Source: an uncultured virus (IMG/VR IMGVR_UViG_3300047322_000678)
Lineage: Duplodnaviria > Heunggongvirae > Uroviricota > Caudoviricetes
Reading direction: 5' to 3' (one strand)
Virus record (IMG/VR): IMGVR_UViG_3300047322_000678
Length of the DNA stretch: 64,000 nt
The notes under the pieces are model-generated. The model searched no databases. It was given only the letters and a program-made list of their open reading frames with translations, and had not been told where the DNA came from. Every line of letters starts with the position of its first letter. The stretch's first letter is position 1. A program made the translations under genes and the position numbers. Below are positions 1-64,000 of this stretch, in pieces.

Positions 1-1436
1 GCTGTGTTAATCCCGGCCCTTCCAGAAGTAAGATCATTGACGTAAGTCGTGATCCATTTTGGATACGCCAAGGTCAATCCAGTTGTGTTCAATGTCAGAA
101 CTGGATCTGTTCCGGCAGTTGTCAGAATTGACGTATTCGTTCCGGCGAAGTTACTGGTTTGTCCAGATAAAGCAGCGGTCGTTAGATAAGCTCCCGGAGC
201 TTGTGCGGTCGTTAGCCATGCTGGATAACCAATCGTCAATCCCGTGGTATTCAATGTCACTGCAATATCAGATCCGGCAATAGTCAGAACTGATGTTCCG
301 GTTCCGGCAAAATTACTGGTCTGACCGGAAAGAGCGGCAGTTGTTAAATACGCACCCGGAGCCTGGGCAGTGGTCAGATATGCTGGAAGGTTTATAGCAA
401 TTCCGGATGTGTTTAAGGTAACACTGCCACCAGTCATGCCAGTTGATGTCCCGGCATATTTACTGGAATCTTGAGACAATCCCGCCGTGGTTAAATATGC
501 ACCTGAACTTTGATAATCAGTTTTAACCGTAGCTGTTACCACGCTGTTCGTGTCCAGTCCCCAAGATATTCCGTTAGAATCAGAAAATGTCAGGGCCGAA
601 AGATTATTTGAAAGTGTTCCGGCACTGAAATTGATATTACTAATCGTTGCCGCATTGGACAGCATCGCAGTCGTGAGATACGCTCCCGGCGCTTGAGCCG
701 TTGTCAAATATGCGGGTAAGTTAATGGCAATACCGGACGTGTTTAACGTCACTGAGCCGCCTGTCATATCGGCACTGGTTCCGGCATACTTAGAAGAATC
801 CTGAGACAACGCAGCCGTTGTCAGGTACGCTCCTGGTGTCTGATAATTAGTCTCCACCGAAGCCGTCATCTGACCGGTGGACAGCCCAAACGTGACCCCG
901 TTAGAATTAGCAAATTGAATCGTGCCGGTATTTTGAGAATATGCTCCACTTCCTTGCAATGCCGCGCCTCCGCCAGCGGCTGCGGTAGTGAGGTAAGCCG
1001 GGACGCCCATGCTGAGGCCATTCGTATTCAGCGTTCCAACGACGTTTGTCCCTGCCGTGGTTGCCGTCGTAAACCCCGTTCTGGCAAACACACTACTGGA
1101 CTGAGACTGCATGGCCGTAGTCAGATATGCCCCGGCACTTTGATAATTGGTAAACACCGATCCTGTAACAACTCCGCCCGTGTTCAGCCCGAACGATACC
1201 CCATTAGAATTTGAAAATGTGAAATCAGAACGAACGGTAGCAGTCGTTCCCGCACTGATGTTGATCCCTCCGGAAGGAGCCATATCATACGGCAACGCAT
1301 TCCAATTATTGATCCCGTCACCGACCTTGACCAAGCCTGTATCCAGCTCAACACCAGCTTCTCCTTCTGCCAGGATCGGATTTGCCACTGCCCATTGAGC
1401 AGCCAGGCCACGTCTGAGCTGAATGTGGACTGGCAT
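1..1436 (-). CDS. Tail fibre protein with Mtd-like N-terminal domain and AYLTTA repeats (3'-partial, runs off window)
   Basis: Not in the ORF track. ATG at 1436 (TAATG overlap with the upstream stop), open to position 1. Starts MPVHIQLRRGLAAQWAVANPILAEGEAGVELDTGLVKVGDGINNWNALPY, the Mtd_N-type fibre anchor, followed by many (P/G)AYLTTA repeats. Confidence 0.85.
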   Translation of the reverse strand, partial: MPVHIQLRRGLAAQWAVANPILAEGEAGVELDTGLVKVGDGINNWNALPYDMAPSGGINISAGTTATVRSDFTFSNSNGVSFGLNTGGVVTGSVFTNYQSAGAYLTTAMQSQSSSVFARTGFTTATTAGTNVVGTLNTNGLSMGVPAYLTTAAAGGGAALQGSGAYSQNTGTIQFANSNGVTFGLSTGQMTASVETNYQTPGAYLTTAALSQDSSKYAGTSADMTGGSVTLNTSGIAINLPAYLTTAQAPGAYLTTAMLSNAATISNINFSAGTLSNNLSALTFSDSNGISWGLDTNSVVTATVKTDYQSSGAYLTTAGLSQDSSKYAGTSTGMTGGSVTLNTSGIAINLPAYLTTAQAPGAYLTTAALSGQTSNFAGTGTSVLTIAGSDIAVTLNTTGLTIGYPAWLTTAQAPGAYLTTAALSGQTSNFAGTNTSILTTAGTDPVLTLNTTGLTLAYPKWITTYVNDLTSGRAGINT

Positions 1437-1888
1437 TACGGACCCCCTCCATCAACCGGATCGACTCCGCCATAAATTGATGTTGGCGTACCACCGTCCA
1501 GATCCCCAACCAATCCGCCAGCACTGGCAATTTGCTCAATCTCAATGCTTAAAGCGGTTGGTGACAGCGATGTTCCAACTATTTGAGGTGTCGCTGGAGC
1601 AGTTACAGTTAGTTTTCCGGGTGTAACTGATGTGTAATATATCGAATCAGGGGCAAGTTTAGAGGTGCCAATAATCGCAGTCCAATCAGGAAGAATCAGA
1701 ACACCACCAACCTGATACTGGCCATTGGAATAAATATGAACGTCCTGCGTCAACAATCCGACACAAAGATTCACGCCGGAAACGGCCCGAACAAAACCAT
1801 TCCCATCAACAGAATTTGCCACCGGACAACCCGCTGAAAGCGTAATCGTTTCCCGGTTTGGCAATGAAATGAATTCAGGTTCATTCAT
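1436..1888 (-). CDS. Putative virion structural / tail-associated protein
   Basis: 150 aa ORF coupled to both neighbours in the tail operon; beta-rich; ends in a DLDGG...DGG motif. Confidence 0.6.
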   Translation of the reverse strand: MNEPEFISLPNRETITLSAGCPVANSVDGNGFVRAVSGVNLCVGLLTQDVHIYSNGQYQVGGVLILPDWTAIIGTSKLAPDSIYYTSVTPGKLTVTAPATPQIVGTSLSPTALSIEIEQIASAGGLVGDLDGGTPTSIYGGVDPVDGGGP

Positions 1889-1890
1889 TA

Positions 1891-3498
1891 TCAGTACCCA
1901 ACTTCAACGAAATGTGCATGTGCCGTAAAGCGGATCGATGTAGCGGCAAATCCGGTCATGGCAATGGCAAGTGCCTTATTCACGTTATCAGCGGCGACAC
2001 TGGCATTCCCGACCACACCCCATGACCCGCCTGTTCCGTCAGCAATCATGGCAGTAGTCACAGCGGAAATTAAAGTTACTGTATTAGCATTGTTTTGTAT
2101 CCCGAACTTGACTTCCCAAACCGCACAAACCCCAGCCGAGGATCGACCCACGATGGTCATAACACCTCCCCAAGTTGTATTGTTCGGGATAATGGCGCGT
2201 TGTGTTGCCGACACCCCATCCAGAAATAATTCAGTTGGGGTTGCATCAGTGGTTGCCGCCCTCCAAATAAGTTCAGAAGCTTGCGCGTCACCTGCTGCTG
2301 CAAATTGTCCGGAAGAATTTGATCGTTGCCCATGCTTGTTGGCTAGTGACTGAATTCCACCCGCCCAAGATGATGGACCTGACGCTGTGCTGGTGTTTCC
2401 AGAAGCAACAGCGTTAGTGCCGGAAGCAATGTTGGCGCTTCCTCCAAGAACAGCAGCATTTTGACCCGAAGCCAGATTATTTGCACCGGCAAGAACCGAG
2501 GAGTTAGTTTGTGTTGCTTGATTAGTCGTGCCCCCACCAACAAACGCAAATGATGCCGAAGCCAGATTTGCGGTCCCTCCAGCCACAGCCGAATCTGATC
2601 CGCTGGAAGTGTTTCCGCTCCCTCCAGATACGCTTGATCCGACTCCAGTTGCGGCATTACCAGCTCCTCCAGCCACAGAAGCCCAGGTCTGACTAGCTTT
2701 ATTGTCAATTCCACCGGATACAGTTGACCATGCTCCGCTAGCCACATTTGCCGCTGCCGAACGGTCGCATTGCAGATCCACCGCCTTACTGCCCCGCGCA
2801 TTCCCGCCGCTGGGCGTGGACTGGATCGCGCCATCATCGGTGATGAGCAGTTTCGAGTCCTTAACCGCCATCGGGGTTCCGGTCGTGCCACTGAACCTTG
2901 GAATATCATTCGCATTCGTGACTGTGTTCGGCGTGATCGTGGCGTAGTTCAGGCCCGTTGGCTGAGACGAATCCGCAACCAGAGCCTTGCCATCGGTGCC
3001 GACACCGAGACGGACCAGAGCCGCATTGGGATTGTTCGCGCCCGTGTCCGCGAGCACGTCACCCTTCGTCGAGCTGGGCGACAACTGATTCAGTGTCACG
3101 CTCGGAGCAGATCCAGCCGGTCCTTCTAATCCTCCCGGCGATACCTGCTGCGGAGCCGTGATGGTCGCAGCCGGTGCGGCATTGCCCGTGTAGCCCAGAT
3201 TCTTCAGGGTCAGACTTCCAGCCGCGATTCCTGTGACCTGATAGTAACCGCCTGTGGCCACGAATACGGTCTGACCGTTTGCGGCCCAAGATGAATCGGC
3301 TACGGTAACGGTTACACTTGCTCCGGAAGCTGGCTGGACAAAATTGGCGGCGGTAACGGTGAAGGCGTTGATCCCGTTTGTGCCGTTCGATCCATCGTTC
3401 CCATCTTGCCCCGGAGGTCCAGGGACTTGCTGACTTACTGTGTCGGTACAAACCGGCGCACAGCATCCGGATGGTCCTATATTTACTGGTGCAGACAT
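1891..3498 (-). CDS. Tail fibre / adhesin with short collagen-like stretch and GGxxNxAxG beta-roll repeats
   Basis: GPPGQDGNDGSNGTNG near the N-terminus; tandem V(S/A)GGxxNxA(S/T)G repeats resembling YadA-head-type repeats. Confidence 0.75.
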   Translation of the reverse strand: MSAPVNIGPSGCCAPVCTDTVSQQVPGPPGQDGNDGSNGTNGINAFTVTAANFVQPASGASVTVTVADSSWAANGQTVFVATGGYYQVTGIAAGSLTLKNLGYTGNAAPAATITAPQQVSPGGLEGPAGSAPSVTLNQLSPSSTKGDVLADTGANNPNAALVRLGVGTDGKALVADSSQPTGLNYATITPNTVTNANDIPRFSGTTGTPMAVKDSKLLITDDGAIQSTPSGGNARGSKAVDLQCDRSAAANVASGAWSTVSGGIDNKASQTWASVAGGAGNAATGVGSSVSGGSGNTSSGSDSAVAGGTANLASASFAFVGGGTTNQATQTNSSVLAGANNLASGQNAAVLGGSANIASGTNAVASGNTSTASGPSSWAGGIQSLANKHGQRSNSSGQFAAAGDAQASELIWRAATTDATPTELFLDGVSATQRAIIPNNTTWGGVMTIVGRSSAGVCAVWEVKFGIQNNANTVTLISAVTTAMIADGTGGSWGVVGNASVAADNVNKALAIAMTGFAATSIRFTAHAHFVEVGY

Positions 3499-3501
3499 AG
3501 G

Positions 3502-4839
3502 TTATGGACAAGGAAGCGTGTTGGTAAACGGCTGATGTTGTGTCGGTGGAAATACCTGGTTCGTTGGCGTCGTTGGCCATGCCGATGGATCTGGAGCGTC
3601 CCAAGTCAATCTCGGTTGAGCGCCATCTGTTCTGGCATTGAGCGTGTACGGCCTGATCAGTCCCACATTGTTGTACGGAATCGGTTTCGCAGAAATGAAC
3701 TTGAGCTTGCCGGTCAAGCTGTAAAAATAGCTGGAGCTAGCCGAACGAACACTGGAATCATAAAAGTCTAATGGCAACAGATCGTGCGAGCTGCTGATAA
3801 CCGTTCCCTGAGCTTGATTATTCGTTAGATGCGAAGGCAGACCCCAATCAGACAGGTTCGCAATATTTTCCAATGTCAGAAGGCCATTCACAGCATCTAT
3901 CCCGATTACCTTCATGTAATTAACCGAATCCAAACAAATAATTCGGTTCAAAGCGGTCCAGGTTGTGTCAGCAACATGCGCGGGTGTTGGATTCAGATCG
4001 TTGACAGCCGGCATCGTGAAGTTAGATAACAAACTGGTCCCGAACAGTTGCTGAATCGTTGGAGAATTCAAACTATCCACGCCCCGAGACAGAACCCAAT
4101 GATCCAGCACTGAGGCGGAAAATGCCGTGAACGTGATCGTTCCGTTAGAGGCAATATTTGCGCTGCCATTGAACTGATCTCCGCTAGGAACTGCGGTTCC
4201 AGCTCCAACCGGACAAGCCGGTGGCGAACCAGCATCGATCCATTGCACAGCCCAAAGATAATTTGTCGGATACAGGTACTGAAATGCCGATGTAATCGGG
4301 ATGTCGATGGACCAAGCCAGGTTAATGTTATTTGCACTGGCGAAATAGACCCGCCACGGCAATGTTGTTCCGACCGGCGACTTAACAATCAACTGTTTCA
4401 GCGATGGCAAGGTCCAGAACAGATGCGCCGGAACACCGGGGCCATTAGCAAAGTCAGTTGACGAAACTGGATCCATGTAAAGCTGGTACTCAATCGGTGT
4501 GTACGGGAAACCCAGATACGGGTCCGTTCCCGGAAACACCACGTCAGCAGCCGGTGTCGAACTGTAAAATGTCGTCGGATTATCCGTCTGCGGCGGGCCT
4601 GCCACTGCCGGGTTCCCGACCACGCCAAACGGTCCCGTATAAAACCTTGGGCCAATTCCCGGCACGTCCACGGACCGCGCCTGACCTGGTGGGGTATTAA
4701 TCGGGATCGGATACGCGCCATGATTGTTATCGACCTTGATATAAACCGTTTGGCCGATGGTGAACACGAACAGCTCGCCTGGGTCCAGGTCCGTAAACCG
4801 TTTCGGTTCCTCAAACCCTCTGAATAGTACCGTGTTCAT
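3502..4839 (-). CDS. Putative virion structural protein
   Basis: 445 aa P/T/N-rich beta-type ORF within the tail operon. Confidence 0.55.
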   Translation of the reverse strand: MNTVLFRGFEEPKRFTDLDPGELFVFTIGQTVYIKVDNNHGAYPIPINTPPGQARSVDVPGIGPRFYTGPFGVVGNPAVAGPPQTDNPTTFYSSTPAADVVFPGTDPYLGFPYTPIEYQLYMDPVSSTDFANGPGVPAHLFWTLPSLKQLIVKSPVGTTLPWRVYFASANNINLAWSIDIPITSAFQYLYPTNYLWAVQWIDAGSPPACPVGAGTAVPSGDQFNGSANIASNGTITFTAFSASVLDHWVLSRGVDSLNSPTIQQLFGTSLLSNFTMPAVNDLNPTPAHVADTTWTALNRIICLDSVNYMKVIGIDAVNGLLTLENIANLSDWGLPSHLTNNQAQGTVISSSHDLLPLDFYDSSVRSASSSYFYSLTGKLKFISAKPIPYNNVGLIRPYTLNARTDGAQPRLTWDAPDPSAWPTTPTNQVFPPTQHQPFTNTLPCP

Positions 4840-4840
4840 T

Positions 4841-5266
4841 CTATCGTTTTCCTTTCATGGCCTGACACATCGCAACCGAAGCCAGAAACTCGTCTCGCGG
4901 GTTCACGATCTGGCGCTTGTCCTTGATCATTTCCAGAGCTGAATGCAAGCTGTAACCGCCCTGCCTTGACAAGTGCGCGGCAACAATGCTCGGTGCCCGA
5001 CTCCGCCCTTTGATGCAATGGACCAGAACCCGCTTGCCCTTGCTGACCAATTCGCTCAGAGCATCGACGGCCCGGTTAATTTCGGCACAGGAATTTTGTT
5101 CGTCATCGGTCAGCGGAACATGCCGATATTCCACGCCTTGAGGATGGCCGTAATTTACTTCGGACGCCACATTCACAATCGCATCGAACCCGTGTTCAGC
5201 CGCTGATTCGGGATGGTCTGATTCGGCGCAGATTGAGATGCTTTTGGTCACGTGACTGATCGGCAT
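4841..5266 (-). CDS. Dual-specificity protein phosphatase
   Basis: VLVHCIKGRSRA = HCxxGxSR active-site loop; upstream VPLTDD general-acid loop; C-terminal IKDKRQIVNPRDEF. Confidence 0.85.
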   Translation of the reverse strand: MPISHVTKSISICAESDHPESAAEHGFDAIVNVASEVNYGHPQGVEYRHVPLTDDEQNSCAEINRAVDALSELVSKGKRVLVHCIKGRSRAPSIVAAHLSRQGGYSLHSALEMIKDKRQIVNPRDEFLASVAMCQAMKGKR

Positions 5267-5318
5267 AAGCCTGCTTTACATACGCCCGTTTCGCCTTTAA
5301 CGTCAACACATAACTGTC

Positions 5319-7097
5319 ATGGCAAAAGTCGCTCCGCCAAAACCGCCCCAGATCAGCATCGAAGAATTTCAACAGGTCCGGGAGAATTTCGCCCAGCGCG
5401 GGCCGGGAGACAGGGTGGAACAGTTCAAAACCCTCGCAACTCATTTGCTCCCCGGATGGTTCGAGTTCCACTCATGGTGTAATAAGATTATCGAAGCCGG
5501 TTGTAAGCATCGCTGGATAGGGGAAAGTGGGTGTTCAAACAGCTCGAAAACTCGGCATACGGCTGGATTCGCCGCAGTCTGGTGGCTGGCTGATCCCGAG
5601 AACAGCGCGGTCTGTTTCTGCTCAACCACGATGAAAATGTTGAGAAAAAGAGGCTGGGCCGAAATTCAAGACATCTCAAATAAAATCGAAGGGTGGGGCA
5701 ATTTTGTAAATTCTCAATGTGTGTGGCAAGTGACCCAGGGAGACGACAAGCACTGCATTTTCGGCAAGGCGGTTTGCGAAGGTGACACGAATAAAGTTGC
5801 GGCTGATATTCAGGGTTTGCACGTAAAGCGCCTGATGATCGTCATCGACGAAGCCGAAGCGGTTCCGGCTGCGATCTGGAAAGCTTGCGCCAATCTCTAC
5901 GGATACTGTGAAGATGTTGGGGGCGAGTTCGTCTTGTTCGCAATCGCCAATGCCCGATCCCGACTGAGCCAGTTCGGAAGATTTATCGAGCCGGAAGATG
6001 GATGGAATTCTGTCAGCGTCGATTCTGACGAGTGGATGAGCAAGCCGCAAATGGACGGAAGAAAAGCCAAGGTTCTGCGGTTTGATTTTCTTAAAAGCCC
6101 GAACATTGTCGAAGGAAAGCTTGTCTCGCGCCATCTTCCAACCCGACAACGAGTTGATAATCGGATGGCGGCACTCAGGGCGCGAGGTGGAGAGAACGAT
6201 CCCGATCACTTCACTTACGACCGAGGCTACCCAGTTCCCGAAGGTCTGCTCAAGACTGTATTCACCGAAACCTTAATCGCCAAGCACGATGGTTACGGTC
6301 GGCATAAATTCTTAGGAACAAATTTCAGGATTATCGGCGCGTTCGATCAAGCCTTTGGTGGCGGCGACCGGCCCGCGCTCAGATTTGCCGCAATGGGCGA
6401 CATTGAAGGTAACAAGCTGGGCCTTGAATGGATGGAGGCGATTATCCTGTATCTGGACGCGAACAGCCCTGACCCGGTTCGGTATCAACTCAAGGACAAG
6501 TTAAAGCAAGCCTGCGAGAACGTAGAATATCGCGGACAGAAATATCAGTGTCGCCCCGAGGACTTGGCCATTGACTGCACCGGCGACGGCGGTTTGGCCG
6601 ATATTTGCCATCAGGAATGGTCCTCGAAAATAAACCGAATCATATTCAGCGAATCTCCGAGCGAATCGCCTGTATCCAATGAAGATGAACGCAGTTCCAA
6701 GGATGTATTCCTGAACAAGCGGGTGCAGATGTATTTCCAGACCCGAGACGCGCTCATTGCCGGTCAGATCAAGGGAATCGACAAAGACACAGCGGCGGAA
6801 CTCTGCAACCTGGAAGAATTGATTGAGAAATCAGACGGCACGATCCGGCCCAAGAAAACCTTGCAGACCAAGAAGGATTACAAGCTCAAGTACACGGTCA
6901 GTCCTGACTTGAGCGATTCAGCCGTGATGCTGACCGAAGTGGCCCGCATCAAGGGCTTCTCCGTCGCCGCTGTGGGCCTGACCGTATCCCGCGAAGGCGC
7001 CCTGGAGCAGATAGTAAAAGACTCGCAAGACCTGTACAATCCCGATTCGTTCTACTCCGCCGAGAACGACGAGGTTCTGGTCGAGGACGAATGGTAA
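5319..7097 (+). CDS. terL: Terminase large subunit
   Basis: 592 aa; Walker A-like GCSNSSKT, Walker B IVIDEAE, motif-III-like IANA, nuclease motifs GAFDQAFGGGD, AIDCTG and SPDLSDS. Confidence 0.8.
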   Translation: MAKVAPPKPPQISIEEFQQVRENFAQRGPGDRVEQFKTLATHLLPGWFEFHSWCNKIIEAGCKHRWIGESGCSNSSKTRHTAGFAAVWWLADPENSAVCFCSTTMKMLRKRGWAEIQDISNKIEGWGNFVNSQCVWQVTQGDDKHCIFGKAVCEGDTNKVAADIQGLHVKRLMIVIDEAEAVPAAIWKACANLYGYCEDVGGEFVLFAIANARSRLSQFGRFIEPEDGWNSVSVDSDEWMSKPQMDGRKAKVLRFDFLKSPNIVEGKLVSRHLPTRQRVDNRMAALRARGGENDPDHFTYDRGYPVPEGLLKTVFTETLIAKHDGYGRHKFLGTNFRIIGAFDQAFGGGDRPALRFAAMGDIEGNKLGLEWMEAIILYLDANSPDPVRYQLKDKLKQACENVEYRGQKYQCRPEDLAIDCTGDGGLADICHQEWSSKINRIIFSESPSESPVSNEDERSSKDVFLNKRVQMYFQTRDALIAGQIKGIDKDTAAELCNLEELIEKSDGTIRPKKTLQTKKDYKLKYTVSPDLSDSAVMLTEVARIKGFSVAAVGLTVSREGALEQIVKDSQDLYNPDSFYSAENDEVLVEDEW

Positions 7098-7099
7098 CT

Positions 7100-7723
7100 A
7101 TGCAAGCGAAACTTAGAACCAAGATTGGTTGTCCGTACGGAAATATATTTGAACTGAACCTTCCCGAGAAAGGCATGAAGGGACGCGGCACCAGTTTTGA
7201 GCAACTGATTGGGAACATAAAAGAATGGAGGCGGGCTAACGCTTTTCCAATTGGTCTGGGATTTGAGTCCGAGGTGGAACGGGAGATTTGTGAGCGGTAC
7301 CCGGCTGAATGCCATTCTCCAAACCCATTACTTCCCGATCCTCAAAGAAGGCTCGGCTATGACGCAATCCTTCATGGAACCAGTTCCCTGCTCAGGGTTA
7401 AAAAAGATCCGAACCCGTACGTGGATCAGACCGAAGCAAATCGTAGAGCCGCCATTTGCTCGGCGTGTCCTCAAAATCAAGATTTCGTTCGGCCTTGTGG
7501 ATTTCTATGTGGCGCGTTGAAGGATGCTGTAATGGCTCTGATCGGAAATCGTTCCACGCCCCACGACAATCGGTTAAAGTCTTGTCAAATCTGTCAGTGC
7601 TTTGCGGCGGGAGCAGTTCACATTAGAACTGATCTGCAACTGCTAGACCTGAGCCAAAAACAGTTGGACCAGTTCAAAGAGGCTCACGCTCTTTACGGGT
7701 GTTGGAAAGTTTTACCCGGATGA
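7100..7723 (+). CDS. Cys-rich hypothetical phage protein
   Basis: RRAAICSACP, CGFLC and CQICQC motifs; directly follows terL. Confidence 0.6.
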   Translation: MQAKLRTKIGCPYGNIFELNLPEKGMKGRGTSFEQLIGNIKEWRRANAFPIGLGFESEVEREICERYPAECHSPNPLLPDPQRRLGYDAILHGTSSLLRVKKDPNPYVDQTEANRRAAICSACPQNQDFVRPCGFLCGALKDAVMALIGNRSTPHDNRLKSCQICQCFAAGAVHIRTDLQLLDLSQKQLDQFKEAHALYGCWKVLPG

Positions 7724-8424
7724 GAACATTTCTTATCTACCGGAGTTTCAAGAGCCTGCTGATCTGTCATGCCTCGCTTCACTCTTTTTTTGAAGGTGGC
7801 CCTGTTCAATCCAATTATCCTTAGCCATTGAGCGAGAGTTTTCACCTCTCCCCGCCACGGAATCATCCTGTTAGTCGAAGTATTATTTGCTTGAGCCTCC
7901 GATGTGTCCCATTTGCAATTCATCGGCCATCCTTCCTTTAGACATTGCTCACAATGTCCACAAGAATAATGTCCGTTATTGTTCTTTCTCTCGATTGACA
8001 ATCCTTCCGGCCTTTTCCCCATGTCGTTGAAAAAGTTTTCAAAACTCATCCATCCGAAACAAATTTTTATACCCCTTTCAGAATATCGCTTCCTGCCTGG
8101 ACAATTTGGATTCAAGGTTCTGTTTTTCATTCCAGCCCACGTAGAGTACTCTACAGTTGTTGATCCCCCAGCCGTGTGACCGTGAGTGGTCATCAATTCA
8201 CGAGTCCTTTGAGATACAAGCTCGCTTCTCAAACAGCCACAGGACGATGTATTTGCGATCAAATTTCCACGAGAGACAATTGTAATAGCTCCGCAATCAC
8301 AGAGACATTTCCATAATGATTCTCGGTGCCTGTTTTTACCGACATATTCAAGCACTAGCAATCTGCCGAATCTTCTCCCGGTCAGATCGATAAACCTTGG
8401 ATCAGTTGGATGTGGAATTTGCAT
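7693..8424 (-). CDS. HNH-type homing endonuclease
   Basis: DLTGRRFGRLLV, WKCLCDCG, SCGC, SIERKNNNGHY...NCKW motifs. Confidence 0.8.
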   Translation of the reverse strand: MQIPHPTDPRFIDLTGRRFGRLLVLEYVGKNRHRESLWKCLCDCGAITIVSRGNLIANTSSCGCLRSELVSQRTRELMTTHGHTAGGSTTVEYSTWAGMKNRTLNPNCPGRKRYSERGIKICFGWMSFENFFNDMGKRPEGLSIERKNNNGHYSCGHCEQCLKEGWPMNCKWDTSEAQANNTSTNRMIPWRGEVKTLAQWLRIIGLNRATFKKRVKRGMTDQQALETPVDKKCSHPGKTFQHP

Positions 8425-8563
8425 AGTAAAAAGCCCCGACCGAAAAGCTCAGTCTGCCTGAAAGAAATCGGCAGTAGTCGGACGGGGCCAGAATTGGTTG
8501 ATGTTGCGCTGAGACGCATATCGGGAAGGATGGGTTACGGGACGGGTTCTGTCAACAAAACGA

Positions 8564-9253
8564 TCAAGTTAATTGAAGCACTTCCTGAGAGAGCCGGTTC
8601 GCTGCTGTCTCGCAGTACCGTTCCTCAATCTCGATTCCGATTGCGCGACGGCCAAGGTCTTTGGCGGCTCGCAAGGTGGTGCCGGAACCCATGTATGGGT
8701 CTAAAACGATGCCGGTCGATTTACTGAATCCCAAGCACCACCTAATTAACTCGGCGGGCTTCTGACATGGATGCAATTTTGGACCATTAGCAACATTATC
8801 TTCCCCTTCACGAACAAGCCCTCGCCAAAGCTGTCTCCAGATGCGAGTGGACATATCTATATTTGTCCAGCAAAGCTCACAATCTCCAAAAGCGCATGGC
8901 TCTTTATCGCCAAGCTTGTCCCAAATCAACCATCCCCTAGAATCTGGAAGCTTCGATGCGTAATTATTTGCACCCCACAGCATCACTTCCTTGATGCCAA
9001 GAAAGGGTTCAGGATCAAATGGTGTATTATCTCCATTTTGAAGCGGCATCCAGGACGGATCTCGAACAATTTGTTTACCTGAATTTTTTCCAAAATCTAA
9101 GCCTGTTTTTCTGGATCTGGTTGCGTTTACCTTGAACCCTATTCCATACTGAGGATCTGTTAATACCAAATCCACCATCGGAACATACGGCAGTATCTCC
9201 CGACAATCCCCGTGATAAATCACGATCTTCCCGTCATCGTAATACGGTTTCAT
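8564..9253 (-). CDS. DNA N6-adenine/N4-cytosine methyltransferase (beta class)
   Basis: Motif IV variant LTDPQY, HPCQKP, motif I VLDPYMGSGTT, GIEIEERY. Confidence 0.9.
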   Translation of the reverse strand: MKPYYDDGKIVIYHGDCREILPYVPMVDLVLTDPQYGIGFKVNATRSRKTGLDFGKNSGKQIVRDPSWMPLQNGDNTPFDPEPFLGIKEVMLWGANNYASKLPDSRGWLIWDKLGDKEPCAFGDCELCWTNIDMSTRIWRQLWRGLVREGEDNVANGPKLHPCQKPAELIRWCLGFSKSTGIVLDPYMGSGTTLRAAKDLGRRAIGIEIEERYCETAANRLSQEVLQLT

Positions 9254-9441
9254 TCCCCCTCCCTCATCTCCTCCACCGCCCGATCCGCCTCTGCCTTTGC
9301 CAGTTTAGCTTGGGCCGGGGTGATGTCGCCGTCATCGGCCAGGATTCCGAGCCTCTCCTGGTACAAATAAAACCATTCCTGTCTCAATTCAGTTTCAGTA
9401 ATTTGAACTCGTCCTCCCAGGCTCGATTTAGGTTCTAGCAT
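9250..9441 (-). CDS. Hypothetical protein
   Basis: 63 aa ORF coupled to neighbours; YQERLGI motif. Confidence 0.5.
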   Translation of the reverse strand: MLEPKSSLGGRVQITETELRQEWFYLYQERLGILADDGDITPAQAKLAKAEADRAVEEMREGE

Positions 9442-9656
9442 AATACGTACACCTTCACTTTCTTTATCCGCTCCGTCCCGACCGAAGTCAATCCCTGAGC
9501 ATGGCGATTGGCCCGGAGCCGGCGCATGGACTCGCGGATAAGGGAACGTCTCTGGACCAGTTCCGGAGTGACCGGGACCGGAACAGGTTTCTTGAGCCAG
9601 CCATTAGCCAGGCCGATAGCGACGAGGGATTGGGGGGTGGGTGCGGAGCGGGTCAT
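9435..9656 (-). CDS. Hypothetical protein
   Basis: 73 aa basic ORF within the operon. Confidence 0.45.
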   Translation of the reverse strand: MTRSAPTPQSLVAIGLANGWLKKPVPVPVTPELVQRRSLIRESMRRLRANRHAQGLTSVGTERIKKVKVYVLC

Positions 9657-9816
9657 AAACTTTCTCTAAATTGTTTCAGCATCCTGGCCAGTTTAGCTCG
9701 TTGAAGAATCCTGTCTGGACTTTCAGGTTTTCCAGAAACAGGACGAAACTCATTCTGTTTCTTGACCTGTTTAGCTTCGCTAGATTCCTGAGCGATTCGG
9801 TTTAATTGTTCCAGTG

Positions 9817-10464
9817 TCATCTTAGTGAAAAATCGGTCGCATCGGTTTCAATTACAACCCCATTGTCCCGCAACATGCGAGAGGCAATCCGGGCATCTAA
9901 TCGCTCCGATATTTCTGGAAGGCTGAGGTTCGTTGTGATCAGTGTCCACTTTTTCTGACGTGAGTTCAGTATTCTATCCAGCGCCGACGCAATAAATCCG
10001 GTCGGGTCACGCTCCGAACCAATATCATCCAGAATCACAAACCATTCATCGCAGAGTTGGTCAATGTGATCGTAGGCACCGCTCCGGACAGCATCACAGA
10101 AATCGCGCCAGTTCACGAACTCTCCGGTATTGCCGTAAGTCTTTTGCCGGATAGAATCAAACATGATGTCGAAGCGGTTCTGTTGCATGAACTGCCGATA
10201 AACGGCTTTGGCCAGATGCGTCTTTCCGACACCGCTCTTGCCGCACAAGGTCAGCCAGTACGGGGTCGTGTAATTGATTGATGCAGCAAAATCTCTTGCC
10301 ACATCAAACAGACGCTCCAGCTTCGGGTCGTTGAACGTCTCGAAGTGCGCGACGTTTTTGAATCGCTTCAAGATTGTAGTCTTGGGAGTTCCCTGCGTTG
10401 AGGGTGCCAGCGTTTCGGTCAAAACTTTGCTTACCGTTTTTGCGAGTGGAGTTTCTTGGATCAT
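9817..10464 (-). CDS. DnaC/IstB-like AAA+ helicase loader
   Basis: GKSGVGKTHLA, VILDDIGSE, TLITTN and RIASRM motifs; lies downstream of the initiator. Confidence 0.88.
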   Translation of the reverse strand: MIQETPLAKTVSKVLTETLAPSTQGTPKTTILKRFKNVAHFETFNDPKLERLFDVARDFAASINYTTPYWLTLCGKSGVGKTHLAKAVYRQFMQQNRFDIMFDSIRQKTYGNTGEFVNWRDFCDAVRSGAYDHIDQLCDEWFVILDDIGSERDPTGFIASALDRILNSRQKKWTLITTNLSLPEISERLDARIASRMLRDNGVVIETDATDFSLR

Positions 10465-11134
10465 AATTTCGAGCCTTATCCAGTTCTGATGTCCAGTTGT
10501 TCAAAAGCGAAATAACGGACTGCCTAGCGAATCCATCGCTTTTGGATGTTTCCCGATACTGAAGTATTTCCGACCATTCCAACATTGAGGCTTCCCTTTT
10601 GAAAACCGAACAAGCTGCCTGCTGTTCTTCGCAGGACCATGTTGAAGTCGGCGGTCGATTGAAGTGGTTTCCAATTTCCAACATAAATGTCCGAATCCCC
10701 CCCTCTACACTCCCCCCTTCCTTTTCCTTTTCCTTTTCCTTTTCCTTAAGGGTATCTTCTACCCTACCTGATACCCTATCAATAGGGTATGGATAGGGTA
10801 TGGAATGCCTATCTAAAGCCTTAAAAACAGGATCGTGAGCGCGGCATTCTTTAGAAAGACTTCCGTATTGGAATGCAACGAATTTAACCACTAGCCTTTT
10901 TCCGCTCGGAAGCAGAACTATTCTTGCCCCGAAACCAACCAAATCATCTTCTGAAACGGATTCTCCGATTACGAATGACGCTAATTCCCAGTCGAGTTCA
11001 AAGGTTCCGGCTGGGCAACAAGAATCACAAATATATTGCCAGAGGCATTTTAATCTGGGCGGGAGCTTCCTGTACCAAGGATCACGCCATTTCTCGGTTT
11101 CGGTGAAACGTTTCGTATCTGGACCTTCGGACAT
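10304..11134 (-). CDS. Phage replication initiator (lambda O / replisome-organiser-like)
   Basis: KRFTETEKWRDPWYRKL N-terminus, KEKEKEKE linker, internal iterons, adjacent DnaC-like gene. Confidence 0.75.
   Translation of the reverse strand: MSEGPDTKRFTETEKWRDPWYRKLPPRLKCLWQYICDSCCPAGTFELDWELASFVIGESVSEDDLVGFGARIVLLPSGKRLVVKFVAFQYGSLSKECRAHDPVFKALDRHSIPYPYPIDRVSGRVEDTLKEKEKEKEKEGGSVEGGIRTFMLEIGNHFNRPPTSTWSCEEQQAACSVFKREASMLEWSEILQYRETSKSDGFARQSVISLLNNWTSELDKARNYDPRNSTRKNGKQSFDRNAGTLNAGNSQDYNLEAIQKRRALRDVQRPEAGASV
10712..10805. other. Putative replication origin (iterons plus pyrimidine tract) inside the initiator gene
   Basis: Five TACCCT/AGGGTA copies (10749, 10760, 10772, 10784, 10795), including the palindrome ATACCCTAT-ca-ATAGGGTAT, next to a (CCTTTT)n tract. 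Confidence 0.6.
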
Positions 11135-11266
11135 GAATCCTCAATGCCGCCCCCGGCTGTGACGCCCAATAGCAACCTGTGAAGGAAGCAGAGAGCGGCA
11201 TGGAAGATTCGTTGCTGATATTCTGCGTCACACTCAAACTTTCCCAAACCTGCTCTGTTTCGTCAA
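11135..11266 (-). promoter_or_regulatory. Sigma70-like promoter and structured leader of the initiator gene
   Basis: TTGACG-N17-GAAAGT; 20-bp imperfect stem 11135-11154/11191-11210 ending at the ATG. Confidence 0.55.
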
Positions 11267-11326
11267 CAGAAAAATAATTTTATTTTGTTGTGGACACATC
11301 CTGTGCCACATGGCAAAGTGCGGGGG

Positions 11327-11548
11327 ATGAAACTGAAACAGGATCGGGTCGTGTGCTGGGACTGCGGCGGAACTGGCAAGGTTCTAAAGGTTCAAGGCTG
11401 CACCTTGACCAAGGCCCGTAAATCCGCCGGCCTCACCGTCGAAGCCCTGTCCAAGCGCACGGGCCTGTCCGTGTCCTTGCTCTACAAGGTCGAGAACGGG
11501 GTGAGGACGTGTACGAAACGGGTGGAGAAGGCGTATTCCAATCTATGA
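11327..11548 (+). CDS. Cro/XRE-family HTH regulator with N-terminal CxxCxGxG motif
   Basis: CWDCGGTG followed by ARKSAGLTVEALSKRTGLSVSLLYKVENG; divergent from the replication genes. Confidence 0.8.
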   Translation: MKLKQDRVVCWDCGGTGKVLKVQGCTLTKARKSAGLTVEALSKRTGLSVSLLYKVENGVRTCTKRVEKAYSNL

Positions 11549-12106
11549 CCATCCCCGCCTGTCCAGAATGTCAGTCCCGGCTCGTGGAACGTGTCCGGGA
11601 GAAGCACGAATCGGGCGTGATTAAGGTCTGCTTCTGGCTGTGCCATGCTTGCGGCTGGACCTGGGGCTTTGAATAATGACTTTTGCCAATCCGATTATCG
11701 GCACCGGGATCTGGAACTGGTGAGATACATGTATTAACCCGGTGGGCTGGCTTGTTGCTGGCCGTTGGCTGGATTTGAATGAAACCTAAACTCGATCCGT
11801 ATCAAGCCCTGTGCCGAACCATGCTGGCCGGGTTCTTCGCCGTGGGATGGGGCGGGCCAATGGCAAGAATCGGGGCCAGGAACTTGTATGAACGATACCG
11901 GAAACGGTTAAAGAGACTGGAAAGGAATGGGAAATGACCTGCACCTTAGCAACGCTGAAAGTTATCCGGCCTGGAAAAGGTCTTGGCCAGCGCACGGTCT
12001 TAAGACGGTTCGATAAGCACGGGACCATGCTCGGTGAACATACCGGCCCCAGGGCCAATGCCGTGGCGGGGAGTCTGAGAAGGATGGGGGTATCCGTTAT
12101 CAGAAT

Positions 12107-13015
12107 ATGATCCCGCCCTATCCGCCCAGCTATCACCCGCCCCTGTTCTCGCCTAAACATGCCGAGTTCCGGGCCAGCTTAGGTTCGGTAATGGCCCGAA
12201 CTGTTCCGGTCGTACCCGATTTTGTCCCGGTCGGGTTCGTGATTACCAACCTGACTATTTCTGGCGGCACCGCAACATTAGCCTGGCAGAATGGTTCCGC
12301 ACCATTCTCGATTCTTGGCTCGTCCGATCTGAACCTGTGGTCGGTTATTGCCGGGCCTGTGTCCAACTCGCCAGTCACATTCAATCCCGGTTCCAACCGT
12401 TATTTCCGGCTGCTCTGCGCTGACGGATTGACCAATCTGATCACGATCCTGGATGATAACAGGTTCGGGACCGCGACCACAGACGTTTACTGGGCAGGTG
12501 CATGGATTGATCATGTCACATTCGGATCTAACGATTGTGCCGTTGGCGAGGGTTGTTGTCTGCCCGGAGATCGGAAGCTGCTCCGGTTCCCGGTCACGAT
12601 CTATAATCCGTCCAGCAACACGTTCTGGTCCGGGCCAGCCGGTGACTATTATTTCTATGACCCGTGCCATCATCATTTTCATATAACCAATTTCTCACAG
12701 TTCACGCTCTTGAACGAATCCGGCACTGTCGCTGCCGACCGCAAGATGGGTTGGTGCGTTCGATCCTTTGGCCGGCTCATCGACTTGGGCTGGAACACGA
12801 ACCCGCCCCCATCGGCTTGTACCCAGCCGCAACTGATGCCGGGTTGGGGTGATACCTATAATCTACAGGATTGTATGTGGTTCGATGTGACCGGGTTCCC
12901 GGACGGGATCTATACCATGCGAATTGAGCTGGATGTCACCGGCCAGTACGGGTTCCGGCAACGGTCGGAGCATGGCATTGTGATGATCGTGGAACAGGTA
13001 GGGCCGTGGCCATGA
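12107..13015 (+). CDS. Lysyl oxidase (LOX) domain protein
   Basis: CAVGEGC, RKLLRFP, Cu site CHHHFH (HxHxH), LTQ Lys in KMGWC, LTQ Tyr in GWGDTY and DCMWFDVTGFPDGIY, all collinear with the LOX catalytic domain. Confidence 0.85.
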   Translation: MIPPYPPSYHPPLFSPKHAEFRASLGSVMARTVPVVPDFVPVGFVITNLTISGGTATLAWQNGSAPFSILGSSDLNLWSVIAGPVSNSPVTFNPGSNRYFRLLCADGLTNLITILDDNRFGTATTDVYWAGAWIDHVTFGSNDCAVGEGCCLPGDRKLLRFPVTIYNPSSNTFWSGPAGDYYFYDPCHHHFHITNFSQFTLLNESGTVAADRKMGWCVRSFGRLIDLGWNTNPPPSACTQPQLMPGWGDTYNLQDCMWFDVTGFPDGIYTMRIELDVTGQYGFRQRSEHGIVMIVEQVGPWP

Positions 13016-13123
13016 ACAAATACTTTTCCCATCTCTGGCGCTATGTTGACCGGGGAGAACCCGGCCACCCTTCTCGGAACGGTTTGTTGTTGGGCATGAA
13101 ACAGGAACCGGAGATGATAATTT

Positions 13124-13456
13124 ATGAGAAAAACCGAATCAATTGCTGACCCGACCTGGAACGATATTAAAGACCGGGACCAGAGAATGGTGACACTGGA
13201 AATGTTATTGAACAAAGAAAAGGTTGAGATTTATGATCTGAAAACGAGGCTGATTAAGGCCGAAGCCATCCTCGACAAGTTCGGGTTCCGGCATTGCACC
13301 ATCCCGTCCTGCAACTGCAACGGGTATCATCTGATGACGCCACCGGACAAGTCGTACCGGGAGGCGATTAAGGCCAGAGAAACACATGGCGATCCGGGTC
13401 CGGGGCGAGATCCGGCATTGCCCGGACCACGCGAGTTGAACAGGATTAAGAAATGA
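13124..13456 (+). CDS. Hypothetical protein
   Basis: 110 aa; coiled coil followed by CTIPSCNCNGYH. Confidence 0.5.
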   Translation: MRKTESIADPTWNDIKDRDQRMVTLEMLLNKEKVEIYDLKTRLIKAEAILDKFGFRHCTIPSCNCNGYHLMTPPDKSYREAIKARETHGDPGPGRDPALPGPRELNRIKK

Positions 13457-13755
13457 AATCTACCGGATACAAAGATTCAGACGGGAAACTAATTCGTGAC
13501 GGCGATATTCTGGAGGTTGGTTCACGGCTCCGTGGGATGAGGAACAGCCACTGCATCTGACTTTCAGAGTCGGTAAATTATGCGGAGAATGGTTCTGTCA
13601 CGGCATTGAAACCGGAACTGAAGATGATTTCCTAGCCAATTTCAAATCGCTCAGGAAAAAAACTGACCCGACCATTTCCTCCCGCCGTGGACCGGCAGCA
13701 ATCACGCTCCCGGTCAATCCAAGCAGGACAATGACACAGCGGGAGGATTAGATTT

Positions 13756-13962
13756 ATGTTTGAACCCAGTTTACAGGAAGTGATTCGGCAACGGGATGCG
13801 GCCAGAAAAAGATTGGCTCATTTCCGAAATGCTTTACTGGAGATTTCTGACTTGTATAGAAGGCGGGATCTGCTCGGACATATTCCCAATGCTCCTGACG
13901 ATGAAACCCGACTGGACCCGCTCCTGTACGCTTCCAAAATAGCTAAACAGGCTTTGATATGA
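13756..13962 (+). CDS. Hypothetical protein
   Basis: GGAGG upstream; ATGA-coupled to the next ORF. Confidence 0.5.
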   Translation: MFEPSLQEVIRQRDAARKRLAHFRNALLEISDLYRRRDLLGHIPNAPDDETRLDPLLYASKIAKQALI

Positions 13963-14168
13963 CCCGCACCCAATACCTCAACATCTCCGATTTCGCCCGC
14001 GTCAATGCTGCGCTGGCCGTGCTGGCTGAATGTGATGCTGTGGAAAGAATAGAATCTGTAGAGGCTCTGGTCCGGTATCAGCGCCTGCTCCTGACCCGGC
14101 AGGAACAAGCTTGTCAGGGCAGGCCGGATAATGTCGTGGAACCGGATCTGACGGTGGTGGAGAAATGA
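13959..14168 (+). CDS. Hypothetical protein
   Basis: Coupled small ORF. Confidence 0.45.
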   Translation: MTRTQYLNISDFARVNAALAVLAECDAVERIESVEALVRYQRLLLTRQEQACQGRPDNVVEPDLTVVEK

Positions 14169-14169
14169 T

Positions 14170-14523
14170 ATGACTAAAACATTTTGTGATGTGTGTGACC
14201 GGCCTGCGAGCCATCAGAGAATCCAGACCAGTTTCCGAATCCGCCATGAAAAAGATGTGCTGGAAGATCTGGCTGCTTTCATAGAGATCAAATGGACGCG
14301 AGCGCCGATTCCAGACCTGTGCGATTCCTGCTTCGCCAAAGCTTTGCGCGAGGCGGCGAATAAGCTGGATCCGCCATCGGGAGATCCAATGCCGTGTCCT
14401 GAAAATATACCAACAGTGACTGCACGGTGGACCAGCAGCCCACCGGCAGGAGTTGAGCCGTGCCAGAAACCTGAACATTTTCCGGATGAAGCCAGCAAGG
14501 AATGGTTCGAGGGTAAGTCCTGA
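14170..14523 (+). CDS. Zn-finger hypothetical protein
   Basis: FCDVCD...DLCDSC motifs. Confidence 0.55.
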   Translation: MTKTFCDVCDRPASHQRIQTSFRIRHEKDVLEDLAAFIEIKWTRAPIPDLCDSCFAKALREAANKLDPPSGDPMPCPENIPTVTARWTSSPPAGVEPCQKPEHFPDEASKEWFEGKS

Positions 14524-14572
14524 GACGGATCCGCGCTGGCTCAGAAAAAGGCATTTGACAAGGGGTGGGGGG

Positions 14573-14797
14573 CTATTCCTTATCCGCTCCGCAATCCATC
14601 CTGATCTGTTCCACTGATTCCTGTATCCAATCAAAAACCTGTGACTGATACTGGTCCGGAATTGAGCCTTGCTTACCAACAAACAGGGACCGCTTACCGG
14701 CCACGGTGATGACCAGTTTGTGTCCTTCAATTTCCAGCAAGAACAATCGGTCGTAGCCCTTCGGGATATTGAAATTAACCGGAATCTTCATGGTCAA
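14573..14797 (-). CDS. Hypothetical protein
   Basis: ATGA-coupled to 14794..15363. Confidence 0.45.
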   Translation of the reverse strand: MTMKIPVNFNIPKGYDRLFLLEIEGHKLVITVAGKRSLFVGKQGSIPDQYQSQVFDWIQESVEQIRMDCGADKE

Positions 14798-15363
14798 ATC
14801 CGGTCAATGGGTGAATCGTCTCCGTTGGCTTCAGCAAATCCGTCCCGAACCGCTTCTGTCGCTCCCTGAATAGCTCCTTCCCGTTTCACGTACCTCCTGC
14901 GCTTGGCGTATTCCTTTTTCCGAGCCTTTTCAAACGCCTCCTGCTGTGCCGGGGTCATGTCCTGTTCCTGTTTCTTTCTGGCCCGATATTCAGCCTGCTT
15001 GCGCCGATTATACTCTTTCAAATCCGCCGCGTTACTGATCCCCTGGTATTCCTCCCAGTTCACCACCCGATACTGAAACTTTCCTTCCCGGACCATGCGC
15101 CGTCCCTCATCTTTCGGATTACGGCTGTCCGGATCCGGAGCAGTTAAGAATTCAATTGCGGAAACAATTTCAGTCTCAGTCGCTCCCAGAATCGCCATCA
15201 ACACTTTCGGATTCAGGTCAATGAATCCCCGATGAGTCATGGTCAGGACATAATCCCAGACCGCAAAAACATTGCAGCCAGCACCCACTAATGACCCGGT
15301 ATATTTGCTCTCAAATGATCGTCCATACATAGTTCCGATACTGTCATTGACAGATGGTGACAT
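14794..15363 (-). CDS. Second replication-initiator-like (replisome organiser N-terminal-type) protein
   Basis: YGRSFESKYTGSL...PDPDSR...EGRR...VVNWEEYQ...EYNRRKQAEYRARKK pattern, typical of phage initiator N-termini. Confidence 0.55.
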   Translation of the reverse strand: MSPSVNDSIGTMYGRSFESKYTGSLVGAGCNVFAVWDYVLTMTHRGFIDLNPKVLMAILGATETEIVSAIEFLTAPDPDSRNPKDEGRRMVREGKFQYRVVNWEEYQGISNAADLKEYNRRKQAEYRARKKQEQDMTPAQQEAFEKARKKEYAKRRRYVKREGAIQGATEAVRDGFAEANGDDSPIDRI

Positions 15364-15853
15364 GTCAAGGATTAGTAACTGCGCGTGTATACCCCAGATC
15401 CAACTCCAGAGGGGTACAGGGGAGAACCTGTTCCTGTTCCGGATTTGGCTCAGGACGAGTTTCGGTATTGGAACCGGCTCTTGGTCCAGGTTCGGCTTAA
15501 AAGCTTGTCCTGGACCGAAGCGGGGGCTAAGGCGGGGCTGATACGGAGCTGGTCGGGGATCGACTTTTTCAAAAACCGGGGTGGATCACGCTCTGTCTCT
15601 AACGCGAACCGGCTGGCCCGAAAGGGCGCGGCATGGCTTCAACCCGCTCTGGCCCGGAAATAATAGATTCCTTCCCCACCCCCGGCCCCGCCTCTGGCCC
15701 AGGCTGGGAGCTTGTCCCGGTACAGGTTAATGGCAAGGCCCGGAGCAGGAGCAGAGCAATGGCTAGGTCATAAGCAGGACTGAATCAGGACAAGGCTAAG
15801 TCAAGCGCTGATCGCACAACAGATCAATCCTTTACAACCTTACCTAATCCTGC

Positions 15854-16309
15854 TCACTCCTGCTCCTGCCTCTGCACAGGCACCGAGCTGGGCTTGGACA
15901 AGAGCAAGGCGGCGGATCGGGATGAGCTGGAGCCGGGCCGGTCCTGTACCCGGCGTACGGCTGGGAGGGAACGGTCAGAGAGACGGCGCTCGATCTCCTC
16001 AAGCTTGGCTATGGCTCCGGCAAGGCGTTCCAGCTTAGGACCGTCATCCTCGGAGACCATCAAGGACAGTAACCGGCTGACCTGCACGCGCACTCGCGCC
16101 AGAGTCCGGCTATGGAACGGGTCAGCTTCCGGCTCTGCTTTGCTGGCTTCCTGCAAGGCCGCTTCCCGGTCCTGTTCAGCTTGGCGTCTTGCCTGCCAAG
16201 ATTTAGCAGCGTTTAAGCGAGCATTTTCGGATGTGAAGCGATGAATGGTGCGGGGCTTGACCTGTACCGGGGCTTGGCTTTGTGGAAGCTCTAGGATTGT
16301 CTCAGACAC
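15854..16309 (-). CDS. Hypothetical protein, possible terminase small subunit
   Basis: RFTSENAR motif plus helical hairpin; 151 aa; function is a weak inference. Confidence 0.35.
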   Translation of the reverse strand: MSETILELPQSQAPVQVKPRTIHRFTSENARLNAAKSWQARRQAEQDREAALQEASKAEPEADPFHSRTLARVRVQVSRLLSLMVSEDDGPKLERLAGAIAKLEEIERRLSDRSLPAVRRVQDRPGSSSSRSAALLLSKPSSVPVQRQEQE

Positions 16310-16587
16310 GCCGTTAAACTAGCCTGATAGATTGGACTTTGGCAAGCCTGAAAGTGTCTGTAATCGAAACGTGGCACGATTCTGGATTGTCCTGTATCGG
16401 GACACAAAGCCGGATCTGGTACGGTACAGAGCCTAAGCATAAACCCTGCCAATGTTCGGGAATGGGAGCAGATTCCTGCCCTGAATTGCCCTGTTTATTT
16501 TCGATTAACACAAGATTTGTGTTGAGTCTCGGTTGGGTGGTGTTAAGGTAATGGTGTAGTAAATAAATAATAACCAATAAATACAGC

Positions 16588-17007
16588 ATGAAAACAACAA
16601 TGACAGCACAGACACCGGAACCGGGCTGGCTCAATGCCCCGGCGCAGGCTGAAACCATCACTGAACCGGCTATGCGCCAATGGATCGCAACTCTCTCCGT
16701 GCCTGGCGTTACCAAGTGTCACGTTTCGCAACTCACGGCAAACAAGCTCGTTTCGGTGCCGGGTGGAATTGACGCGGTAGGTGGAGGTCGGAGATATAGC
16801 CTTACAATCGGAGGCCGGGTTATTGCTGATCTGGACTGGAACAGCTCAGAGGAGAACCGAGCAAACTCCGAATGTTTGGCGCATTGCTGGAATCATTTTA
16901 ACTCCCTGATAAATGCTTTGAAATGCATTGCCGACGCTGATTATGGAACCGATACACCCAAACTACGAGAGACAGCCCGCGCCGCCATAGCCAAAGCCAC
17001 CACCTAA
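16588..17007 (+). CDS. Early hypothetical protein
   Basis: First ORF after the promoter-like TTGAGT-N16-TAAGGT; ends in the ARAAIAKA motif common in phage early proteins. Confidence 0.6.
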   Translation: MKTTMTAQTPEPGWLNAPAQAETITEPAMRQWIATLSVPGVTKCHVSQLTANKLVSVPGGIDAVGGGRRYSLTIGGRVIADLDWNSSEENRANSECLAHCWNHFNSLINALKCIADADYGTDTPKLRETARAAIAKATT

Positions 17008-17083
17008 CCCCCGCCCTTGTCCCGGCTCGTGTCCGGGATAATGGCCGTGATTAAGCGGCAATGAAACAAACCAGAACAAAGTT

Positions 17084-17278
17084 ATGAATATATGTTTATG
17101 TGGAACCGAAGCCGGATACATACACGCCCAAGACTGTCCCCGTCCGCTCTTTAGATGCTCGGATGCCGAAGCGGATAAATGGGATCAGGAACGGGCACGG
17201 TTGCGCCAAGCGCAATCCAAGCCAGAACAAACCACCGTGACAAACTGGAATATGCCGATCAATGCGACTTGGGAATGA
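17084..17278 (+). CDS. Early hypothetical protein
   Basis: CLCG...HAQDCP motif; flanked by intergenic hairpins. Confidence 0.55.
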   Translation: MNICLCGTEAGYIHAQDCPRPLFRCSDAEADKWDQERARLRQAQSKPEQTTVTNWNMPINATWE

Positions 17279-17359
17279 CCCCTCAGACGCGGCCCGCTCC
17301 AGCACCGGGGCGGGCCGGGTCTTGGGCCAAAACGGACCAGGAATAGAGAACAGAACATT

Positions 17360-17842
17360 ATGAATGCAAATACACTCAAAGCAGTAACAGAACACGGCGA
17401 GCTATTACTCGCCATATTCCCGAACAGCACAGAACAAAATCCGGTTGCGCTCTGCAAGAAACTGAGGCGGCTAGAGGCGCAGGCCATGAAGCACACTCTG
17501 GAGCTTTGCAATGGTGACGAACCGGGCGAGCACGGCGAGGAATGGCAGGGACGGCACAATAATGCGCTGTTTATGATCTTGAACCGGATCAATGTGTTGC
17601 TCGGCAACACAACCGACAAGCCGCCCACCGTCCCGGTCTTTATCAATCGTGACCCGCGAGGTTATGCGCTCAAGATTGATGATGAGTGGATGCGCCAGAA
17701 CATGTGGACGCTGAACAATGGCAATCGGCATACAAACGGAAGCGGAAACATTTCGGTTGCGCGACTGCACCGGGACTTGGGCGGCTACGGCATCATTGCC
17801 CCGGATCTTACGGTCGAGGAGAAAGAGAGGAACGCGGCATGA
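17360..17842 (+). CDS. Early hypothetical protein
   Basis: FINRDPRGYALKI...DLGGYGIIAPD, a motif-rich phage-type ORF. Confidence 0.65.
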   Translation: MNANTLKAVTEHGELLLAIFPNSTEQNPVALCKKLRRLEAQAMKHTLELCNGDEPGEHGEEWQGRHNNALFMILNRINVLLGNTTDKPPTVPVFINRDPRGYALKIDDEWMRQNMWTLNNGNRHTNGSGNISVARLHRDLGGYGIIAPDLTVEEKERNAA

Positions 17843-18078
17843 AAGCTCAAGAAAGAAACAGGCGGATCGAAATGATCCGCGCCAATCTTGCTGAAAATGA
17901 CCGACTTTACAATTCCGGAAAGCGGCCTAAATCGCTCTGGAATGTTTGCAAGCGGGACGGGAAACGGGCCATAGCGGAATTGCAAGCGTTAAAAAGCAAC
18001 TGACCCCAGCCCCTCGGCGGCTCTGCGTGGGCCGTCGCAGGCTGAGGCCAGTAACCAAAGCAGAGACAGAACAAGATT

Positions 18079-18534
18079 ATGAAAAAGACCGTAACAGACA
18101 CGGGAAATGAAGGTATCGGATCAAGTCGGGGAGTTGTTCGAGAATACAATCCATCGGTTGGGACATGGATCCCCGCACAGCTTCCGAGCGTAGCCGGCCA
18201 CATGTCAATGACCCATGCGGACTTTCAACAGGCTTGCCAAGTAGAGCTTGGCCGGCTGCAAGAGGATCATTTGTGCGATAACCGATTGGTTCATCTTTTG
18301 TGCGAAGCCGTCCGGTGCAGCCGGGAATGCTGCGAAATTGCCCAATCTAAAATCGCCTCGGCTCCCGACCTGCTCAAACAGCGGGATACGTTGCGCCTCG
18401 CCTGCAAGGCAATGCTGACTGAATTCGATTGTTCCATGTATCAGGATCAATTCGAGATCGGAAGCGGCGAAGATAAGGCCATAATGATGGCCCGCGTCGC
18501 TCTCGCCTTGTGCGGAAAGGAGCAGGGCCAATGA
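18079..18534 (+). CDS. Early hypothetical protein
   Basis: IASAPDLL...AR(V)AL motif typical of small phage proteins. Confidence 0.55.
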   Translation: MKKTVTDTGNEGIGSSRGVVREYNPSVGTWIPAQLPSVAGHMSMTHADFQQACQVELGRLQEDHLCDNRLVHLLCEAVRCSRECCEIAQSKIASAPDLLKQRDTLRLACKAMLTEFDCSMYQDQFEIGSGEDKAIMMARVALALCGKEQGQ

Positions 18535-19058
18535 ATTACCCTGATCTAATCCAATCCCGCGCCCGCCTCGCCCGTGCCTGCCTGGAATCAGCGCAGGCCG
18601 GGATCGTGGCCGGCGAGGCCGAACGCCAGCGCAAATTGATTGAACAGGCTTTGATCGTGCTGGCGCAAGGCAAACAAACCGAAGCCAGAACTATCCTGGC
18701 GCAACTTAACCTGACTCAGGAACGAAACAGAAACGGGGTGCGATTATGAACTGGTACGACACAACCTTCTGGATTATTTTCTCAGCCTTAGCCGGCGCGG
18801 TCGCCGTGGCGCTGGCGCGGGCCATAGTCTGCATATGGAAAGGAAAAGATTTATGAACATCCTCGTGTACGAATACAAAACCGGGTACAGGATCGGCACG
18901 ACCAGGATCAGTAAAAAACTCTGGTCAAAATACCTTGAACATAGCCAGAAGCCGCAAAATCTGATTCAGGCTGGCGAAGTGCTGACATTGCACCAAATGG
19001 CCAAGCTCAAAATCGGTTACGCCGATACGGTTTGGCTCGAAAGGAAATTTACCGGATT

Positions 19059-19310
19059 ATGAACGACACGCCCTACATAGTCCCCGGTTCCGCCGAGGAC
19101 GCCAAATCCCGCATGGCTCGGATCGGGTCCATCGGTGGCAAATCCCGGAGCAAAGCCAAGATTGCCGCATCCAAGGCGAATCTGGCCGGTATCAGCCTGA
19201 CCACGGCCCAGCGCAGCGAGAACGGGCGCAAGGGACGGCTCTCGCACGAGCAGTATCAATTAAATGCGTTCCGGGCTTGGGCACGGAGAAAGGATCGGAA
19301 ACATGACTGA
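19059..19310 (+). CDS. Small basic protein with KGG-like repeats
   Basis: RIGSIGGKSRSKAKIAASKAN...RSENGRKG. Confidence 0.55.
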   Translation: MNDTPYIVPGSAEDAKSRMARIGSIGGKSRSKAKIAASKANLAGISLTTAQRSENGRKGRLSHEQYQLNAFRAWARRKDRKHD

Positions 19311-19490
19311 ACCAAAACCAGACGGTGGACTAGCCAGAGACAAGACGTTGCGCGATTATTTTGCTGGCGTGGCGCTGCAAGGATTGATCGCCAGCAATTC
19401 CGATCCTGCAACCGAACTGTACCAGCGAGACAAGGCCGCTGAGATAGCTTTTGAATATGCCGACGCCATGCTCAAGGAACGGAAGAAGCC

Positions 19491-19733
19491 ATGAAATTAC
19501 GACATTTTTTGTACCGCATTCCACATGGAAAAGACCACGACCGACTCCTAGACCAGCTCCTAACCCGCGCCTCGGACCTGGGCCTGAACATGGAACGCGC
19601 GGCGGTCAGTGATGGGCAGAACGCGGCCAGCGTCATCGCCTTTGTTGGGATTGAACCGGAACCGGGCTGCGCGTTCTCGCCGGGATTGGAGCGGGTTAAT
19701 CGAAATCTGGAGCTGCTCAGGGATGGATTATGA
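19491..19733 (+). CDS. Hypothetical protein
   Basis: Part of an ATGA-coupled chain of small ORFs. Confidence 0.45.
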   Translation: MKLRHFLYRIPHGKDHDRLLDQLLTRASDLGLNMERAAVSDGQNAASVIAFVGIEPEPGCAFSPGLERVNRNLELLRDGL

Positions 19734-19999
19734 AAAGCTGGAAACAGATCATAGTCAGTCACCGGAATTGCACATGGATCTTACCAGACGGCCATCAATG
19801 GACTAACCGGGATTGTCTGCCTAAATGGGTTCAGAAGCGAACTCACGGTTGCTGGTGCTCATCCTGGCGCTTGCTTAAAAACGGAGAATGGCGGATCTGG
19901 CGCGACGGTGCGTATCGGAAACCGAAACCGGGAGAACTGATCAAGAACCATTCCAAAGCAGCATTGGATCGGCTGGCTAAACTCAGAAACGGCCTATGA
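19730..19999 (+). CDS. Hypothetical protein
   Basis: ATGA-coupled, Trp-rich. Confidence 0.45.
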   Translation: MKSWKQIIVSHRNCTWILPDGHQWTNRDCLPKWVQKRTHGCWCSSWRLLKNGEWRIWRDGAYRKPKPGELIKNHSKAALDRLAKLRNGL

Positions 20000-20196
20000 A
20001 AACCTATCGAGACAAGGATCGGCTCTGGAACCGTTGCGACATTTGCGGCAAGCTGATCAGCATGGCCGATTTTGAATCCGGCAAGGCCCAACGCCGCATG
20101 GTTACGCCGGACACGGCTTTTTCCAGCGAAGATTACGAAACGCTTTGCCGGAACCATGCCAGAAAAGGGCTTGATCTGAGCGGCGAAACGGCTTAA
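19996..20196 (+). CDS. Zn-finger hypothetical protein
   Basis: CDICGK...LCRNH. Confidence 0.5.
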   Translation: MKTYRDKDRLWNRCDICGKLISMADFESGKAQRRMVTPDTAFSSEDYETLCRNHARKGLDLSGETA

Positions 20197-20229
20197 CCTG
20201 ATTCTGTTGTAATTCATAACTGTTCTGAG

Positions 20230-20257
20230 GCCCGGTCCTGAGTGGGACCGGGCTTTT
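20230..20257 (+). terminator. Rho-independent terminator
   Basis: GCCCGGTCC-tgagtg-GGACCGGGC-TTTT after the early block. Confidence 0.75.
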
Positions 20258-20330
20258 GCTTCCTAAACTTAGCTTTACTTTGGAGCAGATTGTTCTTGAG
20301 TGTTTCACTGTGGCAGATTAGTGTATCACC

Positions 20331-20489
20331 ATGAGCAAGAAATGGGACTCGTACAAAGGAATCAAGGTCATGCCGGAAATCTATTCCGCTATTAAACGGG
20401 CCTGTCACAAACACCCCCTGCGTCCGTCTGTGCAGAAGATGGTTAACCGGCTCTTGCGGGATGCGATTGAACAGGACAGGATCAAATAA
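20331..20489 (+). CDS. Possible ribbon-helix-helix DNA-binding protein (52 aa)
   Basis: Below the track cutoff: MSKKWDSYKGIKVMPEIYSAIKRACHKHPLRPSVQKMVNRLLRDAIEQDRIK; TAATG-coupled to the next ORF. Confidence 0.5.
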   Translation: MSKKWDSYKGIKVMPEIYSAIKRACHKHPLRPSVQKMVNRLLRDAIEQDRIK

Positions 20490-20701
20490 TGATCTCAATC
20501 GAAAAACAAATTCAAGCCCTTAACTGGACCCTAGAACGCACAAGGAATCCTTGTGAGCCTGAATTGTATTGGGCCAGCCAAGGTGCGTTCGTGACCCCGC
20601 GCCGGCCAACACCGGAAGAAACGCTGGCTGATGTGAAAGAACTGAGCCGGATTGAAAAGATGCTGGATAAGGCGGAGGCGAAACTGGCGGATTAAGAATT
20701 T

Positions 20702-20826
20702 ATGAGCGAGTGCCGGAATAAGACGGAAGGACGTGCTCCGTGTCCTGTGAGTAACTACGGGGTGGGTTGGGAGCGATCCTGTAAATCCCTTGAAACGTGC
20801 AGGCTGAAATTGCCTGTCTCGCTCAT
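20702..20826 (+). ncRNA. tRNA-like structured RNA (non-canonical)
   Basis: Closing stem ATGAGCGAG/CTCGCTCAT, D-like CCG/CGG arm, AGGACG/TGTCCT arm, T-like GCAGGC-TGAAATT-GCCTGT arm. Confidence 0.4.
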
Positions 20827-20829
20827 GCA

Positions 20830-21104
20830 AATTTCGGACAAATAAACCAAGCACCGAAACAATGAAAGGAACAGCAATGAAAAAGAACCTGTACGTATGG
20901 GAAGATTTTATCTGGGGCGGATACACCACCGGATTGGCTTTCGCCATAGCCGATTCGATGGAGCAGGCCAAACAAATGGTCGCTGCAAAGTCAGGCGAAT
21001 CCTACGACGAAACGGGATGGGGCGAGGTTAAGATTTTATCGGCAGACGATTCGGTTGCGTTTGCCAAAGAAGGTGTAAGCTAGAATTTCGGACAAATAAA
21101 CCAA
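20830..21104 (+). repeat. 21-bp direct repeat AATTTCGGACAAATAAACCAA flanking a small ORF
   Basis: Identical copies at 20830-20850 and 21084-21104. Confidence 0.85.
20862..21083 (+). CDS. Hypothetical protein
   Basis: LYVWED...YTTGLAFAIADS; GAAAGGA RBS precedes the internal ATG at 20877. Confidence 0.6.
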   Translation: MKGTAMKKNLYVWEDFIWGGYTTGLAFAIADSMEQAKQMVAAKSGESYDETGWGEVKILSADDSVAFAKEGVS

Positions 21105-21128
21105 CCCGAAAGAGAAAGGAAAACATAG

Positions 21129-21587
21129 ATGAACGTAAATGACCTGAAACAGAGCCGGTTCTTGACGAAAAATGATTGCGGAACTGGCATCCTCGTTACG
21201 ATCAAAGAGGTCGTGCAAGAAAACGTGTCGGCAGACGGTGAAGCAGAGGAAATGCACTGGTGCATGTACTTCGATGAAACCGAAAAGCCATTGATTCTCA
21301 AGCCCGTGAACGGCGCATTGCTGCAATCCATTCTGGGCAGCGGCGAGTCCGATGATTGGATCGGCAGAAAAGTTGTCCTTTTCGAGGACAAAACCGTGAT
21401 GATGAAGGGAAAAATTACCGGAGGCATCCGTATCCGCGCTCCCAGGAATCAGCAGCCGGCCCGACCCGCTGCGGCTCGTCCGTCACCTGTTGCGGGAACT
21501 CCGACGCCACGGCCCAGATCGGCACCCGCGCCGGAACCGGAACCGCCATTGAATGAACCGGAAGGCGACGATCAAGTTCCATTTTGA
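21129..21587 (+). CDS. Putative single-stranded DNA-binding / recombination protein
   Basis: SRFLTKND...KPLILK...DDWIGRKVVL...GGIRIR, Pro-rich linker, acidic DDQVPF tail. Confidence 0.65.
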   Translation: MNVNDLKQSRFLTKNDCGTGILVTIKEVVQENVSADGEAEEMHWCMYFDETEKPLILKPVNGALLQSILGSGESDDWIGRKVVLFEDKTVMMKGKITGGIRIRAPRNQQPARPAAARPSPVAGTPTPRPRSAPAPEPEPPLNEPEGDDQVPF

Positions 21588-21722
21588 TCGACGGAGAACA
21601 ATCAGACAAGAAGGGCGGATCGCTCTGTGAATTATGCGGGACGTTCAGAGACTACCGCCTTTCTTGGTCTGAAAAGCATCAGCTTTGGACCTGCTTTTTT
21701 TGCAGACTTTTACCTAAACAAA

Positions 21723-22070
21723 ATGAAAGCGTTAAGTTTAGACCTGATAATGACAGGCGCATCAACTCACGTTGATGGAAGTCTCGGTCTAAAGTTCAGT
21801 ACCGCCGAATTGCAACCAAGTGAGAAAACAACTGTTTTTGAATTGCTCAATCAGAATTTGAAAGTTTTGATACAACCTTCAGGGGAAGCTCCAGAGTCAC
21901 TTGTTGAAGTTAAAACTCCGTTGAATTTCAAAAGTCCAAGTAGCCGGTTCCGTTCAATTTTATACATAGAGTGGAAACAGAAACAACCCGACATGACGTT
22001 CGATGAGTTTTATTTACGCGAGATGGAAAAGCTCTGCGAACGCCGCAAGTCCATGCTTCAACCAGAATGA
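21723..22070 (+). CDS. Hypothetical protein
   Basis: DGSLGLKFST...KSPSSRFRSILY pattern. Confidence 0.55.
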   Translation: MKALSLDLIMTGASTHVDGSLGLKFSTAELQPSEKTTVFELLNQNLKVLIQPSGEAPESLVEVKTPLNFKSPSSRFRSILYIEWKQKQPDMTFDEFYLREMEKLCERRKSMLQPE

Positions 22071-22525
22071 ATAAGATGAAATGTTCTATTGAATCGTGCA
22101 ACCGTCCCGTACACGCACGTGGATTGTGCGGTGCCCATTATCAGCGAAACAGATTATCTTCTAAAGGAATAGATCCGCAAAGGCCAGTTGGAGCCAGATC
22201 TGGAAAATATAGCGCCACATGGAAAGGCGGAACATTTCGCACTGTTGATGGTCGGGTTTTGATTATGGACGTAACTCATCCACATCCTGATTATTTGAAA
22301 AAATACGTCTTTCGTTATCGTTCGGTAATGGAAAAGCATATTGGTCGTTATCTTGAACGTTCCGAAATAATCCATCACAAAAACGGAATTGTAGATGATG
22401 ATCGCATTGAAAATCTTGAAATAACCAACAGAGCAGATCATATAAATCATCACCGTAAGGAACTTACGGAGGCTAGACTTGCAATGTATGCGCGTCGTAA
22501 ATCCCAACTCGAACCTGAAGTATGA
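22067..22525 (+). CDS. HNH endonuclease
   Basis: CSIESC...GLCGAHY, WKGG, EIIHHKNGIVDDDRIENL...HINHH. Confidence 0.85.
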   Translation: MNKMKCSIESCNRPVHARGLCGAHYQRNRLSSKGIDPQRPVGARSGKYSATWKGGTFRTVDGRVLIMDVTHPHPDYLKKYVFRYRSVMEKHIGRYLERSEIIHHKNGIVDDDRIENLEITNRADHINHHRKELTEARLAMYARRKSQLEPEV

Positions 22526-23277
22526 ACGTTCAAACTGATTTACTTGTCCCCACCCCCGCCCCCGCTGACCCCTCCTCGCTCCTGATCGTGGACCACCGCA
22601 ACAGGACCGCCTTGGCAACCGAAGCGGTCAAGGTCTGGGAGTTTAAGGTATTGGACGAAGCCTCAGCCGTAACCAGTTGCAATTCGGCTGCTGAACAGGC
22701 CATAGCCGTTCGTGCTCAAACTTCCCTAGCGCAATACGTAAAGGCCGTGGACAATGCCGGAGAGGCGATCAAGAAACCACTCAATGAGATCCGGTCCAAA
22801 GTGATCGCCTTGAACAAAGAGCTTGTGGCCGCAGCCGATCAGCAAGGCCAGCGCATCGGTTCCCTCATAGCCGATTTCCAGATCTGTGAACAAAACCGCG
22901 TAGCAGCCCTCAGGAGGCTTCAGGACCAGCAGGCCACCATATTGGAGCAGGAACAGGATAAACGCCTCGCAGAAGCCAATTCTGTCGCAGAGCAGGACCA
23001 GATTCGGGATGAGTTCAGAGCCGAATTAGCCGCTCAAGCCCCGCCGGTTGAGCCGATCCGGGCACCGGGCCAGGTGGTGAAGCAGCAATGGTCTGTGGAA
23101 GTAACTGATATTCATACACTTTACCGTTGCCATCCGAACTGTTGCAGCCTGAAACCGCTCCTGAACGAGATCAAGTTTCTGCTGGATCAGGGGATTAGCG
23201 TTAAAGGCGTCCGGGCCGAGAAGGTTACAGTGGCCAGCGTGAGGCTGGCCCCGCAACCGGCTGCGATAACAATATGA
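22522..23277 (+). CDS. Coiled-coil protein (possible Gam/Gp157-like recombination accessory)
   Basis: Long helical region, IKKPLNE, C-terminal ISVKGVR. Confidence 0.45.
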   Translation: MNVQTDLLVPTPAPADPSSLLIVDHRNRTALATEAVKVWEFKVLDEASAVTSCNSAAEQAIAVRAQTSLAQYVKAVDNAGEAIKKPLNEIRSKVIALNKELVAAADQQGQRIGSLIADFQICEQNRVAALRRLQDQQATILEQEQDKRLAEANSVAEQDQIRDEFRAELAAQAPPVEPIRAPGQVVKQQWSVEVTDIHTLYRCHPNCCSLKPLLNEIKFLLDQGISVKGVRAEKVTVASVRLAPQPAAITI

Positions 23278-23940
23278 ACCATTTGCCCAACCAGCCCTTT
23301 TGCGGGGCGGAACCGCCTAGAGAGCGGGTGCTGGCTCTGGGCAGGCTCAATTTATGAACCAGTCCCTGAAATCAAAAATCACCGCAGCTTGGGAATATTG
23401 CGAGTGCGGTTGCAAGGGCTACCGGAATCGGTTGATGACCGATTACTGGTCTTACACTCCACTCGGCCAGGATTGGATCCTGCAAGTCTGGTGTGGACAC
23501 GCGCTGATGGGGGAACAGATCGGGATGCTGCCCTGGAAATGGAAGTTTGAAGATGCAACCGATTTGATTCTGGCTCATGCCAAAGAACATTCAGCACTGT
23601 TACAGGAAATTTTATGATCCGTTTCCTGTTCATTCTGATCGTCACAGCCTCATTCGTCTGCGCGGCGACCCTGCTGTCGCACGGCCATTACCTGCTCGGG
23701 TCGGTCCTGTCGGCGCTGGTCGTGCTGGTGATTGTGAGCCGGGAATCGGCGAGGTAATATGAACACGCTCGATTACGAATGGCAGGAGCACAGCATCCAA
23801 TCTGTGATGAACTATTTCAAGAAAGGGTTCCAATCCAAGAACGGCGATGAAATACTTGGCATCGACTACTTTATTGATCCGGTCAAGGAACGAGTCATTT
23901 TCAGATTGACGGTGAGTAAAAAGGTGCAAGAGAGAAAGCT

Positions 23941-24324
23941 GTGAATGAACAACTCAAAGTCACCGGCAGAATCCTGCCAATCTCAGAAGCGACCAAGAGG
24001 CGGAACCCGGAAATCTACGGTCGTGCTAAGCCTGTGGCTGGATTACGTCCCGAAAAGCCCGAACCAGACCAGCGGAGTCAAGGCCAGAATCGGGAACTGG
24101 AGCAAGGCAAGGAAAGCCCTCATTACCGTATTAGCTTCACAGTGTACCGGAAACGGCTTTTGGACAGCCATGACAATGCGAGATCGGCTCTTAAGGCTCT
24201 CGTTGATGCGATCACAGCATCGCTCGGATTCCGATCAGACGATTGCCCAGAACTCATCTGGGAGTATCACCAAATCAAAACAACCGGACCTCAAGGGGTC
24301 CATATCCTGATAGGAAAGTTATGA
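23941..24324 (+). CDS. RusA-like Holliday junction resolvase
   Basis: RKRLLDSHDN...KALVDAI...SDD acidic triad pattern. Confidence 0.6.
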   Translation: MNEQLKVTGRILPISEATKRRNPEIYGRAKPVAGLRPEKPEPDQRSQGQNRELEQGKESPHYRISFTVYRKRLLDSHDNARSALKALVDAITASLGFRSDDCPELIWEYHQIKTTGPQGVHILIGKL

Positions 24325-24686
24325 AAAGAACGTTTATCACAATCGGATTAGTCCTGACCGCAACCGCCAGTTTTTATTTGCTCCGGCCCGCTGCCAAAGC
24401 TGCTGCTGACCGGATCCCGGTCCATGATGTGGTTGTGATCCAGCTATCGTCAACTGGGCACAGTTTCAATAATGAAAACGGATACTCGTACCAGTATCAG
24501 GGCTTGGTGATCTGGAACTCCAGCAGCAGCGCCAACGCACCCAAGTTCCCGAACGAGGTAATCCCGTCCATCGACAATACCTATCTGACTAATGCAGCAG
24601 ATGGAATTGCTCAGATTCTGGACCAGGGCTTCGCGCGGGTCAGTGACGGGAAGGACGGAACGATTACGTTCGTCCGAACCCGTTAA
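24321..24686 (+). CDS. Secreted or membrane-anchored hypothetical protein
   Basis: MKRTFITIGLVLTATASFYLL signal/anchor sequence. Confidence 0.55.
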   Translation: MKRTFITIGLVLTATASFYLLRPAAKAAADRIPVHDVVVIQLSSTGHSFNNENGYSYQYQGLVIWNSSSSANAPKFPNEVIPSIDNTYLTNAADGIAQILDQGFARVSDGKDGTITFVRTR

Positions 24687-26752
24687 GGCGTTATTTCAAT
24701 AACGAAACTGTTTCCGAAACTGTTCGGAGCGGTTAGGCTGACACCTGATTGACCAAATCGAGTCGTGTCATTGAAATTTCCCGTTGCAAGACAGTTTCCA
24801 CTGTTTGGATCAATGGATATTCCGTTTACGCCGTCGCTTTTAGGTCCGTCAATTTGAACGTACCAGATCACGGATCCATTCGCCGCGTTAAGTTTTAATA
24901 CAACCCCGCTATAGGCCGAACTCGTCAACGCTATTCCATTAGGCAAAACAACTCCCGTCTCAGCGTTGCCGTTAAAATTGAAAGCTATCACCGGATTGCT
25001 ATTTTTGTCCAAAACCATCCAGGACATAGCCCCGTTATCTCCGGTAATGACACATTTCTGTTGCCATGAAGTTCCTTGCACATACACGCCATCAGAAGCT
25101 CTGTATTTTGCAACTCCAACATTGTTCAACTGGCCGGTTGTCATGTTTATTCCAGCCCCTAAATCACATAGTCCTGAAACATCAAAGAGGCAATAAAGGT
25201 TTCCCTGACCGTCCAGCGACAAGTAAAAACATTGAGAGGATGTTGCTGGCGGATTTGCATGAGTGCCAGGACCTGGTGTTGTATTGGGGGTATCTCCACC
25301 ACGTCGGAATGACCACTGATGGATTCCGTTATTGTCGAATTTTCCAACATACGCCTGTTTATACGTAAGATTAGATGTATAGATTGTGTGGCTTCCGTCA
25401 TTGCCAGGGTTGTTGTAAGCTAGGTCTATTGAGTAGTAAAAATTGCCACCGATATAAACATTATCGGTCGAATCAATGGTTATTCCAAGACCCTGGTTTA
25501 CGGTGCCGAAAACAACTGCCGGAAACGAAATGTTCCAGAGAAAGTTTCCGTCTTTATCGTATTTAGCTAAAACCGATTGCGTGAACTGCTGATTCACTAC
25601 AATCGGAGCGCCTCCGAATGAGCATCCGTTACCCTGGAAATATCCGATGCAAAACATGTTCTGGCTTGAATCAAGCACGCAGCCCGTGAACTCACAAAAC
25701 CGAGACAGATCGGCAATAACATAGCCATGTGACCAGAGATGATTTCCGCTGCTGTTATATTCAGCGTGCCATGCTCCTGTGCTGGTACATACGAAATTGC
25801 TTCCACCGAAATTGCCGGTGCCCGTGAATATTCCGCAAAGAAAAACATTCCCAGAAGGGTCAACGTCGATTCCATTTACAGCTATATCACCTGCGCCACC
25901 GTAACTCTTGGACCAGACATACTCTCCGCCCGACCTGAACTTCGCGATGTACAACGAGTAAGATCCCGGAGAAGATACAAGATCCGCTCCGCCCATGTTC
26001 TGGGTGCCCTTGAAATAACCGGCAACGATATAATCACCGCTCGCCAGAACTTTGATTACCTTCCCGACAGAGGCAAGAGTTGAATTGAACCCGACCGCTC
26101 TAATCACAGTTCCAGACGCATTCCCGGCCAAACTCGGGCTGTTATACGGCACGGTCACGCCGTTGGCGGTGATTTCCCGGATCCGATACGCGACCGGGGA
26201 TGGGGTTGAATCTTGAGCAGATCGGACCCCGACCGCAAACGGACTGCCGGTGATGCCGGACCAGTTCGTGCCGTTGTCGGTACTCTTTTCAACGATGAAG
26301 GGGGTCAATGAATCAGCCATAGTCGTATCAGGCGCGTTCCAGGTTAGGCGCGGTTGGGTGTTGGTTGCGAGATTGAGCTGGCCCGGTGCCTGAGCCTGCA
26401 CCTTCCAGAATTGATCCTCCCCGAGAGATACCGTGTTGGATTTGCCCAGTAAAAAATTGCCCTGCACCTGCCACGGCCCTTGCAATGTTGGACTGGCCCA
26501 GACTTGGAACGGGCCGGTGCCTCCGGTCCATTGCAGAACCGTTTTCCCGCCCATCACATCCACGGTTATGTTCGTGATGCTGAAACCAGTTACAGCTTGG
26601 GGCGTGACCTTTACGGGCGCAGCCTGAGATCCCTGCACCCGCATCGGGATGCGTTGCTCCCTCGATTTTGGAGATTCGGTTATGGTCGGAATCTGCCACG
26701 GGAGCGGGGGCAGGCCCGTGACGGCCAGCAGAAGAAGTGTTGTGATCGTCAT
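24683..26752 (-). CDS. Secreted beta-propeller (SBBP-like repeat) protein with N-terminal beta-sandwich modules
   Basis: Hydrophobic N-terminus; repeats GIDVDPSGNVFLCG, LDSSQNMFCIG, IDSTDNVYIGG, AKYDKDGNFLW; own promoter-like TTGCTT-N17-TAGAGT. Confidence 0.75.
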   Translation of the reverse strand: MTITTLLLLAVTGLPPLPWQIPTITESPKSREQRIPMRVQGSQAAPVKVTPQAVTGFSITNITVDVMGGKTVLQWTGGTGPFQVWASPTLQGPWQVQGNFLLGKSNTVSLGEDQFWKVQAQAPGQLNLATNTQPRLTWNAPDTTMADSLTPFIVEKSTDNGTNWSGITGSPFAVGVRSAQDSTPSPVAYRIREITANGVTVPYNSPSLAGNASGTVIRAVGFNSTLASVGKVIKVLASGDYIVAGYFKGTQNMGGADLVSSPGSYSLYIAKFRSGGEYVWSKSYGGAGDIAVNGIDVDPSGNVFLCGIFTGTGNFGGSNFVCTSTGAWHAEYNSSGNHLWSHGYVIADLSRFCEFTGCVLDSSQNMFCIGYFQGNGCSFGGAPIVVNQQFTQSVLAKYDKDGNFLWNISFPAVVFGTVNQGLGITIDSTDNVYIGGNFYYSIDLAYNNPGNDGSHTIYTSNLTYKQAYVGKFDNNGIHQWSFRRGGDTPNTTPGPGTHANPPATSSQCFYLSLDGQGNLYCLFDVSGLCDLGAGINMTTGQLNNVGVAKYRASDGVYVQGTSWQQKCVITGDNGAMSWMVLDKNSNPVIAFNFNGNAETGVVLPNGIALTSSAYSGVVLKLNAANGSVIWYVQIDGPKSDGVNGISIDPNSGNCLATGNFNDTTRFGQSGVSLTAPNSFGNSFVIEITP

Positions 26753-26862
26753 TCACTTTCTGACTCTACATGAACAGAAACCGTCAAGCAATGGAAATCC
26801 CCGGCGATGCTTCAACAAGAAGCTGGACCGAACGCTAATGGCATTCGAGCCGCGCCGAGGCA

Positions 26863-26889
26863 TGGCCGGTCCCGGTGAAGGACCGGCCA
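26863..26889. terminator. Hairpin, probable terminator of the late operon
   Basis: TGGCCGGTCC-cggtgaa-GGACCGGCCA just after the stop of 26896..27198. Confidence 0.55.
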
Positions 26890-26895
26890 AATGGG

Positions 26896-27198
26896 TTAAG
26901 GCGTCGGTGTCGGCGGTTCTTCCGTCGCGGCATCGAGCGAGGCGGCGGTGTCTTTGGCCGCGCCGATCTTCGTGCCCATCGCATCTACGCGAGCCTGGAG
27001 CGCATCTACCAGAGCCTGATCTTCCGGAGAGAATGTCCCCGGATTATTCTGGAGTTGGGCAATGGTGTCTTTCAGGAACTTTTCATCTGCTGATATGCCG
27101 GTCAGGCTCGTCACCAGAGTATCCACATCCGTTCCCATTGTGTCGTACTTGGCATTCACCGCATCGGCGTATGCCTGGAGGGCTGGATTAACTGCCAT
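26896..27198 (-). CDS. Coiled-coil hypothetical protein
   Basis: GAAAGG RBS; helical; Pro-rich tail. Confidence 0.65.
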   Translation of the reverse strand: MAVNPALQAYADAVNAKYDTMGTDVDTLVTSLTGISADEKFLKDTIAQLQNNPGTFSPEDQALVDALQARVDAMGTKIGAAKDTAASLDAATEEPPTPTP

Positions 27199-27231
27199 GA
27201 TCTTACCTTTCGTTATGCGCCGAAGCGCGGT

Positions 27232-27444
27232 TTATGTTTCGTTGTCCAGACGTTTATACGCCCGTGCAACGTGTTTAATTCTCTTGGCCAGCACAGTTGC
27301 TCGCAAGAGAAGAATGTCAAATACCTCTGCGTCATCGTGATTGTTCTTCTGCTGCTCAGTCAGCGCATGAACTTCACGGGCCAAACCTTTTACAGCGTCG
27401 GCCAGATCCTTGTCACCGAAGATTGATGTTGGATTATCCGGCAT
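27232..27444 (-). CDS. Hypothetical protein
   Basis: 70 aa helical ORF in the operon. Confidence 0.5.
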   Translation of the reverse strand: MPDNPTSIFGDKDLADAVKGLAREVHALTEQQKNNHDDAEVFDILLLRATVLAKRIKHVARAYKRLDNET

Positions 27445-27447
27445 AAA

Positions 27448-28200
27448 TCATTTCCTCACCAGATCCGCATCAGTCACGAGCTGGGCCACATCGAATCCCT
27501 CTGGGCTTTTACCGGCAATCAGATAATCGGCTGAGATCATGGCCACAGCTTCATCACAGTACTTGCTGATGAACTGTTTCGTCAATGGCTGGAGCTGTCC
27601 CCAAGTGACACAGACCGGATCTTTCCGCTGCGCGACTATCGGCACATAATGCCCGCCCTGTACTCGAGAGCCACCGACCGGGGACCAGGGCTGACCGTTG
27701 TCGAACTGATCCATTGCTGAATCGGGAAATTCAATCCCAAGCCCGACCACGCCGAACAGATAAACCGAGGCCATAATGTGATCGACATTGCCCGGTTCCA
27801 GCCAGAGATACGCGCCGATCTTATGGCGTTTGCCCGAAGCATCGAGAATTCCTGTTTGCCGCCGATACTTAGCAGCATCGTGCATATCCGTGCCTTGATC
27901 GCTGCTTGGTTCTGCCGTGTTGTATCCGGTCACAACCGAATAATCGGACAGGACACAGGCATCATTGAACTGAGCTGTAGCGGGATCTCCAGCAGCGGTC
28001 CATAATTGAGTCTCGTGCGCGGCACCAGCCCAGACACAATCACCGACTGAATCATTCCCGAGCATGGGCCAACTCGAAATCAACGCTTCATGCCCGAACT
28101 GGTCCGGTATCGGTGGCAGTTTGGCCATGTCCAGATACCGGGACATGAGCAGATCCCGCCGATCATACCGGGCTGGACGCTTGCCGAGTTTGAAACTCAT
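27448..28200 (-). CDS. Papain-like (C1-related) cysteine peptidase
   Basis: MLGNDSVGDCVWAG (catalytic Cys), DQGT, GGHYVPIV (His), TWG. Confidence 0.65.
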   Translation of the reverse strand: MSFKLGKRPARYDRRDLLMSRYLDMAKLPPIPDQFGHEALISSWPMLGNDSVGDCVWAGAAHETQLWTAAGDPATAQFNDACVLSDYSVVTGYNTAEPSSDQGTDMHDAAKYRRQTGILDASGKRHKIGAYLWLEPGNVDHIMASVYLFGVVGLGIEFPDSAMDQFDNGQPWSPVGGSRVQGGHYVPIVAQRKDPVCVTWGQLQPLTKQFISKYCDEAVAMISADYLIAGKSPEGFDVAQLVTDADLVRK

Positions 28201-28553
28201 GGCGCGGCTTTGGGACTGAACAGCATTTGGAACCGAGGCGGGGGCGGGGCACCTTCGTACCCCGTCACGATGGCTTCCTTGATCGAAGTATCGAGAAGAT
28301 GCTGGCCAAGTACAAATTCATCGTCCACGGTCGCGGTCCAGAGCTTGTTGGTCGAGGACGGGATAAAGGTGACGCTTTCGGAGACAAACCCGAGCTGGAT
28401 CCCGTAACCGTTCCAACTGGCCTTGATACCGACCACCCGGCTGTGCTGCGCCATCGTGTATGGATACGGCGGTTTGTGCAGTTCCTTCACGAATCCGGCA
28501 CAGCCGCAGAGGCCGACGATGATGGGAGGAATACAAAGATGCCAGAATTTCAT
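28197..28553 (-). CDS. Lipoprotein
   Basis: MKFWHLCIPPIIVGLCGC lipobox. Confidence 0.55.
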   Translation of the reverse strand: MKFWHLCIPPIIVGLCGCAGFVKELHKPPYPYTMAQHSRVVGIKASWNGYGIQLGFVSESVTFIPSSTNKLWTATVDDEFVLGQHLLDTSIKEAIVTGYEGAPPPPRFQMLFSPKAAP

Positions 28554-28674
28554 TGTGTCAGCAGCAGTATGATGTAACCAGCCCCGACAAATAATCCCGC
28601 ACCGAACCCGATAGCCAACATCCCAATTTCGTCCAGATGACGATCTTCCCAAACTCGGTATCGGTGCCAGAGCC

Positions 28675-29118
28675 TCATTGCAGATGCGGCGAGGTCAGAG
28701 CCGGCCCCATCGAATGTTTCTTCATCCGGCCATTGACAGGCAGACCGTTCACCATGCCCAGACACAGATCCTGGCTGTAAAGCGCGATCTCGTTGGTCTT
28801 GGGTCCGATTGCGGCCACGACTGTATTTAACAAGGCCAAACCCCCGTTCACGATCAGAATCGTGTTCTGGTTCGTTAGATGAGCCGCACTGAGAGCCGCC
28901 ACAATCGCGGCAGGATTGGCGTTGGTTCCGTGCGCCACAGAACAGACCACCTCAGACGCAGCCCGAATGTCCGGGGTCACTTCCGGGTGCTGGATCAGGG
29001 CGTACTGTTCAGCCAAGGTCACGCTCTGTTGAAACAGGGCATGAGAGATTGGGGATGGGGTTTTGCAGGCGCAGAGCGCGAGCAGGGGCAGGATGCAGAG
29101 CAGATTCAATTTCTTCAT
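28675..29118 (-). CDS. Lipoprotein
   Basis: MKKLNLLCILPLLALCAC lipobox. Confidence 0.6.
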   Translation of the reverse strand: MKKLNLLCILPLLALCACKTPSPISHALFQQSVTLAEQYALIQHPEVTPDIRAASEVVCSVAHGTNANPAAIVAALSAAHLTNQNTILIVNGGLALLNTVVAAIGPKTNEIALYSQDLCLGMVNGLPVNGRMKKHSMGPALTSPHLQ

Positions 29119-29380
29119 AGATTTAGTTTCGGTTTGGTGCCGTCCAATTATGTCACAGTCACATGGAGAACCGCAATGGGTGGCGCAGTACTCTCCTGAG
29201 CACATTTTGCACCCGTCTTGGTTTTCAACCGACCATGTGCATGGAACATTCATTTTCCAACCAGAACAGCGATGGCCAAGAGCAGGACCGCCACAGCCAC
29301 CAGCGGCCATTGCGGTTTGATTATCCCGGCCACGGACAGGACGATGGACAGGACCACGAGGATATTGAAAGGGGTTGGAC

Positions 29381-29770
29381 TCATGTGCTGGTTATGGGTG
29401 GAGGTGCTTGGGTTTGGACTGTGCCCTTGATCTGGTCATAAACCTCTCTGATTCCAACACCGGCAGCGCCCAGAAGTGCCCCGCCGAGCACGGTGGTATG
29501 CGCCTGACCTGACAGGGACAGAATCGCGTTCAGACCCGCCCCAAGGCCAGTTGCCAGAACCGGCAGGGTCCAGGTCGGCAGCTTCCCGATACCGGCCTTA
29601 GCCGCCGCGACCAAAAGCGGAACAGCCAGGGGTATGAGCGTCAATAAAAGCCCCATTCCTGAGCCGGGAACGGGCACGGGGGGCGTTACGGGAGGGGTAT
29701 TGGTTGTTTGTGCCAGAACAGCGAAAGGCACGGTTAAAAGAAGGAACAGGAGCCAGTTGGTGTTCTTCAT
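29381..29770 (-). CDS. Holin-like membrane protein with signal peptide
   Basis: Signal peptide plus three hydrophobic segments, ending GIREVYDQIK. Confidence 0.55.
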   Translation of the reverse strand: MKNTNWLLFLLLTVPFAVLAQTTNTPPVTPPVPVPGSGMGLLLTLIPLAVPLLVAAAKAGIGKLPTWTLPVLATGLGAGLNAILSLSGQAHTTVLGGALLGAAGVGIREVYDQIKGTVQTQAPPPITST

Positions 29771-29894
29771 AATCCCGAGAATCTGTGCCTGTTTCAGCAA
29801 AAGGTCAATGAAAAAGGTATGGGGTCAAACCCTACCTGAAAAAAAGATCAACTTTTCTGTTGAAACCGGATTCGGAACAGGTAAAGTTCTGACG

Positions 29895-30350
29895 TGTTCC
29901 TTCGTGGAAGATGAGAACACAGAGAAATGTACAGCAGCCAAATCCAGTTTAGAAGCACAGGATCAATTAAGGCAGGGATCGCATCCCGATCCGGCGCTTC
30001 GTCGGAGCTGTACATCCCCTGTGTTTCGTCCCGCCGTCTCTGAGCAATCGGAGGCGGTGTTTTCATTTAGGAACCCGTTGGGTAGTGAGCGGCATATTCA
30101 AACCGCTGGCACAGCAACGGGTTGTCCTGGGACCAGGTACGGCTAAACCAGGCGCGTGGGTGACGGGTTAGAGCGCGAGCCGAGCGGGAGTGACCCTCCT
30201 GAAATAGTCTGACCCCACCGGATCAGGGTTTTAAGCTGTTCCCGGAGTCTATTGCGAAACGACGGATCGATGGCGCTTTGCCCGGTACGGAGTGAGCAGG
30301 GCTGGATCACCCCCTTTGGGGGTTTCCTGTCCCGGCTCACTCCGGATCTC
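29895..30350 (+). ncRNA. Candidate structured non-coding RNA region upstream of an HNH gene
   Basis: Promoter-like TTGAAA-N16-TAAAGT at about 29861; long stems 29916-29935/30007-30025 and 30288-30344; no credible ORF. Confidence 0.4.
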
Positions 30351-30400
30351 AAACGCTTAACCCAGTACAGCCGGAACCAGAACAGGTACAGGACCAGAAC

Positions 30401-30796
30401 ATGAAGTGGTACATCAAACGATCTAAGGTGTTACGGGATCTTGGCTTTACCAGTTACCAGCATTACTTGGCCAGTGATCTTTGGAAGCAGGTTAAGAGAA
30501 AGGTCTTTCAGATCAAAGGCAAGTCCTGCGAGCTGTGCGGGCGGCCCGCTGCAACGGTTCATCACAACCGTTACTGCCTTGGATCAATGTTGGGCAGGCG
30601 ACTCAAGTTTCTGATCCCGATCTGTCATGCTTGCCATGAGGAAGTGGAATTTGATGGAGACAAGAAACTGAGTCTGGGTCGGGCGAGGCAGAAATGCAAG
30701 CTAAGGATCAAGGAGCACCGCTCGACAACCAATCTGGTTTCCTTGATCCTGAATTATGATGCGGAAGATGCTGGCATGGCCGGGCCAATAACGTGA
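30401..30796 (+). CDS. HNH endonuclease
   Basis: YLASDLWKQ, CELCG, VHHNRY, LIPICHACHEEV. Confidence 0.8.
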   Translation: MKWYIKRSKVLRDLGFTSYQHYLASDLWKQVKRKVFQIKGKSCELCGRPAATVHHNRYCLGSMLGRRLKFLIPICHACHEEVEFDGDKKLSLGRARQKCKLRIKEHRSTTNLVSLILNYDAEDAGMAGPIT

Positions 30797-31420
30797 GACG
30801 ATTTGGACACTGACAGGAAATAGATTATGACCAGACTCGAAATTGCCAATAACGCTTATGCCCTTAGCCAGAAAGCTAAGTTCTGGAATATGCCACTGGA
30901 AGTTTTCCCAATCGGAAAGGGCCGTGTCAGGCATATTATTTTCAGGAGAACCGGAACCTACAGGTGCGAATCCTTCTGTGGAATTTCCGGGTCAATCAGG
31001 CTAAATGTTTTCGGGAAACGATGCAAACGATGTGAAATCGGCCAGTTTGCGCTCTATCAATCCTAACCCCTCCCTTTAACGCCCCGCATTGGCCCCCGGC
31101 TTGGCTTATGAGCAATCTTCTCCAACAAGACGATGATTCTGTCCAGTTTGTAATGCAGCCGGCTCTGCGGGTCATTGGCCAGGCGCGGGATGGGGCGGAC
31201 GTGTTTCAAGGCTTGGTCCAGTGCTGGAACAGTTTGTCCACTACCGGCAGATCCAGCGGTCCCGGCTCCCGAAACCCGGTATGGCCCGGAGCTTGCCCAG
31301 TCAAGGCGTGGCCCGCTTCATCCACGGGATAGAACGGCCAATGATGAGGCGCGGGCGGACGAATGGCCAGATCGGTCCAGCCAAGGGCGGAGAAGATTTC
31401 GATGCGAAACTCTAGTGCCG

Positions 31421-31735
31421 TCATGGCTTGGTCGGTGCCGGGACGGGAGCAGTCTTGTCCATCCGAGCCTTCACCGCGCTGGAATCACCGCTGACTATGG
31501 CTGCGGAGTTCTCGATGGAGTTCTGGCTGTTCGTGGCCAGACGATGGCCTGTGAAAATCAGTCCCAATCCTCCCAGGATGCCCGTGGCGGCTCTTTCAAC
31601 CGTGGTTTCGTCCGCAGTACCCGCCTTGAACATAAACGCCAGGTGGATGACGTTGGACAGGATCATCAGCAATCCTGCCGAGGAAATCGGCCAATTCTGA
31701 ATCAGCTTGTTGATCATGGATTTCGACTCCCCCAT
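31421..31735 (-). CDS. Holin-like membrane protein
   Basis: NWPISSAG plus two transmembrane segments ending GLGLIF. Confidence 0.55.
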   Translation of the reverse strand: MGESKSMINKLIQNWPISSAGLLMILSNVIHLAFMFKAGTADETTVERAATGILGGLGLIFTGHRLATNSQNSIENSAAIVSGDSSAVKARMDKTAPVPAPTKP

Positions 31736-31962
31736 TTCGGTTCTTTCGGGCCGTGAACGATCTTGGCAATGAAGAAATAGCTGGTGCCGACCATGACAAA
31801 GCCAACTGCCGTGGACGGGGCCATATCGGACTTGGCTCCGAGGCTTGCCAGAGGCGGAATATTGAATAAGTAGCCGAACAAGCAGACCGCTCCTAGCATG
31901 ATGAAGCAGATCCCGTACATCTGGATCACGCAGATTGAAGCGAATTTGAGCGGGGTCATCAT
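31714..31962 (-). CDS. Small membrane protein
   Basis: Two hydrophobic segments; MAPSTAVGF. Confidence 0.5.
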   Translation of the reverse strand: MMTPLKFASICVIQMYGICFIMLGAVCLFGYLFNIPPLASLGAKSDMAPSTAVGFVMVGTSYFFIAKIVHGPKEPKWGSRNP

Positions 31963-32246
31963 CGTCGGCCTCCTTTCGGCGTCACCTCGTCCACCTTCAT
32001 TTTCAGAATCATAATCACGTTCTGATCGATCTCGTTGACTTTGTTCAGAATCTCAGACCGTTCCCGGTCAGCGCGGTTCTGGGCCTCAATGCGCTGGCGT
32101 TCAATCATGTGCATGGCGTTATCAAAGGTTTCGCGTTGCACAAAATTCTTCTGTAACTTAAAGACGATGAACCCGAACAAGGGCACGGAAATGAATCCCA
32201 GCACCGACAGGATCACCATTATTAACGGCCCTTCGTTGTCTTTCAT
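31959..32246 (-). CDS. Membrane-anchored coiled-coil protein (lysis-cassette type)
   Basis: N-terminal transmembrane segment followed by a coiled coil. Confidence 0.55.
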   Translation of the reverse strand: MKDNEGPLIMVILSVLGFISVPLFGFIVFKLQKNFVQRETFDNAMHMIERQRIEAQNRADRERSEILNKVNEIDQNVIMILKMKVDEVTPKGGRR

Positions 32247-32307
32247 GGTTCATCCAGATGATGACGGATACTCCGCCCCGTGTTGTCCGTTGGAACTCAT
32301 GGGAAAG

Positions 32308-32743
32308 TTAATGCCCGCATTCGCAATACGATTCAATCGGGCAAGACGCGACAGCGCAGGCATTACTGCTATTGCAGTTTCCGAAAATATAAAACCTCGC
32401 CCAACAAGTGCTGTTAGGCATTTTGATCTCCGCAGTGTCAACGTTTCCATTTTGACAGACCATCGTAATAAACACCACAGTTTGACCGCCATAACTGCAC
32501 TGAGGTCTAGCGCAGCCTGACAAGTCAATGGTGATTATGGCCGCTGGGGGCTTTAACCGTATCAGTGCAGCTATTTCCGTAACTAACATAGCATCCATGA
32601 GTTGGTCCTGTGCAATCTGTCGGGGTGCACGCCCGACCTCCAGATGGGCCAACGTATATAAAACTCACCGTGGCACATGGAGGAGTTGCCATGCATGACG
32701 TAATAACAAATAGCAGACCAATAATTACAAATAGTTTCTTCAT
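32308..32743 (-). pseudogene. Cys-rich secreted protein split by a frameshift (or two overlapping ORFs)
   Basis: 32525..32743 (signal peptide, Cys-rich) continues in the +1 frame as the Cys-rich IITIDLSGC...CECGH; C5 run at 32546-32550. Confidence 0.45.
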
Positions 32744-33060
32744 TTGATTTTTAGACTGTTGATGGTTCTAGCCACCGTTGAAGTGGCCGTGTTTGACGGG
32801 ATTGATTCGCCAAATTGATTTGATGCAGTCGCATACCAAAAGCCATTGCCGGGGAGGATTGCCACAGTCACGTTGGTCCCGGTCACGTTCGTTGCCAGAG
32901 TCCAGTTCGGCGTAACCAGGTTTGTCGTGAAATAGATATTGAACGTCACGTTCGAGACTTCATCGGCAGGGTAGTCCCAGGAGAGGAGTGCGGTTGTGTG
33001 AACTGCGGCAATGGCCGCCAGAGAAAACAGAATCAGGATTATTGAAATTGCTCGCTTCAT
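32740..33060 (-). CDS. Secreted FN3-like single-domain protein
   Basis: Signal peptide; LSWDY...FNIY...ATASNQFGESIPSN. Confidence 0.7.
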   Translation of the reverse strand: MKRAISIILILFSLAAIAAVHTTALLSWDYPADEVSNVTFNIYFTTNLVTPNWTLATNVTGTNVTVAILPGNGFWYATASNQFGESIPSNTATSTVARTINSLKIK

Positions 33061-33818
33061 GGAACAGTGATGCCGTAAATCGCGCCAAGATATTTCTCCT
33101 CGCTGAGCCGGTCAGATGCAGACAAAAGATAGTGGCATTCCAGTCTCGCAATGATTCCATTAAATGCGTTCGCGGAAACATTTTGATAAATTCCGATGAA
33201 AAAATTATCACAATCTTTTTGAGTATATGCCAATGAACTTCCGATCTGGGTTCCGTTCCTGAATATTGCGCCTGATGTTCCAGTAGAATCTAATTGCCAG
33301 GACAAAATTTGAGCGCCGACAGTGTTAGCTGCCGGTTCATGGAATGATCCATCATACCAACCCACTTTATTGTTTCCAGTGTTTGCATTGAATTGGATGG
33401 TTTGAGCTGCACTTTTAGAAAAGTGTAGTAATTCTTCATTGGCTGAATTTGCACCATCAAACGCCACTATCACTGCAATGACTGTGTAATTCGTTACCGG
33501 GAGAACATTGGTGGAAATTGATTTTGAATAATACGTAGGAACAGACCTTGTGAAAACCATGCCTTTCTTGTTGTTCAACACGCTAATGGAGTTGGAGATA
33601 TAGGGCCGGTTGGCTCCTGAACTTATGAACTCATAAGCGTTTGGACCTGAATCCGTCCAAGGGGAAAGTTGTGTTCCATCAGAACCGCTCTGAGTTTCGG
33701 CGTCTAAGTCAAATATCATTCCATTGGTCACGTGACCCCCACCACCGCCGCTCGCCGGAGTTCCTTGAATCGATGCCGCACCTCGCATGGCAACGCTCAC
33801 GGCAAAGGTCTGCGCCAT
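33057..33818 (-). CDS. LamG/concanavalin-like lectin domain protein
   Basis: DLDAE...WTDSGPN...IFRNGTQ...FNGIIA...EKYLGAIYGI pattern; probable upstream signal peptide from 33869. Confidence 0.65.
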   Translation of the reverse strand: MAQTFAVSVAMRGAASIQGTPASGGGGGHVTNGMIFDLDAETQSGSDGTQLSPWTDSGPNAYEFISSGANRPYISNSISVLNNKKGMVFTRSVPTYYSKSISTNVLPVTNYTVIAVIVAFDGANSANEELLHFSKSAAQTIQFNANTGNNKVGWYDGSFHEPAANTVGAQILSWQLDSTGTSGAIFRNGTQIGSSLAYTQKDCDNFFIGIYQNVSANAFNGIIARLECHYLLSASDRLSEEKYLGAIYGITVP

Positions 33819-33865
33819 AGTGCACTGAGCGCAAAAGACAGAAAGAAATATAAGGATTGTCGTTT

Positions 33866-36739
33866 TTATTTGAATTGAACGATTGCCATGTTAGTGCATT
33901 GCCCTGGGAAAACGTCAACGGAAATTACCGCAGTGTTGCCATTAGTGATGGTGCGCGTGGTAACAAAGTCGCTGGCGTGGATGGATGCCGGGTTTGTCCA
34001 GACGAAGGTGCCAGATGTGACAATGGTTAGCTGGCCCCATCGTTCAGTTGAGGTGCCTGCGTTAGCAACTCCGGTGATTCCCGCGCCCGTGTTCGCGCCA
34101 GTTACCAGAATCAGATTTGTAAATCCCAAAGGAAATGCACTGTTCGTCGTGAAGCTATTAGTCTGCGCGTCGAGATAGCCGTAGATAGTTGGCGTCGTCG
34201 TGGTTAATGCGTGCGCGGCATCAATCGTTACCGTATTGGATATGGTGATTGCGTTAGCATGATTATTTGTGAGGACGGCACTTGGGAATAGTGTATTCAC
34301 TTGTGCCGATGTGGTCGCTGAACCATCTGCATCCACAGGAACGGCTCCAGATGTCGCCGCGCTAGTTTGTGCCTTGTTTGCGTCCGTGAGTATTAATCGG
34401 GATGCCGTTAGTCCGGAATTTGTATAGCCCGTCGCGTTCACGGCGCCCGATACATTCACTTTCGCGGCGAAATAATTTGATCCCGTGGTGTTCGTCGTGG
34501 TCAGGGTCGAAAGCGTGGCAGTGCCTCCCAAATAGTTCGTGGCGTTCACTTGATCGCCGGTGACTGTTCCAACCCAAGAGCCGTTGGTGTTTGCGATGGC
34601 GTTGGTCGCAGACCCAGAGGCGATGTTTGTCAGCCCTCCTCCATTACCAATAAACTGTCCGGTCAATAACGTCAAATCCCCACTCTGACCAGAAATCTTC
34701 ACGCGATTTGTTAAGGTTCCAAGCGTTGAAACTCCCGTAGTTCCGTTTGTTCCAGAAGTAGCCAAGTACAGGTTTGGTGGATTTCCATTCCCTGTTTGGA
34801 TACCAGACGATACCACAAAGTCACCACCGGGCTTGTCGGTGCCGCTGGCCTGCATTCCTTGAATACGAGCAGTTCCTGCGGTTGAACCGTTCACGTTATT
34901 GGTTCCAATCTGAACCACGTTATTGTCATGAAACATCAGGAAGCTGGTCCGACTCTTGTAAGCCGAGTCCGTGTCGCCGCCCATTAATTGCCGAACCCCA
35001 ATATCCAGCCCTTGCTGGCCTGCGCCGGTATTGTAGAACCGAGCGAAGATGTTCCCGCCGTTATCGATCAGGCCCATGTCGGCTTGGCTCAGAGCGAACC
35101 CGTATCCGGCAACGTGACCGAAGTTCAATGTGCTGGTGCTGGCCGCTTGGCCTTGCATTAAATAACCACCGGAACCAGAATTAAAAACGTGATAATGATC
35201 AGAGGTGATTCCGAACGAACCGTTATCGTTCACGAACGGATAAGCGTTGTAAGCGGTGTGGCCCGAAATCGGATTGGCTGTTGGCTCGATTATCAATGAA
35301 CCTATCTTGATCGGGTTGATTCCGATAGTGGTTCGGGATGCGCCTTGATTGCCTACGATCTCAAAATACCCGTTCTGGCTCGGGGCACTGATGAAATCCC
35401 ACCAGAGCGAGTTGGCTTCGCTCGTGTACTCGGCATAAATCCGGTTCGTGATGGCATTGGTCCAGGTCGTGCCGCTGGGTCGGCTACGCCATTCAACCTG
35501 GTTCGTGGCGGTGTTGACCATGATACTGTCGATAACGTTGGTCGTGGTCGAATTGAACTTGGAGATATAGTTCAATGTTCCGGGACCGACTCCGCCACCG
35601 CCGCCCCCACTACTTGTTGCATTAACCGTATATGCCAGGCCATTGGTCTGAACCGTAACGTTCGTTCCGGCTATGACAACCGGATTGGTCGATACGCTCA
35701 GGGTCACGACTGAGCCGTTAGTTACAGCCGTGATGTTGGTTCCGGCTTGGACGAATTGACCAGTGCCTCCACCGTTCGTGGCTGTGGCTGATATAGTCAC
35801 AACATTTCCGTTGGTGACGAAAGAGACATTGGTCCCAGCAGCAACGAATGGGGCTGCCAATGACCATTGACTGTCGCCTCTGGTACTGGTTGCGGTCGGA
35901 ATGTATCCGACAATGGCAGTGTTGGTTGGGGTAATCCAGTTGCTAGCCCAAGCAGCGCCGTTATTGGCAAAATAAAACATGCCAAGTTGGTCATATGAAA
36001 GCTGCATCGCTCCCAATGATTGGCTAAAAGTCCAATCGTTTGTTCCGGACAATCCGCCGTTCGTAAACACCAGCCCTCCACCAAGCAAATGCAGGTTATT
36101 TGTGATCTCTACAGGCCCGATTGAATTGGAAATTCCTCCGGTACGGGAATCGAGGAACCAGTAATTGGTCGATCCGGGCTTCCACGCACTTGCCCCGCTG
36201 GTTCCGGTCGCTGTCGGAACATAACCATCTACGGCAATATTTGTTGGGGTAATGAAATTTGAGGCCCAGAACGCTCCGTTATTGGCGAAATAAAACATGG
36301 ACAGTTGGTTGTACCCAACCGACATGTTTCCAAGTCCTTGACTGAAGGTCCAAGCATTGGTTCCAGAAAGGCCACCGTTGGTGAAGGTGATTCCACCACC
36401 AAGTATTCTCAGATTGTTTGTGACCTCAACCGGACCAAGAGAATTTGTTATGCCACCGGTTCTGGGATCATAAACCCAATTGATGCTTCCAACCGTAAAA
36501 TCCAACCCGACCAGGTTTGTGCCGATGGTGATTCCGGGTCCGGGCCGCATGATGATTGTGTTTGTTCCGGAATTGGTCACGGAAGCCATGGGAACCCAAA
36601 GATTGTGCCCTCCGGCAGCACCGGATCGACCCAGAACATAAGTGTCCACAGGCGGATTCGTGGCGGCAGTTACGTATGGGACTTGACTTTTAGCCGTTAC
36701 GGCGCAGAGACAGATAAGAAAGGCAATGAATGTTTTCAT
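33866..36739 (-). CDS. Large TN-rich fibre/adhesin-like protein with signal peptide
   Basis: MKTFIAFLICLCAVTAKSQ; ~100-aa tandem duplication (RTGGI(T/S)NS...GY(V/I)PTAT); AGTN(V/I) repeats; FIGNGGGLTNI fibre motif. Confidence 0.75.
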   Translation of the reverse strand: MKTFIAFLICLCAVTAKSQVPYVTAATNPPVDTYVLGRSGAAGGHNLWVPMASVTNSGTNTIIMRPGPGITIGTNLVGLDFTVGSINWVYDPRTGGITNSLGPVEVTNNLRILGGGITFTNGGLSGTNAWTFSQGLGNMSVGYNQLSMFYFANNGAFWASNFITPTNIAVDGYVPTATGTSGASAWKPGSTNYWFLDSRTGGISNSIGPVEITNNLHLLGGGLVFTNGGLSGTNDWTFSQSLGAMQLSYDQLGMFYFANNGAAWASNWITPTNTAIVGYIPTATSTRGDSQWSLAAPFVAAGTNVSFVTNGNVVTISATATNGGGTGQFVQAGTNITAVTNGSVVTLSVSTNPVVIAGTNVTVQTNGLAYTVNATSSGGGGGGVGPGTLNYISKFNSTTTNVIDSIMVNTATNQVEWRSRPSGTTWTNAITNRIYAEYTSEANSLWWDFISAPSQNGYFEIVGNQGASRTTIGINPIKIGSLIIEPTANPISGHTAYNAYPFVNDNGSFGITSDHYHVFNSGSGGYLMQGQAASTSTLNFGHVAGYGFALSQADMGLIDNGGNIFARFYNTGAGQQGLDIGVRQLMGGDTDSAYKSRTSFLMFHDNNVVQIGTNNVNGSTAGTARIQGMQASGTDKPGGDFVVSSGIQTGNGNPPNLYLATSGTNGTTGVSTLGTLTNRVKISGQSGDLTLLTGQFIGNGGGLTNIASGSATNAIANTNGSWVGTVTGDQVNATNYLGGTATLSTLTTTNTTGSNYFAAKVNVSGAVNATGYTNSGLTASRLILTDANKAQTSAATSGAVPVDADGSATTSAQVNTLFPSAVLTNNHANAITISNTVTIDAAHALTTTTPTIYGYLDAQTNSFTTNSAFPLGFTNLILVTGANTGAGITGVANAGTSTERWGQLTIVTSGTFVWTNPASIHASDFVTTRTITNGNTAVISVDVFPGQCTNMAIVQFK

Positions 36740-37008
36740 GTAGTTGGGGCGATCCAAGGACCGGCATCGGCCCAAGTCCAAATTAAACCGGCAGGGACAG
36801 AATCAAGCTGGCGATAAATGGCGTCGATGCCGCCAGGGATCACGACTCCGGTCGGATCGCCGTTGCCATGAAAGATTTCTTTCTTAGCCGCGCCTCCACC
36901 ACCGGACCCGCCGCCTTCGGCTATGATGAGCTTGACAAGCAAAGTCCTCTGTGTATCGTAAATTTTTGGTACTGTTCCGGAAGAATATGTCTCGTCACCC
37001 GCAGCCAT
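36736..37008 (-). CDS. Small putative structural protein
   Basis: SSGTVPKIYDTQR motif shared with the neighbouring ORF; GNGDPTG. Confidence 0.55.
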   Translation of the reverse strand: MAAGDETYSSGTVPKIYDTQRTLLVKLIIAEGGGSGGGGAAKKEIFHGNGDPTGVVIPGGIDAIYRQLDSVPAGLIWTWADAGPWIAPTT

Positions 37009-37025
37009 AAAGTGTTCCTTTCATG

Positions 37026-37268
37026 TTACCGAATCCGAATTTCATTGTCGTGACAGCAGCCCAGTGAAGAATCAATATCCAAACCGGATGCTGCCGCAAC
37101 GCACTTCGCTTTTAACCGCCAGATCGTGTCGTACGCACTCGGATTGTTCCGGGCGAATGGAGAATTTGCGTTGTTCTGAATGACGACCAGCTTCTTCTCC
37201 CAGAGCACTCGTTTAGTGTCCGCAATCCTCGGTACTGTCCCGGAACTGAATCGTGATGTGATCGGCAT
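37026..37268 (-). CDS. Small putative structural protein
   Basis: SSGTVPRIADTKR. Confidence 0.55.
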   Translation of the reverse strand: MPITSRFSSGTVPRIADTKRVLWEKKLVVIQNNANSPFARNNPSAYDTIWRLKAKCVAAASGLDIDSSLGCCHDNEIRIR

Positions 37269-37501
37269 TATGTAAACAGAATCGATTCCGGCAGTTTAAT
37301 TTCCAGCGGAATATGGTCCGCTTCAATTACCAGATCATCCAATGGATTGGGATACGCCGCCGCCATGTGCGGTCCTGACAGGAACTGGGTCCGGTTCACC
37401 TTAATCAACGGGAATATGTTGTCGTTAGACGGGTAAAACGCGCAGCCAAACGGCAATTTCCAAAAGATTGTCCGTCTCATTCTGGTTCGGTGATAGACCA
37501 C
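37268..37501 (-). CDS. Hypothetical protein (paralog of 37508..37732)
   Basis: RTR..TIFWKL..G motif. Confidence 0.5.
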   Translation of the reverse strand: MVYHRTRMRRTIFWKLPFGCAFYPSNDNIFPLIKVNRTQFLSGPHMAAAYPNPLDDLVIEADHIPLEIKLPESILFT

Positions 37502-37507
37502 AACAGT

Positions 37508-37732
37508 TCAGCTCTGTTCCCGGTTAAAGAACTTATCTTCTTCGATCACAGCCAGGTCATTGAGCACAGCCGTTCCGGTATCGGTCTGGGGAATGGCATT
37601 GGCTGTGACCCGGAGCCGTGACCCGAGCTTGACGAACGGGCCGCTGGTTGTGCTGATCCAATACACGGCTCCGTTCCGGAGCTTCTGGAATATGGTGTGG
37701 CTGAGTCTGGTTCTGCGTGGTACGAGGTTCAT
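37508..37732 (-). CDS. Hypothetical protein
   Basis: RTR..TIFQKL..G motif. Confidence 0.55.
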   Translation of the reverse strand: MNLVPRRTRLSHTIFQKLRNGAVYWISTTSGPFVKLGSRLRVTANAIPQTDTGTAVLNDLAVIEEDKFFNREQS

Positions 37733-37734
37733 AA

Positions 37735-38049
37735 TTAGTATCCTGTTTGGTTTGATTGCGCCATCATCTGGTCTGTCCCGGACACAATGCTCTGGCCTAG
37801 ACCTTTGTAATCCGGCACTTTCTCTTTCTCTTTCTTAACCGGCATGTCGTGATCGCCCAGCTTTGTCATGCAAAGTTTCGAGCCATTAACTTTGAAGGAA
37901 CAGACCAGATCGAACTGGTCGCCTTCCCCTTCTCCCATTTCTGGCGGGACGAAGCCTTTCGGTACGGCAAACTCAACATACTCGCCGCCCTTGGCTTCGG
38001 CCTTTTCTTCCTGGGGCGATTCGCCCGCGTCCGGTTCTGGTTCGGTCAT
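37735..38049 (-). CDS. Acidic hypothetical protein
   Basis: ATGA-coupled; VEFAVPKGFVPP. Confidence 0.55.
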   Translation of the reverse strand: MTEPEPDAGESPQEEKAEAKGGEYVEFAVPKGFVPPEMGEGEGDQFDLVCSFKVNGSKLCMTKLGDHDMPVKKEKEKVPDYKGLGQSIVSGTDQMMAQSNQTGY

Positions 38050-38210
38050 ACGATTGCTGTCCATGTTCCGTCGATCTTCTGTTGGATCGTGTTCTCCTCG
38101 CGGTCGATGATCAAGTCACCATTCCCGCCGAATTCCGAGTCAATGGTCTGCCCTTCACTGATCTCCTCGTCCATGATCCAGATCTTCGCTATCTGCGCTG
38201 CTGCGGCCAT
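38046..38210 (-). CDS. Mini-protein paralog 3 (54 aa)
   Basis: FGGNGDLIIDREENTIQQKIDGTW; AGAAAGGA RBS; below the track cutoff. Confidence 0.65.
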   Translation of the reverse strand: MAAAAQIAKIWIMDEEISEGQTIDSEFGGNGDLIIDREENTIQQKIDGTWTAIV

Positions 38211-38230
38211 AGGTTTGGTCCTTTCTTTGG

Positions 38231-38413
38231 TTAAAGCACAATAGCCGGGTAAATCTGTTCCCAGGTGCCACTGGCTTTCATGTAAATGAATCCAAGCTCG
38301 CGGTCGATCACCACGTCTGAGTTGGCTCCGAACTGGTCGTCCAACACAATCTCCGTGGCCATCTCGTCGCCTTTGATATGTATCTCACCGAATGGAAACG
38401 GGCCTGCTACCAT
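38231..38413 (-). CDS. Mini-protein paralog 2 (60 aa)
   Basis: FGANSDVVIDRELGFIYMKASGTW; AGAAAGGA RBS. Confidence 0.65.
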   Translation of the reverse strand: MVAGPFPFGEIHIKGDEMATEIVLDDQFGANSDVVIDRELGFIYMKASGTWEQIYPAIVL

Positions 38414-38431
38414 AATTTTGATCCTTTCTGG

Positions 38432-38587
38432 TTACGGATAGACTTTGGTCCAGGTTCCATCTGCTTTGTGATAGATCGCGCCGGTTCCTTTGTTCACGGC
38501 CACGTCACCGTTCTGGCCAAAGTCCGTTCCTGGCTCTCCGACCACCGCGATTTCTTCTGTGATGATATGCACTTCAGGGACTTCCAT
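38432..38587 (-). CDS. Mini-protein paralog 1 (51 aa)
   Basis: FGQNGDVAVNKGTGAIYHKADGTW; AGAAAGGA RBS; below the track cutoff. Confidence 0.65.
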   Translation of the reverse strand: MEVPEVHIITEEIAVVGEPGTDFGQNGDVAVNKGTGAIYHKADGTWTKVYP

Positions 38588-38822
38588 AGGTTACTGATCC
38601 TTTCTGGGTTAAGGCTGGTTCGGGAGGTGGCGCGGGAGAGAACGCAATAACTCCCGCGCCTGACCCCGACCCGAAACAAACCAATGTGGGGAGGGAAAGT
38701 AAAACTACTTTAGGAATAGGGTTGACAGTTTGGCTATTAAGCGTAAAGTGTCTCCATAGTGCTCCCGCGCTGTTGATGCAGCGGGGAGAGAAACGAATAA
38801 CACCATTGAAGAAAGGTGCCTT

Positions 38823-39788
38823 ATGCAGAAACAGAATAGTGCGTCTCCACAGAATGTCAACCTTCACCCTGATCCAATTCTGGCCGCTCACGGCTTGAGT
38901 CTGGATTTTCCGAAACGGTTTTTTCTTAAGGTCAACAAGACCGATTCTTGTTGGCTTTGGGATGGAGCGGTTCGTGATACAGGATATTCCAAAGTCACTT
39001 GCAATGGCCGGCGCGGGCCGTCCATGTCCGGCCAGAAAGCCGCATGGTTGATGTTCAACGGAGAAATCCCCAAGGACATGGAGCTTATGAATGCTTGTCC
39101 GGAGCATTGCAAGACCTGTGTCAATCCGAACCATTGGAGGCTTGGAAAACACTCGGAAATTAAGCTGCTTCGAGAAATGTCTCATCCCAATGTTTCCCTG
39201 ACCTTCGACCAATGCTCCCGGCTTGAAACCATTCTGAAACAGTCTGGTTTGACCCTGGCTGGGATTGAGGCTTTGCGAACTGCAAGTTACGTCACCCCGG
39301 ACTGGATGATCGATCAAGGGTTCTCGGCCAATTTCGCCAACCGTTGGTACGCCAAGGTCCGACAAACCGATACCTGCTGGATTTGGGACGGGTGCAGAAA
39401 TTCGGATGGGTACGGATTCATCGGAATCAATACCGGCACCGACATAATCAGCGCACACAAGGCGTCTTACATGATGTTTAAGGGGCCGATTCCAGAGAAC
39501 AGGGATGTGCTTCACCACTGCGCCCCGAACAAAGATTGCCCTTCTTGCGTAAACCCGGCGCACTTGTCGGTGGGCACTGCCAGTGAAAATACGGAACAGG
39601 CCGTGAGACAACACTACTCGCTCTTTAAGAAGTTTTGGAATTCCAAACTCACCCGAGAGCAGGTTGACGAAATACGCAAACAGTCTGCTGCCGGTTTGAA
39701 GCGGCGGGAGGTTGCAGGAAAATTTGGTATCACCGCCAGTCATGTTTCAGACATCGTGAATTTCCACGTATGGAAAGACCCTAAGTAA
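38823..39788 (+). CDS. HNH homing endonuclease with duplicated HNH domain
   Basis: Two KV.(K/Q)TD(S/T)CW.WDG...G.IP...CVNP.H units plus a C-terminal HTH (SKLTREQVDEIR); own TTGACA-N16-TAAAGT promoter. Confidence 0.85.
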   Translation: MQKQNSASPQNVNLHPDPILAAHGLSLDFPKRFFLKVNKTDSCWLWDGAVRDTGYSKVTCNGRRGPSMSGQKAAWLMFNGEIPKDMELMNACPEHCKTCVNPNHWRLGKHSEIKLLREMSHPNVSLTFDQCSRLETILKQSGLTLAGIEALRTASYVTPDWMIDQGFSANFANRWYAKVRQTDTCWIWDGCRNSDGYGFIGINTGTDIISAHKASYMMFKGPIPENRDVLHHCAPNKDCPSCVNPAHLSVGTASENTEQAVRQHYSLFKKFWNSKLTREQVDEIRKQSAAGLKRREVAGKFGITASHVSDIVNFHVWKDPK

Positions 39789-39797
39789 TTGACCTTC

Positions 39798-39828
39798 CCC
39801 CGGACTGGATTACGAACCCAGTCCGGGG
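39798..39828. terminator. Hairpin between convergent HNH and capsid genes
   Basis: CCCCGGACTGG-N9-CCAGTCCGGGG. Confidence 0.65.
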
Positions 39829-39852
39829 ACAATAGTTACGACACTTTGCAGA

Positions 39853-41307
39853 TTAGCTACAGGTCACCGTGTCGAACGAGTCAGGGCAACGGCGGAACAG
39901 TATCATCCGACCGAAGATGGGGAACACGGGCTTTAAGGCATGTCGGTATTCCGCGAAGTGTCTTCCTTGCTTGTGGAGCGGATCCGTGATACCCGTGCAG
40001 CCCCCGATCCCGAGCAGGGCGTCATTGCCGGTGACGAATTTCCACTCCCCGAAATAGTTCTGGGGCGTGAGCGTCATACCCGGCATCGAATTGACCGGCA
40101 TCAGCACTTCCTCCGTCATCACGAGCGGATTCAGCACCTCAACAGATTCAAACGAAGCCACGCCAGCACTGGACCCGCCTGTAACGGTAACGTTCGGGTC
40201 ACGCCAGACCCCGTTCACGATCCCAGCTTGACCCTTGGTAACGTCAAAGGCAGCAGTCGAGTTCACGAAGGACGGGATCCGGATCAGAATATCCGTGCCG
40301 TCCGGAGTCGGTGTGTTGGCCGGATTACCTGTGCCGGGAATGACCCCGATAGTGTTGTTGTAGGTAACAGTCACACCCGTATTGGATTTGAGTCCAGTCG
40401 AGGTGTAATTGATGGTCGTCCCGTTCGGAACGAAGATCCATCGTGCCGGGAACCGATTGATTACATGCCGGAAATTCTTCAGGATCCGACTGGCTCCAAG
40501 CCGTTTAATGACCGGGTTCAAGTCGCCCCAACCTTGAAACGATTGATTCAGGTCCGACCGCAGCTCGCTGTTGTTCAGGAACAAGCGATGCGACATCCAG
40601 GTGCCGATATAAAGCGGCCATTGCGGGCCATCTGCGCCTTGACTGATCCAGGCGTCGGTATCGCCTTCATCAGCGCCTTCTTCCATCAGCTCTGTCGCAG
40701 TTACATCCAGCATTTCCTGGGTCAATTCCGATGTGGGCAGGCCCAAAGCGCCAGTGGTGTAATCCGTCATATCCACGATGGACGGGGCCGGCTGTGCCGC
40801 TTGCCATTTGCCGACCACGTACGAGAAGCTGTTACTGGCCGCAGCTTTGTACGAGTATGTCCGGTAAATGTTACCGAGCCGGTTTATGACCGATTTCCGG
40901 TTGCGCTGTTCCAGGCGTTTGAAGTACATGTCCCAGAACTCGGCTGAGCGCCAGTACATGGTGAAATCGTCTTGGCATACCAGCGGTCCCATCAAACCGA
41001 AATTCTCCGGTTTGTACTGGTCCTCGTGCTCACCAACGTAGGTCTGGTTATACGTCAGGTTACACGCCCCGCTGGCGTTGGTTTCGGAATTGATCGGGTT
41101 GATCGCATTCCATGTTTCTTCTTCCGAGCCGGGTTCGGACCTGGCAATCTGGAAACTGGACCGCACGTAACCGGCCCCTTTGGGGTAGTTATCGCGGGGC
41201 ACAATGTTGAGCCAAATATCTTTCCAGCTAGCACGCGAATGCAAAGTCGGGCCCAGGTCCTCAGTCCTGGCGCGGAGCACGTCAAAAAGGCCGGTACAAC
41301 CTGCCAT
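39853..41307 (-). CDS. Major capsid protein (putative)
   Basis: 484 aa; downstream of portal and scaffold; long 5' leader and 3' hairpin; inferred from synteny and size. Confidence 0.65.
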   Translation of the reverse strand: MAGCTGLFDVLRARTEDLGPTLHSRASWKDIWLNIVPRDNYPKGAGYVRSSFQIARSEPGSEEETWNAINPINSETNASGACNLTYNQTYVGEHEDQYKPENFGLMGPLVCQDDFTMYWRSAEFWDMYFKRLEQRNRKSVINRLGNIYRTYSYKAAASNSFSYVVGKWQAAQPAPSIVDMTDYTTGALGLPTSELTQEMLDVTATELMEEGADEGDTDAWISQGADGPQWPLYIGTWMSHRLFLNNSELRSDLNQSFQGWGDLNPVIKRLGASRILKNFRHVINRFPARWIFVPNGTTINYTSTGLKSNTGVTVTYNNTIGVIPGTGNPANTPTPDGTDILIRIPSFVNSTAAFDVTKGQAGIVNGVWRDPNVTVTGGSSAGVASFESVEVLNPLVMTEEVLMPVNSMPGMTLTPQNYFGEWKFVTGNDALLGIGGCTGITDPLHKQGRHFAEYRHALKPVFPIFGRMILFRRCPDSFDTVTCS

Positions 41308-41517
41308 AAAATGTATCTTTCTTCTAAAAAGTTATGCAGTTTTAGCCAAAGCGCACAAGCGCATGGGCATGGACTACGTGTATTTGGTAGCTCCTGTTAG
41401 AAGTCGGGCAGGCACCCGATGCTCCACGTCAACTGGACGAGCGTTTTGAGACGCGAGGACCGTTTTATGTCTCGCTCGGTCCCTGAGCGAATACTACTCC
41501 TTTACCGCACTACCCCG

Positions 41518-42342
41518 TTACTTGTCAACAACAAGTTTCATTCCGTAATTATTTGTCCCTTCCGGGATTGTAATTCCGGGCTTTAATTTGAGCAGATTCC
41601 TCTCAAAAGCGGCATAATTTACCTGATGATGCCAACGATTGAATTTCCACGTCACGGTCGTCACATCTGGATGTTGTTCGGCTAAAGCCTTGGACTTTTC
41701 CAAGGTGCCGTTAGCGTACAGATCGTCCGTGTTCCCGCCGCTCATCCTCTGAGTCATGGTCTTTTCAGCCAAGAAAGCATTGAAAAGGACTGTGCAAAAT
41801 CCGTCTTTTAAGAGCCGAATCGAAAGATCGGTGTCCTCATTGTACTTTCCTCGCCAACGATGCGGGATTGTATTTGAAAGGAGAATACAGGAATAGATCC
41901 GAGTATTGAGCGTGAACGGTGGAATGACGAATCGGGCCTTCACAAAGCCCAAGTAATTCAATCCAGCCATCGGCACGTTTTCGTATCGTTCAACAAAATC
42001 CTCCGCACATTTGAAGATCGTGCCGTCCCCGACATAAATCTTCTTGTTCCGATTGAATCGGTAAAAGGCCAGTATGTTGTCGTCCAAAATCCAGTGCCGT
42101 TTATGGCCCTCTGAAATCGAATGGTCCCAAATCCAGTTCCGGGCTGGAATGGAGCCAAGTCCTAAGTTTGAGAAGGGGAGAACGAGCAATTTGCTTCGGT
42201 CAATGACTCTGGCGTAATCATCGAATTCTTGAGGTTCGACAACGACCCAATACTGAACCCCCATCTTGTCTAAGGCTCGCGTCGTAATCGAACGTTCAGC
42301 GCGGCCTTTAGACGGAATGTAAATCGGAAACTCAGGATTCAC
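41518..42342 (-). CDS. TET-associated/GREB1-like GT-A glycosyltransferase
   Basis: IYIPSKGRA, ARNWIWDH, HWILDDNI, RIYSCIL, WRGKYNEDTDLS, MSGGNT. Confidence 0.8.
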   Translation of the reverse strand: MNPEFPIYIPSKGRAERSITTRALDKMGVQYWVVVEPQEFDDYARVIDRSKLLVLPFSNLGLGSIPARNWIWDHSISEGHKRHWILDDNILAFYRFNRNKKIYVGDGTIFKCAEDFVERYENVPMAGLNYLGFVKARFVIPPFTLNTRIYSCILLSNTIPHRWRGKYNEDTDLSIRLLKDGFCTVLFNAFLAEKTMTQRMSGGNTDDLYANGTLEKSKALAEQHPDVTTVTWKFNRWHHQVNYAAFERNLLKLKPGITIPEGTNNYGMKLVVDK

Positions 42343-42586
42343 TGACGTATCTCTTGTTCTTTATAACTTCAGGAACTTTCAACGGAAACCACATCGTATC
42401 CGTTTCATCGGTTAATTTTTGACCAACCAGTTTCGCAAATGCCTGAACATCTTCCCTGCACTCAAAATTGATGGTTATCTGCTGAAACGGCCTCAGATCC
42501 TTTTGAACATATTCAGGCATCCCCTGCCATTCCTTTTTCCAGTCTGGGTCAATATCAAATAACGTAGCCTGTTGTTTTGGTTTCAT
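42332..42586 (-). CDS. Small partner protein of the TAGT-like glycosyltransferase
   Basis: EWQGMPEY...FAKLVGQKLT...WFP; overlaps the GT start. Confidence 0.6.
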   Translation of the reverse strand: MKPKQQATLFDIDPDWKKEWQGMPEYVQKDLRPFQQITINFECREDVQAFAKLVGQKLTDETDTMWFPLKVPEVIKNKRYVSES

Positions 42587-43143
42587 TAAGAACTCCTTGG
42601 ACGGCGGCGACCGGGTTCTGTTTGCTCGGCTGATGTTGACCATTGCACGTTCATTTTCCAACCTTCTCGAATGCAGTGATCACATTTACCGCAAGAGTAA
42701 TGCCCGTCATTATCAATTCGGTCGATGCTTTTTCCTTCTGGTCGAGAAATCATGTCAGCCGCAAAGTTTTTGAAAACACGCCACCAATCGCAAATAGTAA
42801 TCCCTCGGCCTCCCCAATCTTTGTAACGTTCGTTATTTGGATTAAAACAACGCGAATTCATTCCAGACCAAGTAATGAACAGCGGTGATCTTTTTCGACC
42901 AGCCGTGTGCCCGTGGACCGTGTTTAGCTTTTTAGCCACTTCGACACAGTAACATCCGCATGAAGTTGAGTTTCCGTTCTTGAGAGCAAGTCCGTAAATG
43001 ACTTTTTCGGTCCCGCAATCGCATCGGCACAGCCAGAGCGAATTGTGATCTTTATCGCTTCCAGTCCTTGCGATAACAGTCCATCGCCCGAATCTTCGTC
43101 CAGTTAGATCTTCTTTCACGCCTCTCATAGTTTTATGAATCAA
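42586..43143 (-). CDS. HNH-type homing endonuclease (paralog of 7693..8424)
   Basis: DLTGRRFGR, WLCRCDCG, WGGRGI, SIDRIDNDGHYSCG. Confidence 0.8.
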   Translation of the reverse strand: MIHKTMRGVKEDLTGRRFGRWTVIARTGSDKDHNSLWLCRCDCGTEKVIYGLALKNGNSTSCGCYCVEVAKKLNTVHGHTAGRKRSPLFITWSGMNSRCFNPNNERYKDWGGRGITICDWWRVFKNFAADMISRPEGKSIDRIDNDGHYSCGKCDHCIREGWKMNVQWSTSAEQTEPGRRRPRSS

Positions 43144-43786
43144 AACGCCCCGACCTGCCGGTAAGGTTCGCTGGCGGGAAAGGGTCCAGCGGACGGCTGA
43201 TCAGGGCGTTGAATTGTTGTTGTGCCGTGCATGTTGAACCTTACTTCAACTGCTCCAAATTTATCTCATTTCAGTTTCCGTTTCAACTTCTTTTTGAATC
43301 AATCATGCCTGCTCCCCTCCCTCTCCCGTTGCAGGCCCAGAATCTCCCTTAGCGCCTGCACATCGCTATTAGCCTTAGCCAGTTCGAGCCGGAGCCGTTG
43401 ATTTTCATGTTCCAGATGCAGAACATGAGTGCGAGCCTGATCGAGCTTATGGGATTCGGGTTCGACCAGATCCCGATGCCACCAGGGTTGGGAGAGGGAA
43501 TCGGTCATTCTCTCCACTCCCCGTTCTGGCACCCGCAATTGCACGGTCCCAGTCTGTGTTCATGGCCACAATCTGGACATGGCGGACAAGGCGGTATCTT
43601 TTTGCATCGGAGCTTGAACATAAACAGTTCGAGCCTGAACTTTTGAAATGAGATCCAGTCGGTGATGGTTCTGGCGGTCATCTCACCCAATCCCGAATTG
43701 CTTCCAGAGCGAAACAGAATATAGCCGCTGCGATAAGAGCCAGAGCCAGCCCGACCAGAATCTTATCGATCCAGTGATCCACGGCT

Positions 43787-45145
43787 TCATTCCTGTGTCA
43801 TCGCATGAGCGGCATCAGCCCAGCTCTTGCTAATCTGCCACGGCTTCATCCCGGCCTTGACCTTGATCTTGTCCGAGGTCTGTTCCTTTGGCGCACCAGA
43901 CCCGCCACTGGGCTGTGCCTTAGACAGTTCCGCGATCTGCGCCTCGAACTTGGCCTTTTCCTGTTTCCAAGATTCAAATGCGGCATCGTGCATCTGGACC
44001 ACAGCCGGGAGCGCCACCGCCCAGTGCGCGGCCTGAACAATCTGGTCCGGAGACAGGTTCTGGCCTGAGAGCAAGCCCTTGGCGGCATCGATCCGTTTCT
44101 GGACCCCTTCATTCCATGCTTCGTCTCCGTCCCTGGTCTGGAACGGTAAAAAGCCTTTAACCGGATCCGTAAGCGCCTTGACCGTGTTCAGATACGCCGT
44201 CTCTCGCGCTTTGGTTTCCTGTTCCGATTTGGTTTTGGCCGCAGCCTGTTCCTGGGCAGATAAAGTCGCGTTATGAGCTTCAACCCGGTCGATCTCTTTC
44301 TTCCGGTCGATATTGACCTTGCGAATGTCCCGGACGATGCCGCGAATATCAGTCTTGATCCCTTCGTCATCAACGTCCAACAGGAACTCCTCGATCTTAG
44401 ACCTTCGGAATTCGTTATCATCCATTTTCAGAATCTCCTCGATACGCGCTGCTTGCCCCGCCTCACCGATAATGGTCTTAGCTTCGGAAATGGCATCATC
44501 GATCTGTGCCTGATAATGCGCCTTGAACTTGGGATGCTCGGTGACGCGCAGGCGCATGATGGATTCGGTTAGCTGCTTGTTCTCGGATTCGAGCCGTTCA
44601 AGTTGTGCTTTGGTCAACGGATCAGGCTCAGTCCCGGCGCTGGCCTTGGATTCCAGCTCAGTCACTTTCGTCTCGAATTCCTTGATCTTGGCCTCACGCG
44701 CCTGAATCTCCTGTTTCAGCTTGGTTTCGGCTGTGCGCCGGCCTTCTTTCCACTTGTCCCATTCTTTAGCGCCTTTGGGTGCCGGAGCGGTTTCCCAATC
44801 GGCCTTGGCTTCCTCTTTCTTGGCCTCTGGCGCGGCTTCTGCGGCGGGTTTGGCCTCGGCAACAGGCTTTCCACCCGGATCATCCCCTGATGCTCCCTGA
44901 GCCGTATCTGGCCCTTTAGCAGCGGCATCATCCCCCACAACAGGCTTAGTTGCGGGTGCCACGTCAGCGGATCGTTCTGCGGGAGTAGTCTTGCCACTGG
45001 GTTCCTTGGGTTTAGGTTCAGGATCGGCCATGAGCTTGTCCACTCCGGCCATCCAGTTCTTCATCAGGTCACGAGGTCGGCCCGAGGGCAGACCGTCCGG
45101 GGTGGATTCTTGCTTTTCAGGTGCTTCAATAACGGCTTCGGGCAT
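43787..45145 (-). CDS. Capsid scaffolding protein (putative)
   Basis: 452 aa, charged, with a disordered N-terminus and coiled coils; lies between portal and capsid. Confidence 0.6.
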   Translation of the reverse strand: MPEAVIEAPEKQESTPDGLPSGRPRDLMKNWMAGVDKLMADPEPKPKEPSGKTTPAERSADVAPATKPVVGDDAAAKGPDTAQGASGDDPGGKPVAEAKPAAEAAPEAKKEEAKADWETAPAPKGAKEWDKWKEGRRTAETKLKQEIQAREAKIKEFETKVTELESKASAGTEPDPLTKAQLERLESENKQLTESIMRLRVTEHPKFKAHYQAQIDDAISEAKTIIGEAGQAARIEEILKMDDNEFRRSKIEEFLLDVDDEGIKTDIRGIVRDIRKVNIDRKKEIDRVEAHNATLSAQEQAAAKTKSEQETKARETAYLNTVKALTDPVKGFLPFQTRDGDEAWNEGVQKRIDAAKGLLSGQNLSPDQIVQAAHWAVALPAVVQMHDAAFESWKQEKAKFEAQIAELSKAQPSGGSGAPKEQTSDKIKVKAGMKPWQISKSWADAAHAMTQE

Positions 45146-45150
45146 AGGTT

Positions 45151-45510
45151 TTATGATTCTTGGAGTTCCATGTTGTCAGGGTCAAATGTTGACGGGACTT
45201 CTTCCCGAGGCTGGTCGAATATGGCCAGAGCCTCGAAATCGTTCAAAGCCAGTCCGTACCCTTCACATTTCGCGGCGTGAATGGCGCGGGCCTCGATGGA
45301 AGTGTTCGGGGCTAAGGCCCAGTTCCCGAGATGGGTCGTTCGGAGAATGTCCAGAAGCTGTCTCACGGTCGGATTGGCAATGGCCAGTTGCGCGGCCCGG
45401 CAACATTCCTCGCTTTTGCGCCAATCCTGCATGGACACTCGGAAAACGTCTCGTTGCAGGATTTGCAACCGGACCTGGGGCTTCGGTTTGCGTTTGAAAA
45501 TATTTAGCAT
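45151..45510 (-). CDS. Hypothetical protein (head module)
   Basis: Directly precedes the scaffold; EGY..AL motif. Confidence 0.55.
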   Translation of the reverse strand: MLNIFKRKPKPQVRLQILQRDVFRVSMQDWRKSEECCRAAQLAIANPTVRQLLDILRTTHLGNWALAPNTSIEARAIHAAKCEGYGLALNDFEALAIFDQPREEVPSTFDPDNMELQES

Positions 45511-45851
45511 TTCACTGTGTCGTTAGTCACAAAAGCCATATCACATGCAAACACAATGCGATTATATCGAACCCGGATCTCCGACCAAAATCCTGATTCT
45601 GGACAGCCGAGAGATTTCCATAGGTTTAATATGGCTTCCCAGTGCTGGCGGTCGCGGTCAGTTTTTGCCAGATTCTTCAACTCCCGCGCTCCGACTTCTG
45701 GGCACCGAATCAAGTCCAGCACTTGCGGCAGAGACAGGGACACATCGCGTAAAACTGGCCAATTTTTGATTGTGTCCGGTCCACGAAGCTCGGCGCCCAC
45801 GCTTGAGGCAATGCCGGGTTCGGGTTTCTGCTTATCGGTTTGCGTGTTCAT
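45504..45851 (-). CDS. Hypothetical protein
   Basis: ORF in the coupled chain. Confidence 0.45.
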   Translation of the reverse strand: MNTQTDKQKPEPGIASSVGAELRGPDTIKNWPVLRDVSLSLPQVLDLIRCPEVGARELKNLAKTDRDRQHWEAILNLWKSLGCPESGFWSEIRVRYNRIVFACDMAFVTNDTVKC

Positions 45852-45869
45852 AGCGTTTTCCTTACTAAG

Positions 45870-46259
45870 TTAAGGCTCCTTTTCGGGTTCTGGCAAGGGA
45901 AAGTCTCGTGTCAATACCTCCAACTTCCCGTCATTGGACCGGATAGCGAATTCGGAAATGGGTTGTCCGTCCCGACTCAAAACGGTTCGGCTCAGGCTCG
46001 GTGGCAACTTTCCGTCTCCGTTCGGCATGGATTCGGCCTGTGGCTGATACTCGTTAATCGTGACCTTCTCCTTTTCGATCCAGCGCATGAGTTTCTTCCT
46101 CGAACTCGCCTTTTCCTTGGCCTGTTCCGCGAGCACGTACAGGTCCGGGGGCAGGAGCCGTTTCATTTGCGTGTCCAACCATGACTGTTTGGCATCCATA
46201 ATGGCCTTAGCTCTCATAGCCATTGCAGATTCCATTGCGGCGGCGGTGCGGTTAGTCAT
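45870..46259 (-). CDS. Hypothetical protein
   Basis: ORF in the coupled chain. Confidence 0.5.
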   Translation of the reverse strand: MTNRTAAAMESAMAMRAKAIMDAKQSWLDTQMKRLLPPDLYVLAEQAKEKASSRKKLMRWIEKEKVTINEYQPQAESMPNGDGKLPPSLSRTVLSRDGQPISEFAIRSNDGKLEVLTRDFPLPEPEKEP

Positions 46260-46458
46260 GGTCGGTTATTGTAAATCCGAATCAGCACAGCTTTCAAAAC
46301 AGACTTTACCTGATCAGATTCTATCTTTGCGTTTCCATCCCGTTTCGCTTGCTGATAAAAAGTATCTGCCAGCGCCAAATCCTCATCGAGCCATTTCTGA
46401 ACAATGGCATCCCGCGCAGCGCGGAGTCCGACAACACTGTGACTGTAATGGCCTCGGC

Positions 46459-46731
46459 TCATGTCTTTTGAAAGGTTACAGTCATCGGCGGAACCTGAGT
46501 CGATATGTGCTTGAACTCGCCGCACCATTGGGTCTGTCCCGTCACAGGCCAGTAATTTTCAGCGTTAGAATCTACTGGTTCAATTTCGATTCTGTCCCCG
46601 TCTGCGGCCCTTGAACCACCACCGCCTCCTGTGAGGAAAGTTATTACTTGCGGCGGATTACGATGACAAGTCCCGGATTTGTCATTTTCACGAATCCAAT
46701 AAGCACACAATTGGCATTGTTTCATATTCAA
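46459..46731 (-). CDS. Cys-motif hypothetical protein
   Basis: CQLCAYW...GTCHRNPP...WP...WCGEF. Confidence 0.6.
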   Translation of the reverse strand: MNMKQCQLCAYWIRENDKSGTCHRNPPQVITFLTGGGGGSRAADGDRIEIEPVDSNAENYWPVTGQTQWCGEFKHISTQVPPMTVTFQKT

Positions 46732-47306
46732 TTCCTCACCAGCATCATAATTTTTATATCCTGTTCGTTCGTGCTCACTTTATAACAATCCCACTCGACC
46801 GGCACCAGTCCGAACGGTTTCTGGAACAGGTTCAGTGGCCGATACCCGCCCGTCTCGATCTGGCCATTGACCGGCTCTGGCCCGTTAATGACCGAGTTCG
46901 TGATCAGCGCCAGCGGGAATTCCCTGAACTTGAACAGTCCTTCCAGAATATGTTGCTCAGACCAATGCTGGAGCACGTCCTTGCACAGAACCAGATCAGC
47001 TTTGAGAAAGAGCATGTCCAGAAAATCGCCTTGAAAGAAGCGTCGGTGCGGGTTCGAGAAGGGTTGGTTCAAAGAATAGCATTGAGCCGATACATCCACG
47101 CCGGTATAATCCACATCGCCCCAGTCCATGTCTGAATACGGCCCGAAATGGCCGCAGCCACAGTCCACCACGGATTTGATGTTGTGCTGGTTTATGATTC
47201 GGGTCAGGAACGATTTGTACGGGCCAAGACCGTCTGCGTGCGAGCCAGGACCGGAACCGTCGCCCCAGGCGCGGCTGTCATATATGGAATTGAACACTTC
47301 GATCAT
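46728..47306 (-). CDS. Class I SAM-dependent methyltransferase
   Basis: GSGPGS, VVDCGCG, YTGVDVS, DLVLCKDVLQHW. Confidence 0.85.
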   Translation of the reverse strand: MIEVFNSIYDSRAWGDGSGPGSHADGLGPYKSFLTRIINQHNIKSVVDCGCGHFGPYSDMDWGDVDYTGVDVSAQCYSLNQPFSNPHRRFFQGDFLDMLFLKADLVLCKDVLQHWSEQHILEGLFKFREFPLALITNSVINGPEPVNGQIETGGYRPLNLFQKPFGLVPVEWDCYKVSTNEQDIKIMMLVRN

Positions 47307-48043
47307 ACCGCCTCCGCCACAAAACAGACCCGATTCGCCCGTTCCATTTCGATCTCGATCCATGTCTCAGGCTGGATCCTGAATCCGGTCAGGGTCAGCA
47401 TTTGTTCCAGACATTTCCGGTTCGGGATCCAGAACGTGGTCGAGTCCCAGTAAATGGATTTGTCGAAGTTAAAGCGCATAACCGGAACATCATTGTCACG
47501 TTTCCAAAGAGCGGTTTCGATCAGGAGCAGGCCGTCTTTAGTCAGGCACTGGCGGAGGTTCCGAAAGGCCAGTAATGGGTTCTCGACGTGATAAAGGATT
47601 CCGAAGCATTGGATTATATCCATTTCGATATATGCTGGACTAGTTGTTGGAGTTGTTAGAACAAATTCAAATAAATGCTCCACGTCCCCGCCCGGTTGAT
47701 AATCGACTTTGGACCCTAACAGTTCCCGAGCCGCACAGAACCTGCGCGTGACTAGTTGAGCATGTTTCTCATGCGGTTCATCACATTGATAAATGTCTGT
47801 GGCAATAACCCTGCCAGCATGTCTCCGTTCCGCCTCAAACGCCCATGCCCCATCCATCGTGCCCAGATCCAGCACGGTCTTGCCCTGATAGTTCACGAAC
47901 TTCATCAGGCGCTTAATCGCGGCCCATTGCGGGCGACATTGCGGGACCATGCAGGATTTGGTCACGTAACCGGGGGTCAGCTCCAGTTCGTGATACCACG
48001 GGCCGAGGGCGTCGGCGCGGGAGATGATTTCAGAGGGGGTCAT
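47303..48043 (-). CDS. Class I SAM-dependent methyltransferase (CmoB-like)
   Basis: GKTVLDLGTMDG, FGILYHVENP, LLIET, FWIPN. Confidence 0.85.
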   Translation of the reverse strand: MTPSEIISRADALGPWYHELELTPGYVTKSCMVPQCRPQWAAIKRLMKFVNYQGKTVLDLGTMDGAWAFEAERRHAGRVIATDIYQCDEPHEKHAQLVTRRFCAARELLGSKVDYQPGGDVEHLFEFVLTTPTTSPAYIEMDIIQCFGILYHVENPLLAFRNLRQCLTKDGLLLIETALWKRDNDVPVMRFNFDKSIYWDSTTFWIPNRKCLEQMLTLTGFRIQPETWIEIEMERANRVCFVAEAV

Positions 48044-48045
48044 AA

Positions 48046-48327
48046 TTATTCCATCCAGAATACACAGCCATCGGTTGAGCATCTAGCATGGACATGACCG
48101 TTAGAAGATGCCCGTGAATAATTCAATTTTCCGGTGTGGCATATAGGACAATCCATTGATCCAGATCCGCAAAAATAGTTCGTTTGCGGGTGATAAAACC
48201 GGCTTACATCACGAGGCGCGGTAACGCCATGATCTGGTGTTGGACCTTCCTTCCATCTGCGTCTCAAATCTTGCAGAATAGCTTTTCTTGCGACATTTAT
48301 TCGGTTGTCAATCATACCCGTTTCCAT
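48046..48327 (-). CDS. Zn-ribbon hypothetical protein
   Basis: CPICHTG...NGHVHARCSTDGC. Confidence 0.55.
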   Translation of the reverse strand: METGMIDNRINVARKAILQDLRRRWKEGPTPDHGVTAPRDVSRFYHPQTNYFCGSGSMDCPICHTGKLNYSRASSNGHVHARCSTDGCVFWME

Positions 48328-48926
48328 ACAAATACTGTCTCGTATTGATGCGCCATACTCGCCGTGTGCAGGGCGAATTTACCCGATTGCGTGAACAGCT
48401 TGTCCCAATCGTTTAAGGATTGGTACTTGTAACTGGTCCCATCCGTCCCGTCATAGCGCGTGTGCCAGTTGCGCCAGTTCTTGACGATGGTTCGGATCAC
48501 GATCCCGTTCTTGGCGACCCGGACCATTTCTTCAGCCAGCTTGGACGCGATTGGGAATGGCGGGATGGTGAGCACGTCGAAGGCGCAGACCAGATCGTAA
48601 GTCAAATCCTGAACCGGAAGCGTAACACCATCAAACAGATGACAGCTCGTGCCCGGATACCGATTCTCAATCGCCCACTTGCTCACATCGAATCCGATTG
48701 CGTGTTTGCCTTGCTTGCCCCAGTACTCCACTTCATAGCCACGGGCGCAGCCCACGAACAGGGCCATGTCGTGCGGCACAGCCTGACAGATTCCCCATTT
48801 GTTCCGTAACTGTTCCTGCTGATCGGGATGATCGAACTCATAGTTCCTGAACCCGCCCCGTTCGCCCCGGCAATAATAGCCCTCGTCGAAACGGTCAGGG
48901 GAATATTCGATGAAGTCGGGTTTCAT
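48312..48926 (-). CDS. Class I SAM-dependent methyltransferase
   Basis: FVGCARG, GFDVSKWAI, YDLVCAFDVL. Confidence 0.8.
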   Translation of the reverse strand: MKPDFIEYSPDRFDEGYYCRGERGGFRNYEFDHPDQQEQLRNKWGICQAVPHDMALFVGCARGYEVEYWGKQGKHAIGFDVSKWAIENRYPGTSCHLFDGVTLPVQDLTYDLVCAFDVLTIPPFPIASKLAEEMVRVAKNGIVIRTIVKNWRNWHTRYDGTDGTSYKYQSLNDWDKLFTQSGKFALHTASMAHQYETVFVWKRV

Positions 48927-49164
48927 TGTACTGTAACAATTTTAACTTCTCCGGATTCACCAAATTTCAGATTCACTCCACTATGGTTTGTTATGCCAAC
49001 CAGATCACAAAGCCCGATATAAACTTTCCATCCCGATTTACCGCATTGGTGCGTGCTTAGTGGTGTTGTCGATAACAATAACATTTCAAGCGTAGGAACA
49101 TCTCGATCAACGCCTAAAGAAAACCGACATCCACACTGCCTGCATTTGTATAAAGCGATAGCGT

Positions 49165-51384
49165 TCATTTCTCGTACAGCGCAACTATATCCTGTGACAC
49201 AAACAGTTTGTCCCGGCCCTTAGCCCGCATCTGAGCATGAAATCCCTGATGCTCGCATTGATCGCCCTGCTCATCATAAACCAACCCGTCAATGGCCTCT
49301 GGCCGATAGAAACAGGCAGGGCCAAAGGCTGAGTTGACACGACCAGTCACATGCGCCGGCGCTCCCGTAATAAACACTGTATCCTCCGGAACCTTGCCGT
49401 GTGAATACCAGTGAGGTTCGCCGTTGGAATGCCATAAAACACGCCTGTTAAGAACCTGTTCCCAAGCCAGCCAATCGTAATACACGTACGGCTTGTTCTC
49501 GATTATGACCGGCTCGACCGGCACATCATTCCGACAAATCTGTTTCGGCATCAGACCATAAGCCGCGACCGCATCCCAACTGTTACCGTTCAGCAAGGTC
49601 TTGATCGCCTTGGAACAGTTCCAGAATCCCCATGTATCCATGTCCATCCAGAGTATGGCCTTGGCTTCCAGACCAGATTCCCGATATTTCCGGAGCACAG
49701 CGTTCCTCAACTGAGCCATCTTCCGATACCGTAACCGATCCAGATTGACCGGCTCATCCACGGGCATGACCTGTTGCGGCCTCCGATTCAGCCATTGGCG
49801 CAGGACAGGTTGCGCCTCGCGTTTGGCACAGACAAAAGCTTTCCAGGTCAGACCCGATAAAGTCGCTTCCAGATTCGGGATTAGCTTATTGAACATGACG
49901 GATTCGTGTGCTAACCCGAGCACGACCAGATCCGCTTCCAACCCGTACCACATCGGCACACCGGATTCCGTCACGTCCTGGCCCAGTTTCCGCAAGTAAT
50001 TGGCTCCAGCCTTGAGACAATGCCGTTGGGCCTTGAGGCTGTAACGGTTCTCAGGCCGTTCCCAGTACGAATCGTGCCGTTGATGATAGATCAGGTTCTG
50101 CAACCGGCATTTGCCGGCTGGATTGGTCTGGTCCATGAGAATCCGCAGGCACGGATCCCATAGTTCCATGCCCAGAATCATGTCCGGAAAATCCTTGCGA
50201 TGTTTCCGCCACCACCCGACCCGGAACGCTTTCAGGTCTGATCCGCAATAATCGTGGCCTTTAACGATTTCGGAATCGGGTAATGGACTGCCCAGATGCT
50301 TGAAATCCCGGCGATAACAATAAACTGCATCCGTCCCCATCATGGCTTCCCGGACCCGTTTCGAGCAGTCTGTACTTAGGCAAATATCGGCATTGGTATA
50401 GACCACGACATCGTTCTTGCTAGCATCGGCACAGGCCAGATCGAACATGTCCTTGATGAACGGGAAGGAACGGCCTGCTTCGGTCCAGAGCCTGGGAAGG
50501 TCAGAGTCTTTGATCGGGAACGGGAGCCAGTCCTGACAGGGCCAGGTTCTCTGTGCAATTTCATTGCGTCGGACAGTTTCGGGATCTTTCGGATGATACA
50601 AAGTGAACACATGAAGCAATTTGTTCACGGTTTTGCGGCGGTTCCAGGGCAGGACAAATCTGGTTGAAGCGGGGGCTGATTCGGATTGGACAGGACAACC
50701 GCGTTGCTCGCGGAGACGGGCGATTAAGTCTCCCGATTTCGATCCGTGGAACAGAACCACACCAGAACGAATCACTCTCAAACTCTCATGATTCGGAAAC
50801 GAATGCGGCAGGTTCCGACTCGGGTCGGCCAAGCTCCGTTGCATGAGCGGAGAGTTATAGGCATGGCGCAGGGTCATTTCGGGACGGACGCAATCGAATG
50901 GAAGTTCTGATGCTCCCCTAATATAAGGGTTATACGATTCGAGATTGGCCGGATACACGCAGGAGCCGTTCAGGTGCCTAAAGGGTTTATCCCACATGAC
51001 CCCATAGAACGGGATTCCACGGCTTTTGTAATCGGTTTCAATCTGATTGAGCCAGCCGGGAACAAGTGGTATATGGTCCGGTTCGAGCCAGAGGAACGGA
51101 ACATGATTCTTCTGCTTAATAAATTCCAAAGCCGTCAGGAACATCGCGTTTGGGCCTTGAGGCCAACGTTTCGGGTCTGGGCCGGATTGGCGTATGGCTG
51201 ACACCTTGCTAAACACCTTTCTGGCTATGGCGTTGACCTGACTGATTTGGTCATTGGTCATGCCCGAGGATCCGACCAGGAGCAGTTCGTGACCGGGCAA
51301 AGTGCCGTCGAGATCGGCTATCCACTTATGCTGATCCAGAACAGCAGAGAAATCTGATTCGCAAAAAGGGCTTACACAGAGCAC
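49165..51384 (-). CDS. Multi-domain glycosyltransferase (three GT-A-like domains)
   Basis: Three DxD-type motifs (WLEPD, YTNAD, WMDMD); last domain has AQLRN, VNSAFG and CEH, like CAP59/Anp1-type GTs. Confidence 0.7.
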   Translation of the reverse strand: MLCVSPFCESDFSAVLDQHKWIADLDGTLPGHELLLVGSSGMTNDQISQVNAIARKVFSKVSAIRQSGPDPKRWPQGPNAMFLTALEFIKQKNHVPFLWLEPDHIPLVPGWLNQIETDYKSRGIPFYGVMWDKPFRHLNGSCVYPANLESYNPYIRGASELPFDCVRPEMTLRHAYNSPLMQRSLADPSRNLPHSFPNHESLRVIRSGVVLFHGSKSGDLIARLREQRGCPVQSESAPASTRFVLPWNRRKTVNKLLHVFTLYHPKDPETVRRNEIAQRTWPCQDWLPFPIKDSDLPRLWTEAGRSFPFIKDMFDLACADASKNDVVVYTNADICLSTDCSKRVREAMMGTDAVYCYRRDFKHLGSPLPDSEIVKGHDYCGSDLKAFRVGWWRKHRKDFPDMILGMELWDPCLRILMDQTNPAGKCRLQNLIYHQRHDSYWERPENRYSLKAQRHCLKAGANYLRKLGQDVTESGVPMWYGLEADLVVLGLAHESVMFNKLIPNLEATLSGLTWKAFVCAKREAQPVLRQWLNRRPQQVMPVDEPVNLDRLRYRKMAQLRNAVLRKYRESGLEAKAILWMDMDTWGFWNCSKAIKTLLNGNSWDAVAAYGLMPKQICRNDVPVEPVIIENKPYVYYDWLAWEQVLNRRVLWHSNGEPHWYSHGKVPEDTVFITGAPAHVTGRVNSAFGPACFYRPEAIDGLVYDEQGDQCEHQGFHAQMRAKGRDKLFVSQDIVALYEK

Positions 51385-52436
51385 AGTTCGGGTCGAGTTA
51401 CAGAAACAGAATTTCGAGTTGGGCCATCACAGTAAAAATCTGCTCCAAGCAACGGTTCCAATTGATCGCAATGAGTAAGAACCAACTTGTAATCAATTGC
51501 CCCGCAATCTTTCTGACATCGTTTGTGAATCAATTCACCAACCAATGGAGCAAACCGAAGCTGGCCCTGAAACTGAGTCGGGTGGTTTGTTTCGTCAGCA
51601 AAGGACATGGTTGCATCTTCTCCCGGCAACGGCCCTGCCCCATGACGAGTCAGATAAGTGCGCGACACATAGTAAATTTCCTTGGACTTGATTCCAGCCT
51701 GTTCGCAAAGAACGGTCACGTTTTTCATTCCGGTACTGGAATGGGTCACATGCGGGAAAAACTCTTTATTGTCCTGATCCAGCAACAAGCCCTGAGCACC
51801 TTCAAATACTGGGTCTTTGCATTGAGCAATCCCGAGCGGGTTTACGCACTGAGCGAAATGGTTACAACATTCGATGAATTCCGGTATGGCTTCTGATCCA
51901 TCATACGATTCTCCGGTTCTGAACTTGGCATATTTATGGCACAGTTCGGCCAGTTGAGATTCCAGTCGCTTCCCACCATTCCACAAATCACTCATCGTAA
52001 TTTTCAATTCAGGAACATTCGACCGGACGATGGTTTCGTGGAATCCGATTCCGCAACTGCCATGACGCTTCACGCCACGTTTGTTCTCCTTAGCCTGATT
52101 GATCAGCATGTCCATGAAGGTCGTAACCAAACAATCGGGATGCGCGTACACTTCTGGATGAAATCCAAGATCAATTAACTGCTTCCGTTCTTCAAAGAAC
52201 AGGATTGGATTGCAAACAAAGAACTGACTCAAGAATGTTGGAACCCCGCACAGTGTCCCGCTCCCGAAATGACGGAACACATGCCGTTCATTCTCCGGTG
52301 TCACCACCGTATGACCAGCTTGTGCCCCGCCATTGAACCGGACAACAATCCCGGCCCCTTGGGAACAGAGCCAATCGGTGACAAGTCCCTTCGATTCATC
52401 ACCGAAATTGGCCCCGATGACAACCCGAGCAATCAT
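51372..52436 (-). CDS. purA: Adenylosuccinate synthetase-like protein (divergent)
   Basis: GANFGDESKG, RFNGGAQAGHT, HGSCGIG, FEGAQGLLLD, RTYLTRHGAGP. Confidence 0.8.
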   Translation of the reverse strand: MIARVVIGANFGDESKGLVTDWLCSQGAGIVVRFNGGAQAGHTVVTPENERHVFRHFGSGTLCGVPTFLSQFFVCNPILFFEERKQLIDLGFHPEVYAHPDCLVTTFMDMLINQAKENKRGVKRHGSCGIGFHETIVRSNVPELKITMSDLWNGGKRLESQLAELCHKYAKFRTGESYDGSEAIPEFIECCNHFAQCVNPLGIAQCKDPVFEGAQGLLLDQDNKEFFPHVTHSSTGMKNVTVLCEQAGIKSKEIYYVSRTYLTRHGAGPLPGEDATMSFADETNHPTQFQGQLRFAPLVGELIHKRCQKDCGAIDYKLVLTHCDQLEPLLGADFYCDGPTRNSVSVTRPELCSV

Positions 52437-53329
52437 GCAGGTAGCAGTTTCGCAGTTCGACTCTTGGGCAGGTGTTTCACGGCATCCAGAACAGCCCCGC
52501 CGAATTTCGCAGTAACAACTTTGGCATCACGCCCCTCAACGACCTCGATGGTGCTAATGATGGTTTCGGCCAACTTCTTGTAATCGGAAAGCCAGATGGT
52601 GTGCTGGCCAAGAATCTTATTCCAACTGGACCGAACGCGGTCGGCGTGTGACCGGGCGTGAGAACCTTCCGCAATGACGATGTGGAACACATCATACATG
52701 CGCTGGGCATCAGCCAGCATTTCGTCTGAATCCTGTTCCCGTTCAGGCTTATCCCCGATGACGGTTTCGATCTGGTCATTGGTCAATGTCTGGGGAGATT
52801 CCTCGTCCCCGACCGTGAACAGATAGCCACGCTTTCCGCGCTTGATCAGGCTGTCGTGAACTGTATGGTTAGCGGCAAAATACCACGGCAGATTGTAAGA
52901 CTCGAAATTGTTTCCGCCGCCGCCATGTTCCAGAAAGATTTGCGTCAGTTGCTCAACGATCCGGTTGTCGGCCTCGAACTGGGATACCTGCAACGGAGCC
53001 GAATCGAAATTGGCGTCTCCAACCGCCATGAACATCAGGTGCGGGTCGGTGACGGGCTTTCTCGAAATAAGCTCGGTGAATAAAGTTCCGAGTCCTTCCC
53101 GAGCCAGAACATCGGCAATAATGCCCATGCTCCCGGTCACGTCAATTGCGACAATGATTGGAGTTGAAGCGGGATTGTCGGCACTGTCCCGAGATTCCCG
53201 TATCTTGACCCCTTTCGGGTCGAGGTTCTTGTTAATTGACCGGGACAAATAAATATCGTCCGTGGATTTTCCAACGGTTGTCGCTGAATATGCGCGATAC
53301 GCGCGTGCATCGAATCTTCCTGATCCCAT
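52433..53329 (-). CDS. vWA-domain protein
   Basis: MIDAS motif IDVTGSM, GGGGNNFESY, FTVGDE. Confidence 0.8.
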   Translation of the reverse strand: MGSGRFDARAYRAYSATTVGKSTDDIYLSRSINKNLDPKGVKIRESRDSADNPASTPIIVAIDVTGSMGIIADVLAREGLGTLFTELISRKPVTDPHLMFMAVGDANFDSAPLQVSQFEADNRIVEQLTQIFLEHGGGGNNFESYNLPWYFAANHTVHDSLIKRGKRGYLFTVGDEESPQTLTNDQIETVIGDKPEREQDSDEMLADAQRMYDVFHIVIAEGSHARSHADRVRSSWNKILGQHTIWLSDYKKLAETIISTIEVVEGRDAKVVTAKFGGAVLDAVKHLPKSRTAKLLPA

Positions 53330-53344
53330 AATGTTCCTTTCGGT

Positions 53345-53623
53345 TTATTTGGTTTTGGTTTGTTTGCGTGGAATGAAGTACGTGAAGCCCTTGTTCCGAT
53401 ACGACCGTTTACGGTCCAGAATCCCCAACTTCCTCAAGTCCTCAAGCCGGTTATTCAAGGCACTGATACCAACCCCGTTCCAGTCATCGTACTGATAAAG
53501 TTCAGGAGCGGTAATCGGGCCATGAATAGACACGGCCCCGAGTGTGGCTTGAAGCACGTCACTGAGCGGGATTTCTCCTGTTCCTTTACATTTAGGGCAT
53601 GTCGTGTTTGACCGCACGACCAA
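53345..53623 (-). CDS. Winged-helix regulator with CxxCxGxG motif
   Basis: CPKCKGTG; ALNNRLEDLRKLGILDR; promoter-like TTGACT-N16-TAAACC just upstream. Confidence 0.6.
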   Translation of the reverse strand: MVVRSNTTCPKCKGTGEIPLSDVLQATLGAVSIHGPITAPELYQYDDWNGVGISALNNRLEDLRKLGILDRKRSYRNKGFTYFIPRKQTKTK

Positions 53624-53670
53624 GGTTTATCACCGTCTCAGGAAAAGTCAAAAAGAATCTTTAACTATTT

Positions 53671-53931
53671 TTAATCGAACCCGCCCCAGGCTCCGAAAGC
53701 TTTTTTACTGCCCCGCACCCGGCCCCCGACCCGTCCCCGGCCACGACCGGATTTGGACTGGCTCTTAGTCTGTCCCTTGGACTGGCCCATTGCTCGCCCG
53801 GAATGGGGCTTCGCCGGCCACGCGTACTTCACCACATCTTCAGGCACCCCGGCGTCTTGCCGGATGCCGAATGCGTCCCGGACCTGTTCGGCCATGTCCG
53901 GTGATTTCTTGTAGATATTTTGCGGGTCCAT
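53671..53931 (-). CDS. Small basic protein with RG-rich tail
   Basis: GRGRGRVGGRVRG. Confidence 0.5.
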   Translation of the reverse strand: MDPQNIYKKSPDMAEQVRDAFGIRQDAGVPEDVVKYAWPAKPHSGRAMGQSKGQTKSQSKSGRGRGRVGGRVRGSKKAFGAWGGFD

Positions 53932-53934
53932 AAT

Positions 53935-55239
53935 CTAATCTCCGTTTGATTCTAAAACAGCACTGGGTTCGGGAACTTCCTGGTCGGTAAATTCAATTCC
54001 ATGCTCATCTTCAGCCTGATGGATTTCCTTGAGCAGATGCGCCAGAGAGCTTGGATCACATTCCAGTCCATCCGGTAATTGTCTCGCGTAATCGTTTAAC
54101 GAGTCCAATGTGTCCTGAATCGTGTCCCCGATAGCGCATAGCCAGCCCAGATCATTGCTGCCGTCAGCGTCAGGTGGCGAAACTAGTATGCCATCAATCT
54201 GACAGGAATTACCTGCTTTGACCCATTGCCGAATCTCTTTGGGAATATCTGCCACTGCCCAGGAATGACGGTCGCCCTTGGTTTTGATCAGTGCTTGAGC
54301 GCCAAATTCCGCAGCGGGTTCTGGCTCGATACATTCTCCGTTAGCACCAGCCCAGATTATGTCACCAAGATTGCTGTAAAGTTCGGTCATTACCTGTGCC
54401 GGTGGCGAGCCGCAACGATTGCATGGATCGATGAAATAACCCTGATCACCTTTGACCCGAACCTCAGTCGAAAAGAAATTGCGATAGCCGTATTCCGCCA
54501 ATACTGGAGCAAACATCTCGCTCGCTTCTCGAACAACTGGAGCGATGTCGTCCGCCTGAGCAATCGTTGCCAGGTAAGATTTGTCTTTTTCCTCAAACCC
54601 GTGAATGCACATTTTTGGCATGATTCCATTGATACAAAACGTATCAATGCCATCTTCTATATCTGTCTCAATCGGATCGCAAACGTAGAATGCGATCATG
54701 TCTTTCATCGGCCCTAGCTTGACCGCAAGCAAGTCAAGCCAGCCCTCGTCATGGTCCCAATCGCGCCAGTGCGTCGTTTCCGCATCACCGCGCCAACGGG
54801 AAATCTTCACGTACTTGTCGGACTTGCCCTTGAGGTGTTCCCGTAACTTCGTGATTCCGGTAATAACCTTGTATTTCGGAACGGGCATTCCAAGCCGCTC
54901 AATGGTCTTGAGAAACTTTCCCCGGTTCGATTCCAATGAATCTGCCTTACGGGATCCCCACGTTGGAAATCCTTGGGATTCCAATTCCAGTTGTAAACCG
55001 CCAAAGCCAATATCGAAGAAAGCGAATCCATCGCAATCCTTCTTCACATCCCAGATATTCTCGACTCGGGTCATGTTGTCGTAGCCTTCGCCCACAACCC
55101 ATTCTTTGATGGTCGGATACGCCCGATCCCAGGGACTCCACCAGTACACATGTTTGCACTGTTCTGCCAATTTTGCTGCGACTGGAATAAAGAGGCCGTG
55201 ATCGACACAGCAAATTACGGCATCAGAAAGTGACTTCAT
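53935..55239 (-). CDS. ATP-grasp ligase, PurD-like
   Basis: LESNR..FLK...LGMPVPKY, YVKIS, FSTEVR, FIDPCNRCGSPP. Confidence 0.7.
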   Translation of the reverse strand: MKSLSDAVICCVDHGLFIPVAAKLAEQCKHVYWWSPWDRAYPTIKEWVVGEGYDNMTRVENIWDVKKDCDGFAFFDIGFGGLQLELESQGFPTWGSRKADSLESNRGKFLKTIERLGMPVPKYKVITGITKLREHLKGKSDKYVKISRWRGDAETTHWRDWDHDEGWLDLLAVKLGPMKDMIAFYVCDPIETDIEDGIDTFCINGIMPKMCIHGFEEKDKSYLATIAQADDIAPVVREASEMFAPVLAEYGYRNFFSTEVRVKGDQGYFIDPCNRCGSPPAQVMTELYSNLGDIIWAGANGECIEPEPAAEFGAQALIKTKGDRHSWAVADIPKEIRQWVKAGNSCQIDGILVSPPDADGSNDLGWLCAIGDTIQDTLDSLNDYARQLPDGLECDPSSLAHLLKEIHQAEDEHGIEFTDQEVPEPSAVLESNGD

Positions 55240-55616
55240 GGTAACTTTTCCAATTCTTCCTCGTAAATTTTCCATGACACGCCAAGTTCAGCCGCCAGAA
55301 TCCGCTCAACTCCGGTAGCGATACAATGCTGTTTCGCATAAGGCGCAGTCGACTCATCTCCCGGCTCATCGAAATTGTCAGGTCCGCGCTTTGCCTCAAA
55401 TTCTTTATCGAACTTGTCCACCGTTTCGGTTTCGATTCCTTCATGTTTACAGATCAGAACCTCGACCAGTTCATGCACGGCGATCAAGGCTTCGTAGCGG
55501 GGATCGGAAAGTTTACTGACCTTGATCTGTAAAGTTCCATCAGCGTCAAATCGCCAGTCCCCAACTGTGGGGTACGCCTGCTGCTCGTGCGGAATTGTTT
55601 CAATTACGATCTTCAT
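55236..55616 (-). CDS. Small putative metalloprotein (HExxE)
   Basis: TVGDW, VHELVE, EPGD..APY..QH..A..VER. Confidence 0.6.
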   Translation of the reverse strand: MKIVIETIPHEQQAYPTVGDWRFDADGTLQIKVSKLSDPRYEALIAVHELVEVLICKHEGIETETVDKFDKEFEAKRGPDNFDEPGDESTAPYAKQHCIATGVERILAAELGVSWKIYEEELEKLP

Positions 55617-55730
55617 TCGTCTAAACTTTCAGTTCGTGTCCGGAAAAGATCCGAAACAGGTGGACATATGGGGTCGTCATCTTCCTGTTCGGTTTCAGGA
55701 TCTTCGTCGGGTGAGCTTCCCTCTGGCATA

Positions 55731-57947
55731 TCATTCGCTCAACGCCCGATAATGATTGATTGCGATCTGGCTTGCACTTTGCGAGTCGTTGATCGCCATT
55801 TGTTGCCGTGACCGTACCGCCTTATCCTGTAGCGCGAACCGGGTCTTGAGATTCCGGTCCTGGATTTTCGCTTGGGTTTCCAATTGGCGTAACTGTATAT
55901 CCGACATGACTTGAGCAGTTTTCTGACCCTGTTTCTGCCGTTGCTGTGCCTGTTGCTGCATCAATTTCTTGAGCCGATCCACCTGATTCCCTAACTGTTT
56001 CAGTTGCTTCTCAAATTCCTTACCAATCTGTTGCCGCAATGGATCTCCTGATAGTCTCCGAATTTGCTTTGCCGCTGCCGCACCGGCCAGTTCCACAAAT
56101 GCCAAGACCTGTTGCGGATTCCCACCATTCTGAACCGATTGCATGGCCTGAACCGCCGCCTGCATATAAACCGCTGAGAATATGAGCGCATCTTGACTTG
56201 GAGAGAAATCAGCAGGCTTGCCACTGTGCATTCCTGTGACTTGATTACCGGCCCGCTCCTTCTGATCGCCAGATACCGCGCTGATTTTGGATCTAGGGTT
56301 ATACCGATTTACCGCCGATTGACCGGCATTACTCGAAATGAAATCGTCCAGAAGATTTTGCTGACCGGATTCAGGCAAGCGCATCATCAGCGGCAGCATG
56401 GCTTGGGTCACTTCCCGGCGCATGAACGGCGAGCCTTGGCCCACGACCCGCACAGCTTGAACCGATTCAATCCGTCCAAAGCACTCGTCCGGCACGCCCC
56501 GGCGTCGGCATCGGTCCTGAAACTCTTTAGCTCGGGTATCGGTTGAGTTCAGGTTACAGGCTCGCCGGACAATCTCAGACAAGAGCAGATCCCGTTGATG
56601 ATAGTAACGGTTAAAGGTGGTATTGGACAAAGCCCCACCCTGAGACATTTTCATCCTGGCCTCGGTAGCCGTGTCCGGATTACCCGGCTTATCCGGTTCC
56701 ACCGTCTGCCGATACTGGCTCAGGTTTGACCGCATCAAATCGCTAGAGGTTCGGAACATGGCCAGTCCATCCTGCATCAGACCTTGGATCGGCGTCTGAA
56801 CCACATCGGTTCCGGGCGGGACCAAGCCCCATTGCCCGAATCTGGCCAGTTGAAACTTGGTAGCGGCTTCCTGTGTCGTTGGCTTGAACAGGATCTTCGG
56901 AGCAAAAGCCGCATCCATTAGTCCACACAAAAGCCGATTCTCATACTCCAATGGCCCGTACTGTTTCACGCCCAGCCCGGTGACGTTGTGATAGTAACCG
57001 CCTCGACCCTTATCAAAAAACATCGGATGGATCGCTTCGTAAAAGTTTGCGTACCGGCCCACGCGCAGGAACAGGTATTTACAGCCTTCCGCAGACGTGT
57101 CCTGGCGCTCGACAATGGCGTGCGTGACCCGTCCATCAAATTCTTTCCAGAGCACATGCGCGACCCGGCACACGCTCACATTGTCAAAGTAATCAAACGA
57201 GTTCGTCTTTAATTCTGTCTGGTACCAAAGCCAATTATGACTTTGGTCCGGTGGTGTTTTCTGGTCCACGGCATTTTCCAGAACCTTCTTAGTATAAGGC
57301 ACGTCCCAACCTACCTTCTCAGCCGCGTCCTCGTTCTCGATGAACTGGTACAGTTGCGGCGGATAATACTCGCGCAGGATCACGCAGATTTCCCACTGGT
57401 TAAGATCGGATGGTGTCCGATCCGGAACCTTGAGAGCATCGTCCTCGACCGCGACCGGGAACACGTCATGGTCGTTCTCGAAAAACATCGGACCCCTTCC
57501 AAAAAGAACCATCTCGTTCAGTGAGGTTTGTTCCTGTGAGTCCCAGGACTTTTCTTGCATGAACATCACGTCAGCTTCGGCTGACATATCCCGACTCCAT
57601 TGGACCCGGTTCTCCTCATTTCCGTGTGAGGTTGCGATCTGGACTATGCCCGGAGCCTCAGTGGCTAGATCGTAAAAAGCTCCAACGCTAGCTTCGAGTG
57701 TGGACCGGGCCGTGCCCCAGTTTACGTTACAGGCGTCGGCTCGGTTCTGTTTCCGAAGCAAGCCGGGTTTGTACGGGAGGTTCCCATCGCAGATCCCAGC
57801 GACCAAGGCCCGTTTCTGTTCCCGCTTATCGTCTGCATCGATCACGCGCATGACGAAATCCTGTGTCGAGCGGGCATCCTTCATCCGGCATTCAGGAACT
57901 ATCCCGTCATGCACATTCAACAGCCCGTTATCGGAAACAGAATCCAT
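55731..57947 (-). CDS. Portal protein (putative)
   Basis: 738 aa; TATEAR motif and Q-rich helical C-terminal barrel typical of P22-like portals; synteny. Confidence 0.7.
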   Translation of the reverse strand: MDSVSDNGLLNVHDGIVPECRMKDARSTQDFVMRVIDADDKREQKRALVAGICDGNLPYKPGLLRKQNRADACNVNWGTARSTLEASVGAFYDLATEAPGIVQIATSHGNEENRVQWSRDMSAEADVMFMQEKSWDSQEQTSLNEMVLFGRGPMFFENDHDVFPVAVEDDALKVPDRTPSDLNQWEICVILREYYPPQLYQFIENEDAAEKVGWDVPYTKKVLENAVDQKTPPDQSHNWLWYQTELKTNSFDYFDNVSVCRVAHVLWKEFDGRVTHAIVERQDTSAEGCKYLFLRVGRYANFYEAIHPMFFDKGRGGYYHNVTGLGVKQYGPLEYENRLLCGLMDAAFAPKILFKPTTQEAATKFQLARFGQWGLVPPGTDVVQTPIQGLMQDGLAMFRTSSDLMRSNLSQYRQTVEPDKPGNPDTATEARMKMSQGGALSNTTFNRYYHQRDLLLSEIVRRACNLNSTDTRAKEFQDRCRRRGVPDECFGRIESVQAVRVVGQGSPFMRREVTQAMLPLMMRLPESGQQNLLDDFISSNAGQSAVNRYNPRSKISAVSGDQKERAGNQVTGMHSGKPADFSPSQDALIFSAVYMQAAVQAMQSVQNGGNPQQVLAFVELAGAAAAKQIRRLSGDPLRQQIGKEFEKQLKQLGNQVDRLKKLMQQQAQQRQKQGQKTAQVMSDIQLRQLETQAKIQDRNLKTRFALQDKAVRSRQQMAINDSQSASQIAINHYRALSE

Positions 57948-57984
57948 AGATCAGTTGTCGGTTAGTTGCAGGTCAAAGTAAAGG

Positions 57985-58224
57985 TTATATCCTCTGGTTC
58001 GGATGATGCCACTGGCCAGATGGCGGCAGGGGCCGGCGCAGCCAGCCCATCTTGATGCCATACTGAACCAATGCGATTGGGTCGGTGATGCCCCAGGTAC
58101 CAAGGCGGTCAGCCATGATCATGGCCTCAGTCGGGCACTGGCCGTAAGCACCGGATTCTTTCGAGCATTGGCACAGGATCGGATTCAGACCGCAGAAATT
58201 GCAGATGTCGGTGGATGCGCTCAT
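57985..58224 (-). CDS. Hypothetical protein
   Basis: CNFCG...CQC; GWLRRP. Confidence 0.45.
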   Translation of the reverse strand: MSASTDICNFCGLNPILCQCSKESGAYGQCPTEAMIMADRLGTWGITDPIALVQYGIKMGWLRRPLPPSGQWHHPNQRI

Positions 58225-58228
58225 AGAA

Positions 58229-61200
58229 TTATCGTTTCTCTGGGATTTGCTGGCGAAGGCCAGGAATTCCGGTTTCGATGGATTCCCATATTGTTTTCGG
58301 ATCTAATTTTGCAGGAGGCCCGGTAATTCGTTCGTAAAGATTTGACGGCTCGGTTTCCCGGCGCTCATCCAACACTTGAGCGGTCCATGCCATAATTTGT
58401 GGCACGGCAATGCTCCGCGCCTCGTTACCGATAGTTTGTTGGCGGGTATAACGGTTGGCTAAACCTCCGAACAGCCGGTGCGGACCTTGCACAAACGGAA
58501 CTTCATCAGCTATTCCCCAAGCCGCAGCGAGAATGCCCGCTGGAATACCTTGAGCGTCCTCGTCCTTTTTCCGTAATTTTTCATCAGCAGTTTGGTGAAT
58601 GGCGGCTCCTAACTGAATCGTATTCAAAGCCGGATGATGTAGAATATTCGCAGGAATTCTTTCACCAAACATTTCAATATCTCCAGGTTTTAGCTCCCCC
58701 GGCTTTCTCTTTTTGCCTTGTTCATATAACCCTCCAATTTGCTCGTAACCGATATATCCCAAGGCCAGAGCGGCAAAGCCGATGGAACCCTTCTTTAATT
58801 CCTGCATGATGAGATCGGCCTGATTGGGGGTGAGAGTGTCTAAACCTTTTCGGATTGCGTTTATGGCACGAACACTTCCGGTAACTGAACCAGCGGCATA
58901 TTTCAAAGTTTCACCGGCAATATTAGTCGGAACTTTTGTCACGGGAAACATGAACCTGGCTGCTGTTGCCAAAACCTTGCCGCCGGGATTTGGATGACCG
59001 CTTTCACCTTTTCGCTCAAGGGCAGCAAGCGCAGCATTAAATGCTGAAGCGATTCGGCTATCTTGCAGAAAAATTTGTTGATTGCCGTACTTGTAAGCAT
59101 CCATCGCAATCCGATATTTAAGAAATTCACTGTCCACTGGAAATCCCTGTTTTGCATACCATTCCCCCAATTTCTGAGTTGTATTTTCGTGCCAGTATTC
59201 CAGTCGGGATTTGGCCTTTTCAAATCCGCCGCGTTTGACTGGGGCTTTAATGACCCCATGTGAACGACCGGGGATATTGAGCAATAAGGAAGCTAATTCA
59301 TTTTCTCCAGTGTAACTTTCACCCTGCTTTCCATAAAGCACATCAAGATCGCTGCGACCTGTTTTTGCAACCGCCACTGCGTCCGTCATTCCTTTAGTAA
59401 AAGCGCCTCCATAGCCACGCATAGTGGCTTTGAGCTGCCGACCGGCACCTTCTGTGGGCGCTCTTTGTGAAATTCCACGAATACCCGGAATAACACTCAA
59501 AGCTTCACCGGCAACATCCTCTGCTAACGTAAAAACAGCACGCCACCCTGCCGCGCCGAACAGTTTAGGAATTACCATTGGCGAGCTAAGGGCGCTAAAT
59601 CGACGAAACTTTGTGGTCCAATCAAGAGCCTTTTCCCATCGGGTCCGGTTCTTGAGCCGGTCTGCAATGAGCATTTCTTGATACTTCCTTTTAACCCGCT
59701 CATAATTTGCTTTAAGACGGGTAGCAGTTGTATCCAGTTGAATCTCCCGTTTCGGTTTCGTGGTGAAATCTTTATCCGCCATCTTCTGGTTCAATTCCTC
59801 AATCCGATTGCTCATCCGGGTCTTGAGCGTGTCCAAGGACGATTTGAGTTGAGTGCCGGGATCTGAAATCGGCACCTGAAACTTGCGTTTTGCTTCATTG
59901 ACCAGCTTAATCAATCGTGATTGTTCCCGAGTCACTTCCGCCCGTTCAATGCCGGTCTTGAGCGGGGGCTGACCGGCTTCCATATCTTCAAGTTTCGCCA
60001 CTTCCTGCATCTGCCGTTTCAGATCACGCAGTTCGACACTGATCTGGTCCTTGGACAATTGCTTGAAATCGCCGTAACCGGATATGGCATCCATCGTCTC
60101 GCGACGGGTAAAGGTCGGGTCAACTTCCTGCAACACACCGTGAACAGCATCAATTAGCTGGTCCCGCTGCTTAACGCCTTGCTCGACAAAGATTCGAGCC
60201 AGTTTCCGGACCATGTTGGTCACTTCATTGCGTTTACCGGCATCGACCTTGTTCTTGATGTTGGTCTTAGCAATGTCCTTTTGCTGATTCAGATCAATAC
60301 CCCGGACCGCTCGCTGAACTTTCGGTGCCTGACCGCCAGCAACTTTCTGAACATGATCATTCAAGGCTTTCTGAGACGAATCCCAGACCGTTTGCAGGTG
60401 CGGTTTAATCCGGTCGCCCAGAGCCTCAGCCATCTTCACTCCCCATTCACCGAACTCGATTGCACCGGACAGAATCTTGGATACACCCAAATCAGTCAGG
60501 TCAGCTAAGACTTGGGGACTGAGCGTGAATAGCTTTCCGGACAACCTTTTGAGCGCGGCATCGGCCCGGTTGTCGAAGTAACCCTTAATTTTGTCCGCGA
60601 TGATACGGACATGCGGTTCCACAGTCGGTTCACGCTTCGCTTCCAGAGCGACTTTATCCAGTGCCGCTTTGACTTCCAATTCGGCAATGCGCTGGTCCCG
60701 GTTGAGGACTTCTTCTTTATGCGCCTTTTCGGCTTCGGCAATTTGTTCATGGAGCTTGGCTATCTGACTTGATTCAGCGTCGGTTAATGGTCTGCCACCA
60801 ACCGCCGCCCGTTTCCGTAATCGCATCTCGATCAGGCTGAAATCGTCCCCGGCACCCATCTTCTGCGCCTGTAATGTCCGGCCAGCTTCCGATCCGGTCC
60901 CGTTCCGGCCCACAGCCCGATCCAGTTCTTCCAGTTGATCCTCGAATACCGCCGCTGACACTTTCGCCTCAGCCAGATCCTGAGTCCGATTATCATCAAA
61001 AGCCTGTGCGATACGGGACAAGGCATTGTTCAGTTCTGCCGTAATCTTTTGCCGATGCCAAACCAGACCCGCATTTTCCCAGGACAAGAGAGGACGCGGT
61101 TTCTTGAGCACTTCGGCAATCAGATTCGGAACCCAATTCGGGTCACGATTCATCTGGGCCAGAGCTTTGGCATTGTCCTGATCCCATGTGCGCCGTTCCG

Positions 61201-64000
61201 TGTCGGGCATGGGTGGTTTACCCATTGCAACCCGGTCCCGGTCAATTGCCGAGAACATGTTGGAGACGACTGTGCCGGGTTCGTTGAATTCAGGCGGGAT
61301 TGCGCCACCGACCCCGATTGTTGGTGGTCCCTGATCGAACGGTCGAACATCTTTCGCCTCGTAAAAGACCTCACCGAGATTGGTTTTAACAAACCAGCCA
61401 CCTCTCGGACCCGATGCGGATATGGTTCCTTCCCGGTGCATTGGTGCCTGACCAACCCAAACCTTATCTCCTTCTTTCAGAGCTGGTTTCTCAAACAATC
61501 CCTGTTGCTGCTTATCCGCAATCGCCTTGGCCTCGGACTTATCCTTTTCAGCTTTGGCTTTCTCAGCCGCGATCCGTTCTGCGTCAGTTCCTTTCTCGCC
61601 AGCTAGATTGAACGGCTGGTCCTCGCCCTGAAACATTTCACCGGACTTTTCACCGGGACGGAGTTTGGGAGGTTCTGTTTTGGGTTCAGGAACAAATTCG
61701 GGTTCGCCGCCCTTTTCTTTCAGCGATCCTTTATCAATGTGGATTTTGGTCCCGGCCAGTACCTGAACGTCACCGAATTTGTTCCCACCATTGAGCCTGG
61801 TCCCAGTTATTTCTTCGTTGTCATCAAAAGCAAAGTTATCCAGCTTCACTTTCTGGCCATCAACAGTAAATTCCGCACCGGGATAATACTGCGTCAGATC
61901 AACTGGTTCCTTGCCCGGACCCTCTTTAGTGGCGTTATCAAACTGAGTCTGCTTATCGGCTTGGGTATTTATCTGTTTCTTTTCCGATGCGGCTCCGGAA
62001 CGTTCACCTTTCCGTGCCTGTGCCGATTCGTTCAAGGATTCAAGAAATGCAACATCATCCGGGAATTGTTTTGTCATGTCCCGGTGGACTTCATCCGGAC
62101 CAACGCCTTCTTTTCCGAACAGTTCCCTTGCTGCTCCAATTGGTTTGAAATTCTCAATCAGTTTCCGAGCCTTGCTCAGAGAAATCTTGCCCTTACCAAG
62201 AATCTCTTTGGCTTCGGAGACGGTATCGTAAGGCTTTTCTTGACCAGTATCAGTTTTGGGAGCTTTCTTCACCTCCCCCGTCGCGCCCTCCGCTGGCTTG
62301 GGGGCGGGAGCGAGTGGGGTGGGTTGAGGTATTTCCGAAACAGGTTTAGCCCTTTTACTGTCTCTGGATATTTCAAATATCTTCCCATCCGGGGTCTTTA
62401 CATATCCCTTCCGACCGGCTTCGAGATTGTCATGGACTCGTTGTGCCGCAACTTTGAATTCCCGTTTCGGGTCTTTGACATAATCTATCGGGACTTCCTT
62501 GCCACCATACACGGCAACGTGATGATCGGATTTCGATGGTTCCGGCTTTACATCCTGTTCCGTGGATGGCTTGGGTTCTGGTGCGGGGGGCAGTTTCAGT
62601 TCTCCGGTTTTTCCGGATAACTGGTCCTCAGACGGATGCTCCACGCTTCTCCATGTCCCGTGCTGACGTGCGGCTTCTAGGTGCTTATTCAGATCCGAAA
62701 CGGCTGCTTCTTCTGTTTCTCCAGTACCGTGCATGTTACCGAATTTCGGGTCATGCGCCGTTGCTGTATAAGCCTTAACTGCATCATCATAAAAAACTCT
62801 TACATCTTCTTTCTTCCCAGCTTCGGGTGCTTGACCCCCTCGCTCAACATTTTCCGGGATTGGGCTTTGGACGGGCACTTGCTCCGGGCCTTGCCGGGGT
62901 TGTGCAGACACATCTGAAACAGGTTTCTCTGGGATTGGTTGTACGGCATTTTCTTCCTTTGGTTTTGGTTTGGTTTCTGGTTCTGGTTTAGCTTCCTCAA
63001 CCGGCGCAGGCGCAGGTTTCTCCGCCTCCGCCTCTTTCATCTGCATGGCCTGTTTTGACTCAGCAACCGCCTCAGACGCGGCTTCTGTCGCTGGGATGAG
63101 TCCTGATGGTGGTGGAGTCGGTGCGGGGGCTGGTACGGGCACCGGGGCGGGTTCGGGAGCTTTTACGGGTTCGGCCTTAGCCTGAACGGTCTGCCCGACT
63201 TCGGCTAAGGCTTGAGCGGTGGCGGGAGCGCCTGCGGCGGCGACCTTAGCTGCTTCAAATCCGATCCGGGTAGGCTTTGATACATCAAATGGAAGTCCCG
63301 GTACAGATTGTAACGCTTCCGATTCAAGCCCTGCTCTGGCCATTTCGCCAGTATGCAAAGCCGGCGCCACAGCCATTGCTGTATCAATCCCGGCTTGAGT
63401 CAAGAGCTTGGCAATCTTCTGTTTATCCCGTTTATCTTCCGGCAAAGCCATTTCCTGACCCAGTTCAGCCGCTATCTTGGGCGCTTCCTCGACTGCGTTC
63501 TTTCCCATCAAACCCGTCCACAGGGCCGATACCAGCGCCTTGCCCACTGTTCCGGTCGAAGCCAGGCCCATGCTCGCCGCCATGTAAACCAGGTTCCGAG
63601 GTGTGGTCAGGCTGTTTATGGCCGGTCGCAAAGCTTCGTTGATACCGGCTTCAATCGGGCCTTTGGCTTCGGACGGTGGTTTGATCAGGTAATCGCCAAG
63701 ATTAAGCAGGGGTTTGTCCTGATCCCGGTCAGTGACGGACGGGGTTTCGGCCTTTATCGGGTTCCGGACATAACGCGGGTCTTTAGCCCAATCGGGAACG
63801 GTCGGTTCCGTAGCTGATTTGGACTGTTCCTGAGTCAGACCCTCGAATGGACTGACCGGGAATGTGCCTTTGGGTATGGCCGGTGCCTGGTCAGGTGCGG
63901 GCTTGGGGGATGGGAGGGTAACGCCTGATTCGGCACCGGCTAAAGAACCACCGGGTTTGGTGCTGATTATTTTTTGGTAATCTAACGAGAAAGATTTGCT
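58229..64000 (-). CDS. Very large internal virion / DNA-ejection-type protein (5'-partial, >1,900 aa)
   Basis: The frame of the 1800 aa track ORF stays open for 123 more codons to position 64000; P/E/K-rich linkers and long helical regions. Confidence 0.65.
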   Translation of the reverse strand, partial: SKSFSLDYQKIISTKPGGSLAGAESGVTLPSPKPAPDQAPAIPKGTFPVSPFEGLTQEQSKSATEPTVPDWAKDPRYVRNPIKAETPSVTDRDQDKPLLNLGDYLIKPPSEAKGPIEAGINEALRPAINSLTTPRNLVYMAASMGLASTGTVGKALVSALWTGLMGKNAVEEAPKIAAELGQEMALPEDKRDKQKIAKLLTQAGIDTAMAVAPALHTGEMARAGLESEALQSVPGLPFDVSKPTRIGFEAAKVAAAGAPATAQALAEVGQTVQAKAEPVKAPEPAPVPVPAPAPTPPPSGLIPATEAASEAVAESKQAMQMKEAEAEKPAPAPVEEAKPEPETKPKPKEENAVQPIPEKPVSDVSAQPRQGPEQVPVQSPIPENVERGGQAPEAGKKEDVRVFYDDAVKAYTATAHDPKFGNMHGTGETEEAAVSDLNKHLEAARQHGTWRSVEHPSEDQLSGKTGELKLPPAPEPKPSTEQDVKPEPSKSDHHVAVYGGKEVPIDYVKDPKREFKVAAQRVHDNLEAGRKGYVKTPDGKIFEISRDSKRAKPVSEIPQPTPLAPAPKPAEGATGEVKKAPKTDTGQEKPYDTVSEAKEILGKGKISLSKARKLIENFKPIGAARELFGKEGVGPDEVHRDMTKQFPDDVAFLESLNESAQARKGERSGAASEKKQINTQADKQTQFDNATKEGPGKEPVDLTQYYPGAEFTVDGQKVKLDNFAFDDNEEITGTRLNGGNKFGDVQVLAGTKIHIDKGSLKEKGGEPEFVPEPKTEPPKLRPGEKSGEMFQGEDQPFNLAGEKGTDAERIAAEKAKAEKDKSEAKAIADKQQQGLFEKPALKEGDKVWVGQAPMHREGTISASGPRGGWFVKTNLGEVFYEAKDVRPFDQGPPTIGVGGAIPPEFNEPGTVVSNMFSAIDRDRVAMGKPPMPDTERRTWDQDNAKALAQMNRDPNWVPNLIAEVLKKPRPLLSWENAGLVWHRQKITAELNNALSRIAQAFDDNRTQDLAEAKVSAAVFEDQLEELDRAVGRNGTGSEAGRTLQAQKMGAGDDFSLIEMRLRKRAAVGGRPLTDAESSQIAKLHEQIAEAEKAHKEEVLNRDQRIAELEVKAALDKVALEAKREPTVEPHVRIIADKIKGYFDNRADAALKRLSGKLFTLSPQVLADLTDLGVSKILSGAIEFGEWGVKMAEALGDRIKPHLQTVWDSSQKALNDHVQKVAGGQAPKVQRAVRGIDLNQQKDIAKTNIKNKVDAGKRNEVTNMVRKLARIFVEQGVKQRDQLIDAVHGVLQEVDPTFTRRETMDAISGYGDFKQLSKDQISVELRDLKRQMQEVAKLEDMEAGQPPLKTGIERAEVTREQSRLIKLVNEAKRKFQVPISDPGTQLKSSLDTLKTRMSNRIEELNQKMADKDFTTKPKREIQLDTTATRLKANYERVKRKYQEMLIADRLKNRTRWEKALDWTTKFRRFSALSSPMVIPKLFGAAGWRAVFTLAEDVAGEALSVIPGIRGISQRAPTEGAGRQLKATMRGYGGAFTKGMTDAVAVAKTGRSDLDVLYGKQGESYTGENELASLLLNIPGRSHGVIKAPVKRGGFEKAKSRLEYWHENTTQKLGEWYAKQGFPVDSEFLKYRIAMDAYKYGNQQIFLQDSRIASAFNAALAALERKGESGHPNPGGKVLATAARFMFPVTKVPTNIAGETLKYAAGSVTGSVRAINAIRKGLDTLTPNQADLIMQELKKGSIGFAALALGYIGYEQIGGLYEQGKKRKPGELKPGDIEMFGERIPANILHHPALNTIQLGAAIHQTADEKLRKKDEDAQGIPAGILAAAWGIADEVPFVQGPHRLFGGLANRYTRQQTIGNEARSIAVPQIMAWTAQVLDERRETEPSNLYERITGPPAKLDPKTIWESIETGIPGLRQQIPEKR

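Follow-up and report, generated by a model that had tools for sequence, protein, structure and literature searches.

A lysyl oxidase-family gene with conserved copper-site and LTQ residues in an uncultured tailed phage

The lysyl oxidase-family gene and its catalytic domain

The window, a 64,000-nucleotide stretch of DNA from an uncultured virus of the Caudoviricetes (IMG/VR record IMGVR_UViG_3300047322_000678), carries an open reading frame whose product resembles lysyl oxidase (LOX), the copper enzyme of the animal matrix that cross-links collagen (Table 1). A first-pass annotation had read this gene as a phage-borne LOX with an apparently intact Cu/LTQ active site, and all six of the motifs that it quoted were found in the translation in the order claimed. 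The Pfam Lysyl_oxidase profile (PF01186) matched the product with a score of 44.1 bits, above the curated gathering cut-off of 20.4 (E = 2.5e-11), in an alignment that ran from aa 155 to 276 and corresponded to profile positions 51 to 173 of 204. A phmmer search of the PDB detected LOXL2 as the sole significant sequence match (E = 1.5e-8), and no family was assigned to the protein by NCBIfam or PHROGs. Judged from these sequence comparisons, the resemblance to the LOX family is far above chance. The start codon at 12107 was spanned without differences by contigs of two other sequencing runs (X5 record 5, 11200-12521; X7 record 15, 11916-12815), and contigs from four other soil or rhizosphere runs contained an identical LOX sequence.

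The catalytic domain was modelled by AF2 with mean pLDDT values of 80 to 96 in ten-residue blocks. The superposition on LOXL2 that had been proposed as a check was obtained with this predicted structure: comparison with human LOXL2 (5ze3_A) gave a Z score of 18.3 and an rmsd of 2.4 Å over 182 residues (VIA-align), and the next-best fold had a Z score of 8.2. Foldseek likewise detected 5ze3 (E = 8e-10) as the only significant fold match in the PDB. Identity between the phage protein and LOXL2 was 17 to 20% in structural alignments. A search of the viral structures in BFVD yielded no true match, the best TM-score being 0.30, to unrelated beta-sandwich proteins.

Residues of the active site were assigned using the roles of the LOXL2 Cu/LTQ residues given in the available text of PMC5899467. 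In an alignment of 73 sequences, the columns of H188, H190 and H192 contained histidine in 72, 72 and 73, respectively, and both predicted LTQ precursors were invariant. In the crystal structure of LOXL2, their counterparts K653 and Y689 lie 16.6 Å from each other. Six cysteines of the phage protein were at least 90% conserved in the same set. Three of these have aligned counterparts in LOXL2 (C187 with C625, C217 with C657 and C256 with C695); by their spacing, C144, C150 and C238 would be the partner cysteines, and three of the five disulfides of the LOXL2 catalytic domain would then be retained. The LOXL2 disulfides 663-685 and 732-746 had no counterpart in the phage protein.

The LOXL2-type calcium site (E722, D724, N727 and N728) was absent. 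The first-pass annotation had remarked that the usual ESDxxNN end of LOX was missing, and it was correct, the motif being replaced rather than truncated. At the calcium-ligand columns, the clade of the window protein had F283, Q285, E, Q, R or S at 288, and H289, while among the remaining 67 sequences the corresponding residues were E in 55, D in 30, N in 48 and N in 50. Loss of the motif extended over a 12-row sub-clade and six of its seven nearest relatives. The available text of PMC5899467 describes the motif as highly conserved across the LOX family and the calcium site as structural and non-catalytic.

Table 1. Features of the LOX locus and related genes in the window
Feature	Position	Strand	Protein residues	Basis or remark
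Probable large terminase subunit	5319..7097	+		Full-length match to a G167 protein at 54% identity
HTH regulator gene	11285..11548	+		HTH_31, HTH_3; first gene of the plus-strand small-gene block to which LOX belongs
Upstream ORF	11934..12110	+	58 aa	Stop overlaps LOX start (ATGA); no hydrophobic stretch
LOX-family gene (P0001)	12107..13015	+	302 aa	ATG to TGA; PF01186 match, LOXL2 (5ZE3) sequence and fold matches
Pro-rich low-confidence segment	12107..12223	+	1-39	S15-P16-K17..E20 motif; begins where relatives' leaders end
Invariant Lys of [S/T]PK..E motif	12155..12157	+	K17	
Beta-sandwich module	12224..12421	+	about 40-105	Homologous to propeller protein N-terminus; model strands 46-104
LOX catalytic domain	12488..13006	+	about 128-300	Domain profile covers aa 131-299
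DCAVGEGC	12533-12556	+	D143-C150	From translation
RKLLRFP	12572-12592	+	R156-P162	From translation
CHHHFH	12665-12682	+	C187-H192	From translation; same coordinates as in the first-pass annotation
Predicted Cu-binding histidines	12668..12682	+	H188-x-H190-x-H192	Align to LOXL2 H626/H628/H630
RKMGWC	12740-12757	+	R212-C217	From translation
Predicted LTQ precursor Lys	12743..12745	+	K213	Aligns to LOXL2 K653; invariant (73/73)
PGWGDTY	12839-12859	+	P245-Y251	From translation
Predicted LTQ precursor Tyr and metal ligand	12857..12859	+	Y251	Aligns to LOXL2 Y689; invariant (73/73)
DCMWFDVTGFPDGIY	12869-12913	+	D255-Y269	From translation
Replacement of Ca-binding E-x-D-x-x-N-N	12953..12973	+	F283-H289	Column counts and ligands named in the available text of PMC5899467
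Beta-propeller (SBBP-repeat) protein	24683..26752	-	689 aa	Hydrophobic leader, LOX-type N-terminal module; candidate partner

The carrier phage and the distribution of the gene

Proteins encoded in the window matched PHROG families for a PurZ-type synthetase, an HMC glucosyltransferase, HNH endonucleases, a DnaC-like loader and a DNA methylase; no tRNA genes were found in the window. Twelve of its 90 proteins matched those of G167, and gene order was largely shared; G167 is recorded in IMG/VR at 72,551 bp, has terminal repeats and is rated 100% complete by CheckV. Searches of the window with Pfam and PHROGs at relaxed thresholds detected no hallmark gene; the terminase could be recognised only by way of G167, whose homologue of the probable terminase gene matched phrog_2, terminase large subunit (E = 2.9e-16). 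Against the PDB, the window protein gave three weak matches (E = 0.23 to 0.77), all to chains named 'Gene 2 protein', which we take to be the phage large terminase. The PHROG matches, the genes shared with G167 and the terminase identified through it established the phage nature of the window, and on this gene content the carrier is a tailed phage. A tail-fibre-like protein (phrog_31840) with six Gly-X-Y triplets is also encoded; as a collagen-like substrate it was rejected, the triplets forming a single run (3367-3420) without lysine. An Atlas search with the ORF at 38577-39743 returned no usable result.

LOX was absent from G167, as were the N-terminal module and the propeller protein described below. 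Both LOX and a propeller gene were detected in G001, a 79-kb viral contig, and in L037. Only 7 of the 90 window proteins had counterparts in G001, and the terminases of the two were unrelated. The presence of LOX in the otherwise unrelated G001 and its absence from the complete relative G167 indicated that it is an accessory, mobile gene.

In phylogenetic analysis, the window protein fell in a 12-row clade (SH-aLRT 97) nested in a 19-row parent clade (SH-aLRT 100), and neither clade included a row from any named bacterial genome. Clade members P0002, P0003 and P0006 lie on NCBI contigs of 7 to 16 kb. Bacterial LOX-domain proteins numbered 1270 representatives at E <= 0.001, with 33 loci in named genomes, where identity to the window protein was at most 35%. 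An alignment-based scan of IMG/VR yielded two LOX loci and a metagenome scan three, one of them on the same contig as L034; no match was obtained when IMG/VR was scanned with the single LOX protein or when 50,697 GenBank phage records were searched by tblastn. A search of viral databases for homologues and their neighbours, suggested in the first-pass annotation, thus recovered both, and literature searches found no characterised phage LOX in print, consistent with its statement that none was known. Comparison of the G001 and L037 copies gave a dN/dS of 0.07, indicating purifying selection on the LOX coding sequence in these relatives. Depletion of lysine as a form of self-protection was considered and rejected, LOX domains being generally lysine-poor (mean of 2.6% in the clade versus 1.9% in 180 other domains). 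Overall, profile, predicted fold, viral homologues and phage context support the central claim of a phage-borne LOX with a putatively intact Cu/LTQ site.

The N-terminus, the shared module and the propeller protein

The N-terminus of the window protein was modelled with low confidence (pLDDT below 50 at residues 1 to 3 and 7 to 39). Leaders were called from Kyte-Doolittle hydrophobicity. By this measure the highest 9-residue mean in the first 35 residues was 1.06, versus maxima of 2.33 to 3.48 in seven other clade members, all of which had a hydrophobic leader of export type. The earlier remark that there was no clear signal peptide was therefore accurate, and the window copy was the only leaderless one of the eight. 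Its start fell exactly where the leader of the relatives ends and their mature protein begins, and no remnant of a leader was found upstream in any frame. Hydrophobic leaders also open many of the bacterial LOX ORFs in the loci that were fetched. The window LOX is one of the small genes in the block that the HTH gene opens; replication genes lie next to it, and 12 kb separate it from the propeller gene. The lack of a leader, this position and this distance suggest that the location or timing of the window enzyme may differ from that of its relatives.

Residues 1 to 113 of the window LOX were 31% identical to residues 14 to 130 of the propeller protein (BLASTP, E = 4e-10), the SBBP repeats of which scored 20.8 bits with PF06739 against a cut-off of 20.5. 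S15, P16, K17 and E20 were invariant in a five-row alignment of the module (A4), and the motif lysine was retained in 10 of 10 module-bearing sequences. The strict [S/T]PK..E motif was confined to LOX and propeller genes across the 836 kb of DNA scanned. K17 may be a candidate recognition or substrate lysine. The window propeller protein was homologous to those of G001 and L037, and a profile of the module detected exactly two proteins, LOX and propeller, in each of these three phage contigs; the two genes therefore co-occurred in 3/3 and were both missing from G167. In G001 they are adjacent, LOX following the propeller gene and closing a long operon beside the terminase gene. All three propeller proteins open with hydrophobic leaders, and that of G001 begins RRKFL, presumably a twin-arginine-like leader.

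The propeller protein gave no match in an IMG/VR scan. No match came from word-index searches made with LOX residues 1 to 115, in which none of the 245 and 46 candidates of the two length classes scored; this negative is weak evidence. The beta-sandwich was commoner in Verrucomicrobiota: profile matches were multi-copy in some genomes of this group and lay in many large cellular proteins. A host among the Verrucomicrobiota is suggested by this common beta-sandwich as a lead only. A lysis-type cassette around LOX was also considered and found unsupported: the window protein encoded at 27448-28200 did not resemble the G001 papain-like peptidase (E = 0.70) and had no clear relative in the PDB.

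Proposed role and relation to known lysyl oxidases

From the family membership, the catalytic residues, the carriage by phage, the accessory distribution, the module shared with the propeller protein and the purifying selection in relatives, we infer an enzymatic activity, a location, a type of substrate, a partnership and a benefit to the phage. The product is, we think with modest confidence, probably a Cu/LTQ amine oxidase encoded by a mobile accessory gene of a tailed soil phage and acting outside the cytoplasm with the propeller protein as its partner. By the chemistry of the family, the LTQ cofactor would be self-made from K213 and Y251 at the copper site formed by H188, H190 and H192. 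The enzyme would then oxidise primary amines, typically the side chains of lysines in proteins, to aldehydes with release of H2O2 and ammonia, and the aldehydes would condense spontaneously into covalent cross-links. Action is most likely outside the cytoplasm because the relatives have export-type leaders and the positions of three disulfides appear to be kept; candidate sites are the periplasm, the surface of the cell and, once it has lysed, the surrounding medium. The first-pass annotation had suggested that the enzyme may cross-link fibres of the virion, modify receptors on the host surface or inactivate host proteins; the signal-type leaders of the relatives favour an extracytoplasmic target over proteins of the host cytoplasm. 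The N-terminal tag, consisting of the [S/T]PK..E motif and the beta-sandwich, most likely sends LOX and propeller to one site or makes them act on each other. The host would be a soil bacterium, possibly one of the Verrucomicrobiota.

A shared N-terminal module followed by differing C-termini is the layout of multi-tailspike phages, and the presence of one such module on two proteins with different C-terminal domains would also suit an enzyme displayed on the virion. The module would dock the propeller, as a receptor binder, and LOX on the tail, where LOX would modify the host surface or harden the particle. The arrangement in G001, where LOX comes after the propeller gene as the last gene of a long operon and has the terminase gene as a neighbour, is consistent with this, as are the absence of an export leader from the window copy and the presence in the window of the tail-fibre-like protein with its six Gly-X-Y triplets. 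Hydrophobic leaders are present, however, on the seven further LOX copies that were inspected and on each of the three propeller proteins, one of these leaders being twin-arginine-like, and they do not fit the assembly of a virion in the cytoplasm. Furthermore, many large cellular proteins of Verrucomicrobiota also contain the beta-sandwich, and the window gene sits among regulatory and replication genes, so that virion display appears unlikely. We hold it equally unlikely that the window copy is a mislocalised passenger, which lost its leader in a recent move into the early region and is functionless or decaying here while the family functions elsewhere. Such an origin would account for the window copy alone being leaderless in its clade and for its separation from the propeller gene, to which LOX is adjacent in G001. 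The 302-codon frame is nevertheless unbroken, and none of the catalytic residues or of the six conserved cysteines has been lost; the start lies at the leader/mature junction and is coupled through ATGA to the upstream gene; and the same sequence recurs in the four other soil or rhizosphere runs.

The substrates could instead be small molecules, such as free polyamines, amino sugars or amine antibiotics, whose oxidation would yield H2O2 and reactive aldehydes or remove the compound. The relaxed specificity reported for an archaeal enzyme, HTU-LOX, in the available text of PMC6452851 agrees with this suggestion, but no gene in the neighbourhood suggests small-molecule metabolism and the co-occurrence of LOX with a tagged propeller is more easily explained by a macromolecular target; we consider it quite improbable. 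The loss of the calcium motif and the low identity to LOXL2 might be taken as signs of a chance resemblance or of a non-catalytic LOX-like fold. That view is close to refuted by a Pfam score more than twice the cut-off, the separation of the LOXL2 fold from the next best (Z 18.3 versus 8.2), the conservation of all five catalytic residues and the low dN/dS in relatives.

An extension of the preferred reading, an extracytoplasmic amine oxidase with a propeller partner, is that the two proteins form an exported cross-linking kit in which LOX oxidises the invariant lysine of the tag to allysine and so rivets propeller or LOX to the envelope or to other tagged proteins. This is a speculative proposal with a small chance of being right. 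If true, the kit could, for example, block superinfection or remodel the host surface, and it would provide the first enzymatic aldehyde cross-linking in a bacterial virus and the first substrate for any prokaryotic-type LOX. The strong purifying selection seen between phage-borne copies suggests that LOX is worth its cost to a virus with so little DNA, and its transfer together with a single tagged partner leaves only a few candidate substrates to be tested. With this gene, the functions known from phage accessory genes would come to include a candidate oxidative cross-linking activity, and it provides a lead to poorly known soil phages, possibly of Verrucomicrobiota, with PurZ-type and glucosyltransferase genes for DNA modification.

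To our knowledge, prokaryotic LOX homologues are many, and for none of them is a biological role or a substrate known. Within the literature searched, the archaeal HTU-LOX of Haloterrigena turkmenica was the one prokaryotic LOX that had been characterised, and in vitro only. According to the available text of PMC6452851, HTU-LOX was active with Cu(II) and sensitive to BAPN only after removal of its hydrophobic N-terminal signal peptide, and it oxidised various primary amines, several aminoglycosides and polymyxin. Its activity indicates that LOX domains from outside animals can be real enzymes. HTU-LOX, a prokaryotic enzyme with a single LOX domain, has a hydrophobic leader at its N-terminus as the relatives of the window protein do, but it is archaeal and chromosomal. 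Bacterial LOX proteins have the same domain and catalytic residues as the phage protein; they are usually secreted and often large and multidomain, and most of them, unlike the clade of the window protein, keep the calcium motif. Human LOXL2 (5ZE3, PF01186) has the same fold as the phage protein, and the H-x-H-x-H copper site and the two LTQ precursor residues of one align with those of the other. In contrast to LOXL2, the phage protein has neither SRCR domains nor a propeptide and is preceded by an unrelated beta-sandwich module; its calcium ligands E/D/N/N are replaced, it is borne by a phage and, in the window copy, it is without a signal peptide.

Catalytic domain and phage identity

The lysyl oxidase (LOX) ORF was open throughout, and its translation contained the six motifs quoted in the first-pass annotation, all in the order claimed and with CHHHFH at exactly 12665-12682. 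The Pfam Lysyl_oxidase HMM gave the protein 44.1 bits, above the gathering score of 20.4; NCBIfam and PHROGs had no family for it. A phmmer search of all PDB sequences gave human LOXL2 (5ze3; E, 1.5e-8) as the sole credible match. In the printed alignment (5ze3 chain position n is residue n+317), C187, H188, H190, and H192 corresponded to LOXL2 C625, H626, H628, and H630, and K213, C217, Y251, and C256 corresponded to K653, C657, Y689, and C695. According to passages of PMC5899467, the metal in LOXL2 is bound by H626/H628/H630/Y689, and LTQ is formed from K653/Y689. Across 73 aligned relatives, H192, K213, and Y251 were invariant, and H188, H190, and six cysteines were kept in at least 90% of sequences. 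An AlphaFold2 model from this 73-sequence alignment had block-mean pLDDT values of 80 to 96 in the catalytic domain. The predicted fold matched only 5ze3 in Foldseek (E, 8e-10) and was superposed on LOXL2 by VIA-align with a Z score of 18.3 (rmsd, 2.4 Å over 182 residues), the runner-up being an unrelated sandwich fold (Z, 8.2).

PHROG and Pfam matches in the window were of phage type (HNH endonucleases, a DnaC-like loader, a DNA methylase, a TET-associated glycosyltransferase, and a PurZ-type synthetase), and no tRNA genes were found there. A 738-aa window protein led to G167, an IMG/VR genome of 72,551 bp with direct terminal repeats (CheckV, 100%), which matched 12 of the 90 window proteins at 26 to 53% identity in a largely common gene order. 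The G167 homologue of ORF 5319-7097 matched terminase large subunit phrog_2 (2.9e-16), and further G167 genes matched tail and virion families. From the G167 gene matches, the terminase homologue, and the phage-type families, the window therefore belongs to a tailed-phage genome. These results showed that an intact LOX catalytic set sits on a phage.

Features of the window and of viral contig G001 (positions marked L034 are on G001)
Feature	Position	Strand	Match or description
LOX	12107-13015	+	302 codons
Propeller protein	24683-26752	-	SBBP-repeat beta-propeller, 689 aa; homologous to LOX at N-terminus
PurZ-type adenylosuccinate synthetase			phrog_1211, 1.2e-56; phage-type match
ORF with G167 terminase homologue	5319-7097		54% identical to G167 homologue, full length
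DNA-modification gene	51372-53329	-	
DNA-modification gene	41518-42342	-	
DNA-modification gene	47303-48926	-	
DNA-modification gene	8564-9253	-	
Tail-fibre-like protein	1891-3498	-	phrog_31840; weak beta-roll match
Gly-X-Y triplets of tail-fibre-like protein	3367-3420		six, collagen-like; 0 lysines
Dual-specificity protein phosphatase domain	4841-5266	-	PF00782, 2.9e-24
1800-aa protein	58229-63631	-	lysine 8.9%, cysteine 0; no family match
971-aa protein	33866-36781	-	lysine 1.1% (very low); no family match
Small sandwich-like ORF	32740-33060		neighbours 971-aa protein; weak match (E 0.004) to sandwich of module
Weak module-profile match	32743-33111		E 0.004
HNH endonuclease	7693-8424	-	
HNH endonuclease	42586-43143	-	
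HNH endonuclease	22067-22525	+	
HNH endonuclease	30401-30796	+	
Window protein	28675-29310		55% identical over 104 residues to a small G001 protein
G001 region upstream of propeller and LOX	L034 2990-6619		small proteins; papain-family peptidase (PF00112)
G001 propeller gene, ORF 1	L034 7854-8312		leader and shared module
G001 propeller gene, ORF 2	L034 8263-9954		propeller

Besides the PurZ-type synthetase, the DNA-modification genes encoded a TET-associated glycosyltransferase (PF20691, 4e-45), two SAM methyltransferases, and an N6/N4 DNA methylase, which suggests a heavily modified genome. The PurZ-type synthetase, whose gene is adjoined by a phrog_2971 gene, was 35 to 40% identical to matching Vibrio and Rhizobium phage genes, some annotated as 2-aminooxy adenylosuccinate synthetase; the genome is possibly substituted with 2-aminoadenine. 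At least four HNH genes were scattered along the window, and two of them shared one PHROG (phrog_374), suggesting homing-endonuclease activity. The phosphatase gene adjoined tail-fibre-like genes and the terminase gene. The Gly-X-Y stretch begins the tail-fibre-like protein and is not an obvious LOX substrate, because lysine is absent there. The 1800-aa protein was 43% identical over ~1,050 residues to part of a 2209-aa G167 ORF. In the 971-aa protein, an internal methionine is followed by a signal-peptide-like stretch, and the protein is possibly another exported phage protein.

Distribution, relatives, and leader of LOX

The LOX domain, its N-terminal module, and the propeller protein were all absent from G167 in searches with Pfam and with profiles on six frames, for which G001 served as positive control. 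A check for homologues in viral databases, proposed in the first-pass annotation, detected LOX in G001 (an IMG/VR contig of 79 kb; CheckV, 76%). This LOX and that of the related 15-kb contig L037 were 53 to 54% identical to the window LOX; no relatives were present in GenBank phages or in BFVD. G001 had 7 of the 90 window proteins in common with the window, and its terminase was unrelated to the window's (hhalign probability, 0.2). In G001, the propeller gene was followed two bases on by LOX, which was convergent with the terminase gene. The dN/dS ratio of LOX between G001 and L037 was 0.07. These results showed that LOX has an accessory, horizontally moving distribution and, in these relatives, is under purifying selection.

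Scoring against 1.84 billion representatives gave 1,270 proteins at an E value of ≤0.001, many of them long and multidomain, with P0002 as the one close representative; a 90%-clustered collection added four further close relatives (53 to 70% identity). In a tree of 193 LOX domains, the window protein fell in a 12-row clade (SH-aLRT, 97) nested in a 19-row clade (SH-aLRT, 100), the remaining members of which were metagenome proteins. A pattern scan of 185,579 species genomes detected 33 LOX loci, at ≤35% identity. The usual LOX end (ESDxxNN) was indeed missing, as previously claimed: the calcium ligands E722, D724, N727, and N728 were unmatched, these columns being occupied by F283, Q285, E288, and H289. 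The motif was missing throughout the 12-row clade and in six of the seven other 19-row members (the seventh, P0140, was left out); counts in 67 sequences outside the clade were E 55, D 30, N 48, and N 50. This site is regarded as structural in passages of PMC5899467.

Leaders were judged by the 9-residue Kyte-Doolittle maximum, which was 1.06 for the window LOX, in agreement with the earlier view that it has no clear signal peptide, and 2.33 to 3.48, with a strongly hydrophobic N terminus, in all seven other clade members examined. Most bacterial LOX ORFs in fetched loci had similar leaders. The window LOX begins with Met-Ile and then the proline-rich stretch that comes after the leader in its relatives P0002 and P0003. 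Its start codon overlapped the end of a 58-aa upstream ORF (ATGA), and no hydrophobic segment was present upstream in any of the three frames. The leaderless start is not a single-assembly artefact, because contigs of two other soil/rhizosphere runs bridged it with 0 differences. The interval 11200-14600 was detected at a word share of ≥0.24 in 13 soil/rhizosphere runs from a single year; three of these runs are possible sources of the window.

A module shared with a propeller protein

LOX residues 1 to 113 were homologous to residues 14 to 130 of the propeller protein (31% identity; E, 4e-10). This module consists of a linear motif, [S/T]-P-K-x-x-E, followed by a beta-sandwich; S15, P16, K17, and E20 were invariant in five rows, and all 10 sequences that bear the module had the motif lysine. 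The module profile detected two genes each in the window, G001, and L037, namely, LOX and the propeller gene, and one extra weak match in the window. A stricter form of the motif was found nowhere outside these genes in the 836 kb of DNA compared. Leaders were retained in the propeller proteins, that of G001 starting with RRKFL, which we take to be twin-arginine-like. Overall, these results showed that LOX shares a tag with a co-distributed protein.

The propeller gene was one ORF in the window and in L037 (707 aa) and two overlapping ORFs in G001, where the split may be genuine or may stem from a frameshift or an error in sequencing. The small proteins encoded upstream in G001 had signal-like or lipoprotein-like N termini.

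The sandwich part of the module was not phage specific. Nearly all of its Atlas neighbours were proteins of Verrucomicrobiota that carried various other domains; they are a lead only, because scores were <0.9. Among the Verrucomicrobiota, 10 of 81 sampled genomes gave matches to the module profile, 42 in total and as many as 13 in a single genome (best E, 4e-12); among the Acidobacteriota, 5 of 81 genomes did so, with 6 matches in total (best E, 7e-5). This suggests Verrucomicrobiota as host or donor. No close LOX was found in five module-rich genomes, the single match being in G002 (35% identity).

Proposed action and comparison with known lysyl oxidases

From the family chemistry described in PMC5899467 and PMC6452851, the enzyme would self-process to LTQ in a Cu- and O2-dependent manner. 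It would then convert primary amines, lysine among them, oxidatively into aldehydes and release H2O2; the aldehydes would cross-link spontaneously. The leaders and conserved cysteines suggest action outside the cytoplasm, and the common tag and co-occurrence suggest that LOX may share a destination with, or act upon, the propeller protein. The simplest idea is that the leaderless window LOX would reach its place of action by release at lysis.

No phage LOX in print was found among the listings and abstract openings of the literature searched. Bacterial and archaeal LOX are reported in PMC4448552, in which phage or virus had 0 occurrences. Of the five disulfides of LOXL2, two are without a counterpart in the window LOX. 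The points that are new are a leaderless copy on an unrelated backbone, a lost calcium site, a shared lysine-bearing tag, and a co-distributed propeller partner.
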